From Anthoceros angustus (taxonomy: Eukaryota; Plantae; Anthocerotophyta), in assembly GCA_010909165.1 (NCBI GenBank), contig VJWM01000253.1, positions 62,001 through 126,000 of the forward strand: a DNA stretch of 64,000 bases. Direction: 5' to 3'. The notes below the pieces were generated by a model. The model was not told the DNA's origin. It saw only the letters and a list, made by a program, of their open reading frames with translations, and did no database searches. The position numbers and the translations under genes are program-made. Positions 1-64,000 of this stretch are shown piece by piece. The number at the start of each line of letters is the position of its first letter. Within the stretch, counting starts at the first letter, position 1.

Positions 1-3000
1 CAACTTTGCCAAGGTGTGGTGGGCATATGAGCCCTCGGCGATTGAGGTCTTCAAAGAATCCCAATCTCAGGCGCACTTGCCCGTAAGTTATTGTACCGCT
101 GGGCATGCCCCTCGGCGGGAAAATTCGCAATCGATCACGGTGTCCTCCAGTTAGCATGAGACACATGCTCAAAGTGCGCACAAATGCCTCCGGCGTCGTC
201 GCCCTTCTTCTTCTCCCAAACTTGACATATTGTTGCCATTGTGAGGTTGAGGCAAACCTCCTCCCCTCATGTTACTTGACATTGTACTGGAATTCAAGTT
301 ACCTCCTCACATGGCGGTCGCCCGATCAACCAGCGTTCCCTGGCGGGATGTACAAAGTCTCGAACCACGGCCTGGGTGAGGTGTCCCCTCGGACGCGTCC
401 ACCAAGGTAGTAAGTCGTAATCCGGTCAAGACTAGGCGCAAGATCTTGACCACACTTGGAATTACGCACTACTCATCGTCCTCCCCTCCTCTTCTTCCTC
501 GAAGATGAGCTAGATCCCACGGCTCACAGGGGTTCCCAATGTTGAGAAGGCCCAGCTTCCACAAATGAAGCTCTTAAATTCAACCGTATCCTCGTTCATG
601 CACCTCTTCTTCCGTTTGCCTTGCACCAATTCTTCCTCGACAACCTCCTTTCTTTGCTATCCGTGACCTCGTCGCCCTCTTCTTCACTAAGCAACCTCCT
701 CCTCTTCTTCGCTCACAGCGCCCTTGCAAGCAAGCGCCAGCGGCTTCTTCCTCAATTGCGTGCCTCTTCTTCCTCTTGAATTCGGCGTCTTTGCGGTTGC
801 GGCACTTTCTTCGTCGTTCCTCCTTGCTTTAGATCTCTCAGCGGTGAGGCGATCTCCCCGTTCGCTTATCCCCTTCCTCCTGCTGGGCGCTGCAGCCATC
901 CTCATGACCCTTCACGGTATCAATATGGAAACCCCCACGTGCCTCCATCACGTGGGAGAGTTCACCAACAACAATCAACTACAGAGATGGGTTTCCCCAC
1001 ACGCATCTATCAAGGCACAAGATCCGGCAACGGCGCCAAAATGTGGTGGGCGGATCCGGGGCTTAGGATTCCCACCTGGCCACACTTATCACTTGTCGTT
1101 TTCGTCGTTGGGTTTCGTCCCATGAGACTTGTGGAGCGGTCGGATCTTGAAATCGTCGCTACCTCACTACACTACCTCGGCCTTCTAAACAAGCAGGCGC
1201 CCTCTCGCTCCTCTCTGGCTACACGCTCCTTTGCCCGTAAATTCACCACGCCTCTACCTCGACACCCTCTTGTAGGTCCACACCCCCGTGGTCGGATCAC
1301 GCGTAGGGACCCCCTCGTTGCAGCGACTTCACCACCCGTGATCTTCCACTATTCCTTTCCATCCTTCCCACAATTGGCACATCCTCAACCACCAACTCGG
1401 CGGCGGCCACGCCACTCCGCCTTTGCTCGGTGAATCACCACTCCACGGACCTACAACGACATCCTACGGATGTAGGGCCACCCTCTGGCGGTAGGTCCAC
1501 CGTCTCGCACATAGGGACCCCCTACGGTAGGCGCGACTTCTCCACCCGTGATTTTGAGACCTTAGCCCGGCTTCCGGTCTCGGTTTGGTGCGGTTGGGAC
1601 CCTCCCTTAGGCTCGACTTGGGCCTTCTTCTTACTCTAATCTCTACCTACTCCTCTACTCAACATTCGACTCCACATTCTCCTCAACTCACCTCAACTCA
1701 ACTCCTCATCCTCCTAATCTAACCTTACTTCAAGCTCAGCTAGCTCGCCCTTAGCTGGCTGCACAGGGTGCCTACATAACAAGTTCTTCCTTGGGCGGTT
1801 GCTGTGAGTTTGCAGACGTGAGAACCTCCGAGTCTTTCCTGTAGTCTACCCTCAAGCCGAGTTCCTTGGGCATCGCCACACACCCAAAGCAAAGCAATTT
1901 CACCAACCATTCACAGGGAGCAACTGCGGGCGCGCAAGGGCAGCTCTCCACTCCGACATGAAACTCCCTCTCTACGGGCCTTCGTTAGCTTGCGGCCGAA
2001 CTTCCTTCACAAGGAGCAAAGGACTCGCGGTGGGAGGCGCAAGACGATAATTTTACTTCACAAGCTCCCTCCTTTTGTAGGAGGTCCTCACATCTGACCT
2101 CCACAGCGCGCCCTCACAGCCGCCTCACTCCTTATTTTAGTGTATCCTACCGATTTAAGTTCGACATCCAAGCATCTTGGGTGAAATTCTATTCTAGCAA
2201 ATTCTACCTATGTGAGCCTTAATGGCTCTGTCAACATTCCTATCCAGCTAGTCAACACACCCTCTTGGGTTGACAAGCATTAATACTGTCCTCCCTAAAG
2301 AAAAGTCTTCCCCTAAGCAATGAGCCACGCTCCAAGCTACCACCACCCTCTTCAATTACCTCTAGATGCGTCGCCGGTGATCCCTACGGATGTGGGGCCA
2401 CCCTCTACACCTCCTACGGACGTGGGGTCACTTCTTATGGCCCTACCGCCTCCACGCTCTCCTTTGCAAGAAGGTCTCCCGTGGCGGATCTTGCTCCATG
2501 CCTTCCTCTTCCTCCTCCGAGTCATCCTCACGGCTTGCTCATTCATTTCTTCCCATTCGACTCATCGACTCCACCGTCTCGCTTGGGTCACAAGGTCCAT
2601 GACCTTCAAACCTTCGCTTCTAGCATCCTTCTATCATCAACGTGGGGGTGCCAACCTCTCCCTCAAAGCTCTACCAGATCAGCCTTGATTCTAGCTTGGT
2701 CTATTGGCGAATTAACTTTGTAGGTTGCGATATTTGTTCTTCAAGTCTTCCAAGTCTGCGGGCCACTCGCCCGTCCACACTTCTCTTGCAAAGCCTCCCT
2801 TTCCTAAGCCCCACTTGTATGGACATAGCATGATACTTCTCCTCCGCATCGTGGCGCCTCAACATCCTCTTTTGCAAGGTATGATCGGCTCGAACCTTCT
2901 CTTACGCACAACCAGAAGCGGCGTACCATGTCCTCGGCTTTCTTGCGACTCTCTTCCTCTTGCGAGGCCCTACGATTAGCTTCTCTCACAGCCCCTTGGC

Positions 3001-3274
3001 TTCTTCTAACTCCGCTTGGAGGTCCATGACTCTTGTAGGGTCTCCTTCTCCTTCTCAATTCTCCTACCTCGAGGTCCTTGCCATTTAATAACTCATCCTT
3101 AGTCTCCGAGGCTCTGACCTCCTTTACATCCTTCTTGGCCATCGCCATAGCACACCAATTGTTGGACTTGTTCTCTCATCCTCTCTTCTCCAAGACCCAT
3201 CCTTCCTTCTCCTTAGCGTGTCACCATAATGCCATCCAACTCTTGCACCATCTCTTGATGCCTCAACCTTGACT

Positions 3275-6007
3275 CCCTCAAGCTCCCATGTAAGTCGCCT
3301 TTCTCTTTCGTAAGCCTACCTACACTTGACTCTAGCTCTAAAATCCTAGTTTGAGCTGCCCTTAATTCTTACGTATCCACGTTCCCTCTTGGCCCCAACA
3401 CCCCTAAAGGTACCTAGTTCTACTCCTTCCGGCTGATTTATGAGGTAGCCCCACTTAGGAGGTAGCTACAACATGGGCAAGCCTCCTCTCATCCAAGTTC
3501 CTTGCTATCCCACACATCGCCACACCTCTCCCAAAGTGTCCAAGTCGCCACGGATGTTTGAGACATCCATGGGTCGTTCAATTCAAAACCATGTCACCCC
3601 TAGCTCCATTCTGGCTCATGTGAGCGCCTCCTTGTTTGGGCCCCTCCATAGGCCTATCCATAGGCCTATCCATCATGTGCCACTCCACTAGAGCAGCCCC
3701 TCGCCTATAGGTAGGGACACTTGCACCCCTCACTACCTCGGGTGCCACACCGTCGTGGGGACTCGACCCTCGCTCACTCCCTCGGTGGGGGTGCCTCACC
3801 CCTACCGTCATCGATGCTGCCCCTACGTAGGGACAGCGGTGGGCCTCCTGCAGCCCATGGGTTATGCTAGCCCTTCCTACTTGCCCAAGTTCCTTGCTGG
3901 TTTCTCCTTCTCTTCCTCCCATACCGGCTCTTCTTGCGGCTTCCTCCGCAATGGAAGCCGCCTTGACTCTCTCCACGAGGCTTCTTCGCTCTCCACCGCC
4001 GTAGGAGTGGATCCAACTCACCGCCTCCTACCACCTTCTTCCCGATGCTCTTGAATGAACTTCTTCTCCTCCTTCACTGCGTGGGGACACCGTAGTAGGC
4101 TCCTCCATTGCTTTCCTCTTCTTCCCGTCTCTTGTTGAGGGGACTTCTCTCACGGGCTTAGGGACTCCTGCATCCAATGATACCACTTGGAAATCCATCT
4201 TGGAAAATTCCAATTCACCTGGCTTCAATAATCCTTGGAGCTCATAAATATGAATCAGGTAGGTGGAGAGGTATGTATTTCTGCGTGCTCTTGGATTCCT
4301 CGCATTGGGTATAAGCAACCTTCCGCGATGTGCAGTATAAACATCATACATTACCATTCCCCAATCTGGGGTAGCCCCCCTAGACAACCTCCAGATGAAA
4401 TATAACTGCGCATCACTAAGATATGTCTTCCGTTGCGCACTCACCAATCAAGGAGAATCTTAGCAAATGTTCTCCATTTCTCTTCCTTGAGTTCTTGATT
4501 GCACCAACCACCTTTCTCCCTAGACTTATGCAGCGTTGTAACATGTCCATAGCTTTCTCAAGTAGCTCATGACACTTCCGATTCTCCTTTTCTCTTCCCC
4601 TTCTCCTCAACCTTCCTTTCAAGCTCCATAATCGCAATCCCTCAAGCTCCCATGTAAGTCGCCTTTCTCTTGATAAGCCTACCTACACTTGACTCTAGCT
4701 CTAAAATCCTAGTTTGAGCTGCCCTTAATTCTTCTATCCACGTTCCCTCTTGAGGCGGCCCCAACACCCCTAAAGGTACCTAGTTCTACTCCTTCCGGAT
4801 TTATGAGGTAGCCCCACTTAGGAGGTAGCTACAACATGGGCAAGCCTCCTCTCATCCAAGTTCCTTGCTATCACACATCGCCACACCTCTCCCAAAGTGT
4901 CCAAGTCGCCACGGATGTTTGAGACATCCATGGGTCGTTCCAATTCCAAAACCATGTCACCCCCTAGCTCCATTCTCTGGCTCATGTGAACGCCTCCTTC
5001 GCTGGGCCCCTCCATAGGCCTATCCATAGGCCTATCCATCGCGGCTGCCACTCCACTAGGAACAGCCCCTACGCCTATAGGTAGGGACACTTGCACCCCC
5101 CTCACTACATCGGGTGCCACACCCGTCGTAGGGGACTCGACCCTACGCTCACTCCCTGATGGTGCCTCACCCTCGTCATCCGATGCTGCCCCTGGTAGGG
5201 ACAGCGGTGGGCCTCTGGCCCCATGGGTTATGCCAGCCCTTCCTACTTGCCCAAGTTCCGCCGACTGGCTGGTTTCTCCTTCTCTTCCTCCCATACCAGC
5301 TCTTCTTGCAGCTTCCTCCGCAATGGAAGCCGCCTTGACTCTCTCCACGAGAGCTTCTTCGCTCTCCACCGCCGTAGGGAGTGGATCCAACTCACCGCTT
5401 CCTACCACCTTCTTCCCCGATGCTCTCGCTGAATGAACTTCTTCTCCTCCTTCACCTGCGTGGGACACCGTAGTAGGCTCCTCCATTGCTTTCCTCTTCT
5501 TCCCGTCTCTTGTTGAGGGGACTTCTCTCACGGGCTTAGGGACTCCTGCATCCAATGATACCACTTGGAAATCCATCTTGGAAAATTCAATTCACACGCT
5601 TCAATAATCCTTGGAGCTCATAAATATAGAATCGGTAGGTGGAGAGGTATGTATTTCTCGTGCTCTTGGATTCCTCGCATTGGGTATAAGCAACCTTCAG
5701 CGGTGTGCGGTATAAACATCATACATTACCATTCCCCAATGCGGGTAGCCCCTAGACAACCTCCGGATGAAATATAAGCTGCGCATCACTAAGATATGTC
5801 TTCCGTTGCTCACCAATCAAGGAGAATCTTAGCAAATGTTCTCCATTTCTCTTCCTTGAGTTCTTGATTGCACCAACCACCTTTCTCCCTAGACTTATGC
5901 AGCGTTGTAACATGTCCATAGCTTTCTCAAGTAGCTCATGACACTTCCGATTCTCCTTTTCTCTTCCCCTTCTCCTCAACCTTCCTTTCAAGCTCCATAA
6001 TCGCAAT
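3275..6007. repeat. Near-identical tandem duplication, about 1.37 kb x2 (3275-4638, 4639-6007)
   Basis: Both copies start ccctcaagctcccatgtaagtcgcc and end ccataatcgcaat. They differ mainly by scattered 1-3 nt indels. Confidence 0.9.
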
Positions 6008-6330
6008 CCCCTCCCAGGCCTCCTCATTTGGTCTTCCATACAGCCGGATGTGTTGGGCTGTCCGGCCTGCAGATCGATCCTTGCATCCCTATTTTCCAAT
6101 CCTCCGGTTCTGCCGTGGCATAGTGAAGTTTATGAAGCACTCCTCTATCATCTCCAAGTTGACATAGGCCCGATGGCGGCCATACACCCATTACAATTGC
6201 GTTGGGTTCTCCGGCAAGCTCGCTGCTACCAAGTGCCTAGCCTCCACATGCGGGGAAGCAATTAAATTGCATCTGTACCTCTTCTCCACGGCTCCCTAGC
6301 AACCAATTTGCCCTTCTTAGGTGCGGGCGC
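3473..6330 (-). pseudogene. Retroelement accessory ORF remnant (resembles Transposase_32/Athila-like ORF), duplicated and frameshifted
   Basis: ORF pieces 4028-4447, 4818-5576 and 5752-6099 join into one protein type. The Y-x-x-L-x-x-I-E-E-C-F/Y motif resembles the YPxLVxEFY motif of plant retroelement accessory ORFs. The family call is inference. Confidence 0.45.
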
Positions 6331-7043
6331 TTTCACCATCTTGCACCTTCAAAATAACTACCAAACAATACAAGCTTGGGCACGCCCGTGCTCGTTTCCA
6401 CCTAGTTGCCACCTCGGTGCCTACACACAATTGTGAGATTTCTTCACTCGCCACACAAGATCCACCAAGTGAGCAACTTCAGCCCCTTCTCCACTTACTT
6501 CCTCTTCACTCCACGGTCCCACCTAGCTCAAACTTGGTGTCCTCACAACATACACCTCCTTACGCCCAAATCCCTCACTTGCAAGGTTGGACACACACAA
6601 AAATCAGCGCCCTTGCTCTCTTCACGGTCGTGCTTCAAATCCCTTCACACACAACCCCTTACACGCACACCTCCTTCTCCTTGCACACACACGGCACGCG
6701 TTCCACCAAGTCCTTGCTCTAGCTTTCCGTGCATGCCCAAGCTCTTCTTCGCGATTCCTCCACGGACTTCCTAGGTGCCACTCCCTACACACCCGCTTGC
6801 ATGGCCCTTTGGTTGTGACAAAACTCTTGATATAGGCCGTTGATTCCTTGCGGTGGCACTATTTCCAGATCCTCGATTTAGTAGCCCTACTTGTTATAAA
6901 CACCCTACACTACACCTTGTATTTATGGATTATTATTCCTAATATACCCTATTTATCCTCAACCTTGCATACTCTGACCCTTTTAACAACTTCCTTTTTA
7001 TCCTCAACCTTGCATATCTGACCCTTTTAACAACTTCCTAGGT

Positions 7044-7689
7044 TGAAACACGCCCTGTCTGACTTGCTTCCCAAGTATCCAAGTAGTAAGTGTCGGCCCC
7101 ATACTGCTGCCGTGGGAGACCTCACCACTCCCTACTGGGGAGACCTCTCATGACACTCTCATCCTACCTACCTATCCAACTGCAGTGTGGTGTCACCCCT
7201 CGTCTACTATGTAGGGTCACCTTGGTCACCCTACACTCTACTTCACCTCCCCTTCATACTACTTGCATCTCTCCCCTACTTGTGGGCCTACCTATCTATG
7301 TAGGGTCACCCTACCCTACATACTACCCTACGGTGTGTCCTACCCACATACATTCTAGGGACCCGACCTATCTATGGTCACCTTTGTCACCCTAGTCATG
7401 TGGTCACTTTTGTCACCCCTCTGCATGTGGGGTCACCTTTGTCACCCTCGCCTACTCTATGTAGGGTTGGCTTTTGACACCCTCGCCCGGCTATCACCCT
7501 ACATCTACCTTGTAGGATGCACCTCCCCTACGGTGGGGTGCCATGCCCACGTACCACCCCTACACCTCCTTGGCGTGGGGTGCACCACTCAAACCCTCTC
7601 CCGCCCATAATATAACAAAATTTAACACACAAAGGTGCCCCATCCCGGTCTTGATCCACCCCTAGGACGCTTAACTCTGAGTTCTTACA
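7044..7689. mobile_element. LTR-like segment of about 646 bp (TGAAACACGCCC...GAGTTCTTACA)
   Basis: TG...CA termini resembling Ty3 LTR ends, with internal short repeats (GTCACCC, CCTAC). No matching TSD, PBS or clear PPT found. Confidence 0.45.
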
Positions 7690-7766
7690 TTCCATTGTCC
7701 AACACACCCAATTGGCTTGTGCATAACACTCATCAAGAATAAAATGAAGTTATCCCTCGGTGAACT

Positions 7767-10700
7767 TCTCACGCCTCCACAACATCTCGTACCAACCCTC
7801 CTTGCTATCCATGTCTCCTCGCGGTCATCACGGCCTCCTTCACGTTCATTTGCATTGCGCAAATTCGCGTCGTGATGCACACCCGTCAGTGATCTCTTCT
7901 TGCACTCACTTGAGTCGAGCTTCCACCAAGAAATACCCAGCAATTCCTTTGGCACTTTTCGAGTTCGTCTTGATCCAAGTTTTGTCAACTCCAACCAAAA
8001 AAATGAATGGCCCAAAGTTTTGCATTTCACACCATACCATAGAGCATCTTTAAAAGTCTTCTTCCCCAATTGTCAGCCGATGCCTAACTTCTCCGGGCCT
8101 TCTTTGCGTGGCTCTCCTCCAGCCTGGCTCCTCCCCTGTCAGGTAGAGAACTTCTCACCCCTCCCCTTCCTCGATGGGTGACGTCTTTGGTCTCCTCCGG
8201 TGGGGTTGTCTCTCCCACCACCTCAATTACTCCTCAGGGGTATACTACGGACCCCGGCTCCTTCATCCTTAGCGGCCTCCGGCGCTCCTCAAGCTCGCGC
8301 CCGCCACACGCCCTACCGGTAGTCGGCGACTACGGCGTGGTGTGTCTACGGTAACGGCGGACTACGTGGTGGTGGTCACCCTGGTAGGTTGACCCCGGAG
8401 GTGGGCTTTCCCCCTCCTTGCTCTGCGCCATCTTCCACCTTTGGCGCTCTGGCGCTCCCTCATCTCGACTCAGTTCCTCGGAGTCCATTTCGTGATGGCC
8501 TCATCAAAATCGGAGGCCTCTGGCTGCACTGCGGCTCCTTCATCCTCGGCCGGGCCTCGCGGCCCGGCTCTAGCCTCTCGCCCGGCTGCCCTACCCGGTG
8601 GCGGCGGCGTGGTGTGTCTACGGTCTGGCGGACTACGTGGTGGTGGTCACCTACCGGTAGGTTGACCCCGGAGGTGGGCTTTCCCCCTCCTTGCTCTGCG
8701 CCATCTTCCACCTTTGGCGCTCTGGCGCTCCTCATCTCGACTCCTCAGTTCCTCGAGTCCATTTCGTGATGGCCTCATCAAAATCGGAGGCCTCTGGCTG
8801 CACTTCGACTCCTTTGTCATCATCATGAGGACCCAATGTCCTCCTCTTGGCCAAGCGATCTCATTGTTGGCCTTCAAAATTCTATTGTGGAGGTGAGCCC
8901 CAAGCTATGATATTGCATTTGGAGATCATCAATCTCGTGGGCCACTCTCCATCTTCACACCTACCTTTGTAGGCGTCCCTTGAGGTGGTCAATTCCCCAC
9001 CTTGACATGGAGGTCACATTCTCCTCCCTCACTTCCTTGTGGTGGCCAATTTTGCACGAAGGGCATAATCGCCCAAAATCTTCGCTTCTCACTACCCATT
9101 CTATGCACCACCTTCTTGTGGCGCTCCTCTTGGAACCTCCTTTGTTCCAATTCGGCATTCTTGAGCAAGCCCTTCTCCTCCCTCACTTCCCTCGCTCTAA
9201 TTCTTGTTTTGATCTTGAGCCTTTAGCTCCGCTTCTCTTCCAAACTCCTTCTCAACTCTTCCTTCATGTCCGGATCTTGATGGCTTGGTAGCCATCACTC
9301 TTGGCGTCCAATTCTTTGGACGCTATCTTCTCCTTGAGCCTCTGTTTTGCCCTTTCGCTCTTGCTCTAATTGGGCAAAATGCTCCTCCATATACATCTCC
9401 ATGAATCCCGTTGGGTGGTTGCTCGGAATGGCTCTCTTGACTGCGACACCTTCCCTTCTAGGACTTTGCCCTCATCCATGAGGTCGCGTTGGAGCTTCTC
9501 TGACCTTTTCCGGTTTGGCTGCCTTTTCATCGGACTCCATGGCCTCCAATTGCCATTTGGTCCACCTTCCTCCGGCCATGTCTTGAGATTTCACTTCTTC
9601 TTGACATGCCCACAAGGAGGCTGTTTCTCTAGCCTTCAAATCCACACGGTGAGTGCTTCACAAGCACCCAATTCTCCTAGGGGTCCTAATTCCACCCCTT
9701 CTTTCTTCTTCTTGAAATCTCCAGCTCTCACGCCTCCACAACATCTCGTACCAACCCTCCTTGCTATCCATGTCTCCTCGCGGTCATCACGGCCTCCCCT
9801 TCACGTTCATTTGCAGCCTGCAAATTCCGCCCGTCGTGATGCACACCCGTGGTGATCTCTTCTTGCACTCACTTGAGTCGAGCTTCCACCAAGAAATACC
9901 CAGCAATTCCTTTGGCACTTTTCGAGTTCGTCTTGATCCAAGTTTTGTCAACTCCAACCAAAAATGAATGGCCCAAAGTTTTGCATTTCTGCATACCTAC
10001 CATAGAGCATCTTTAAAGTCTTCTTCCCAATTGTCGGATGTCTAACTTCTCGGGCCCCTTCTTTGCGCCTCTCACAGCTGGCTCTTCCCTTATCAGGTGG
10101 GCGGGGAACTTCTCACCCCTCCCCTTCCTCGTGGTGGACCGTCTTAGTCTCCTCACGGTGGGGTTGTCTCTCCCACCACCCCAACTCCTCCAGGGGTATA
10201 CTACGGACCCCCTCCTTCATCCTCGGCCGGGCCTCGCGGCCCGGCTCCTAACGATCTCGCGCGCACTGCCCTACCGGTGTCGCGGACTAGGCGTGGTGTG
10301 TCTACCAGTAGTGGCGGACTACGTGGTAGGTGGTCACCTGGTAGGTTGACCCCGGAGGAGGTGGGCTTTCCCCCTCCTTGCTCTGCGCCACCTTCTACCT
10401 TTGGCGCTCCCTCATCTCGACTCCTCAGTTCCTCGAGTCCATTTTTTGATGGCCTCATCAAAATCGGAGGCCTCTGGCTGCACTGCGGCTCCTTTATCAT
10501 CATGAGGACCCAATGTCCTCCTCTTGGCCAAGCAAGAGTTGGCCTTCAAAATTCTATTGTGGAGGTGGGCCCCAAGCTATGATATTGCATTTGGAGATCA
10601 TCAATCTCGTGGGCCACTCTCCATCTTCACACCTACCTTTGTAGGCGTCCCTTGAGGTGGTCAATTCCCCACCTTGACATGGAGGTCACATTCTCCTCCC

Positions 10701-11411
10701 CTTCACTTCCTTCTTGGTGGGGCCAATTTTGCACGAAGGGCATAATCCGCCCAAAATCTTCGCTTCCTCACTACCGGCACCACTTCTTGTGGTACTCCTC
10801 CTCTTGGAACCTCCTTTGTCCTTCAAGTTCGTTGAGCAAGCCCTTCTCCACTTGCCATCTTCGCTCTTGCTCTAATTCTTGTTGGTTTTGATTTAGCTCG
10901 GGCTTCTCTTCCAAACTAACTGATCTCAACTCTTCCTTCATGTCCGGATCTTGATGGCTTGGGTAGCCATCACACTGCTTTCTTCCATTCTTTGGACCGC
11001 TTCTCTTCTCCAAGCCTCTGTTTTGCCCTTTCGCTCTTGCTCTAATTGGGCAAAATGCTCCTCCATATACATCTCCATGAGTCTCGTTGGGTTGCTCGGA
11101 TGGCTCTTCTTGATTTGAGACAACCTCCCTCAAGACCTTCTCCTGCGGTCATCCATGAGGTCGCGTTGGAGCTTCTCCTGACCTTTTCGGCTTGGCTGCC
11201 TTTTCATCGGACTCCATGGCCTCCAATTGCCATTTGGTCCTGCCTTCCTCCGGCCATGTCTTGAGATTTCACTTCTTCTTGACATGCCCACAAGGAGGCA
11301 CTTTCTCTAGCCTTCAAATCCACACGGTGAGTGCTTCACAAGCACCAGCAATTCTCCTAGGGGTCCTAATTCCACCCCTTCTTTCTTCTTTGGAAATCTC
11401 CAGCTCTCACA
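7767..11411. repeat. Tandem duplication (7767-9725, 9726-11411) with a nested duplication of about 250 bp in copy 1
   Basis: Both copies start tctcacgcctccacaacatctcgtacc and end gaaatctccagctc. Segment ~8250-8490 is repeated at ~8500-8760. Differences are indel-dominated. Confidence 0.9.
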
Positions 11412-11499
11412 CCTCGGGCCATCGCGCGGTGCGGGCCTTCACCGTCGCTCCATCCGCTCTCCCACAGCGCGGAAGATGGTGGCTTGGCCTTCGCGGCTT

Positions 11500-13215
11500 T
11501 CATTTCTCCTTCCCTTCCACTGCCCCGTAGGCTGTTTTGCTGGCGGCGTGGGGTGCAGCCTCTGGCGGTGCTCCCCCAGGTAGTCGCCTACCTACCATGG
11601 TGGTGCGCCTGATGGGCTGCCCACCCTTGGGTGGGCCTCCCTCGGGAGTAGCAGCCGGGGTGCCTCTCTCGTAGGCACAAAGGAGATGGTGGGGACTCCC
11701 CCACTCTCGGGCATCACCCCTCACATGGTCCTTCTCTCATAGACCACCATCGGCCTTCTTCGGCCGCTTCTTGCTCTTCTTCCCTTGCTTGCTCACTGTG
11801 GGAAAGGATTCCCACTCGGCAACTTTGTTGCCTCCAACCTTCTCCTCTTGCCTCTAGCATTTTTGTGGAGTCGACCTCCCACCGTCTTCGCAATGCAAAG
11901 GCAAAGGCCTTTCCAACCTCATGGAGATGGATGACCTCAAAGGGATGCCATGCATCTTCAAGCTCCTTGCTTGTGAGAGTCCCTCGGTTTCCCATAAATG
12001 CACCAAATAGGTGCTAAGATAGCAGGCCTTGGTCCTTCCTCATCCACGAATTTGGCTTGAGGAGCTTCTCTCGATGGTGTATGTACGCTTCATACATGAT
12101 AGTCCCCAATCCGGCTTGGCTCCCATGGAAATCTTCCACAAAATTGGAGGAAGTTGGTCTTTGAAATAAGAGTGCGTTGGTAATTTACCAACCCCAGCAC
12201 AATCTTTGCGAAGAGCCTCCACTTGACTCCTTGATGCTCTCGGTCTTCCAGCCATTCTTGGCGTGGGCCTTCACTCCTCCATCCATCATGTCGAGGAACT
12301 CTGCGGGATGTCGGAGGCTGTCCTCTTCCCCCATTCAACCTTTCGAGGAGAGCAATTCGAGCTTTCTTCCTCCGGTCTTCCATACACATCGAATACTTCT
12401 CACGGTCCAGCGAGGATCCGTTCTAGCATTCCTTTCCGGTGGCCGGCGCCCGATTGATGGAGGTTGATGTAACACTCCTCAATCAATTCCAAATTGGTGT
12501 AGGCCCATTGGCGGCCATACACCCATCCTAGTTGGATGTTCTCCTCCTCGCCCAGAAAATCAACCAAATCTAGGTTAAGGCCCGACCAAGTGAATTGGGG
12601 CATCACAAGTTCACCTCCACGGCGGCCTGCCCCTTCTTTCCTTTTCTCCTCGCGAGGAGAGCCCTTGCCTTTTCCTTTTCCCGAGGCATGGCACCTTCCT
12701 TACTCCCTCGCTCTAGCAAGAGGATTACTTCCCAATTTTCGTTGTGTGCTCAAGCTTCACCTCAAACACTCCTTTTCTCTGTGGGCTCACTGAGGCACAA
12801 GCACACGTTAGCCACTCTTGAGCCTCACAGGCTGCCTTCCTCCTTGATTTCTTCTCCAGTGCGGCAGGTAGTCGATTTTCCTCCTTCTACTCTCACTCTC
12901 CTTCACCTTGCTTCCAGTAGCTCCAACTCGCTCTGCCGGTGGCGGCTCCTTCAATGTGTCTCTTTCCCGGTATTGAAGAGCTTCGGTGCCTGGCGCTCGA
13001 TTGCTTACCGCCTCCTCTTTCTCCTTTTCGCTAGAGTCTTCTCCTTCAGCCTTCCTCTCGTTCGTGGGTCGCGGCGGCGGCAATGGCGGCTTCTCCGGGC
13101 TTCTTTTGCGCTCCAGCTTCAGTCTCAGTCTCTTGGGAAGTGAGTTCGCCTTAGCTCGAAAAGGAAGTTGGCGCCCCAAGCGCACTTTGCCTTTGGATGC
13201 CACTGGCGGCCACAC
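11500..13215 (-). pseudogene. Second, diverged copy of the retroelement accessory ORF
   Basis: ORF pieces 12808-13215, 12400-12606 and 12040-12255 share motifs with 3473-6330. Confidence 0.45.
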
Positions 13216-13369
13216 AACCCTAGATTTTGTGCATCATTCACAAAATCCTAATCGATCTATAATACCTATTTTCCTACTCGCCTAATTAATCTCTTGCTAA
13301 TTACTCTATATATTTATCCCTATTGATGAGCATATATAGTGGATATCCCCCTTTATTCTAAGTTTCCTT

Positions 13370-15584
13370 TTGGCGAGATTTTGTATTACGCGATAGTCGC
13401 ATGATGTCTGCTCCCTTACTCGGGGCTACGGCGTGGTTGGACCCTCTGATGATCTGCCACCAACCTTTCGGTTGCCCTCGCGCAAATGCGGGGTCGCTTG
13501 ACCCGTTTTCCTCTGGGATATCCTTTTGCCTTCCTAACAATATTCCACAGCTCTAGTTCCAAGATCTTCAGAAGTTTTCCTCGCATGTTCCTCTTCAATC
13601 GGTCTTAGCCAAAAAAAATCAAACTTGTTCGTCCTCTGGCCAGTTTGGGCTGGTTGCCCAAACTTTTACGTTCCACACAATGGCTTCAAATGACCAAGGA
13701 CCTGAAATAGTTTGCCTGATGCATTGTTGAACATGAACCACAGTGGCTTCAGTTTGATTCCAAAAAACACTAATGAGCGGATTGCAGAGCCACCGGATGG
13801 TGTAATGCACCCTATCCTTCATAGGCAAAAAGCTGGGGGAGTCCCGGTAGATGAATCCTGCACATCAGCACCAACACCGTGTAAGGAATGGTTAGTCCTA
13901 AATTGACTGAAACACAAACATATACTATCGAGGCCTGAATGGCCTGGAAATACATAGCTTAGAGGGCTGGGAAATACAGGCTTGAATGGCATGAAAACAA
14001 TGGCATCTGAAAATCCAGGCTTGAAATGACTGATAATTTCGGGCCTGACCGACACAATCGATGTAAGTTAACTTGAAAGCAAAAGCTCACTACAGCAAAA
14101 CTCACCTCCTGGATGGAGATGTTCGGGGAGCACCGCGTGTTCCACATCGGTCTTCCTTTTCCGCTTAAGACCCCTTGGGCCCTTCTTGTCGATGACACGG
14201 CACTCTTCTGGTATACACGGTTCACAGTCCTCATTCACTGCAGCTGTAGGAACATGTTCACAGTCATGAACACCATCTTGAATGGCACAATTTGCAGCCC
14301 GCGCTGCATTAGGTGCCACAAAAACAAAGGGGTTAGCACTTGGCGCATCCGGCTGTTGCTTCTCCTCAACATTTGCCTCAATTTGCTCATATTCCTGTTC
14401 ACAACGCTCCAAACGTGAAGTTGCAGGCTCAAGGTCTGCAAGCACTTGAGGCAGGGGTGTCCGATTGGCCAGAGTTGGGATTGACCTCACATGATCATCA
14501 TCGTCCTGCAGGTTGGGCACATTCTTCACGTGCTGGACAAATGAAGACCACGCAGATGTCCTCGCCGACTGCAGCTATCGTGAAGTCATCGTGCAACCCA
14601 TTAGGGTTAGAAACTGCTTTACGGCGCTGATCTCCCCTTGACCGGAGCATCATGGTTAGCCGCCAAAGTCACCTCGCCATATCCCGTCAGTTCTGCAGCA
14701 TCTGTTGAGTCCAATCCATTTGCCACCTTGTTGCTCACATCCGCCGCGCAAAACCCTAGGCCAGAACCTCCCACTGATCGTCCGTAACGACCGATGCTTC
14801 GGGCCATGGTGTTGACCTTTACCTTCACACGCCGTTGCCCTTCCTCGTCGATTTCGCTATCGGATGACATCGGGCGACCCACGGCGGATTCCTTATCCGC
14901 ACACAGGACCTTCTCCTCAAATGTTGGTCGCCTTTCCATACCTTCTGTCCCCAAGGGCATCACGGCTACTGTTGCGGGAGCCGTGAGGCTCATCCCCTTC
15001 GCATCCTCGTCATCTGAGGATCCATCCAAGTAAGTTCCGCATTGCTCCTTGTGGAAGCGGGCCTCCGGATCCCCGTCAGAGTCCTCACACTCGGTGGCCT
15101 CTAATGCCCTAACGCTGGCGGCACGCGTCTTGGGGCCTGTGGCACGGTTGGGCAAAGATTTGCCCTGCGATTGCCGCCCAGCGCCATCCTGACCAGACCA
15201 TCCCGGCAACACCTTACCTCTGCCCCGCCTACCCCGTTTGCACCGTCCGCCCCGTCCTTGTGAGTGGTCCTGGCGGCCAAGAACTGCGTGCTCCGATTGT
15301 GCACCCTTCTCATCCTCAGGCCTTGTACAGGCGTCTGCCTTCAGTGCCTGTGTGCGAGACTTCCTCACCCGCGTCCACTTACCTCTAATGGCTTGAGCGC
15401 CTGGCCCCAAAATCGCCGTGGCCACCTCCGTATTCTTGTTCTTCACAGACAGCGTTGGGTGTGATGCAATTCTTCCTAGAACAGCGGCATTGCACACATC
15501 TCCATAAAACCGCTGGTTGCAATCACTGGTCTCCATATCCTTCTCGGCATGGAGCTCCACCTTGAGATTTTGGCATCTACACAA
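13370..15584 (-). pseudogene. Putative TnpA/Ptta-like second CACTA gene, spliced and disrupted
   Basis: Low-complexity acidic ORFs 14619-15584 and 14068-14529. A GT donor near 14104 and AG acceptor near 13850 lead into GFIYRDSPSFLPMKDRVHYTIRWLCNPLISVFW...VKVW, then frameshifted ...PKGWWQIIRGSN...ADIMRLSR. This weakly resembles the TnpA C-terminus. Confidence 0.4.
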
Positions 15585-15769
15585 CCTCCCATTCTTGCGA
15601 AAACAAGAGCATGCACACGACCCAAATGGCCTTGATTGTTGTTCTTGCCCTATGCAAACACGGACTTACCCTTACGATCGATTATTTCTCTCCGCTTGAG
15701 GTGTTCTTCCTGCAGATTGGACTTAGGTGGATTATAGCGGACAAGGATTGCGCGTTACTACGAGACGAA

Positions 15770-15882
15770 GGGTTTAGGGTTCACTTGAACAGCGTGGCTC
15801 ACTTGACCGCTGTGTGAAACGGCCAACGGAAATGACTTATAGTCAGGACTTCCCGCCAATTGGCTGAGCGGGAATTTCGCGG
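15770..15882. promoter_or_regulatory. Telo-box plus inverted E2F-like sites upstream of the TnpA-like gene
   Basis: GGGTTTAGGGTT at 15770-15781, TTCCCGCC at 15850-15857, GCGGGAAT at about 15868, TTTCGCGG at 15875-15882. Confidence 0.35.
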
Positions 15883-16930
15883 CACTCGCCAGTGAGTGTT
15901 TTTTGAATGTTGTTTTTGCTCTGGTTGGAATGGAGCGGGAACTCTGGATTTGGATTGGTGAATTAGCACATTACCATGGCATTTATAGCCTTCTTCGTCA
16001 TTGGATATCGGTGATAATAGGGTTTTACCCGAACCCTAGACCCCAAAGGCCAAGGTTTCTTTAATCAAACCACAATCAAACCACGGTTAATTTAACCTAA
16101 CCCTTATCCGAGGCAAATGTTGACCACTCAAGTGCGCGCTTTGCGTTCTAACTGCGTGATCATCGGGCATGTACTTTTGTCCGCGTGCTTTTCCGAAATG
16201 TGGGTGTCTGGCCCGAACCAATGTAGTGGCGGCGTGGCGGCATTGGTGGCAGTTGGGCATAAAAGAGAGCTTGTGCGGATCGCGAGTTTGGAACTTGCAT
16301 CCACAGCCTTGTGTCTGCCTCTTGGCACGCCAGGAATTCGGCATCTGCTGCTGTCACGGACCACGAGGCATGTTTATGCCTCCCCTTCTTTACAATTATT
16401 ATTGGCCCATTTGGTGCCCCTTCGAGTACAGATTCTTCGATGTAATACGGAGGAGGTGATCGATAATGTGGATGGTTGGGCGGCAGTGCACGAGGCTCCG
16501 GGTGACGTGGGAGCAAGCTTGGGCGGATCGGAGGCTTCTGGCGCGACCACACATGACCAGCGAGGCCGGTGATGGCGCTCAAACTTAGGCGGGCGGTGGA
16601 TTTCAGAGGAGGCTCATGGAGATGGGCGTTGCTTGATGGAGATTATTGCCCTTCGGAGGGTCCCTGCCTTGACTTGATTGTGTCTTCAAGGCGGATTGCA
16701 GTACAGTTTAGAAGTGTTGTATAGATGCAGGCGGAGACATTTAGCGTACCGGCATTTTTCAGCCCGACTCTGCCTATCCCATTCCCCTTTTGATCGCCCC
16801 TTTTGGGCACTCACCTTCATAGTCATGTAATGGAGTGGTTTTTAGTTTTTGTAATCATTCTCGGCTATTAAAGAGTGGTAGAACTTCACTACAACCACAT
16901 GTACTTTTTGTACTTACAGTGAAATCGTAT

Positions 16931-17001
16931 GCTGGATTGGTGTGGTTGATAAGATCGTGCACTGCAAATGCGTGTTCGAGGGTTCGAATCCATGTTTTGT
17001 C
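16931..17001 (+). pseudogene. tRNA-Cys(GCA)-like relic or SINE head
   Basis: Anticodon arm gtgca-CTGCAAA-tgcgt, T-loop GGGTTCGAATCC and an A-box-like segment at tRNA spacing. Acceptor and T stems are broken. Confidence 0.5.
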
Positions 17002-17218
17002 TCGGATCCCGGCACAAAGCGCCTATACAAGCTCGTTCGTCCTGAACTGTCTATAAATGTGAGGGGACGTCATAAATTGCCTATAGATGATCATGACAAA
17101 AGGCTTCAACTGATCTCGAGTTTTTTTCCCACATAGTCTATATATGTGAGGCCCCACGAGTCTTTCATGATAAGTATTTTTCTAAGGGTTTAGTGGTTTA
17201 CTGCCATATTGCTAGCAA

Positions 17219-20200
17219 ATGGATAGGGGGAAGAGGCCTCTCGTAGAGTACCCTTGGGTATGGTGTAAGTGCACTAAGTGCATGTTAAAGGAAGAACATA
17301 GGCTCAATGTAGCATGGGAACATGAAGCACTATGGGGCTTGTATAGAGATAGTAGTACCGGCATTGAGGGTAATGGTTTTGCCCCGGAGAATGGGGCTAT
17401 TGGAAATGATCCAGGTGGTAATGTTGAGGTCCTGTTGATGGATGTTGACAATACTGTTGTTCCAAATGAGGAGCGGAGTCCCATTGAGGAGGATACAATG
17501 GAGATTGTAGAGGCTTTTGGGGGGGTTTCTAGAATCGCTGAAATGACAGCAGAAGAGGTAAATGCACTACCTGGAGAGGTGAAAGCGATGCATACGGCTG
17601 CAACCACACCATTATGGGATGGAGCTAAAATTTCATTGCTATCGTTTATAATGCAATTGCTCAATTGGCAAATGAGGGGACGCATTTCCAACACCAGCTT
17701 TGATGCCTTATTAAAACTCCTTTCAAAAGAGTGTCTGCCGATAGGGAACAAGGTACCTCATAACAAGGAAGAGTTGAGATTATTGTTAAAGCATTTTGGG
17801 TTTACCTTTAATAAGATTCATGCATGCCCTGATGATTGCATGTTATTCATGGGTGATTATGAGGATAAGAAGATTAAACAATGTGTATTTTGTAAGAAGA
17901 GTAGATATCGGTCTGATGCTAAAGGAGACTCCGTCCCAGTTAAGGTTTTAAGGTATTTTCCACTGAAGCCCCGAATTCAACAAATGTTTAGGTGCAAGGA
18001 ATTGGCAACGCTAATGCGATGGCATACAAAAAATGTGTCACAGGATGGGGTGATGCGTGTTCCTTCCGATAGCAAGGCATGGAAACATGTGGATTGTATA
18101 TACCCTGGGTTTGCACAGGAGCCACGCAACTTACGACTCGGGCTGGCAACAGATGGTATAAACCCTTTTGGTCATCAAAGCAGCAAGTATTCTATTTGGC
18201 CGGTCCTATTAGTAAATTATAATTTACCGCCCTGGTTGAGTATTCAAAATGGTCACATATTGTTATCGATGTTAATACCAGGCCCAAGACAAGTAAGAAA
18301 TGCAGATGTGTATTTCCAACCATTGATGGATGAATTGAATTTATTATGGGAAGAGGGTGTCCAAGTAGTTGATGCATCTATGCAGATTGGAGATCCAGGA
18401 CAATCATTTGTGGCAAAGGCTATTTTACTATGGACCATGCATGATTATCCAGGGTATTCATTTACTTCTAAGCTTCAAACAAAGGGATATCGTGCTTGCC
18501 CTCCTTGTTGGACAAACTTGCAGGCTAGGAATTCCAAGGATTTAAATAAAATGATTTATGATGGGAATTTTAGACTACATCTCCCTGATGATCATCCTTT
18601 CCGTGTTGAGGAAAAGGATATGTTTAATGGCAAAGCAGAGAGGCGTGTTTGGACCCCAGCACTAGAACCAACCCCTACCATGATCAAGCATGAGAGTACT
18701 TTAAGAAAAATTCACCATCCAGGGCCTCGAGGAGTGACTAGTGATATCCCCTCAATTTTTTGGGAGCTTCCATATTGGGAGGTAGGTTTTTTATATGGTT
18801 TTTTGCTCAGGTTTTTTTTTTTGCTTAATGTTTTTGTTCCAACCCTAAATTTTTTTCCATGTTCCCAGCATTTGTTGATTCGTCACTTGACGGACCCTAT
18901 GCACATTGGGAAGAACGTAAGCGAACAAATCTTGAAACATGTGACGGGCATTTGCGAATCCCTTGGTAGCCGTCGAGATCTGGAAGTTAGTAATACAAAA
19001 AATCCTCGCTGGTGGCCTCAAGAAGACTCAGATGGCACAGTGTGGTACGAATCTCCTGCACCTTGGGTTTTAGGGTACAATACAAATAAAAGTTTCAAAC
19101 AAGCGGAGGCAGAGTTGAGAGACCGAATTGCAACCTTATAACCCCCTACAAGATATGGATCAAACTTGAAGCGGTGCTTCTCTAAAGATTATGGGGATAG
19201 TATATCGGGGTTAAAGTCACATGATCATCATCTACTTTTAAGTGATTTATGGCCATTAGTATTAAAAGGTTTAATATCTAAAAGCGTTCATGAGGCTGTT
19301 TGTGGTCGTGGGACTTTGTTCAGGTGGATATGTTCTAAAGAAATCAAGATATCGGAGATCCCAGAAATGAAGGTGTTTGGAGCTGAAGTAATGTGTGTAC
19401 TAGAGCGAGAGTTCCCCACTTCATTTTTTTCAAGCCAGGTCCATGCTGTGATACACTTGGTTCACGAGATAGAATTATGTGGGCCTACAAGATATCGATG
19501 GATGTATTTTCTTGAAAGGCATATGAAAGTTTTGAAGGGGTTTGTACGACAGAGGGCTAAAGCGGAAGGTAGCATGGCAAGGGGATATCTCGCACAAGAG
19601 TCTATGTATTATTGTGCAGAATATATAGGCCAACAATGTGATGATGGGCCACGCTGTATGTGGACTGCAGCAGGTATTGAAGAACAATGTGGACAGGTGT
19701 TACAAGGAAAAGGCGAGCAATATACCCTGTCAGAGGTAGAACGGAAACAAATTACGACAGCAATGCTAGAAAATTCTGTTTTCACGGAAAAGTGGAGACT
19801 AGTATATGATGGAGTTCATACCAACATGTCTTTTGTGGATTGGCTACAAAATGAAGTAAAGGGGGCTATTTCATCAGACACTGTTTTGAATGAATATGGG
19901 CTGGACATATATGGACTAGTGAATGGCCCCGTAGCTGTAGCCAAATCATATTCAATGATGTGGGCGTATGGGAATCACATAAGGACGGAATCTTCTGATG
20001 TAGGAAACTTACAACTGATTGTATAATACAACAAAATTTCCTTAGTGGTCAAACATGCATAGATGTTGAAGATCAGATGCCATATGTGGGAACAGTGCAG
20101 AAAATTTTAAAGGTTGACTTTGGGTTGTCATCAACAGCTAATTTTTTAAAGGTTAAGTGGTTCAAACCAGTTTATGAGGATGCAAATGATCACAGCAAGG

Positions 20201-20394
20201 GATTGAAGAAGGACATTTCTGGAATGCACATAGTGAACCCTAGATCTTATTATCCTTCTACCAGAGTTCAAGATGATCCCTTTACCCTTGTGTCACCCAA
20301 ACTAATTCAAACTTTTTTGTATGACAATAAAGTGGTTGTCGGGACCACTGCACGTGGAAAACGCGTTGTCTTTGAGGAAAATATGGATGTATAG
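17219..20394 (+). pseudogene. CACTA TNP2/TnpD transposase (Transposase_21 + DUF4218 + DUF4216), disabled
   Basis: Motifs HACPDDCMLF...CVFCKKSRY, EPRNLRLGLATDGINPFG, YNLPPW, FFSSQVHAVIHL, RWMYFLERHMKVLKGFVRQRAKAEGSM and FLKVKWF. Intron 18782-18868, in-frame TAA at 19139-19141, frameshift near 20005. Confidence 0.92.
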
Positions 20395-20539
20395 GGATGT
20401 GGATGCATATGGAGGATTTTTCAGCATGTCCCCGGCCGATTGTTCTCGTTTAGGGTCGGCCAAGCCCAAGCCGTAACTGATGTACACCCCGGTTACCTCT
20501 ACTTTTTTTCTTTTTAAGGTAGAAAGATGTGGGTTATCA

Positions 20540-20998
20540 TCAAAACCCATTTTTTGTTAGTGCTGTTGTAAACGACCGGTGTCTAGTCGTAAAGGGACTT
20601 GTTGTAAACCATACAAGTGTGTAGTAAACTATTGGAGGTTGTAAAATATCGATGGCATGTTGTAAAAGAACCCGTTGTAATGGAGAAAGTCCCGTAGTAA
20701 ATTGATGGCCTGTAGTAAACAAACATGCCATCGTTGTAACGTCCATAAACTCTGTTGTAAATAACAAGTGCCCAGTAGTAAAATCCAGTTTGTTTTGCAA
20801 CGTCAGCTATTGCGCATTTGGCAAAACAAGCCCCGTAGTAAAGTTGGAATGAGGTGTAGTAAATTCAGGGCTATACTTGAAAATAATACATGGACTTGAA
20901 ACGGTGCCTTCAATTGACGTAGTAAAATGCCCAGTCGTGGTGAAATGAACCCCTGTTGTAAAACTGCAATTAGTAAAAGTATAGTTTTCCTAGTAGTG
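20540..20998. repeat. CACTA subterminal repeat array and right TIR
   Basis: About 15 copies of GT(T/A)GTAA(A) between 20560 and 20965, ending in TAGTAGTG at 20991-20998. Confidence 0.85.
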
Positions 20999-22530
20999 CA
21001 AACGGCCCAAGGAAGAACTTGCTGGTTTGTAGGCGGACCCCCAGCAATTGTGTCGTAAGGGCGAGCCGGGGCCAGTGAGCTTGAAGTGAAGTTAGGTTAG
21101 GAGGAGGACGATGAGTTGAGTTGAGGAGGATGATGAGCAGAGGATTAGAGTGTAGGAAATAGTGGAAGGCCACAAGCGCAGAGCCTAAGGGACGAATCTT
21201 AAATCTGTACAAGAGGGTGCTCAAATTGTCGGAAGAGTTAGTCTTAGAGGTAAGGACAAAATCGCTGGTCAAAATCCCCTGGTGCCGTGGTGGATTCCTT
21301 TCCACGAGGCATGGCCTCTGATCGTATGGTGTCGTAGGTCGGCAACAGTGAATTTTCGGGCCGGTGCCAGAGTGGTGCGGTATTGTGAGGGGAGTTAAAG
21401 GGTGCTTTGCTTGTTGAGGGGGCTGAGGTTGTGAATGGGTGAAGGCAACGATTGATCTCTCAGAATCCGGCTGTCCACACAAGTCTCATGGGACGAAACC
21501 CAACGTACTGAGCGACAGTGGGATAAAGTGTGGCCACTAGAGGGTGAATCTCGAAAGTCCTGGGGTTTTCCTCCCACACTCAGAGCAATCCTAGACGGCA
21601 GGCATACCCTATCTGACCTGCCCCCTCCGTGTCGGAGATAAGCCGCACTTAGATCTGCAACATTAGGCCTCACATTTGATAAGGTAAAGGATGGTGAGGC
21701 CTCCTCAGCCTTCTTGAACAAACTCTTGAGCTTACATTTCTTCTTGTCAAATTAAAATCGCTGGTAGTCGATCCCTGGTGCCGTGGTGGATTCCTTTCCG
21801 GCTGAGGCATGGCCTCTGATCGTATGGTGTCGTTGGGGTCGGCCAGTGAATTTTGAGCAACAGGTGTGCGGTTGTTGAGGGGAGTTAAAGGGTGCTTTGC
21901 TTGTTGAGGGGGGGTTGTGAATGGGTGAAGGCACGATTGATCTCTCGAATCCGGCTGTCACACAAGTCTCATGGGACGAAACCCAGCGTCTTGGCGACGA
22001 TGGGATAAAGTGTGGCCACTAGAGGGTGAATCTCGAAAGTCCTGGGGTTTTCCTCCCACCGAGCAATCCTAGACGGTGCATACCTTATCTGACCGCCTCC
22101 GTGTTTGAGATAAGCCGCACTTAGATCTGCAACATTAGGCCTCACATGGTTGGATAAGGTAAAGGATGGTGAGGCCTCCTCAACCCTTCTTGAACAAACT
22201 CTTCAGAGCTTACATTTCTTCTTGTCAAGTCCGTACTGCTTTCAACCTTAGTTCACCCATGGGTGACACATGGTGCAAGTCAAATCTTAAATTCAAAATC
22301 TCCTGGCGAAGCTTGGCTATAGTTCGTCTTTGAACACCTAGTTGCACCACAGTACGTGAAAGCGTCACACCGGTGGGATAGCGTGTCCTCCTTCAAAGCC
22401 TCACTGAAATACTCAGCCATTTGGTCAAAATCCCCAGCTAGGGCGATCAGCCCTCTCTCTTCAGATACTCGCTGGCTCTCACTAGGCTCCAGATGGCGGC
22501 TGTGCTTTGTCCTTTATACTTATGTTGACT
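20999..22530 (+). mobile_element. Inverted homologue of the retroelement-like sequence at about 1050-1800; CACTA target
   Basis: The reverse complement shares cgttgggtttcgtcccatgagacttgtg (near 1105) and caagttcttccttggg (near 1780) with the start of the window. Confidence 0.7.
21254..22229. repeat. Tandem duplication of about 490 bp x2, second copy with many 1-3 nt deletions
   Basis: aaaatcgctggt...cttacatttcttcttgtcaa occurs at ~21260-21750 and ~21755-22228. Confidence 0.9.
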
Positions 22531-22839
22531 ACATCTGATAGGCTTTCATTACTCAAGGACAAATCATCTATTCTATTTATTTTCTTGCTTCTCTACAAAA
22601 CATTGTGAAACATTGTCGTCTTCAAAAGGTTGGCCATTAGAAACCACCATCATACATGTCGAATTTTGGAAAATGTAGCTCATCTAGAAACCAAGGCCCA
22701 TGCATCTATACGTGCATCAAACTCGAATGAGCTGAACATTTGGCGCACCAATCGAAAAGATCCAGCTGCAAGTCATCGGTAGGGGCACATATAATAAGGC
22801 TGAAAAGGTTTTACATGTGGTATACAAAGCGAATGTGGG

Positions 22840-23053
22840 AACATAACATCAACCAACAAATGATTTTTAAAAATAATATTCATGACTTTACGCCTAGATA
22901 CCGGGATGATTTACAAATTTTTCAAGCCACTAAAAATCAACACTCCAACATAACATCAACCAACAAATGATTTTTAAAAATAATATTCATGATTTTACGC
23001 CTAGATACCGGGATGATTTACAAATTTTTCAAGCCACTAAAAATCAACACTCC
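22840..23053. repeat. 107-bp tandem repeat x2
   Basis: aacataacatcaaccaac...aatcaacactcc at 22840-22946 and 22947-23053, with one substitution seen. Confidence 0.95.
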
Positions 23054-23092
23054 ATCCCGGTACTGACCCGCCTCTAGGTTGCTTAACAGTGG

Positions 23093-23345
23093 AGTTCTTT
23101 CATAGTTTTCAAAGCACCAAAAACAAGCAAACCATCCTAGTACTAATCCGACCCAAGAGAGCTAAACCAGGGAGTTCTCAAAGCACCAAACCGAGTTCTT
23201 TCATAGTTTTCAAAGCACCAAAAACAAGCAAACCATCCTAGTACTAATCCGACCCAAGAGAGCTAAACCATGGAGTTCTCGAAGCACCAAAAGCAAGCAC
23301 ATCATCCTACTACTGATCCGACCCAAGAATGCTTAACCTTGGAGT
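23093..23345. repeat. Repeat of about 78 bp: two near-exact copies plus one diverged
   Basis: gagttct...aaagcaccaaaaacaagcaaaccatcctagtactaatccgacccaagagagctaaacca. Confidence 0.9.
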
Positions 23346-23660
23346 TCTTAATCCATTGTGTCTATCTACATCCTTACCAAACAGATGTTGTTTTGGTAGA
23401 TACACATAATATATATACATTTGCACCGGACGTCCGGTACGTCCACCATTTCCATCGCGTTGGACGCCCGCAAGATTAGGGTCTCCAGGAAAGGCACCGG
23501 ACGTCGTTGAACAACCATCGCTTGGGTATGATGCTATATGCTATAGCCAGGCTTCTCAGCCCTAGACACGCCCACTAAATGTGTTACGATCACACGAGTG
23601 CAAACACTCACCTAACATGCATATATCTTGACGATGCTCAAAGCATAGTTCAGCAAATAG

Positions 23661-23870
23661 ATGCCCAGCATGTAAAAAACCCCGTCACAACCTCCCTAGA
23701 GCATCCACACATATGCCCAGCATGTAAAAAACCCCGTCACAGCCTCCCCAGAGCATCCACACACATGCCCAGCATGTAAAAAACCCCATCACAGCCTCCC
23801 TAGAGCATCCACACAGATGCCCAGCATATAAAAAACCTATAAAAAACCCCATCACCGCCTCCCCATAGCA
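23661..23870. repeat. 52-bp minisatellite, about 3.5 copies
   Basis: Unit atgcccagcatgtaaaaaaccccgtcacagcctccctagagcatccacacat. Confidence 0.93.
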
Positions 23871-24303
23871 TTAGAAACCAACCAACCAACCAACAAGACT
23901 GGTTGATCACAATGGATCTCTATCAGATTGCGAAACCAACCATCTCAATCTCCCTACTTGCTTACAAACATGTACGAGGCAGGTACTCGCCAGATACAAG
24001 GCTTTGCCAAGTAAACACGTAAGCATTCAGAAAATCAGGATTGGAAACCAAGGCTACAAGCACTAGAACATACTGGAGAAAAACTGAAGCACGCATCTAA
24101 ACAGAGAGTGAAGCTGAATCCAAATAATGGCCTTCAACAGGCTGAACATCTTGTACACCAAGTTGCATTGTTCCAAAATGGGAGTGTTCTAAACAAACGT
24201 GATATTGAATAAATAACTACCTAAGATTAGTGCCCAAGATCTGAAGAACAAAAATTAAAACCGCGAACTGAGCATACAAGTGACGCGGTGCACTTGATAA
24301 ACA

Positions 24304-27300
24304 TCAGCCCATGAAGCTTGTCCCACCAGCGTTGATGGGGTCTTCGGCTGCTCCGCCAGCCACAAGCTCCAAGCCAGGCAGCTGGTAGCTCTGCTCGCTC
24401 CCGGGGACACTGTCGGAGTGTCGGAGTCCCAAAGTGAGGGAGACCACGCTCCCGCTACCTCCGCTGGCTCCGACGGAGCCGAACCTGCTGCTCCCCCCAG
24501 GCCCGAACCTGCTCAGGCCTTGGAAGGGGCCCAAGCTCGGGATGGTGCTGCCGCTCCCGCTCACCCCCTCTAGCCCTGGGGCAGGGCCGTTGCGCGCCTT
24601 TTTGCTGGCGCGGGCGTCCTCGTCCAGCCCCGCAGGACCCTCCGAGCCCGAGGCCAGAGTCTCCTCCATTGGAGACTCGTCCTGAGGAGCAGCCGGTGCC
24701 TCCTCCAACGCGAGAGCTGCAGCTCGCTGCTGGGCTGCCTCCTCCTCCTTGCTCTCTTCCAGGTACATCTCTTCCACCATTGGTTTCCAGAGACGTACCC
24801 GGGCGTTGATGAACCAGTTCGAGACCTGCACAGCCACAGCACAGTTCTTAGGCGTTGCGAGCGAGACATGTACAAACACTAGCTCTTCAGACAAACCATT
24901 TGCTGCCACAGAAACAAACCACAGCTGTCTTGAACAGCAAGCACTAGAAAATACAGGAGAAACGCTGAAGCACGCATCTGAACACAGAGAATTTAAGTGA
25001 AGGCTCCAAATGAAAGGCCTTCAACAGGCTGGACATCTTGTACACCAAGTTTTCAATTCAGACAAACCATTGCAAGTAGAAGATGTACTCAGTAAGAGCA
25101 GAAGTTACCTGGCTCCTTGTAAGCCCGGTCTGACGGGCCAGCGACATCTTGTCCCCATCCTTAGGATAGCTGCATTCACAACAAGCCAAACAAAAAGGGT
25201 CAAGACAGCTGTAGGGAAATCAAGATCTAACATTTGGTGGATATCATGTCATTCAACACTTCAGCAATAGCCGGTTCAATAGCCAATAGCCGGTTCAATT
25301 GGCATGATATTGACTTATTGGCTTATGACTTAGCCAATTATTAGCTCATTCAACACTTCAGCAATAGCCAGCATGTTCAACACTTCAAAATTATTGCCAA
25401 TAATTTTGAACGTGAACGAGAGCATGTGAAGGAGAGAACTTACGGATGGAGAAAGTGCTCAAAGAGCCAGGCTCGGAGGACAGTCACAGCCCTCTCCGGC
25501 AGACCCCGCTGGGGTCTCCAAGCATGCTGCTGGAGCATGCCCAGGTGCTGCAGCGCTCTCTGCTGCCGGAGCTGCTGGTCCACGAACCTGAGCCGAGGGA
25601 TCTCCCCTCGGGTCAGTGTGAGGGTGGGAGCGTCCTCCTCCCCCAGCAGCCTGTTGCAAACCCGAAGCTGCCCCTCGATGGTGTCCCTCAAGCCTCGGAA
25701 GTGCCTGGACATGGCCTCGAAGGCCAGATTAGTGTAGGACTGTGCAGCGCCCTTTCCGAGAGCCACGTCCATTGTGGTGATCACCACACGCATCTGCTCA
25801 GAATATCCTCTGTACGTGCCGTCAACCTGTGTATGCCACCGCTCACGAAGTTTAGTAACATGTAGAGTCGAGTGGTCAGACCTGTAAAAACATTCCTGGA
25901 CCAGACAATGTCACATGCGATCAGGAAGCGCTTGTGCCCATGCTCGAGAATGGACCCAGTGATGTCCCGTGACAAGCGGTTGGCAGCCACTAATAAGCAA
26001 GAGAGGTCACAAGCTTGAATGACAAAGCAAGCCCTCCACTTTCACATGAACAAACTGCTGCACGTAGACTCTTGCAAGAGCCGGACAAACTGGTAGGACT
26101 GATACAAAACGAAGATCAAACAAGCCAAGACAGTTCTCAAAACAAACCTCAATATAAGCAGAGCTAGCACGATGATACTGGTTGTCCAGCTGTAAGATGA
26201 AACAGATTATTCAAAGCTCAAATGTGTGAAGCACAAGTATGAAAAACCCAGAGCAATGAATGCAGAGAACATATGGAGTCAGCTCAAAATCAGACTGGTG
26301 TTAACAAACACCGGTGTTGACAAACACCGTGAAAAGGAAACTTGAACATTTGAAGAGCCTTACCTCCTCCATCATGCCGGTGAGCCTGGCCTTCTTGGCC
26401 TCAATCTGAGACCTCTGCTCCGGCGTGAGAACAGGAGGCTGGGGGGCAGGAGGTGGCCCGTTGGAACTCTCTCCTTGCTGGACTTTAGCACCACCTTCAG
26501 CGGCGCTGTCTCCAACCGCTCCCGCCTCCACAACAGCAGCCTGAGGAGCGGCAGGCTGCACAACAGTGGGTTGCAATGCAGCAGCAGCGGGCTGCTCACG
26601 CTGCTGGGCAGCTGCCCTACGGTGTGCATTGCCCCTGAGCCTGGCAGTGCAAGGAGAGCATATCTCATGGAGCAGCTCCCGGCCTGCTCTGGCATAGGTG
26701 CCTCGTAAGGTGAGAAGGCGGCCGAGAGGAGCAGCCTCCACGTCCACCTGACGGTATACTTGCTGTGGGCCAGAAGAGTTGTGAACAATGTGGCGCAAGA
26801 CAGGGAAGGGCTCCCTAGCATGGGGAGGGGCAGGGGTGCGGAAACGACTGAGAGAGGGATTGACACCTGGGTTGGACGGGCCAGCATGGTCGTGGAGAGA
26901 CAACCTAGCCTCAGCAGCAGCGGCCAGAGACATGACATCGGCGGGTCCAACAGCAGCAAGCTGCCCAGGAGCGTCGAGACAGGAGCGGCCTGCTTGCACA
27001 TTGGACTGCTGCTGCTGCGAGAAGAGGGACAGGGAGAGCCCCTGCCCGCTCCCCTGCACAGCGTCGGAGTCCGCCATGGACAAGCGGCCTTGGAAGGCCG
27101 AGTGTTGCTGCTGCTGGCTCTGTGCTCGACTCCGCTGCAGAACTTCGTAGTGGGAGAGCTGCTCCGCTACAGACTGAAAGCACTGGCTAGACTCCTGAGC
27201 AGACTCACTGGAAGGCAGGAAGGTGAGCTCCGTGTTCTCATGTCGCCAAGACCCGGAGCTGGTGGTGTAGCTGAATGGTGAAGCTCCCTGCCCGAGCTGC

Positions 27301-28721
27301 ATATTTGTAGCCAGGCTGAGGTGCTGAGAGGCGGTCTCGTCCAGGGCAGAGAGATGCTGTACTTGCATCCCTAGGCCTGCATTGCCCTGCCCCATCGCCG
27401 ATGCTTGCAACGGCAAGTTGAGGTAGCTGGGTTGGGACCCGCCGTGCCCCTGCCCCTGGCTCCCGCTCCCGTTCCCGCCAATTCCGAAGTCCGGATTGCC
27501 AGCTCCCCCTGAGCCCGAGGCCACCATCAAGTCGCTCACGCCTCCAGAGGCATCCGCGAAGCCCTGCCCATTGTAGGCGCTGAGGTACAGCTGCATCGCT
27601 GTATCGGAGCTGAATCCTTGCGCGTGGACCGACCCCGATCCCGATCCCGATCCCAGGGCCGCTGCAGCTGCAGAGCTCGCCGGTACAGAGTTTACGTTGC
27701 TGCTCCCAAACGCAGACAGCTCCTGTACGCTGTCATAACTGGCCTGGGCCCCGACCCCGTTGTAGAAAGAGGCTCCAGCCCCGTTCCCGTTGAAGAGCCA
27801 CAAATTGTTCCACCCCGAAGCCCTGGAGTCGGCATTCCCCATCGCCATGCCCTCCGCCTCCTGCTGCTGCTGGCTCGCAAAAAGCAGGCTCCCGGGCGTG
27901 TGAACAGTCTCGGAGCCGTGATCTCCCGCCTGCTGCTGCATCGCCAACGGCATCTCGCAGGTCACGCTCACATGAGTCTTGGGCAGCTGGCTGTGGTCCT
28001 TCTGCTGCTGCTGCAGAAGCGAGATCCTGTAAGCCTGAGAAGCCAGTTCATCGTCGTAATTGTCGTTCCCGGCTGGCGCGTGGAGCTGGGCTCCGCCATT
28101 ATGGCCCCCGTCGTAGCCCCTGAAAGCCCCGATCCCGTCTCCACCATGCCCAGAAGCTTCTGCCTCCTGGGAGTACTGCTCCCCAAACCTGAAGCTCCCG
28201 GGACCCCCCGGGTCCGCATCACCCCGGGGCGAGGACCCGCCCGCTCCGAGCTGCTCCCTCTGGTACTGCAGCTCCAGCATTCTGGAAGCGCCCAGACTGC
28301 TGCCTGCCACCCCGTCGGCCCACTCCGGCTGCGGACCCCTGCCCGCCTCGGCTCCCAGGCCCTCCCCTGGCCCACCCTGGTGGCTGTACCCGGCAGGCAA
28401 GAAGTTGTTCATGCTGTAGAGCAGCTGTTGCGTTGCCGCAGGGTGTTCGCGGAAGAAGTAGGCATTGGCCGCGTCCTGATCCTCCAGGTGCCGCCCCGCG
28501 TCTCTCCCCGCCATGGCCGCAACCCCGCTCACGTCCTCCGAGCTCTGATACAAGCTTGGGCCTGAGAGGAAGGAGAACTGCTGAGTGGCCCCGGAGCCCC
28601 GGTGGCCCGAGGCGTCTTCCTCCCCGTGCCCGCCCTGCAGATGCCCCGCCAGGCCGGTGGAGTCGAAGGTATGCCGTATGTCGTATCCCGAGATGGACTC
28701 CGCCACGCCAAGCATGCTCAT
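24304..28721 (-). CDS. BELL: BEL1-like (TALE) homeodomain transcription factor, about 1107 aa; exons 28721-26364, 25826-25444, 25169-25109, 24825-24304
   Basis: SKY-like box ([17 protein letters not shown]), BELL/POX domain ([23 protein letters not shown]...[13 protein letters not shown]), homeodomain [67 protein letters not shown], and ZIBEL motifs GLSLSL and VSLTLGL. Canonical GT-AG introns, including the typical 61-nt homeobox exon. Start codon inferred. Confidence 0.95.
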
Positions 28722-30029
28722 GTGCTGCTCCACCGTCCCATCCTGCCACTGCGAAGGGCGCTCAGTCCAAAGACAGTGTGAGATACGTAGGGCTCTGCTG
28801 GTTGGACATACACACAACGTCCATAGGTGGTCTGCCCTACTTCAAGCATACAAGCTTTGCTTGCACAACCTCTTGGATCAACACCAAGTTGGGAAGCTTT
28901 CTTGCAAGCAAGCACGAGATTTGCCTCTCGAGGCACAGATCTCGAGACACACCTCAAAGAGCAACAAAATCAAGGACGCTGTATGCATGCAGTAGATCTC
29001 CGCAATAAAGAATGCTATCTCTAGCAATATTGTATGGTAACTTACAGAGGACGGGTATGGCGGCCCAGGCTGGCTGTGGCTCCCCGGGCCCGAGTGCGAC
29101 CCCATGGTGCCCGCACCAGGGCGCAGGGTTGGAGATGGTGTAAGCTTGGATGAGATATGCTGTCCTTGGGCTCCACGTATGTCAAATTGATGGAATGCGG
29201 AATCGGCTCCGTCAAGCGGGAGCGGTCTGAAGCCCACGGCAAGGGAAGCGAAAACGCAAAATGAGGAAAGCGCAGGCAAGCTTGCGTAAAGTGAGCAGGA
29301 GCATGCCTAGGCAAGCTCCAGACACAGAATCCAGTGCCAAAAACAACAGCAATTCCAGGGAGCTCAATTAGCAAGAATGTGCGATGCGTTTGCAAGCAGG
29401 ATGGCTTAGAGCTCAGTTTACCGTCCTTGTGGCACAGCACGGGTGGGAAGCGTAGTTACCTAGAGCCACGAAGCCCTCACTCCTGGCGCAAGACACTACA
29501 AACCAGCAAAACCGACGCTACGTCACTCAGCTGGGAGAAAGCAAAGCATGCACAGTCCTCAGCACAAGAAGCGAATACCGCAGCGTTCAGAAACGCTCTC
29601 CATTCACAGACAATACAAGTCTCAGGGCCCGCACAAGCTCGCAAACAACAGCCTCATGGACCAAACAGCAGGCAAGATCAAGAGCTCTGCGTGGCGGCAG
29701 CTCGCGCAGGGATCCAACCGTGGGAGTTGATGTAGCCACCGGGTAGTTGAAGCTTGCAACGAGCCAGCAGCCGCAGAGACAGGCCTGCCCGTCCGGACGA
29801 GCAGCAATGAGCAGGAAAGAAGGTGCGGCAGCGGGAGAGGCAGTCACGCAAGCGGGAGGCGGAGGCAGGGATGGGGTCTGGGCAGCGTGATCCGTGGGCG
29901 GAGCTGGGCACCGGATCCGGATGGGGCGCAGGACGGGCCGGGCCGGGGAGTCGGGACGCAAGCTCGCTCGGGAGGCCAAGGCGAGAGATTGTGAGAAAGA
30001 GACCACGGTCCAAGACTATGAAAGGGAGA

Positions 30030-30092
30030 GGGAGAGGCGGAGGAGAGAGGCGGGGCCGCGGGGACGAGAGACGAGAGACGAGAGACGAGGCC
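30030..30092 (-). promoter_or_regulatory. Pyrimidine (CTCGTCT)n tract, likely near the BELL TSS or 5' leader
   Basis: gagacgagagacgagagacgag and flanking GA runs on the + strand, about 1.3 kb upstream of the BELL start. Confidence 0.35.
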
Positions 30093-33049
30093 GCCATGGC
30101 TGCGCGCGAGCTTTGGACGCTGACCGTGCCGTGCCCTGCCCCGTCTACTTACTCCCTAATCACCACGCTGATTCAATTAACCTTTCCCTCCCTTTACGCC
30201 CAAATCCATGCGCCATCATCCAAAGCCCCCAAATTCCCGCTCTCCGCACCATTGCAAAGGCCACCAGTGATATCCATTTGCAAATAGTGAGTGCAAACAA
30301 CCATTCCTTGTACGAAAGATTAATATGCATACTCAGATAGATTAGTTATAATATAGAGTAACATAACCGAACATAATATTCTAAAGGAACAGCATTCCGT
30401 CTCATTCTCATTCACTCTGCAGGCTTTATGTTCCCCCTCGTGCATTCTCGAGCCTTGATGGCAGTGGATTGTCCAAACAAACAGGGAGAATGGACCGGCC
30501 TGGTTTGGCCTGGCCTGGTCCGGGAGCACGAAGGGTTAAATGATCTCGACATTGATCTTCCATTCGCCATCACGCCCGTTTCTTTCTGTACACCATGCAC
30601 TTGGTTGCACTTCATGATTTTCTTTTGTTTTCTTCTGTTGTCCTTATTGTGCAAAAGCCAAAAGCGTTATGGGTACTTCACTTCACAATCACTCTGTACC
30701 ATAATCTTTTTATTCTGAAAAAGACAATTTTAGTTTCATTCTATGACTCCGTAGGTTATATATATATAAAAACTTTTACCACCTGATTCTTTACTTTGAT
30801 TAATAACCTAGATAATCAATATAAGATAAATCTCATAGCAAAAGCATGTTCCCCTTTAGGGAAAGAGCGGAGCAGGAGCAGTGTCTTTTTACTGTGACCG
30901 GTCAACGCGGTCGCTCATCGGTCACTGAATCCCTGTTAAGGCGTCGAGTGACCTGTCGCTCCAGTCAACTGCCACCCACTGCGGTGAAAAGTGAAAACAT
31001 GTGCGTGGCGCTACGCCACCGACTGTGACGTCCACGGCGACCGGGACCGGCAAAAAGGCTCCACCCCTGCATGTTTCGTGGTCGAAACCGTTTCTTTCCA
31101 CAGCCCTGCTCGAAGGCCCGGGCGGGCGGGCCGACACGCCCTGCTCCTGGTAGTGTGAACCCGGCAGCTTCCCACGCGGGCACGGCCGGTAACCACGCCT
31201 TCAACCTACCTCCACCTACATTGCCTACTTTCCCAACCAAACCATCGAAAGATGGAGTGAAAGACGTTCCGATGTTTATTTACAGCAACATCGTCTCTTA
31301 GCAGGCCACGACGTTGCCGGGGGGATGGATCGAGCCCGGGACTCCCGCGTGATACGCGAGAACACTGACCTAGTGACCAGAGTTCTGGAGAGTAAGAAAA
31401 TTAGTGGAAATTATACGCTCATATTATCCAGTGCGGGGTCCCACAGGACAAGTGCGCCAGAGGTGCAACGCGGTAGCTGGGAACTGGGTTTATTGGAGCA
31501 CGCAGTTTGTGTCTGCCGGTACACTACTGCTGTACGCAACCATGTGTGGGTGCCAGTGTGTACAAACCGGCTGTCACTGGGCCACCTGTCAGCCCTAGGG
31601 TTTGGTTTCGTCGCGACAGTACAATGATAGCATGGGCCTTGGCGCGGCCCGGGGCTGTGATGGAAACCAGTTCCAGTTACGGGCGACGGCTGATGAAAGC
31701 TACCGTGTCGCATAGAGGGAGGTGACGTAACGGCAGGGTCGCTCACTCAAGCTCCGTTCCGTTGTCCTCGGCGGCCAGCGCCCAGTGCGCGCACGAGCAC
31801 GGAGGCAGCCGGGCCCCCGTTCCGTCCGACGCCCACTGTGGCCCGCTGTGGCCACTGACTGGCAAATCCAGGTCGACGTGACCGGAGGCAACCTGTTGAC
31901 GCGACGTCGGAACGCGTGAGCGCGGGCGTTGCCATCAGCCGGCCACGGGCTGCTATCCGGTCGAGTGGCGGTCCCCGTCGCCCCGGTTAGCCCCACAACA
32001 CGGATGGGACCGCGCACCAGAGCAAGGATTACGCCAAATACGCCCGAAAATGACCATTAACCCGGGGAGGACCCCGGGGCGGCGACCGCCGGGTGTTGGC
32101 CCTGTCCCCGGGCGCCGACCGGTCCATCAGCCACAGCCCTCTTTGTTGCGAGCGAGCGAGTAAGCGAGCTCGCTTGTTGCCTGCTCCCATCATGCGGAAG
32201 GTGGCGCACACTGTTTGAACGTGACTGGCTCCCAGACCAGCAAAGCCCGGCCCAGCTGGGTCACCGACGCACTCCGCTTGTCCTGCAACTGGGCGCCATG
32301 GCCGGGCTCTTTTGCTTCTCCACTTGCCCTTTTCTGCACCGTCCCTTGATTCCCCTCAAAGCAGAGGAGAGCCTGGTGGCGCTGGCAGCTTGAAGTACGT
32401 CCGGTGATACCCCTGTCGCCGAGCTATGACGGAATCCCCGTATCAGCTGCCCCCACTGCATACTGGAGCGGAGGCCTGGACCCGTCTGGAACCTCAAGTA
32501 CTCCATGGCCTACCACATAGCCAAGATTATTCTGCACCCTTCACACTGCCGGCTCCGAGCTTCGAGCTAGTATGTGCGAGTTCACTTTCCGAGCACTATG
32601 CACGTCCACCGAGTTATACTCATCCTCGCTAGCTATCGCACGAGAAGTCCATCGCCCATCCATCACCTGCTGCTTGCAACCCACGAACGGGAATTTTTGT
32701 GGGCTGTAAAGATGCCATTGCCCATCACCCGCTGCTTGCAACCCACAAAGGGAAATGTTTGTGGGCTGTAACGAGGCTTTCAGTAAGCTTTTGAGGTTAC
32801 TTAATGATTCTGATCAAGCGCTGACAAGTTTACGGGAATGAGCATGAGAAATGATCTGTCGATCTGCATACAAAAGGTTGATGGCCTTTGGTATTGGGAC
32901 AGGAAGGTCCTGTCACAAGTCATGGAAGAAACCACCTGAAGAAGTGGACCTACAGGCTAGCAACAGGTGTGATATGGATAGCCAGAAGCTTGCTTGCTGG
33001 GCGATGCTTGCATGTTTGTTGTGCCCTTTGCGGCATACTGGGCGGTTAG

Positions 33050-33390
33050 CATAATGGACAGGTGTTGCCAAACGGGGCACCACACACAATTGATGGTCAC
33101 GGACTGTTGCACCAAATCACCATCACCATTGGGGGGGCTCACAGGTCTTGACAAGCATGTTGGACCCACGACATGGACCCTGGAAAGCACCTCTCCAAAC
33201 CACGACTTCAGGCGGTGTAGGTGAAAGCAGTGCGCAGCAGCATAGCAGACTACACTCCATGAGCTCAGTGCAGGAAGAATCCAGAAGCCTGGTATCCTTG
33301 TACAGTGTGAATCCATTCTCAAATGCCTGTCTCCAAGTGAGGTCCCTCTCAAGAGAATTAGCCCTGATGCACCTGCTGTACATTTTCGTC
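33050..33390 (-). pseudogene. Degenerate RING-H2 E3 ligase fragment (RIN2/HRD1-like)
   Basis: AHCFHLHRLKSWFGEVLSRVHVVGPTCLSRPV resembles HLFHLxCLRSWLDQGLxxVYSCPTCRKPL. Other frames are broken. Confidence 0.3.
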
Positions 33391-34197
33391 GATTATCAGC
33401 AGTGCTGCAGGCGGGGAGGGCAGGAATCGGGGCCGGGGCTCAGCAATTGCGAGAAGGAGGTACATCCACGGTGCTTGCTTCCAGGCTGCACTCTGACAAG
33501 CCAGCCAGCGGAGGCAGAGGTGGTGGGTGGGTCCAGATTCGGTCCATCAACCAACCCGCCACCAGTTCCTGTCCTTGCGCTGCGCCATGGCTCCATCAGT
33601 CATGAAGCCATGCCATCCAGAGACGTTTGCGATTAGCCCGCCAGCATGCCGAAGATTCCAACTTCCACGACCCGATCAAGCCCGCTCGTTTGAAACTCCG
33701 CGCCCGCGCAGGGTACAGGAAACGGCTCCCTGCCCTCAATTGAAGAGAATCCCGCCGCGGATTTACCCGCCTCTGGAAACCCTAACCGTAGATTACTTGG
33801 CGCAATACGATTCAGTTGAGGTGCCAAAACGGAAGGGTTTCCACACCGTTGAATGCCATCACTCGTGAGAAGCAGCCAGATGGTCTCCTTCCGACGGAAC
33901 ATGTGAGTGTAGCATCTCCCACGATGGTCTGACAGGTACTTGTACACCAGCTTCCTGTGGCCGTGTGAGAGACCGAGTATAGAACTGCAAGACGCGTCGG
34001 GGCCATGAGACGATCTGAATGCTTGGAGGTCGCTCACCGGGCGTTGGGGCGGAGCAAGTTGGAAGAGAAGAGGATCTCGTTCTCGTGGGCGCCGGGCCGT
34101 CCGTTGTCAGTGGTTAGTCTAACAAACTAGTCTACTGGTTAATCAGCCTAACTCCTAGCCTGTCCCAAACCTACCTAGGCATGCCGTAAACTAGGCA

Positions 34198-34591
34198 TGT
34201 TCTCAACTCAACTGCTGCTGATGGTGAGTGAGACGCAGGTTGGTGTGAGGGTCCTGCAGGGAGAAGGAGAGATGGCGTCTGACAAGAAACGTTTGGGACA
34301 GTTTGAGCTGATTGGGCATTCCCCCTTCTCCTCGTGACATGCGATATTGGTTCCAATGGGATTGTGAATATCTCTGGTCGCGACAAATCAACTGGTAAGG
34401 AGCAAGCCATTAGTATCCGATCTTCCGGTGGGCTCACGGAATCAGAGATGGAGTCGATGGTGAGGGATGCAGAGCAATGTGCTCCGAAAGGTCGGGGACG
34501 GAAAAAGCTTTCGGAGGCAGAGAATGATGCTGAAACAGCTATTCACTCTCTCCAAAAGAAGGCCAAACTGCCAGCAAACGTTGTCGACGAA
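34198..34591 (+). pseudogene. HSP70: Mitochondrial HSP70 C-terminal gene fragment
   Basis: FST..AADG..TQVGVRVLQGEGEMASDKKRLGQFELIG / VTCDIGSNGIVNISGRDKSTGKEQAISIRSSGGLTESEMESMVRDAE matches the mtHsp70 substrate-binding and lid region. Several frameshifts, no N-terminal ATPase domain. Confidence 0.88.
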
Positions 34592-35059
34592 GTGTGTGTT
34601 GGCTCATTCCAAGTTATGTATCAGGAGGTGATCACATTCATTGGTTAAGTGCCGAGCCTCATGCTTCAGAAGCTTGGAGGTGGGAGGTTCTAGAAACATT
34701 TGAGCGTCATCCGATTGCACACTTGTCAGGCAGGAGATCTTTTGCGATCGCCTCACACACTGCCACGGTATGGTATCACATGTGTTCGATGATTTTGTTC
34801 AATCCAGCTTCCACAAGTGTTCACTAGCCTGCACAGGCACAAGTGTACAGGACAGTGATCCATGTAGGTTTTGAGATGGAAAAATGCTGACAAGTGTGCT
34901 TGTGATGTGGTCAGCCTGGATGGTCCAGGCTGGCATGGCCTGACTTGGAGACTGGGCCTCCAGTGCGAGAGAGGCCTTTGGAACCTGTACAACAACAGGG
35001 TCTGCACTGGGCAGAGGATGTTGGTTCGACATCGATGGATGCGAGAAGGAAGGTCCTTC

Positions 35060-35350
35060 CAGCCCCGTCCCGTCCAGTCCAGTCCAGTCCAGTCCAGCCC
35101 CAGCCCCATCCCGGGGCCGGGGAGCCAGACAGGGCGTTACATCCACATGCGGGGGGATCTAGGGCGAGCACAGCGACCTCGTCCCGGCGTCCAGTCGCGA
35201 TTACAGCGACCGTCCATCTCCATCGCGGACCGGGCGGCGGGCGGGGCGAGGGGCGAGGGCGAGGGCGAGGGGCCGGGAGATTTTGCCGTCGCCGAGGGCG
35301 ATGGCGATACTGGCGATACCAACCCAATACGATACGATACGATATGATAC
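35060..35350. repeat. Cluster of short SSRs and a G-run array
   Basis: (CCAGT)n at about 35075-35098, eight G3-4 runs at 35232-35277, (GATAC)n at about 35325-35350. Confidence 0.8.
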
Positions 35351-36235
35351 GGGCGCCAGGGCTGTCAGGCGGGGCAGGTAAGAAAAGCGGGAGTTACTAC
35401 GAGCGCGGGGCGGGGCCCGCCGCTCCGACTGGCTTGCGTCAGGCGAGGCCATCACGTACCGTGATGGCGACGCATGCACCGCTGCGATTCGGCCGCGTGG
35501 CAACGTGCGTGGTTAGGTTGTGTGGTCAAACGGGCGCCCGGTTGGGTCAAGCCGTCGCTCTCGCTCGCCATGTGACCACAGTCACCAGAGTGCGGGTCTG
35601 GGAACTGCTTTGGCAAACCCTTTGCCAGGCCAGGCTAGCTGCCAGTTCCGCTTTCCGTCCCGTTCCGTTGCCGCCGCTGCAGAAGCGCGGGTACCGCCTG
35701 CGGGTCCTGCCAGGCTCCACCCCTCGATGGCTGTCGTTGGTCGCCGCAACTGGAGATACCACTTCCGCCAAGCGAACCTACAAAAGTCTCTCGAGACATC
35801 ATATAGCACGCTTGCTATGCTACAAGTGGCACATATCATATAAACAATAAAGAGCAATTGAAAAGGATGATAGAAATAAATTTAAATATGTTTCTATATG
35901 ATCTAATTAGACATGGGAAGGAAGAGGTTGTCTCTCCTCTTCGAGGAAAAATTCTTTAGGAGGCCACAAATTCTTCTAGACCATTCTGTAAAAATTTATA
36001 AGGGATGGTAAACAATCTTTAAAAGAAATTTGAAAATGTGTTGTGTGCAAGTGTGAAGGTTGGAAAACAAGCAGAAAAGGGATGTAGAAATTGCATAAAC
36101 GACAAAAAAGTGTACATGAAAAGTACTTCGGAGTTACTAGGAAAAGATCAAAGTAGAGGCAAAGAAATGCATCAAGTGAAAGAGAAACTTGACGCAACTA
36201 GAAAAAAGGTTCATTCCCTCTAAGTGATAGGGTTG

Positions 36236-37110
36236 CACTACAAGGGTGAACATGTTTGGGTGCAGTAATTCTCATGAATCCCATTTGGGATGGGTTCCAC
36301 GAATGGTTTCGGGAAGTTACACATTTTCAACACTAAATTAAGATCTAGTTCTCTAAAATGAGAAATAACTTTTACAAATTAAAAAATAAATTATTAAAAC
36401 CACATATATAAAGCGTGAACGAGGAGAAGGAACGGGGAGAGGGAACGGGGAGGGAGGAGAGAGAGGAGAGAGAACGAGGAGGGGAAGGCTGTATCGGGTG
36501 ACCCATGAGGCCCATTGCTGGCAAGGGCAGTCAGATTCACTGTCACCTGACTATGTTTCTGAAGTCACTAGGTCCCTCGTGAGAGTTGTATATGAAAAAG
36601 AGAAGTTAGATATTTGGTAAGAAAGTGCGATAGGACAAAGTTTGACTTCAGGGGCAAAGGACGAGGTCTGGAGTATTGGACGATGCTTTTAATAAGATGT
36701 TCATTATATGAAAAAACTTGCTGCAAAAACTTGATATGATATAATATGAGAATTCCATTTTGGCTTTTCATCTGGCAAGATCCATAAAACGACTTCCGAG
36801 AAATTAGTTCATCCTATTTGTGACGAATTCAACCCCCATTCGATTTTCTGATGCCGTCGCTCCAGATTCAACTTGTAAAGTTAAAGGTGAAAAGGAGCGA
36901 TTAATCTCCTTACCTGAAGTTGTAATAGTATATAGATAAAGAGCTAGTTATAAACTCTGGTACATAGATAACTTTTGCTATTCCTTAGAAGACTATACAA
37001 CAACTTGGATCGACACATGAATTCTTGATTTGATTTTCTTCTGTTCTATGGGCCCCAACACATTGGTGGTTGGCTTTCCTAATCAAAAATTTCGTGGTTG
37101 GGAACTACTA
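36236..37110 (-). mobile_element. Highly decayed CACTA-like remnant
   Basis: CACTACAAG at 36236. Minus-strand SCVDPSCCIVF..KE*QKLSM resembles the TNP2 N-terminal CxxxCxxF..Y..L..CP.C motif. No second TIR found. Confidence 0.3.
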
Positions 37111-38091
37111 GGTTTTTTATCATTTTTTATTATGTCCAAAATTAGGATTCTCATATCATAGTTGAGTGAAGGAACCTGGCTTGGATTTATCCAAAACCGG
37201 TCTTTGACCACGCTCCAACAACAAATGCATTAGCTTAAAGGTCCTAAAGTATATCGACTACCACAAGCGTCAACATCTAGAGGCGCTGTACCTACTCTTG
37301 TTCAATGCATAGGCCACCTTTCTATAACATGATAAGTACGGCCTCTTAATCACATTACTTAGCAACTCGAGTATGTATGTATTTTTGGCTTTAAAACAAT
37401 ATGAATGCTTATAGATCATTACCTCATCTTGTCTCAAAGGTATCACATTTCTTGAGTTCAAGAATACTTCTAATGATAAATGCTACAAGAAGTGTCCAAT
37501 GGTAATGTGGCCTGCAACAACTCTTGTGAGATAGCAGGTACCATATGTCACATCACCTTATTTAGTAACCTGAGTGATTATATTATCTTAGCATGCTCAA
37601 ATATAAGGTTCGTAGAAGAGGCAACAAAGCTACATATTAATGAGGATGTTGTACCGTATGCTACATAATGGAAGGATTACTTTGTAGCAATGCAGCTACA
37701 TGTCAATGAAGATCTCATATGGTAGCTACATGTCCATGAGGATCTCACTCCATATATTACACTAATATAATGAAAATTCGAGAAGAGTTGCTTGGAGACA
37801 ATTACTTGGAGTTCAGTAGATCTTTTTTAATAGAATTTGATATTTTATAAAAATAAAATATCAATATACTTTTTTGAGGTTTTACTTATGCCTGTGTGAA
37901 GGATATTTAAGCACGAGGGAAAGTGCTCTCGAGACGTAGGTAGGTATCCACAAGTTCTAGGCAAGCCTCATCCGCTGACTTGGAGACGGATTATACAGTG
38001 CCATGTGTTGCAGCTATCATTCCTGTTGCTGAACGCTAAGCTCATTGACGCAGGGCGCCCGCCCTCCGCCCTTAGCAGGCCAGGTTCAGCC

Positions 38092-38886
38092 ATGGCTCCC
38101 AAGAAGGGAGCGGCGGTGAATGGCAAGGGCAAGGCATCCAAGTACGCGGACGATGCACCGTGGAGGAAAACCGGGGAAAAGGCAGTCCCTATTATCTCTC
38201 AGGGTGCCATTCTCTCTGTCCGTGAAGGCCCTAATTTCCACTACGCCATGAGCATCATGAAGGTGAGCAATGAATCCTCTCTCCACTCTGCTTTGTGCTC
38301 GTACTCCACTATGCGTTTGGCTTTGTACTGCTGAATGTACGCCTGTAGGGAAGTTCTTGGCCTTGCATCTTTGGGACACAAGCTATTTTCTGCTTGCAAT
38401 TCCAGTCCGTTCCTGTGTTTACATTGGGAGCCTGATTTGTTTTTTTAGTTTGTCGCTCTCACTGATCCGCTGAGCGTGTTTTAGCAGCATCCGGATCCTA
38501 TAGGCATGGGGTTAGCCACAGAGGCTTTTGTGGAGCCAGCTGGACCAGATTGTATTGTTCCAGGTCAAGTCAAGCCTTTAAGGATACAAGGCATTCAGGT
38601 ATGAACATCTGCCATAAGCTTGTGTCGGGGCTCGGTAGTCGTTGTGTGAGACCCTGGAAGCTGACTTTGATAGTGGTGTTGGCAGATCTGGCCGCTTCCT
38701 TTCCAGCTTTCTGGCAGCTTAAAGGCATTGGAACCAATCGGTCGAGAGCTGAAGACCATTAGTAGAGTAAGTAGTTCTTTCAATTTGCTGCATGTAGTGT
38801 TATGCAGCTGACGGATGTACCTGTCTGTGCACCAGTTACTGGAAAAGGCTTTCGACTTGATGCAAGCCCCTTTCGGCGAGAGATGA
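38092..38886 (+). CDS. Conserved uncharacterised plant protein, 137 aa; exons 38092-38262, 38488-38598, 38686-38766, 38836-38886
   Basis: Four phase-0 exons with GT-AG junctions give MAPKK...KYADDAPWR...NFHYAMSIMKHPDPIGMGLATEAFVEPAGPDCIVPGQVKPLRIQGIQIWPL...LEPIGRELKTISRLLEKAFDLMQAPFGER*. I recall angiosperm proteins with DDAPWR...HPxPIG...GPxCxVPGQV...LEPVGxEL, but this was not checked by search. Confidence 0.85.
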
Positions 38887-39866
38887 AAGGGATGCGTAGG
38901 GCATCTCAAGTCCAATCCACCGTCAGCCTGGGTATTTTGGTTAGCCACGGACTGCGTTGCTCCTACCTGCTTTCCGCTGGGGCAGGTTCGCCTCGCACAG
39001 ATTCCATTCTTTTGTAAATTGTTTCTTCTGATCTTTCTGATCGACTAAAAGTGCACATCCAAATGGCTTTGAGCGACAAGGGGTTCACGCGAGCGGCCCA
39101 TTATATGCTACAGGCGTGGCCAAAATGCCCTAGCCCCTGTCCACCATCTGGGACATCCTAGATGAGACTTGGGTCAAGGTCACAAGCCTTCAGAATACAT
39201 ACATGGACTAGATAATTGATTGGTATTCCAACAACGTCTCTCCACCATTGGACAGTCCCTAAAGTTAATCCTGGTTGCCTGACAAACAGACCAGCGTCTT
39301 AGCTTTCAGATGGGAGTAGACCGCAACAACAATAGTGAGTTACTCACAGTCCATCGCTTTGAAGATTCCTAGAACGTCTCTGCTGTTGACAATTCTTGTC
39401 TCACTTCCTTCAAGATAGAAGAGAGGTTAAAAGGGGTTACCCCCCTCTTCTAATAGCCTGGGCCGTCTCTACTGTTGTGCAAATCTTGTTTCATTGTTGA
39501 TGGTGATTGCACTGGGATAACCAACGGACCTGAGTTCCAACGCCTTTGCTGTCTGCTTGCGGTGTAAAGCTCTCCCTTTCACACCCACCATGCAGAAACT
39601 GAGCATGGAAATGTCCGCACGTAAATGGACTAGAATAAAATTCTCTTTAAAAGTTAGAATATGAAACATTCTCACCAGGACCATATCAGCGCAGTACTCT
39701 CGCTCTCCAGAATTCCTGGTCTGCTTCTCGACCAGCACCTTATCCATTGGCCCATGCTATGAATTGTGAACGCAGGTTGAGGTTTCTTACATTGATCAAA
39801 ACAAAGGTTTTGATCAGCTTAGTCATGTAGGGAACCTGCCCCTTGGCAACCACGCAACTAGTGTCT

Positions 39867-40570
39867 TCCAAGAAGGGAGCGGCGGGCAAGGATGAGGGCA
39901 ATGCATCCAAAGTGCGCGGAGGATGGACCGTGGAGGAAAACTGAGGAAACGATAGTCCCTATTATCCATCCTTGGAGTCCGTGAAAGCAGGCCCTAATGT
40001 CCACTACGTCATATGCATCATGAAGGTGAGCAATCAATCACCTCACCCCTCTGCTTCGGCTCATACTCCACCATGCGTTGGCTATGCACTCCTGAGCGTA
40101 CTTGTGTGGAGCAATTGTCAGGGCTTACATTTGTGATCCACAAGTTCTTTTCTGATCCGCTGAGCGCAAGTTTAAGAAACATCCGGATCCTATTGGCATG
40201 GGTTCAGCCATAGAAGCTTTTGTGGAGCCTGTTGGGCCAGGTTGGATTGTTCTTGGTCCATTAAAGCCTTTAAGGATACAGGGCATTCAGGTATGCTCAT
40301 CGGCCACAAGCTCTTGTTGTGGCTCGGTAGTCGTTGTGTGAGACGTGGAAGCTCACATTGCAATTGGTGTCTTCATGGAATGACAGCAGATCTGTTTCCA
40401 GCTTTCTCTCAGCGTCAAAGCATGGAAACCAATATAGAAGTGATTCTTTCTTTCAATCTACTTTCAGACACAACAAGGTAGTGTTGTGCAGCTGATGGAT
40501 GTAGCGGTTTCCGCCAGTTATTGGAAAGGCTTTCCACTTGATGCAAGCCCCTTTCGGTGGGAGTTAAGGA
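39867..40570 (+). pseudogene. Decayed tandem copy of the 137-aa gene
   Basis: All four exon homologues are present (e.g. catccggatcctattggcatggg and cagttattggaaaggctttccacttgatgcaagcc), but the ATG is lost and there are frameshifts. Part of a duplicated unit ~38095-39601 / ~39867-41211. Confidence 0.85.
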
Positions 40571-41835
40571 AGGCAGGTCGGGAGCCAGGCTACTTTGCTG
40601 AGGCCACGGGTGTGCTGCTCCAAGTTGCTTTCCGCAAGGGCAGATTTGCATGACACGGTTCCGTTCGTTGTAAATTGCTCATTGAGTCTAAATTTCTCGG
40701 CTAGAAGTGCACATCCAAAATCCTATGGCGGCAAATGCCCTCGTTATATGCTACAAGCATCGCCACAAGCCTATTGCTCCTTGTCACCGCCTGGGACATG
40801 CTTGATGAGACTTGGGTCAAGGCCACAAGCGTCCACATTAGATACGCTGGCTGGATGATTTGGAAAGTTCTTATGTCGAGAGTCCAACACAGTTTTTCCT
40901 CCCTTAACACACCACGAACGTGGCCCTAGATTGCCTGACAAAATCGACCAGCCTGAGCAATCAAGGAGGGAGAGCAGTCTACTGCAGCAGTAGAAGTGAC
41001 AACGGTTCCAGCTAAGTTACTCACAGTCCGTCCCTTATAGTTGCTTGGGACGTCCTTGCTCTTGTTCAAGTCTTGTTTCTCTTCCTTGTTCATGAAGAGC
41101 ATGTTGATTGCACTGAGATAACCAACAGTCTTTAGTTCCAAAGCCTTTGCTACCTTCATGCCGTAATCGTTGTCAAGCTCTCCCTTTCATACGGCCATCA
41201 TGCAGAAACTGTTGCAGATCAAGCTGTTAAGTGAGCAAGTTTTTCAATCCATATCCGGTTAGCCACACTTGAACACACAGTGGGACAACATGAACATACT
41301 GTACCTGCATGGAAATTGTGGACACAATAAGGATCCAACAAATGCCCTGAACAGAGCACGAAGCTCATTTACTCAAGTCTTGGAGCCCTCGGAGAGCACA
41401 TCCCCGCAACGACACAAATCAGCGCACAACACTGAATGGTCGTAAGATTGTTAGAAGGATGGGCTTACCATAAGCATTAATGCCCGGCAGATTGGCTAGC
41501 CAGACCAGGCTAGTTCAAGAATCTTCTTGAAGACTCTTGGAGGACGGTCTTTCCCTGTGTACCATTAGGCTAGCAGACAAAGACCTTTCACAATTCCGAA
41601 AGCAAAATAAATCATTAACTTCTAACAATCTAAGTCCTCCGAAATGGGTTGGAAAGTACTTGCGCACCAACAGTGCAAGCAGACCGGGAGCAATATCGGA
41701 GGTTCTCGGATCTGCTCACATACCCCAATGACAACCTGGGTCCTTTCAAAGTACCCGTGCACAACGCAAGCAGAGCGGGAGCAAAATGGAAGCTTCTCTT
41801 ACCTGCTCATGCACCCCAATGCCGAGAAACTGAAC

Positions 41836-42560
41836 TTAGTAGGGCTTCTCTCCAATGTAGTTCCCTGGTGGGTTGTAGCTGCAGATGATGAAGATGGAAG
41901 AATCTTTACAGTTGATTGTTGCATATCCCAGATGGGTTGTCGATTTCGCCACAACCTGCATGAGCTGCCAGTCCAACAATAGTTAAACCAACCCGGAATG
42001 TGGAGGAGAATCCAAGCAGGCTCCTGCGAGCTCGTTCCAACTGCGACGCAGTCGGAATAAAAGGATGAGAGCGAGTGCACCAAGCAAGTACTTGGGTGTA
42101 ACGTCCACACATCCGGCCTGAGGCGCAGCTGTTAGTGGCGTAGTTTTAGTACTTCTCCTCACTGGTCCACGCGTGACCGCACTGCATCACCCGCGGTGGA
42201 GCGCCATAGCCCCAGAACAAATTCTCCCCGTACTGGCCGTGGGAGTGCACCAGATTGCAGTTGTCTGTGTCCCGCCGGTGATTACTGGCGGGCGTAGGCT
42301 TACGGCAGGGGATCCCAGCTGAGAGGATGCAGCGAATCTCAGGCTATGAATAAATAGATCGATAGATGATAGTTGTGTGAGCGACATTCCTGCGGGTGGG
42401 CGACTGGGGCACGAGGAGCGCGGCAAGCCTGGAATGGGAGAGTCTCTTGGATCTTGGGCGACTGGGGTGCACGAGGAGCGCGGCAGGCCTGGAACGGGAG
42501 AGTCTCTAGGTTCTTGCGAACTTGTGAACGTGGCTGTCCGCGCATGTGTTCAAACTGAAG
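41836..42560 (-). pseudogene. PR1: PR-1/CAP-domain pathogenesis-related protein pseudogene
   Basis: PQECRSHN, PLSWD, CNLVHSHGQYGENLFWG, E.KY*NYATNSCASGRMCGRYTQ, intron 42091-41956, then VVAKSTTHLGYATINCKDSSIFIICSYNPPGNYIGEKPY*. In-frame TAA codons and frameshifts. Confidence 0.88.
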
Positions 42561-42917
42561 TGTTCTTGACTAGACTTTGCCGGACTCTAATTAATTAATC
42601 TTAAGTTAGTCTCTCAAGCTAACCTTACCTCCTAACTAGCTACCCTCATGCTTACGCCTATCTTCTACACCGCCAGGGCCCTCCGCCCAGGGATCAGATA
42701 GCTCAGTGCTTATCTCCATCATAGACTCGTGATTAACTTTGTCCTTCACGACTAAACCTTTCTCAACCCACTGTGATAAGTTAGACGGAAAAATATCATG
42801 GAAGTTTGTAATTGTCATATATTTTGCTTCAGAGTTCACATCTACATATGCGCAATCTCTCATTCTACCAACTACATACTATATGGGACTAAGTTCAATG
42901 CTAGCTCATTGGAAAGG

Positions 42918-44928
42918 TTAAGGCGAAATTGGCGGCCCTTCACCAGGACCTCCATAAGTCACACATGTTTCACCACCATTTGCATCATCTCCATTTTCAT
43001 ACCCAACATCATAAATGACAGGATCTTGTGCCTCACCCTCGTTTGGCCCGTCTACAAGGACGCGATTTATAATAATGCTAAAAGTTCCACCTTATAAAGC
43101 ACACATATCTCTCGTGATATGCTCCTCAAAATTTTGAATCCTTGAGCCGAATTCCCCACTTCCCATTGGCATTGATATATCTTGCTGATCCTCTCTGGTC
43201 CGGACAACTTCACCTCTGAACGAAAAGAAATTACTAAATTATGACAATCCACCATCTCTAAATATCTCTTTTGGCTAATATCCAACTGTTTGGCTATTTA
43301 CATCTAATATCCAATCTCCGTCTTTATCCACTTCAATAGAAACTCTAAAACCTACATCACCGTCACTATCCTGTGTTTGAAAAGGATAACCGGGTATCAT
43401 TGGGCTTTCATCCACAAAAATAAACCCTGAGCATTCTAAATTATAGCATCCGTCCTCATAGGAGTCCGTCTGTCATCAACACGTTTCAAAACATAAAACA
43501 CAAAACTTACAATTCAAATTGCAAGATTGTAATTTCAATAAAGGAGGTGTAGAAAATTTAAATCACCGTCCAAAATATAAAAAATGTGGTCGATCTTCAT
43601 TTCCCGTACCATCGTACTTATATGGATACACCTATAAGGAATACCACAACTTAAAATTTACAAATGCACTGACTATAGATCTCGAAATGAAAGCGAGATA
43701 AAATTACATGACTTACTTGCCATCCAACTTCCATTGATTGAAGAATGCTTCCATAATTTTGCACCCATATTTATCCATTTGAGAAATCATTTTCATCATA
43801 AGATCTCACTGCTGGTGGTTGATAAACATTCATTGTTGTAGCTATTCCGTAGGCTTGTGAGAAGCCGTCATCAAACGATCTCAAATCCATTAACCTAGCT
43901 GCATGTTGCCCAAAGTCAAAAGGTACGAGGTAGTCAATTCTATATTTATTTCTAAAAGATCAACATTAGTCCACAATAATATGTATATCCATACATGGAT
44001 CTATGTGTGCAAATGTATTCAATATTTCTACCATCTCGAATGATTGAAAGTTAAAAGACAACATGACATATATGTTTGTACGCAAACACTCAACTAGAAA
44101 ACTTACCCAACGATCGGCAGGAGGTCGGTCATCAATGTTTTTAGAACTCGTACGACCATTGCTAAAATAGGTAGACCTCCGTTTAAAAGATCGCTCTCGC
44201 TCCAAATCAATTCTTTCTGGATGTATCACTCGAGCTATAGGAACACATCCTGGAGGACAACGTCCAACCTCTTTTTGAAACACAGTAGATATAGTCATGT
44301 TTGGGTGCTTATTTTCAAAACCTTTAGAAAGCAATGAAGTACTTTTCTTAAGTCCATTCTTCTGTATGTAGCATCACAATGAAAACATTAGAATATCATT
44401 TTAAGACATATCCAATCTCCTTTATAGAGCATCCTCCTTCACAAAGCATTATAGTGGCATTGGAAATATGAGACATGGTTTAAGACATCTACATGCATCA
44501 AGGTCATCAATCCAAACATTGAATAAAAACTGGTGTAGATGAATTTTTAACCTTATAATGTTCCCTTATAATAGGATCTTGGAAACTGAGTTGATCTTCA
44601 AATTTTACACAATCAATAATGCTGCCATCTGAAAGCTGTCATAAAAATTATTGTCAAAAAAGGAAAAAATGAAGACGTTTTTGAACTCTTATCAATAATT
44701 ACCATTACCCTTATTATTTTCTTAAAACAATATAAAACAAGAGCAAAACCAACATGTACATACTGTATAAGACTTCACAAATGATCAATTGATAACATGC
44801 ATAGCCTTGGGAATATTCTCAGACGATAAAAACCTGCTTGACTGAACTCTTGAATTCGTTGTCATGATGATCATTGAAAAACAAAATCAATGATAATACG
44901 GTATTACTGAGCCTATCCATAATGCCAT
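42918..44928 (-). pseudogene. Neprosin (DUF239) prolyl-endopeptidase-like pseudogene, multi-exon
   Basis: LSDGSIIDCVKFEDQLSFQDPIIREH (exon 44635-44552), CPPGCVPIARV, YGIATTMNVYQP...IWV...MEVGWQ|VYP, GCYNLECSGF, VGY*PKEIF, MGSG, TYGGPG. Several internal stops (TGA/TAA/TAG). Confidence 0.9.
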
Positions 44929-45349
44929 GACTGAACTAGTAAATTCTATATCAAGTATTAAAACTCACACCCCTCTATCTACAAATGAACTACACATCTA
45001 TGTACATATATAGAGAAAACTACCGAGAATATCATAGATTCAACTCGAGAACTGTCCGAGGGTCAATTCTTCTAAAAATTATCCGAGGGTCAATTCTTCT
45101 AAAAATTATTGGGTTGGGGCAATGCCCACAAACCTCTTTAACAAGGAAACAGGGAAGCTCTTGCCGATGCAAAAGCTAGTAGGCATGTCAAGTTGATACG
45201 CTATACGTGAGATTTTTCTTGTAACACAGAATGGAGAACGGACCCATGTACCTATAGGACAACTTGGCTGTTCTCAGAACGGACAGAGCGCTCTCTTGTC
45301 TCATTCCAGCTCGCCCATCACACCACGCTATCCGCGATTTTGTGTGCGT

Positions 45350-45810
45350 TCACATGGGTGCATATGTTGCCGGCATGTCGGCGCCTGTGCACCACTCTTG
45401 CCGGCATGCCGCCCATGGTACTAGTGTTGCCGGCATGCCGCCCATGGTACTAGTGTTGCCGGCATGCCGGTGCCCATGTACTTGTGTGCTGCCGGCATGC
45501 CCCCAGTGTTGCCAGCATGCCGGCGCCCATGTACCAGTGTGTTCCTACATTGCCGACGCCCAGGCACCACTCTTGCCGGCATGGCAGTGCCCATGTACTA
45601 CTGCATTCTTGGTATGCCGGCGCCCATGGTACTAGTGTTGCCGGCATGGTGGTGCCCATGTACTGTGTTCTTTGGCATGCCGCCCATGTACATGTTGCTT
45701 GAAGCATGCATGTGCATGCCCCTTCTGCGGCATGCCGCCCATGGTACTAGTGTTGCCGGCATGCCAGCGCCCATGTACCACTGTTGCCGGCATGGCGGTG
45801 CCATGTACCA
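45350..45810. repeat. GC-rich short-unit array (GCCGGCATG / CCCATG[G]TAC), probably TE-subterminal
   Basis: More than 12 imperfect copies of gtactagtgttgccggcatgccgcccatg-type units, followed by three GAAGGGGGT motifs at 45828-45885. Confidence 0.8.
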
Positions 45811-47128
45811 CTAACATCATAATTTTTGAAGGGGGTGAATAATCTCGAAGGGGGTTTTCCGTAAATAATCTCTGAAGGGGGTTTTTGATGGGCCCTAAAA
45901 CAGCGTTTTTAAGGCATTCCGGAAAACATCTCCAAAAAAAGGGGTGTCACAAACTAAAGTTCCTACTTTCCATCCAGCAATGTTTCTGTCGAATGGTGGT
46001 CGCAAACTCGAACCTATGGGATTAATGCAAAGTAGGAACAGTAAGGAAGGCCGTTCCTGCCGGGAAGGGACGACTGTAAATTTAGTTTTGGGAGGAAAAT
46101 GTGGTTTAGTAAGAACACAACAAAAGCCACGGACAGGGTATTTCCAAAACACAGTAACATCTGGAACCAGACGTACAACATTCACTCTGGGACCCCGGGA
46201 CAAACCGTGATTTCAGTTTCACTCATCACCAGAGTTCAATCCTTCGTCATCACTTGGTCCAGCTTCTCCAGCATTGTCATCACTATCTTCAGCGACACTT
46301 TGACTCGCAAGCTGTATGAAGCCGCGCAACTCGCAGAGCTTATCCCTTATCGCTTTTTTGTCCACCGCATATACATGTTTCTGTGCGTTCAACACAAACC
46401 CACAATACAAGATGGCTATTTCATTCACAAACACTTCCTGTATGTTTTTTTGGGTAATGGACCTTATTCCCTTTTTTCCTCGGCATCAGACCAGATGGGT
46501 TGGCACTCTAATGGACTATGTATTCCTACACATATCTCCCTTCGTACGCATCTGTGTGCTCGGTCCGATACTAGTGGATAAGAAAGTGAGGTCGTGGTGC
46601 ATCTAGCTTCGCGTCAATGACTCTCCCCAATCCAGAATGGCTTGTTATGCGTGTCCATAGTGCACGGTACTGCCAGAAACATCCCCTTCCAGATTTCCAT
46701 TATGTCCCCATTCATCCACGCCATTCCCACTATTGCCTTCCGGCATTTTGATATGCCTCCAAATACATATTACACTGTGGGAGGTCCCTCAATAATGCCT
46801 CATCCAGCAAAGCTTCATCCGGTACTTGAAGTGGTCGCTATGATCCACTGCACGTGAAAACCACTTCCAAGGACGCTGTAGCACTAGCCCAATGTTATTC
46901 TCCACAATGATAGCAATCTCCCGGTCCACTCAAAAGGCTTCCCACCACTTGTACTCTTGATCACCTATGGACGCAAATCTTTTAACCCTTCGTGCAAATG
47001 GGCCACACCTTCCGTCGGTGATAGGATACCTACCGTTCCCTTCTTGTCCCCCCCTAGCTTCACCCGCATGCACCGTAGGATGGTGCTAAGGGAGAGCGCC
47101 GGCCAACCGGCGCCCTCCCTTAGCACCA

Positions 47129-47796
47129 TGTCGCACGAGGTAAGCGCTTGAATTCATATAAGCACTTCCTCGATCTACAACCAAGCAAACAAATCTAATA
47201 CGCATCTAGATATATAGGTGCAACCAATAACAACAGGAGGGAGTAGCTCGCGCATCGTGGCACAAACACACCTCCCACGAACAACACGCAAATTCCTCAC
47301 ACGCCGCCTCCTGAGTCATAGCTTTGGCCTCCTCACAACACTTGCATATCAGAGGACAAGCTATGATCCGAGCTTGTCCTCAATGGAAGGTCTATATATA
47401 CTAGACTGCACGGCATATTCCTAAGATATCCTATTGGCATCGATATGTTAGAAATATCCTAAGAATACACTATAATATGCAAGGAATATGCCAAGCATAT
47501 TACTTGAGCTTATCCACTTAGCTATTGTATTCTAAGAATACTATAATATGCAAGGAATATGCCAAGCATATTACTTGAGCTTATCCACTTAGCTATTGCT
47601 AACCATGTTTAATTAACACTAATCAATGCTTAATTAACATAAGCACCTTAGATTAATTATCACTAATCAATGCTTAATTAACATAAGCATCTTAGATTAA
47701 TTAACACTAATTACTTACTTAAAGATAAGTAATTAGATTAATTAATGCTAATCAAACACTATACCCAAGTGCAGATTAGTATCACACGACATGACA
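47129..47796. mobile_element. Solo LTR, 668 bp, with 4-bp TSD ACCA
   Basis: Starts TGTCG and ends TGACA. ACCA at 47125-47128 and 47797-47800. Internal tandem duplications (about 68-72 bp x2, about 43 bp x2) and a TATA-like run. Removing it restores a long palindrome. Confidence 0.8.
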
Positions 47797-47819
47797 ACCA
47801 CTGTCGGTGCATGCGGGTG

Positions 47820-48060
47820 GAGCTAGGGAGGCGCCGGCCGGCGCCTCCCAAGCATGCCACGCTCATGTGCGCCGGCCGGCGCCTCCCTAGCACACCTTGC
47901 CCATGGGCACCGGCCGGCGCCTCCCAAGCATGCCACGCTCATGTGCGCCGGCCGGCGCCCAACACGCCCGCCCATGGGCCGGCCGGCGCCCCCAACACGC
48001 CCGCCCATGGGCACCGGCCGGCGCCTCCCATAGCACACCGCCCAAGGGCGCCGGAAGGGC
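47820..48060. repeat. GCCGGCCGGCGCC palindromic-unit array
   Basis: Perfect 24-bp palindrome GGGAGGCGCCGGCCGGCGCCTCCC at 47826-47849, plus repeated gccggccggcgcc and cccatgggc units. Confidence 0.85.
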
Positions 48061-48284
48061 CACCGGGACGCCCGAGGACGGATGGTGGAGCTCAGGCGGT
48101 GGGCGTGGCGGCGGGAAGAAGGCGGAGTCCCTAGCGCGGATAGAGGAAGAGAAGCGCCGGAAGGCGGAGAGGGATGTCCGGTCCGTCCAACAGGATCGGG
48201 CTAAGATCCTGCAGCTGTGCGAACAACTGAAGCAAGCGCAGGAGGCTCAGGCAAAGGCGGAGGACCTTTGCAAACGGCGGGAAG

Positions 48285-48430
48285 CCGTCTCATATCATAG
48301 ACTAAGAGTCTCGTATCTGTATCATAGACTAAGAATCTCGTATCATAGACTTAGAGTCTGGTATCATGTACTAAGAGTCCCATGGACTAAGTCTCGTATC
48401 ATAGACTAAGAGTCTTGTATCGTGGACGAA
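48285..48430. repeat. Tandem repeat of about 22 bp (tcgtatcatagactaagagtc), about 6 copies
   Basis: Direct reading of the sequence. Confidence 0.85.
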
Positions 48431-48459
48431 GCCTTAAATGACCTCTACCTCTGGCAACT

Positions 48460-48683
48460 CAAATGAGAGCCTAGTGCCGTGGATGCTCACATGATATTGT
48501 GGCTAGTCCCAAAGATGTTAACACAAATGAGAGCCTGGTGCCATGGATGCTCACATGATATTGTGGCTAGTCCCAAAGACGTCAAGCTCACATGATATTG
48601 TGGCTAGTCCCAAAGACGTCAACACAAATGAGAGCCTGTTGCCGTGTATGCTCACATGATATTGTGGCTAGTCCCAAAGACAC
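48460..48683. repeat. 64-bp tandem repeat, 3 copies plus one partial
   Basis: Core gctcacatgatattgtggctagtcccaaaga at 48485, 48549, 48586 and 48650. Confidence 0.9.
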
Positions 48684-49178
48684 AAATTAATTGGTACAAA
48701 AATCATGCATTTAGTGATTTGTCTAACCACTGAGGAAAATGTTGGAAGTTATGGTCTTTGGATTAAGACAACCTCTTCTGAAATCGTCCTCACACTCTTG
48801 GAACGCCAGTCAATAATTCGTCCCGTCTACCATGGTGGCAAGAGAGTTTCGCTCATGAACAAGCATTTCCGTGCCTTGGTTATTGTACCCCTCCTCCTTA
48901 AATTTGACCAACTCCTCTATAACCCAACCTGGTCACAATTTCTCTCGTGACCAGGTTTTGTGACGTCTGTTGAAGATCTGCATCAGATAACTCGCACAAT
49001 TCGCGAGAAGTCCTGGGCGGTGACTTCGGTTTTTTTTAGTGACCGGCCTACTTCGATTTCACCCGAAAACTGCCCAAGCAAAACCACATGGAGAACCCTC
49101 TAGGCCCAAGCTTTCAATTTACAAATAGGACCTGGTCGCATCAGCAATCAAAGCGCCAGCAATGCCGAAGGTTTCTCT

Positions 49179-50651
49179 TCATCTTGCCTCGACTGGGCCA
49201 CTCATCAGATCCTTGGCGGCAGCCATGGAAGCCTCCCATGATGTGGAAGTTGACAGGAGCTTGGACAGCTGAACAGCCACATCCCGCATGTGGGGGCGAG
49301 ATGTTGGGTTTGGGTCCACACAGGACTTGGCAAGAGCTGCTGTCTTATACGCGTGATCAAGAGCGTACTGGTCTCGAAGAAGAGGATCCATCCACACCCT
49401 TAGCTTCATCCTGCTGTCATTGCTGTCTTCCATGATGCTAAAAATAGCCTCTGTGATCGAAGTCCTTCTGTACAAGTTCTGACCTTTGACCGGAACAAAA
49501 CCTACGGGCTCCTGGCCAGAGAGGAGCTCCAGCAAAATCACTCCAAAAGAAAAAACATCATACTTGAGGCTCACAATGCCCGAGAACACGTACTCTGGAG
49601 GCATGTAACCCAGAGTCCCTGCGAACTGCAAGCTTCTGGACTTGATAGGTCGCACTACTGCCAACGGGCTAGCCCTTCCGGATCCCCCAGCACCAGTCTC
49701 AGGCTGTATCTCAGCGCTGGATATCGAGTGCTCGCCGCTTGATCTGGAGAATGAGGTGGGATCTGCAGTAGGTGATTGACTTTCTCCTGTCAACTTGGAC
49801 ACACCAAACTTTGCAATCTTCGCCCTCAGATCACCGTCAATGATAATGCTGGAACTCTGTATCAACTTGTGGACGTAGGTTGGGTAGGCATACTCGTGGA
49901 GGTATTCCAGAGCCTTGGCCACATCCAAAGCAACCTGCGTGCCCCAGGTAACGCATGTCAATGTCAGGCAACAAGTTCAAAGCCATGCAGGAATAGAAAA
50001 GAATAATCAGTCCAGATGGCTCACCTGCAGCCTAGATGACCAAGATGCCAGAAGGCAGAAGTCAGGATTGGCAGGACTGCGAAGGGCGTGCCTGAGATTG
50101 ACACCTTCTGCGAATTCATGAACCAGGTACACACAGTCTCCTTCCACAAAGCATCCCCCTATGAGCCTCACGATGTTTATATGGTGCACACTGCAAAGAA
50201 GCTTCAGCTCGGCCAGAAAGTCCATGTCCTGTCTTTCATGTTTCTTCCGCGTTATTGCCACCTCCATCCCCAGAAGAGAAGCACGGTACACCGACCTGGA
50301 GACTCCGATGTTCCTAGAAGGGCTGAAATGGTCTGTGGCCTTGCTGACATCCTTGTACCTGTACACCACAGCCCCATCCGACACAAGCTGCCTCACATCC
50401 GCCAGAGAGCCGCTGCTGGCGGACTCCCTGGAGAAGGCCGAGTGCTGACCTGACGACGTGCTGCTCGACAGATTCAAACTCACATGCTCCTGGATTCTGG
50501 CCGGTTTAGCTTTGGCATGAGCTGGTGATGCTCGGCCTGGAGGAGCCATCTGCCTGAGTCCATCTCTGGGAAGCTGCTTACGCCCCGTGTTTTCTGTCGG
50601 TTCCTTAGCAGACCCAGGCTTGGAAGCAGTTGCACGCTTGAGGAAGCACAT
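49179..50651 (-). CDS. Receptor-like cytoplasmic kinase related to LysM-RLK kinase domains, probable pseudokinase, 460 aa; exons 50651-50025, 49934-49179
   Basis: YRYKDVSKATDHF, FLAELKLLCSVHHINIVRLIGGC, SWSSRLQ|VALDVAKALEYLHE, GTLGYMPPEYV, DVFSFGVILLELLSGQEP, CVDPNPTSRPHM. No signal peptide, LysM or TM segment. Resembles At3g57120-type proteins (from memory). Confidence 0.9.
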
Positions 50652-51891
50652 GCTGGTGGGTGCTCACACCACAGTCCTGCCCTCCTCTTCCCTTTGCAAC
50701 ATTCCCACAGCTCTGTCTTCCAGCATGCATCCTGAAAGCTCTGTTCGCCCACCTTCTCAGCAACTCCACCAAATAGCTTGCACTTCCCCAACCTGCCTCC
50801 CCCAACCCCACTCTCAACTTCTCCAGACAATGTTCATCCCTGCACCGGCAACCTCCAACACGATGTGGACATTCCTTCCACACCAGAGCTAGCACCCTCA
50901 AGACATGCGGGGCAGAGAAGCACAACACGGAGCTCCTCAACTCAGCAAAGCAGAGACACAAAGAGGGGGTCTCAGAGCAAGCGGGCAGCCCAGAGGGCCA
51001 AATTAAGGACCAGGCAAAAGCAAATCTTTCCTAGGACTTCAATCCCAGCCCGAGCAGTGGTTGCAAAACCGCTCCACAGCTCCAAATCTCTAACAAAGTA
51101 ATTGCCAGAAACCCGACACAAAGTCAGATCAGTGCGTGACAAGAGAAGGCCGGCACTGACTTCCTGGACCCTGGTGTATAATCCGCAAAAGCGAAGAGGA
51201 AGCAAGAAGCAGGAGTGGCGATCACAGCGCCTTGGCTGACATCAGGAAATAGTTACAAACATTGGTCAAGCCGACCGCAGGACCCCAGGCGCCTGGAAGC
51301 TTCACGCTCGGACTCGAGGGTGGTAACAGACTGAGATCCTGACGTCACAGGACACCATCTGGCGTCTAGCGCCAACTTCTAAGCCCGACTGCTGCTGTCT
51401 TATTCTAATCAGCATGCTGCGTTCACACACGCACACTCTGGCACAGACACGCCCGCTGCCGCAGCAGCAATCCTACCGCAGAGATCTTCGCATTTAGTAT
51501 CCAGTTAAAAGCCGCGGCAGCGTGTCGAGCCGACCGCACTTCGCGTGTCCGCCATAGCCGCGCCCAGAAAACCTCCTGGTAGGTGAAGCCGCTGATCGCG
51601 GACAGTTCTTGGCGGCTTCCCGGGCCCCTTCCGTGCTGTGAGTGGTGCCAACTGCACTTCCCGTGCCGAATTCGTGCACTGCTCACATCGCTCGGTCTGG
51701 ATATGGCCGCACTCCGCCGACTCGGGTGTCACAATGTAGCCCTCTTCACGCACTTCGTGTCTGTACTACTGTTGTCTGTCATGATGGGTGGCCATGGCTC
51801 ATTGGCAAGGACACACGCTTCCGTGATTCCATTAAACGGTGGGAACCCACAAAAATGGCGAGCTTGTACGTTGGAAGATACGACGCAACAG

Positions 51892-52476
<585 letters not shown>

Positions 52477-52510
52477 CTGTAGGGTCCGGTTCACAAGGCC
52501 GGCCGGGGAG

Positions 52511-54547
52511 TCAAGGACGGGAGTGGGGCATTCGTACATGTTCTGCGCTGACGATAACAGCTACTTCTGTTGGTGAAGGCTCCGACTCCGTGTCAGGGGG
52601 TGCTGGACAGTCGGCGGTGTCTGAGGCTGTAGCCAGAGCACTTGGGTCCTCTCCATCGATGACGTCCGCCTCTGATTTTGAAGAAGCGTCCTTGGGTAGC
52701 AAAACTCTGGCCCTGACATGGGTGCCTTTCAGAACCGAGGCCCGGAGGGATTCAGCCAGCTTGTCTACCGGGGCAGTCCCTGCTTTCAGAGTTACCCGAG
52801 CGGCTTGCTTCGGCGTTCCAGTCCTTGCACCGAACATGGTTACACTATCTACAACTCCTCCCAGCTTTTCTACGTGCTGCTCCACATCAAACCATGTTAC
52901 CTTAGGATCCAGATACCAGAGAACAAGCTTCTCTTTGTGAGGGAGTTCTTGAGCCTTGCGAGTAGGAACCCTTTGGGCAACCGGAGGTAGTGTTTCACTC
53001 GGTCCTGTGGGTAGCTTTTTCCCTGTTTCCGCCTCAATTTGCCTCTTCAGGTCCCTGAGTACCTTGATCTGGCTCAGCTTCTCTTGGGACAGCTTGTCCC
53101 AGTAGATACCTGTGTGCCCCCCGAGAGAACATTCCTGTTCTCAGCCCCCGTGCTCCAGTCCCACACAGAAGCCAGAATTCCAGATGGTATGGAGTTACCT
53201 GTAGGCTTTGGAATGGTCGTGTTGGTGCGGATGACTTGGGTAGGAGTGCAGATGATGTCCACCGGGACGTCATGTATAAGAAGTTTTTCCACTGGTATGG
53301 TGTCTACCAGCTGCTTATCATGCACTGACAACGCACATTTCTCTCATCAGGGGCAGAATCAGTGGCAGATCATACAGAACCAGGAAGGCCCATCATTCCA
53401 GCAACCGAAGGAGGGTAAGTAGACTACCTGATGTAACGATAAGTGTGGAGTCATCGATTGCACCCATGTAGCGCAGCAGACCATACTCCAACTCTGCAAA
53501 ACCCTGCAGAGTGCCGGAAGGAGCTGAATGGAGAGTCAAGGTGAAGGCACACAAAACAATCACAAGCCAGAAATGGATGCTGCGTCTTCTACCTCTCCTT
53601 TCCCGAGACGGGCACCAGTTGCAGGATCCACAGCCACAGAGCCAATAACAAGAAGATCCACCTTCAAGTCCGCCTTGACTGTGAGGGGCTTCCCATGCTT
53701 GGCTACCCCTGCTGAGGTGACAGACTCTTTAATCGCTTCAGTAGACAGAACGACAGGATCCAACAACGAAAAGAAGCCTGTCCGAAGCCGAGGCTGCGGA
53801 GTTATCATCTTCTTGCCCTCTGCATCCACACTCACGCCAGGATGCTTCAGGCCATGTGAGGACGCAAATACCATGTTCTTCACCCAAAATGCTTAATGCT
53901 CTCACCAGCCAAAACCAAGCGTCGCAGTAATTTCTGAGGAGTATCCGGATTCACTTTCACAGTCTTGGCAGCCACAAATTCTGGCAAACTTGCCACCTAA
54001 AACAGTTCCACAATGTTGAGGATGCACAGAAAATTCAGCAACGCACCCTCCAGAGAATGGAATGAACTCCACTAGAACCCAAACGCACATACAATGAAAA
54101 GAGCAGCACCTTCGTGGCTGCCACATTCGCACCAACGAAATTCGGAATCCGGTGGTGCACAGGTCGCGGGTTCTGGGCCAAGTTCTCGGCTTCCAGCAAG
54201 TCCCAAATCTTCTTCCGGATGGCCCACTTCCAAGCTCCAGGCTTCTCCTCTGCCCCGTCGGAACCAGCACCCTCTTCCTGCTCCACTTGACTCAGCTCGG
54301 CCGCCATTTGGTCCCGGGCCTCCGCGTCCAGCTGGAGCCGCTCCGCCTCGAACGCCTCCACGTCGAACGCCTGCTCCACCGCCGGAGTCGCCCCGTCCGA
54401 GGCCGTAGCGGAGCACAATCTGAGCCTGTGCGCCTGGTGCGCGCAGCGCTGTTGCAGCGGCCTGGCACAGTTAGTGGCGGGGAGCGACGACAGGGGGTGC
54501 CCCGACGGCACGATCACGGACGGCTTCAGCCCCAGTGCCTGAGCCAT
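52511..54547 (-). CDS. COG0212: 5-formyltetrahydrofolate cyclo-ligase-like protein (COG0212/MTHFSD) with transit peptide and C-terminal RRM-like extension, 518 aa; exons 54547-54110, 53996-53906, 53819-53593, 53503-53428, 53324-53199, 53109-52511
   Basis: [14 protein letters not shown]...[91 protein letters not shown]. All junctions are GT-AG and phase-consistent (1557 nt). Confidence 0.92.
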
Positions 54548-54984
54548 CGCTCTCCCCCCGCACCCCAGCATACGGAGCTCCTGCTTCCTCGCCGCCCGAC
54601 TCCACGATCACCGCACTCCGGCTAACCTAGCCCGCATCCTGCTCCCAGCAAGGCCGCCAGTCCCCCGCCTGCATCAAGCCCAGCAGCCTTCCATCCCCGC
54701 ACTGCAATCTGTCAGGGCCCAGTACGGTTTCCAGGCATCCAGGCTCCCGCACCCACCGAGACCTCCTCCCGCCGGGTGCAAAAGTGTAAACACAATAGTG
54801 AAATGTGTGTTTTTGAGGCAAATTGCACAGTCTGCAGATATATGGCCTCGGATAAGATCTCTGTGACTGTGAGCAGGAAGGCTCCAGGCACTTTTGTAAG
54901 TTGGGAGTTGTTTGCCGTAGCTGCTACGCTTGGATGAGATGCACAGCATGATATAGCCGTTCCTTCACTCCGACGGTTACTCTC

Positions 54985-55092
54985 TTGGGTCGTGTAAACA
55001 CGCAGACTTGGGTCGTGAGAGCACTCAAATTGGGTCGTGTAAACACGCAGACTTGGGTCGTGAGAGCACTCAAATTGGGTCGTGAAAACACG
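54985..55092. repeat. 45-bp tandem repeat (2.4 copies) in the COG0212/DUF4326 divergent intergenic region
   Basis: Unit ttgggtcgtgtaaacacgcagacttgggtcgtgagagcactcaaa. Confidence 0.95.
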
Positions 55093-55125
55093 AAGATAGG
55101 CTGTTGTAGGGCTTGCTGGGCGGCC

Positions 55126-55494
55126 ATGGTGCGGGCAGTGAACGGGTATAGGGATGGGTGGAGGGGCGAAGGCGTGGTTTACATCGGGAGGCGGAACCCC
55201 AAGTTCAACCTGGTGGGATCTCCGCTCGGCAACCCTTTCAAGATCGGGATGGACGGGGACAGGGAGGATGTTGTGGCCAAGTACAGAAGCTGGCTGGGGC
55301 AGCTGGTAAGCGAGGGGCTTGCTGGCCGCACCAACCCGCAGTTCCAGCACCTGATGGAGCTGGTACGTCTGGCGCAACCTGGAAAACCTGAGCTCAAGCT
55401 TGCCTGCTACTGTAAGCCTCTGGCCTGCCATGGGGACGTGGTGGCGGACTGGATCCATCGACTGTTGGAAAGCCACCAAGCTTCTCCTTCTTGA
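55126..55494 (+). CDS. DUF4326-family protein, 122 aa, intronless
   Basis: VVYIGRR...GSPLGNPF...DREDVVAKYRSWL...LACYCKPLACHGDVV is the DUF4326 signature. The ATG at 55126 is in a strong gccATGG context. The ORF-track start at 54985 only translates the tandem repeat. Confidence 0.88.
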   Translation: MVRAVNGYRDGWRGEGVVYIGRRNPKFNLVGSPLGNPFKIGMDGDREDVVAKYRSWLGQLVSEGLAGRTNPQFQHLMELVRLAQPGKPELKLACYCKPLACHGDVVADWIHRLLESHQASPS

Positions 55495-56639
55495 GGCATA
55501 AGCTGTTGTGAGCGCCGTGTACACATTGTGAGCAAACTTGATTGCAAGACATTCCAATTCAGCAAGGGCACTGCTCGAAGAACTGAACCCAAAGCGTGTT
55601 TGTTGATCACGATTTCTGTTCCCTTGGTTTGCATAGACGTTGGATGCGATCCGAAGGGTCTCCGCAAGTCGAACCTCTTCCCTTCGGCTGTGGAGTTTGC
55701 GGCTGTCTCTCCTTACACCTAATGTACATTATGTACTATGTATATTTCTTAATCAAGCCGGCGGTTAGGCAAACGCCCTAGTGTTCGGGGGCTTATACCT
55801 AGTAGTTTTAGCCAACTATGCTTTTACAAGATTTCTCCTGAGGGCTTGTATAACTCGGTATATGAAGATGAAACTATGTTTGATTATATATATTTGATCT
55901 TTTGTATATTATTCTATTTTTATTTAAATATAAAATATTTATATATTATCATTTCAAATCTCATAACTGATAAGTATTATAGTAGATGAGTAACTCCCTT
56001 TCTAGAGAGGTAGGTAAATACGTAATTAGAAACAACAACACTACCAGGCACCACCAGCACCATTGCCGTTGCTCTTTACTATAGCAAGAGTCAATAAGAG
56101 TACATGAGAGATTAGAACGAGCTCATCATCTTCACGTGAGTTACGTGCAGGGCTCTCACCCCTCTATCTCGTGCTCACAACTTTCCTCTAGACACACACA
56201 CTTTAGGCTCCCATAGTCTCTAAGCACCCAGTCCTATCCTCAACCACACTGTGGCACAAATGCTAGAATCCCCAAGTAACTGTCTAAAGCAAAGTGGCTT
56301 ACTTAAGCCCTAAGCAAAGCCTCACTACCACTAACCACATATGTTATTAAACTAGATCTAGGGTTGCGTAGTTCTCATGCATCATTTTTTCACCTCAATA
56401 AAAACTTCCACTTGCTTTTTACTAGATGAGTTCATTCAATCTCTTCTATAAAATAGATAAATTATACCTAGAACAAATCTATGTATGTACAATATTGTAT
56501 TTGTGGAGATGAGTAGAACTTGTCTTTTGATAGGCACTTGAATGATTATCATGTATTCACCCTAGAGATTTAGAAACATGTAAAGAGGCGTGATGCAATG
56601 TTTACTGCTCTTCTCTCTTTACACGTGATGAGACGGATT

Positions 56640-58610
56640 TCAAGGTGGAAAGGAAAGAGAGGATAGTGTTTGGTGTTTGGTGTTTGGCATGCCTTGATAC
56701 CCACCCGGAGTGGGTGGTCTTACAGGTTGATGTCGAGAACGCCTTCAATACCATTTCTAGGAGCGTCATCTTCGAGGAGCTTAGGGATGTCGGCGTCGGG
56801 AGCCTTATACCTTTTGTCCGGTGCTTCTACGGAGGTCCTCCAACCTCTACTACCGGCCTGAGCGTCTCTTGAGTTCTTGTCTGTCTTGGAATCGGCCATG
56901 TACTGTGCAAGGCGACCCCTAGCGGTGCTCTCTTCGCCATTGCTCACTATAGGGCCCTATCTAGGCCGCCTTCTCAGCCTTGACCCTTTTGTGACTGCAG
57001 CTCACATCCTCGGGGCTGGGACAAAGTTAAGGAGGCCTTTGAGCTCTTCTTTCATGAGCTTTCTTTGGTGGGCTTGAAGGTCAAGGGTCCAAGTGCAGCG
57101 TCTGGTCTCCGTCGGGATTCTACCTACGGTTCCATTGGGAGATTGCTCGGCTTTGGGGCTGCAGTTCTAGGGGTCCCCGGTTCCCGACTTCATCGGGAGC
57201 TTCTGGACCGGAGCTCTCGCAGGACCTCTCCCATGTCGAGGACCTCCTTTCTTTGGAGGATACAGTGGCCTTTGGAATTCTTTCCTCCTGCTTTGCTAGG
57301 CGCCTTAGTTACCTCATCCGCACGACCGCCCATCCCGACACTTTTGTCCATTGCGGTTTGATAGGAAGATTATGGATACTCTCGGGACATCACAGGCTCG
57401 GGGGCTTTTGAGTGCCCTATGGGCGTCGGCCCGGCAAGCGTCCTACACATGCAATTTGGAGGCAGTGCACCCTCTCTGGAGGTCTCTTCCCGGCGGCTTT
57501 CACAGGCGGTTGGGCCCCTCTTAGGCTTCTCGGTTCATCCTCCATGACAGCCCTTCGAGGATCTCGTATCAGTGTGGAGGAGGAACCTTCTCTCTCCAAA
57601 GCGTCCTTGAGGCAAGCTAGGGACATGTTATCGGTGGATGCTCGGAAGGACTTCCTCCTTTCTCGACATTTATTCGATGGTTTCGAGGGGTTGCAGGCTC
57701 CGCCGGCACCGGCCAAGCTTTCCGCCCATCCTCCAGACCCTCCATCCCCAGTCCACAAGAGCGGCCCGCCTTGTTCGGGAAGGGCGCAGTGCTTGGCTAT
57801 TGGCCCGCCCATGCATACGGGTTTCACATCGCACCAACCACCTTCACCATCGCGATGCGATTCCGTCTTGGCCTGGCCCACTGTGGCTTCTTCGCTCCTT
57901 ACTTGCGAGTGCGGCTCGCCTCGATGATCTGGGGTACCTTGCTCGTTGTCCCCACGGGGGTCATCGCATTGCCACTCACGACGCCATCCGCGATGTCATG
58001 TTCGCCATCGCCGCGAAAGCGCTACATGGCCTCGGAGGGGAGCGGATGTATACTCTCCGTCTGGTCGTTCAATCGGTGACACACCTTGTCCGTGGCGACC
58101 GTGTGCGGTGGCGTATGTGGTGGTTACCGATCCTACACGAGACACCATCTCCGCCAGTCATCACTAACTGCCCAGTTGTGCCGTCACGAGCAGCCTCAAG
58201 GTCCGCAAATATAGCGGGATGCAAGCGGGCCACCTCTTTATTCCGCTTGCACTAGAAATGTATGGGGCAATGGTCGAGGACTTTGACAAATTTGTCAAGT
58301 CCCTGCCAAGCTTACCATGCACGTAGACACTGCGGGCTGTCCTCTCGTACTTCACAAAGATACTTCCGACAACGGGTTTCAATTGCCCTTCAACGGCGCT
58401 CAACCCGATCCTCCACAAGGCGGCAGAGGGTGACGATCTTCCTCTACCTCCGTGGTTTGCGGCCGTTTATTCTTCCCGCATATGACATTGTGGGTGCAGT
58501 AGGTGACTTTAGGTAGGAAGCTTAGTTGCTCCTCTTCACCTCGACCCCCTGGTCCCCTTTGGTTGTCCCCTCCTAGATGGTTGTCCCATCGTTTTTTACC
58601 TCAATAAAAT
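56640..58610 (+). mobile_element. Decayed, 5'-truncated CRE-clade (RT plus restriction-like endonuclease) non-LTR retrotransposon
   Basis: VVLQVDVENAFNTISRSVIFEEL, LIPFVRCFYG, QGDPL.GALFAIAH, FRLGL, CECG...RCPHGGHRIATHDAIRD (CCHC), VVVTDPT, FIPLALEMYG, RQRVSIALQR. Many frameshifts. A-rich 3' end near 58605. Confidence 0.82.
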
Positions 58611-59278
58611 CTCGTTTGGTGAGTTATCTATTCATTGGCAATAGGCTATCCATTCAAAACTCTAACTTATTGGCACCTCATCCCAATACTGATCGTGCCC
58701 GAGGTGCCGAGGGCGGCAATGCGGAAGGTGTGGATGGGCATCAGATCGGGCGGCGACGGAGAGCCAACGCCACGTGCCGGTGGCGATCGGGCAGGAGTGG
58801 ATCGAGCGCCACCTACTAGAAAGGGCAGCCTATGTTCGTTGTTGCAATTTTATGTTACACGCTAACTTGCAACATCATTTGGAGGCTTGTATTAAGTTTG
58901 TCATTTCTTTCTCCAAGTGGGCCTACAATCTTAACACGAACTGGCTCTCTCTCCTACCACTTCACCCTCTTAACTATATCCCTCTCTCATACGCATTGTT
59001 TATGAATTCCCTCATGCAATTGCAACATGACTGTAACAAGGACCCCTCTCTCTCTTCTCTCCCAGTCCCCATCTTTATTACACCCCATTGGGAGTACAAT
59101 TAGTTAATGTTTTTCCTAGCTCTCTTCTTTGCACTCTCTCTTCACAACTATTTCTTAATGGTGAACAAACCTGAATATCACAGTAACATGCCCATTAACT
59201 GTCACCTTTAAAGGTGACCTAAACATAATATTATTTACCTATGTCTAAGTTCGTGGGTCCGAAGCTCACTCTGTGTTC

Positions 59279-59415
59279 GGAGGCAAGGAGAAGGAGGGGG
59301 AGAGGAGGGGGAGGAAGAGAGGAGGGGGAGGAAGAGGAGGAGAGGAGGAAGGGGAGAGGCAAGGAGGAAAGGGGGGAGAGGGATCTGAGGTGGAGGAGGA
59401 GGAGGAGTAGGAGGA
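59279..59415 (+). repeat. Polypurine (GGA/GAG) tract of about 135 nt
   Basis: Almost pure A/G run. Confidence 0.85.
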
Positions 59416-60583
59416 CGACGCGGAGTAGGCTTGGTCCTCATGCCTTGTGCTTGGAGCTGCAGCAGCAGCGGTTTTTGGCATTATGGTAGGGGGCCGAAGC
59501 ATGCTATGGAGACGGGGCCGCAGTAGGAGATAGGGTTTGATGCAAGCGTGCAATTTTGCGATGTGTGCAGTGGATACCCTTTTATGATCAATGGAATAGC
59601 TCCCTTTTGCTGTGAACTTCGGCTCGTTGGAGGGACCGTACATTTTGTTGGTGAGGTTGATGGGTTGACGCTGCTGCTGGTGCGCGTAATGGCTGCAGAT
59701 GCTGGAAGGTTCACATGTTACCGTGGATGATGGATGCAATGTTTGGGCAGTTGTCATCTCCATTTCGTCGATGGTCTTTTCGATGCGCCGAGCCATCTCG
59801 TTCTTTACCCTCTCCTTCTCCTAAATTGTTGTCCTCTCTGCATCACAGAGTGCCTGTTGGTGCTCCTATTGTTCCTTGTGAACCTGTTCCCTGAGCCTCA
59901 TCAAGGCTCTTCGGATTGCAGGGGGGCAGCATGATGCTTCCACTGCATTTGACAATTTGTCACCGCCTTTGCCTATGTTCTCTGGCCCTTCCATCAAACT
60001 CAGCGTGTGTTGTGAATTGTTCCTCTTGTCCCAGAAGTTGAGAGGCAGCAATTCCTAGAATTGGGTTTGCTGGAGTAACACAGCCCATTGTAGTGCACTG
60101 CATGTTTGAAAGCAATGCAGGGCAGACTCGCATGATGGCCCTGTTCGAAGCTTTATCTAAAAGATATCAGAAGAAAGGATGTGCTCAGTGCAACGTGAAA
60201 GGAGCATGTCCTGAACTGGCCTTGCCTGGCTGTTCTTCAGGGTCAACTTCTGTGCATATGAAGAAACACGCAACGGAGAAGGATATCTGCTACACCCGTA
60301 AATCGCTGGCATCAGAGCAGTGGTAGAACAAATTTCAGCACAAGATTACCCAAATCCCGCCACAGACAGAGTCTGCCACATGCACCGGGTTCCTTCTTCC
60401 AATTGAAGGCGGCTTTCATGTTCCAGGAACATTGCCAACCCTGGACACGCCCGCAGCTGTGTCCGTGTCTTCTTAGACAGGGACAATGGAATCGCGTTTT
60501 TGTTAGGGAACTTGTGATGCTGGAAACATTAAGAAGCACGATCCTCCTCGAAACAATAAGAAGCACGAGCATGCGCGAAACAA

Positions 60584-60682
60584 GAAGACCATGGCCAAGC
60601 CGGCGGCCGCGGCCGTCATTGCCTTCGAAGACCATGGCCAAGCCGGCGGCCGCGGCCGTCATTGCCTTCGAAGACCATGGCC
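60584..60682. repeat. 43-bp tandem repeat x2.3
   Basis: gaagaccatggccaagccggcggccgcggccgtcattgccttc at 60584 and 60627, partial at 60670. Confidence 0.95.
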
Positions 60683-61083
60683 GCGGCTGAGGTAGGGTTT
60701 GGCAAGCACATTGCTGCGGCCAGCACGACGGGCCGATTAGGGCTTGGCGGCCATGAGAAAACATATTCGGCAGACTGTGAAAACATAGTGTCCCGGCTCT
60801 TTGTTTTCAAAGTTGGAAGGATGGAAAAATTTTGAAGCAAACAACCCGTTTCGAGGAGGAAAACTGTGTGTCCCCTTTGGTGCTTGGCCGCTCTTGGTTA
60901 GGGCGCCAAAGCGGACATAACACCATGTGCTGTGAGAAAACAACTCCGTACTCGAATCTAAGGTATATTCCTCAAGATGCCTACGCCTTGCATGGCTTTC
61001 GAGAGAAAAAAAAAGGCCCATCCCCTCTGTCCGCTTTGGTATGCCATAGCTACGAGCTAACCCTTCTCGTGAACTTTTGTCAG

Positions 61084-61298
61084 GTCCATGCAGAGGATGC
61101 AAAACCTTTGTATCTGCAGTACGCGAAACTAGAAGACGACTATGGTCTGGCTCCACATGCCATGACCGTACATGACCGGGCTACAAAGGCTGTCCGGCTA
61201 TCCCAGACACCGAGAAGATGAGCATCTATGAAATCTATATCTCAAGGGCAGCAGAGTTTTTATCTAGGTGGACCCAACGACAGAGAGACATCTATGAG
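61084..61298 (+). pseudogene. SYF1: Isolated exon of pre-mRNA splicing factor SYF1/XAB2
   Basis: cag|VHAEDAKPLYLQYAKLEDDYGLAPHAMTVHDRATKAV..(frameshift)MSIYEIYISRAAEF...RDIYE|gt matches the SYF1 TPR/HAT region. AG and GT flanks are retained. No other SYF1 exon nearby. Confidence 0.85.
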
Positions 61299-62010
61299 GT
61301 TTGCTTGTATGGAATACCGATCTCGTCACTAAGCCGGGTATGTGTGACAAGTTTTTTTCTTCCGGTATTCTACATGAAGATGCCTGCGCATCTTCAAGAT
61401 TCCTTCATCACATACGCCACATCGGGACGACGGGTCAGAGCGCCACAAAGTTTTTTGTCTTGAACTTGCCCCTCGTGTTCGATCTCGTCATCCACTTTTC
61501 TTTCTGCCATTTAGGGTTTATGTCAAACACACATACTCATGTTTAGGTTTTCTTGCACCACATATGGACATATATATCGGATCGGACATGTCTCGGCCCG
61601 GAAGCCCCGATGGGCATGCTAGTCGCTCAAGACTGCTTCCCTTTCACCGTCGCTGCGTGGCCCCGGATGTTAGCCTCGAACATGCTCGATCCGGTGTGTT
61701 CATTCTTTTGGCTCAGTATGGCTACCAAATGCAATCGCACGACGCCGGATGGCTGAAGCGTGCCAAGGCGAGGCGTACATGGCGCCTCCAAAGCAACCAC
61801 AAAGGCTCTATGGCTACGAAGGCGCGGGCGCCGCCGATGGCTCTCCACGCTATTCGCCATAAAGGCTCGTGACGGTTCTTGTGGCAAACTGACGGGCAGA
61901 TGGGGTCATGCGAATGGATGTGCGATGGCCCATGCCCTGACAGCCCTAAAAAAGAAAACCTTGTGTGTCAAAACCTAAAAAGAATCTTCACACACACACC
62001 ACAGGCTTAG

Positions 62011-62158
62011 TGACGAGATCGGGTATTCCATATCGGTGACATCAGAAGTTTTCCCGCTGTGACACCAGAAGTTTTCCCGCCGAATGCGGCGGGAAAACTT
62101 CTTTTGTCACCATCGAAAAAAACCCTAAAGGGCTTCCTGACGAGATCGGTATTCCATA
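62011..62158. promoter_or_regulatory. Hairpin with three E2F-type sites and a telo-box, bracketed by a direct repeat of about 21 bp
   Basis: Perfect 16-bp IR AGAAGTTTTCCCGCCG-aatg-CGGCGGGAAAACTTCT (62067-62102), an extra left-arm copy at 62036-62058, AAACCCTAA at 62120-62128, and tgacgagatcgg(g)tattccata at 62011 and 62138. Confidence 0.55.
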
Positions 62159-62787
62159 CGCTTGAACTGCTGCTAGTGTCACCTTAAATCAAATCAGAGT
62201 GTGAGAAACATAAAAATTTTAACCAATTCATGAGGCGGCAACTCATTCTCGTGACCTGACTGACGATACTGCCCGGATAATCCAAAGTACCATGACACAC
62301 TTACTATTCCACTCAACAGTGAAAGCCGAATGTAGACATCTTCCGACGAATTTCAGGACGGGACACCCTCGAACATACGATAGGAAAGAAGGTTGATTGA
62401 TCACTGTGGAGAGTGGAGTGTTGTTCCGGCATCTAATTCCACCCCTTCATTCTTGAGGTTGGTATCTTCGTCACAAATTTCTCAGGCGGTGGCCTCCCCG
62501 CACGTCTGCTGACTGGCAGCACAGTGCACACGAGGGAGACAGCCGCAAGATAAAATGGAGGCACAACTCAGAGTCGGCAGTCGGTGTGAAGCTCGATCTG
62601 GCTGGGAAGGCAAGTGCCTAGAGTGGAGCTTCGGCACCTGCAAGCTGCGTCATCAACCATCGCGTGGTACTCAATGCTCCTCATCTTGCATTTCTTTTGG
62701 TGCTCCGCGACTGTCGAAGGACAGCGTCTCACCCGTGCGAAATGTTTCCAGAAACCGTTTGTTCCCTTCTTGTCCCCTACTGCCAAC

Positions 62788-63398
62788 ATGACCAAGACCG
62801 AGATCCTGGATGTGGAGGTCAATGTCACAGCAGCGCGGCTGTGGAATGCTCTTCGGGATTTGCCGAAGCTCTTGCCCGCCCTTCTGCCTGGAGTGATCGA
62901 TAGCGTCTCTTGGATTCAAGGTGACGGAAGCCCTGGAAGCATTAGAGTTGTCAAGTTCGGCGCTGCCACCGGTGAGTTACTTACCACCTGGGTTGTCATC
63001 CTACCGTACGGCGTCAGATGTTGTTCAGGGAATCAAGGAATCTGTGAGGATGTGGGAATGTGAGAATGTGCGGGAATGTGACCCGGTTGCGCAATGCAGA
63101 GTTGGCATCAAAGCTTAAGCTCACGTTCTCCAAGGAGGTGATTGATGAAGTGGATAACGACAAGCACACTGTAAGCTATCATGTTGTGGAGGGAGAGGTG
63201 AGGACCTTGTACAGTCATTACAAGGTGACGACCCAGATTCAGCCGGCTGAGGACCCTGCCACGTCCGTCATCCATTACGTTATTGAGTATGAGCCCATAG
63301 GCGAACAACCTCCCCCCGTGGAACACACTCAGGGCTATGCGCAATTCTTGAAGCTGCTAGAGGCACGTCTGGTGGCCGATCTGTCTGAATATGCTTAA
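62788..63398 (+). CDS. Bet v 1 / PR-10 family protein, 160 aa; exons 62788-62971, 63100-63398
   Basis: ARLWNAL...LPKLLP, Gly-rich loop QGDGSPGSIRVVKF, KEVIDEVDNDKHTVSYHVVEG, VIHYVIEYE. Phase-1 intron at the usual PR-10 position. Confidence 0.92.
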
Positions 63399-64000
63399 AA
63401 CAAACTTACCAGGAGGGCGCATGTGGTGGATGGGAATGTGAACGGAAGCTTCTCCAGGCAGACACACCTTTATTTCCGAGAATATGATAATACGATACAA
63501 TCTTTTGTACGAAATCTTTTGCACTATGGATAAATTGTCACAATTGATCGCAGTCGACTTCGGCTCGCATCGATTGCGCTTGAAACGATACTTTTTCTTT
63601 CCGTGGCCGAGTGTTTTGGGTGGCCTAAGCAGCAGGACATGACTCCAACAACAGCGCATTGCCATGCACTTTCATCAAGCAGGCTTTGATTGCTAGTCGT
63701 GCATCCTCTGACAGGGATGTAATAAAACTGTTTTTGATCAGCTGCACAACAAGATGGCTACTTGATTAATCCCATTCAGTGTCGAAATAGCCAGCGTCTT
63801 TCATCTCAGAATAGTACACATCCTCTGCTTGCATATGCTCTTCCTGCTCCAGAAAATCAATGACTTACAGAGTCAGATTTGAAAACATCGAACTGGCTCA
63901 CACCCAGAGTATATCAGAGCAACAAACACAATGATGCCTGAAAAGCATCCCAATACTGTACCTGGAAAAAATCGGACAGGAATGTGACATAAAGGAGAGG

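What the first reader, a model, noticed from the sequence alone, without database searches (positions are those of the whole stretch)
55126..55494. Intronless prokaryote/phage-type DUF4326 gene embedded in a plant plastid-gene cluster: HGT candidate
DUF4326 (YIGR..S.(W/L)GNPF...R...Y..L.C(W/Y)C.P..CHGD) is known mainly from bacteria, phages and some fungi and protists, and I do not recall it from angiosperms. The N-terminus VRAVNGYRDGWRGEGVVYIGRRN..FNLVGSPLGNPF resembles cyanobacterial members as I remember them (unverified). The ORF is intact with host-like GC-rich codons and a strong Kozak context, and it lies head-to-head with COG0212, which argues for a domesticated, expressed gene rather than contamination. 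The conserved CxC...CH may bind metal. Function unknown.
Basis: partly seen in the sequence, partly recalled or inferred. Interest (0 to 1): 0.8.

Follow-up and report, generated by a model that had tools for sequence, protein, structure and literature searches.

The report
Phage-type DUF4326 gene in hornwort
A small, intact and transcribed gene of a type otherwise carried by cyanobacteria and their viruses sits among ordinary plant genes in a hornwort-type genome, so it is a real cross-kingdom gene transfer, and standard plant screens would miss it because they discard cyanobacteria-like genes.

Summary
Window 55126-55494 (+) is an intact 122-codon ORF and a clear DUF4326 domain (Pfam E 2e-17) that keeps every residue invariant in its subfamily.

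It is not contamination:
- An RNA assembly of the same organism holds an unspliced contig identical to 55055-55874. The same assembly holds correctly spliced contigs of the neighbouring COG0212 gene.
- Two related species carry the gene at 93-94% DNA identity in the same head-to-head position.
- Its codon GC3 (0.72) is host-like. Its nearest phage and cyanobacterial kin have GC3 of 0.25-0.28.

An exhaustive search of 1.84 billion proteins found only one relative above 52% identity. That is an intronless gene (57-58% identical) in an unidentified GC3-rich green eukaryote. The two form a clade (support 100/90) inside an N-terminally extended subfamily. Every named member of that subfamily is cyanobacterial, and its nearest unnamed members lie on cyanopodovirus-like contigs.

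The best reading is an old horizontal transfer from the cyanobacterium/cyanophage gene pool. Donor and date are unresolved.

The function is inferred, not shown. It is probably a small enzyme with a RapZ-C/phosphatase-like fold that acts on phosphorylated ribose of NAD/ADP-ribose-derived molecules.

This is a new member of a known kind. Earlier notes of this scan describe other transferred genes in this genome, but not this one.

The parts
55126..55494 (+). Coding sequence of the stand-alone DUF4326 protein (122 aa plus TGA), with no intron
   Evidence: ORF. Pfam PF14216 at E 2.2e-17. The RNA contig is colinear with the genome. AF2 model has pLDDT 95.9.
55405..55437 (+). Codons for C94-Y-C96-K-P-L-A-C101-H102-G-D104, the conserved Cys/His loop. 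It lies between strand 90-94 and helix 102-118, where phosphatase-fold enzymes carry their active-site loop.
   Evidence: C94, C96, C101 and H102 are invariant and G103 and D104 nearly invariant in 20 relatives. Secondary structure is from the model.
55010..55874 (+). Minimum extent of the unspliced mRNA: 5' leader of at least 116 nt and 3' UTR of about 380 nt
   Evidence: X2 RNA contigs, record 15 (55010-55084) and record 16 (55055-55874), have 0 mismatches. X2 has no depth in the bins spanning 54782-55009 and 55922-56263.
54985..55096 (.). Tandem repeat of 45 bp x 2.5 at the promoter/5' leader. Its length differs in the two related species, and short-read contigs break here.
   Evidence: In X14 and X9, 44 letters replace the 93 nt of 54949-55041, which overlap the first part of the repeat.
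54751..55009 (.). Spacer between the two divergent genes, not covered by RNA contigs in this organism. Inferred to be a shared bidirectional promoter region.
   Evidence: The X2 contigs end at 54750 and start at 55010. The promoter role is an inference.
54107..54750 (-). Exon 1 of the COG0212-type (5-formyl-THF cyclo-ligase-like) gene. Its CDS starts at 54571.
   Evidence: X2 spliced contig, record 14. Weak PF01812 hit at E 0.0037.
53428..53993 (-). COG0212 exons 2-4 (53906-53993, 53592-53819, 53428-53502), separated by GT..AG introns on the minus strand
   Evidence: Joints in X2, X14 and X9. They show that X2 is RNA and that the flank is a eukaryotic spliced gene.
55755..55790 (.). Short high-copy repeat inside the 3' UTR
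   Evidence: X1 DNA depth is 556 in this bin against about 12 elsewhere, with loose ends on both sides.

Best explanation
This is a real, expressed, intronless nuclear gene of an Anthoceros-type hornwort. It encodes a stand-alone DUF4326 domain.

Origin: the gene entered the plant lineage by horizontal transfer from the cyanobacterium/cyanophage gene pool. This happened before three related species diverged, and long enough ago for its codon usage to become fully host-like. It sits 554 bp, start codon to start codon, head-to-head with a COG0212-type gene, and probably uses that gene's promoter region bidirectionally (inferred).

Function: the protein keeps every invariant residue of its subfamily. 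It folds with high confidence into a small alpha/beta domain whose best solved match is the C-terminal domain of RapZ, followed by PTP/dual-specificity phosphatases. Its nearest relatives are fused to DarG-type macrodomains and SLOG domains, and the published prediction for the family points the same way. From this it most likely acts as a small enzyme on a phosphate attached to ribose, either in NAD+/ADP-ribose-derived nucleotides or on ADP-ribosylated or phosphorylated nucleic-acid ends (inferred, about 30-35% likely as worded).

Shown: the gene, its transcription, its linkage, its conservation in three species, and its family and subfamily placement. Inferred: direction and date of the transfer, promoter sharing, and biochemical activity.
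For: Family and intactness.

Transcription without splicing: X2 record 16 covers 55055-55874 with 0 mismatches, while COG0212 in the same run is spliced at four GT..AG introns. The flanking spacers have no depth.

Integration and conservation:
- X1 DNA contigs cover the whole region, breaking only at the tandem repeat.
- X9 record 20 and X14 record 13 each carry COG0212 exon 1, the spacer and DUF4326 on one contig. They show 5.9-7.2% differences, and no insertion or deletion is listed inside the CDS on these contigs, but 25 further indel rows of the run's table were not shown.

Host-like composition: GC3 is 0.72, against 0.81 for COG0212 exon 1 and 0.25-0.28 for the genes on phage contigs and in Microcoleus.

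Plant nature of the window: CACTA transposase, a weak BEL/POX-like match (below the Pfam cut-off), kinase, spliced neighbours.

Phylogeny:
- The exhaustive search gave 3793 hits, and only one representative exceeded 52% identity (P0115, 58%).
- In the careful ML tree, WINDOW+P0264 has support 100/90. It lies inside a 19-row clade (77/96) that holds all four contigs I checked, and all four are phage-like: DNA polymerase A, RNR, Thy1, endonuclease VII, RuvC, tail-fibre-like genes.
- The RNR of one such contig best matches T7-like cyanopodoviruses such as Syn5 and S-CBP4.
- All named proteins of the subfamily are cyanobacterial: Laspinema, Microcoleus, Crocosphaera, Snowella, Roseofilum, Cylindrospermum.

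Function leads:
- AF2 pLDDT is 95.9.
- RapZ-C is the top structural match at Z 6.7 over 94 residues, followed by many DUSP/PTP chains at Z 3.3-4.2.
- 13 of 20 relatives hit DUF488-N3a weakly.
- P0120 is DUF4326 + DarG-like macro + YpsA SLOG, and P0124 is DarG-like macro + DUF4326.
- Published predictions: PMC9503650 and PMC7824862.
Against: - The nearest relative of all is a gene in another green-lineage eukaryote. A single older acquisition followed by vertical descent and loss, or two parallel transfers, cannot be told apart.
- The backbone of a 122-column tree is weak. The AU test does not reject placing the plant pair with the core cyanobacterial group (p 0.155).
- Absence from other plants rests on annotated proteomes and gene calls. 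This very gene is missing from the protein collection, so similar small unannotated genes could be missed elsewhere.
- No dN/dS could be computed.
- No activity of any DUF4326 protein has been shown in the papers I could read.
- Fold matches are middling, with Z under 8.
- The species name comes from earlier notes of this scan and was not verified here.
Confidence: 0.7

Rival explanations
1. Ancient green-lineage gene. It was acquired once very early, either by endosymbiotic transfer from the plastid ancestor or by transfer into an early streptophyte or viridiplant. It was then inherited vertically and lost in most lineages, so hornworts merely retain it.
For: The closest relative (57-58% identical, clade support 100/90) sits beside a plant-type 3'-5' exonuclease gene in a GC3-rich green eukaryote. 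The subfamily is cyanobacterial. Composition is fully host-like.
Against: No other plant or algal protein appears among the best 150 of 3793 hits, or groups with the pair in the trees. No named plant appears among the best 120 of 4325 profile hits. In cyanobacteria and phages the gene is an accessory, phage-associated one, and the pair nests with phage contigs at 77/96. This scenario needs very many independent losses.
Confidence: 0.18
2. The gene is a remnant of an integrated giant virus or a gene carried by a transposable element, and it was brought in as part of a larger mobile insertion.
For: DUF4326 occurs in giant viruses of protists (PMC9503650, PMC7824862). A retroelement lies just downstream (RT-like ORFs from about 56600). 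Related genomes hold DUF4326-like fragments elsewhere.
Against: No terminal repeats or other viral genes flank it. Matches on very large viral contigs are only 30-36% identical, against 52% for podovirus-like contigs. The position is fixed and syntenic in three species.
Confidence: 0.07
3. The ORF is a transcribed but functionless relic. It survives by chance, and its RNA is a by-product of the neighbouring gene's bidirectional promoter.
For: No function has been shown, selection was not measured, and the gene shares a promoter region with an expressed gene.
Against: All 13 invariant residues are kept. The fold is predicted at pLDDT 95.9. No frame-breaking indel is listed on the syntenic contigs of the two species 6-7% diverged in DNA, although 25 indel rows were not shown, whereas the adjacent spacer has many indels. 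Composition has had time to shift from about 0.27 to 0.72 GC3 with the frame kept open.
Confidence: 0.04
4. The gene comes from contaminating cyanobacterial, phage or symbiont DNA that was mis-assembled into a plant scaffold.
For: Hornworts host cyanobacteria, so such DNA is present in samples.
Against: Independent runs of three species place the gene next to the same spliced plant gene. GC3 is host-like and very unlike cyanobacterial or phage copies. No database sequence is more than 58% identical.
Confidence: 0.01

Closest known systems
Cyanobacterial and cyanophage DUF4326 proteins with the N-terminal 'V-N-G-x-x-D-G-W/F-x-G' extension (e.g. Laspinema palackyanum WP_367290187.1, Microcoleus sp. 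A006_D1, proteins on cyanopodovirus-like metagenome contigs)
   Same: They align over the full length (residues 1-118), with the same invariant residues and 43-52% identity. Most are single-domain proteins of 110-130 aa.
   Different: Those genes are AT-rich (GC3 about 0.27) and lie in phage or bacterial gene arrays. This one has plant codon usage, a eukaryotic mRNA with a long 3' UTR, and plant neighbours.
Gene for P0264/P0115 in an unidentified green-lineage eukaryote (Logan contigs of SRR33208241/2)
   Same: It is the closest known sequence (57-58% identical) and sister in the tree at 100/90. It is also intronless and stand-alone.
   Different: It has different neighbours, a WRN-like 3'-5' exonuclease instead of COG0212, and no synteny with the window. 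Its GC3 is 0.92. The organism is unknown.
Escherichia phage N4 gp12 and other phage DUF4326 proteins (483 phage records)
   Same: Same Pfam family and same core motifs.
   Different: They are shorter, lack the N-terminal extension, are 40-45% identical over residues 11-117, and fall in another part of the family tree.
RapZ C-terminal domain (PDB 5o5s/5o5q) and PTP/dual-specificity phosphatases, which the Aravind group places with DUF4326 in the rhodanese-phosphatase superfamily
   Same: RapZ-C is the best structural match (Z 6.7, 94 residues), followed by a run of PTP-fold chains. The conserved Cys-rich loop lies at the strand-to-helix junction where these enzymes bind phosphate. PMC9503650 proposes this superfamily placement.
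   Different: Sequence identity is only 6-10%. There is no CX5R signature, and the motif here is C-x-C-x4-C-H-G-D. RapZ-C is a ligand- and RNA-binding domain, not a proven enzyme.
Previously reported horizontally transferred genes of Anthoceros angustus (19 genes in 14 families, Zhang et al. 2020, PMC7027989)
   Same: Several of the published cases are likewise intronless, and they are described as embedded among plant genes.
   Different: The published donors are Actinobacteria, Alphaproteobacteria, Bacteroidetes, Firmicutes, Verrucomicrobia and fungi. No cyanobacterial or phage donor and no DUF4326 are mentioned in the text held. A 2025 bryophyte-wide screen excluded cyanobacterial donors by design (PMC12513842).

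Membership tests
Pfam PF14216 DUF4326 | Match to the family HMM above the curated gathering score | tested here: met
   63.9 bits against a cut-off of 25, E 2.2e-17, profile positions 7-81 of 82. PHROG 464 matches at E 3e-26.
Pfam PF14216 DUF4326 | Conserved motifs YIGR, (A/G)NPF and C-x-C-x4-C-H-G-D | tested here: met
   All are present. The invariant columns N6, Y19, G21, R22, L34, N36, R46, L57, L92, C94, C96, C101 and H102 are kept.
Cyanobacterial/cyanophage N-extended DUF4326 subfamily | About 17 extra N-terminal residues (beta-strand, V-N-G-x-x-x-G-W/F-x-G) that align with subfamily members and are absent from N4 gp12-type proteins | tested here: met
   Alignments run from residue 1-4 with P0115-P0133 and Microcoleus. 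Other bacterial and most phage hits start at residue 11-19 or later. The subfamily is separated from the short forms at 94/75 in the careful tree.
Rhodanese-phosphatase superfamily (RapZ-C / DUF488 / DUF4326 clade, as proposed by Burroughs and Aravind) | Rossmann-like alpha/beta fold similar to RapZ-C and PTP/DUSP | tested here: inconclusive
   RapZ-C is the top match of 48,161 chains and stands about 2 Z units above the rest. Many PTP/DUSP chains follow at Z 3.3-4.2, but all Z values are under 8. Foldseek found nothing.
Rhodanese-phosphatase superfamily (RapZ-C / DUF488 / DUF4326 clade, as proposed by Burroughs and Aravind) | Conserved active-site loop with Cys between a central strand and the following helix | tested here: met
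   The C94-x-C96-x4-C101-H102 loop lies between strand 90-94 and helix 102-118 of the model. Which Cys, if any, is catalytic is unknown.
Rhodanese-phosphatase superfamily (RapZ-C / DUF488 / DUF4326 clade, as proposed by Burroughs and Aravind) | Sequence-profile link to DUF488 | tested here: inconclusive
   13 of 20 subfamily members hit PF22751 DUF488-N3a, with best E 0.0035, below the cut-off. The window protein itself does not.
Rhodanese-phosphatase superfamily (RapZ-C / DUF488 / DUF4326 clade, as proposed by Burroughs and Aravind) | Phosphate- or thio-transfer activity | not testable with these tools
   This needs biochemistry. No assay of any DUF4326 protein was found in the nine papers that mention the family.
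Horizontally acquired gene in a plant nuclear genome | Physically integrated between vertically inherited host genes | tested here: met
   DNA and RNA contigs of three species join it to the spliced COG0212-type gene. The window holds plant-type genes on both sides.
Horizontally acquired gene in a plant nuclear genome | Transcribed | tested here: met
   An unspliced 820-nt RNA contig with defined ends is present in a run shown to be RNA by its spliced contigs.
Horizontally acquired gene in a plant nuclear genome | Nested within donor-group sequences in a tree | tested here: met
   The pair lies inside the cyanobacterial/phage subfamily, which is separated from the outgroup at 94/75, and within a 19-row clade at 77/96. 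The exact sister is unresolved.
Horizontally acquired gene in a plant nuclear genome | Absent from most other members of the recipient's wider group | tested here: inconclusive
   No other named plant or alga appears among the listed hits, but one unidentified green eukaryote has the sister gene. Unannotated genomes could not be searched.

The most novel reading that the evidence does not exclude
Hornworts, which house cyanobacteria inside their tissue, captured a cyanophage or cyanobiont counter-defence enzyme and now use it themselves. As a stand-alone DUF4326 phosphatase-like enzyme it would trim or inactivate NAD+/ADP-ribose-derived signal nucleotides (of the kind made by TIR-domain immune proteins), or repair ADP-ribosylated nucleic acids. 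In this way it would tune immunity or the cyanobacterial symbiosis. This would be the first phage-type ADPr-processing module domesticated by a land plant.
Probability: 0.1. Interest if true: 0.8.

Novelty: new member of a known kind. Interest (0 to 1): 0.5.

Why it matters
Transfers of bacterial and fungal genes into bryophytes are well documented. Genes that look cyanobacterial, however, are routinely discarded by plant HGT screens as presumed plastid heritage (PMC12513842), so a class of real transfers may be invisible. This case shows one. It is an accessory, phage-associated gene of cyanobacteria, fixed and expressed in a plant lineage that lives with cyanobacteria.

It also gives the uncharacterised DUF4326 family a member in a transformable eukaryotic model group. 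A knockout there, together with assays on NAD/ADP-ribose-derived nucleotides, could test the predicted activity.

The finding remains one more HGT-derived small gene of unknown function, and its date and donor are unresolved.

Tried and rejected
- The first word-index protein search gave only hits of 49% identity or less and missed the closest relatives. The exhaustive search was needed.
- The window's own protein is not on record in the protein or contig collections, so orthologue sequences of the related species could not be fetched and no dN/dS was computed. Only contig-level difference counts are available.
That scan used a single peptide pattern, so its bacterial sample is biased.
- The metagenome scan found nothing closer than 45% over most of the length. 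L144, at 58% over 57 residues, is two short-type tandem genes and not a close relative.
- PDB by sequence gave only chance-level hits, and Foldseek against PDB gave none.
- A transposon or viral-island origin found no support: there are no inverted or long direct repeats around the gene, no viral neighbours, and no synteny with L003.
- L003 is not the extra hornwort copy hinted at by the reads.
- The organism of SRR33208241/2 could not be named. A paper search for the accessions was blank and the second contig adds no genes.
- The 2023 Burroughs and Aravind paper on the rhodanese-phosphatase superfamily is not held. I only saw it cited, and what I say of its 'RapZ-C-DUF488-DUF4326 clade' is from memory.
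- The bacterial promoter/terminator scan is irrelevant to a eukaryotic gene and showed nothing of note.

Full report
**1. The observation**

Window 55126-55494 (+) is an open reading frame of 122 codons ending in TGA.
- It matches Pfam DUF4326 (PF14216) at E 2.2e-17 and 63.9 bits against a cut-off of 25, almost end to end on the profile. It also matches PHROG 464 at E 3e-26.
- In an alignment with its 19 best relatives it keeps all 13 invariant columns: N6, Y19, G21, R22, L34, N36, R46, L57, L92, C94, C96, C101 and H102.
- The start context is GCGGCC-ATG-G, with no upstream ATG in the transcribed leader.
- It is the only copy in the window.

**2. The surroundings are a plant nuclear genome**

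- The window holds a CACTA (Tnp2) transposase with DUF4218, a long ORF with only a weak, sub-threshold BEL/POX-like match, and protein-kinase exons. Directly upstream on the other strand is the first exon of a 5-formyl-THF cyclo-ligase-like (COG0212-type) gene.
- There are no tRNA or Rfam hits.
- Earlier notes of this scan call the genome the hornwort Anthoceros angustus. I did not verify the species. The run sizes (about 98 Mb of DNA contigs) and three related 'organisms' holding the locus are consistent with an Anthoceros-type hornwort.

**3. Integrated, transcribed, intronless, conserved**

Run X2 is of the same sample as the best DNA run X1, and it is RNA. Its 5250-nt contig joins the COG0212 exons 54107-54750, 53906-53993, 53592-53819 and 53428-53502 across four introns with GT..AG on the minus strand.

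In the same run, an 820-nt contig covers 55055-55874 with no mismatch and no joint, and a 75-nt contig reaches 55010. The bins spanning 54782-55009 and 55922-56263 have no depth. So the gene gives an unspliced mRNA of at least 865 nt with defined ends, transcribed divergently from COG0212. The two start codons are 554 bp apart.

The DNA contigs of X1 cover the whole region and break only at a 45-bp x 2.5 tandem repeat at 54985-55096.

In two related species, X9 and X14, single contigs carry COG0212 exon 1, the spacer and the DUF4326 gene.
- Across the DUF4326 part there are 28 differences in 478 nt and 43 in 596 nt. The listed indels on these contigs lie in the leader (55077, 55100) and none inside the CDS, though 25 further indel rows were not shown.
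- The spacer and UTR stretch has 67 differences and 18 gaps in 842 nt.

This is weak evidence of constraint. A proper dN/dS could not be done because the orthologue sequences cannot be fetched.

**4. Composition**

The gene's GC3 is 0.72, close to the 0.81 of COG0212 exon 1. The nearest phage-contig and Microcoleus genes have GC3 of 0.25-0.28. The gene has therefore been in this lineage for a long time. Contamination is excluded.

**5. Relatives**

- The word-index search found only hits of 49% identity or less on phage-like metagenome contigs.
- The exhaustive search of 1.84 billion representatives found 3793 hits. Only one exceeded 52% identity: P0115 (58%, E 7.5e-35), which shares a 90% cluster with P0264.
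- Their contig L003 has coding GC of 70-77% against about 50% in spacers. It carries, 2.3 kb away, a 3'-5' exonuclease gene whose best named matches are streptophytes (Klebsormidium, grasses; 48-49%).
- So the closest relative is an intronless gene in another, unidentified, green-lineage eukaryote. There is no synteny with the window, and it is not the extra hornwort copy hinted at by the reads.
- A profile search listed 120 of 4325 subfamily members. Every named one is cyanobacterial: Crocosphaera, Microcoleus, Snowella, Roseofilum, Cylindrospermum and a Cyanobacteriota MAG. No plant was listed.
- The family is abundant in phages, with 483 phage records including N4 gp12, but those are shorter forms. 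IMG/VR and JGI metagenomes hold nothing closer than 46%.

**6. Trees**

- A quick tree of 147 rows put the window with P0264/P0115 (SH-aLRT 91).
- A careful tree of 105 subfamily rows (122 columns) gives the pair 100/90. It lies inside a 19-row clade (77/96) that contains all four contigs I inspected.
- All four are phage-like: DNA polymerase A, ribonucleotide reductase, Thy1, endonuclease VII, RuvC, HNH, peptidase M23, tail-fibre-like genes and many ORFans.
- The reductase of one of them best matches T7-like cyanopodoviruses (Syn5, S-CBP4, SS120-1) and Microcystis phage Mic1.
- The backbone is weak. An AU test does not reject moving the pair into the core cyanobacterial group (p 0.155).

The conclusion is that the donor belongs to the cyanobacterium/cyanophage gene pool, and which of the two is open.

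**7. Origin scenarios**

- Transfer into the hornwort lineage, with a second, related transfer or an older shared one explaining the other green eukaryote, fits best.
- An endosymbiotic or very early origin with massive loss is possible. However, the gene is a patchy, phage-associated accessory gene, and no other plant or alga groups with the pair.
- I found no sign of a transposon or giant-virus island. Matches on very large viral contigs are only 30-36% identical.

**8. Function (inferred)**

- AlphaFold2 with the 20-row alignment gives pLDDT 95.9 and pTM 0.89. The secondary structure runs strand 2-6, strand 17-19, helices 46-65 and 71-82, strand 90-94, helix 102-118.
- Foldseek found nothing in the PDB.
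- The exhaustive structural comparison puts the C-terminal domain of RapZ first (Z 6.7, 94 residues), followed by many PTP/dual-specificity phosphatases and, weakly, NADAR/YbiA (Z 3.3-4.2). All values are middling.
- ESM Atlas matches are DUF4326 clusters, mostly viral, some fused to mSLOG, YAcAr or DprA-like domains.
- The C94-x-C96-x4-C101-H102-G-D104 motif sits in the strand-to-helix loop where phosphatase-fold enzymes bind phosphate.
- Thirteen of 20 relatives hit DUF488-N3a weakly.
- Close relatives are fused to DarG-type macrodomains (P0120, P0124), a YpsA SLOG domain (P0120), an HTH (P0136) or a polymerase-beta thumb (P0182).
- The Aravind group places DUF4326 in the rhodanese-phosphatase superfamily and predicts that it processes terminal phosphates on ribose in ADP-ribose or its breakdown products, linking NAD-based signalling with DNA modification (PMC9503650, PMC7824862).
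- A preprint notes DUF4326 fused to an AMP-binding anti-Avs-like domain in amoeba viruses.
- From memory, their 2023 paper names a RapZ-C-DUF488-DUF4326 clade. I could not read it.

I therefore propose a small enzyme acting on ribose-linked phosphate in NAD/ADPr-derived nucleotides or at modified nucleic-acid ends. No N-terminal targeting peptide is present, because the domain starts at residue 2. Whether the Cys/His cluster is catalytic or binds zinc is untested.

**9. Literature and novelty**

- Nine papers mention DUF4326, and none concerns plants. PF14216 appears in none.
- The A. angustus genome paper lists 19 transferred genes in 14 families, from five bacterial phyla and from fungi. No cyanobacterial donor and no DUF4326 appear in the text and supplement held (its Table 31 was truncated).
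- A 2025 bryophyte-wide screen excluded cyanobacterial donors by design, which would hide this gene.
- Other agents of this scan have described other transferred genes in this genome, but not this one.

**10. Verdict**

This is a real, expressed, horizontally acquired DUF4326 gene of cyanobacterial/cyanophage type in a hornwort-type genome. It is a new member of a known kind. Interest is moderate, and rises if a role in NAD/ADP-ribose signalling or in the cyanobacterial symbiosis is shown.

Noticed in passing
window 55224-55288 and 55352-55414 (reads only): Related species hold a second contig (805 nt) that matches only the GNPF..DGDR part of the gene, with a 4-nt gap at 55261. This organism's DNA run holds an 845-nt contig matching 55352-55414 at 87%. 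These are probably further DUF4326-like copies or fragments elsewhere in these genomes.
   Followed up: partly
window 54503-54757: Six clustered C>T differences separate the DNA contig of run X1 from the window. The RNA contig of the same sample agrees with the window at the four sites it covers (54503-54698). This could be an allele, an error or something else.
   Followed up: no
window about 49000-53324 (left of COG0212): The spliced RNA contig that carries the COG0212 exons is 5250 nt long, and it runs on for more than 4 kb beyond 53300, towards the PSA2 region flagged in note s1-273971. This could be one long or fused transcript, or merged overlapping transcripts.
   Followed up: no
window 54985-55096: A 45-bp x 2.5 tandem repeat (sub-period 22-23, core TTGGGTCGTG) lies in the promoter/5' leader. 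Its length differs in the two related species.
   Followed up: partly
window 17219-20026: A CACTA/En-Spm-type transposon with long open reading frames: a Tnp2 transposase of 640 aa and a DUF4218 ORF of 286 aa.
   Followed up: no
window 26304-28817 (-): A very long single ORF of 838 aa with only a weak BEL1-type POX match near its C-terminus, in the most GC-rich part of the window.
   Followed up: no
window about 56600-58300: ORFs resembling reverse transcriptase, suggesting a non-LTR or other retroelement, lie directly downstream of the gene. Short high-copy repeats sit at 55755-55790 and about 56298-56358.
   Followed up: no
L144:1502-1639 and 1930-2082: A soil metagenome contig carries two short-type DUF4326 genes in tandem.
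   Followed up: no
L003:703-1839 and 4166-4561: In the unidentified green eukaryote, the sister DUF4326 gene lies 2.3 kb downstream of a WRN-like 3'-5' exonuclease gene on the same strand. In the second run the two appear as separate contigs, as if they were separate transcripts.
   Followed up: partly
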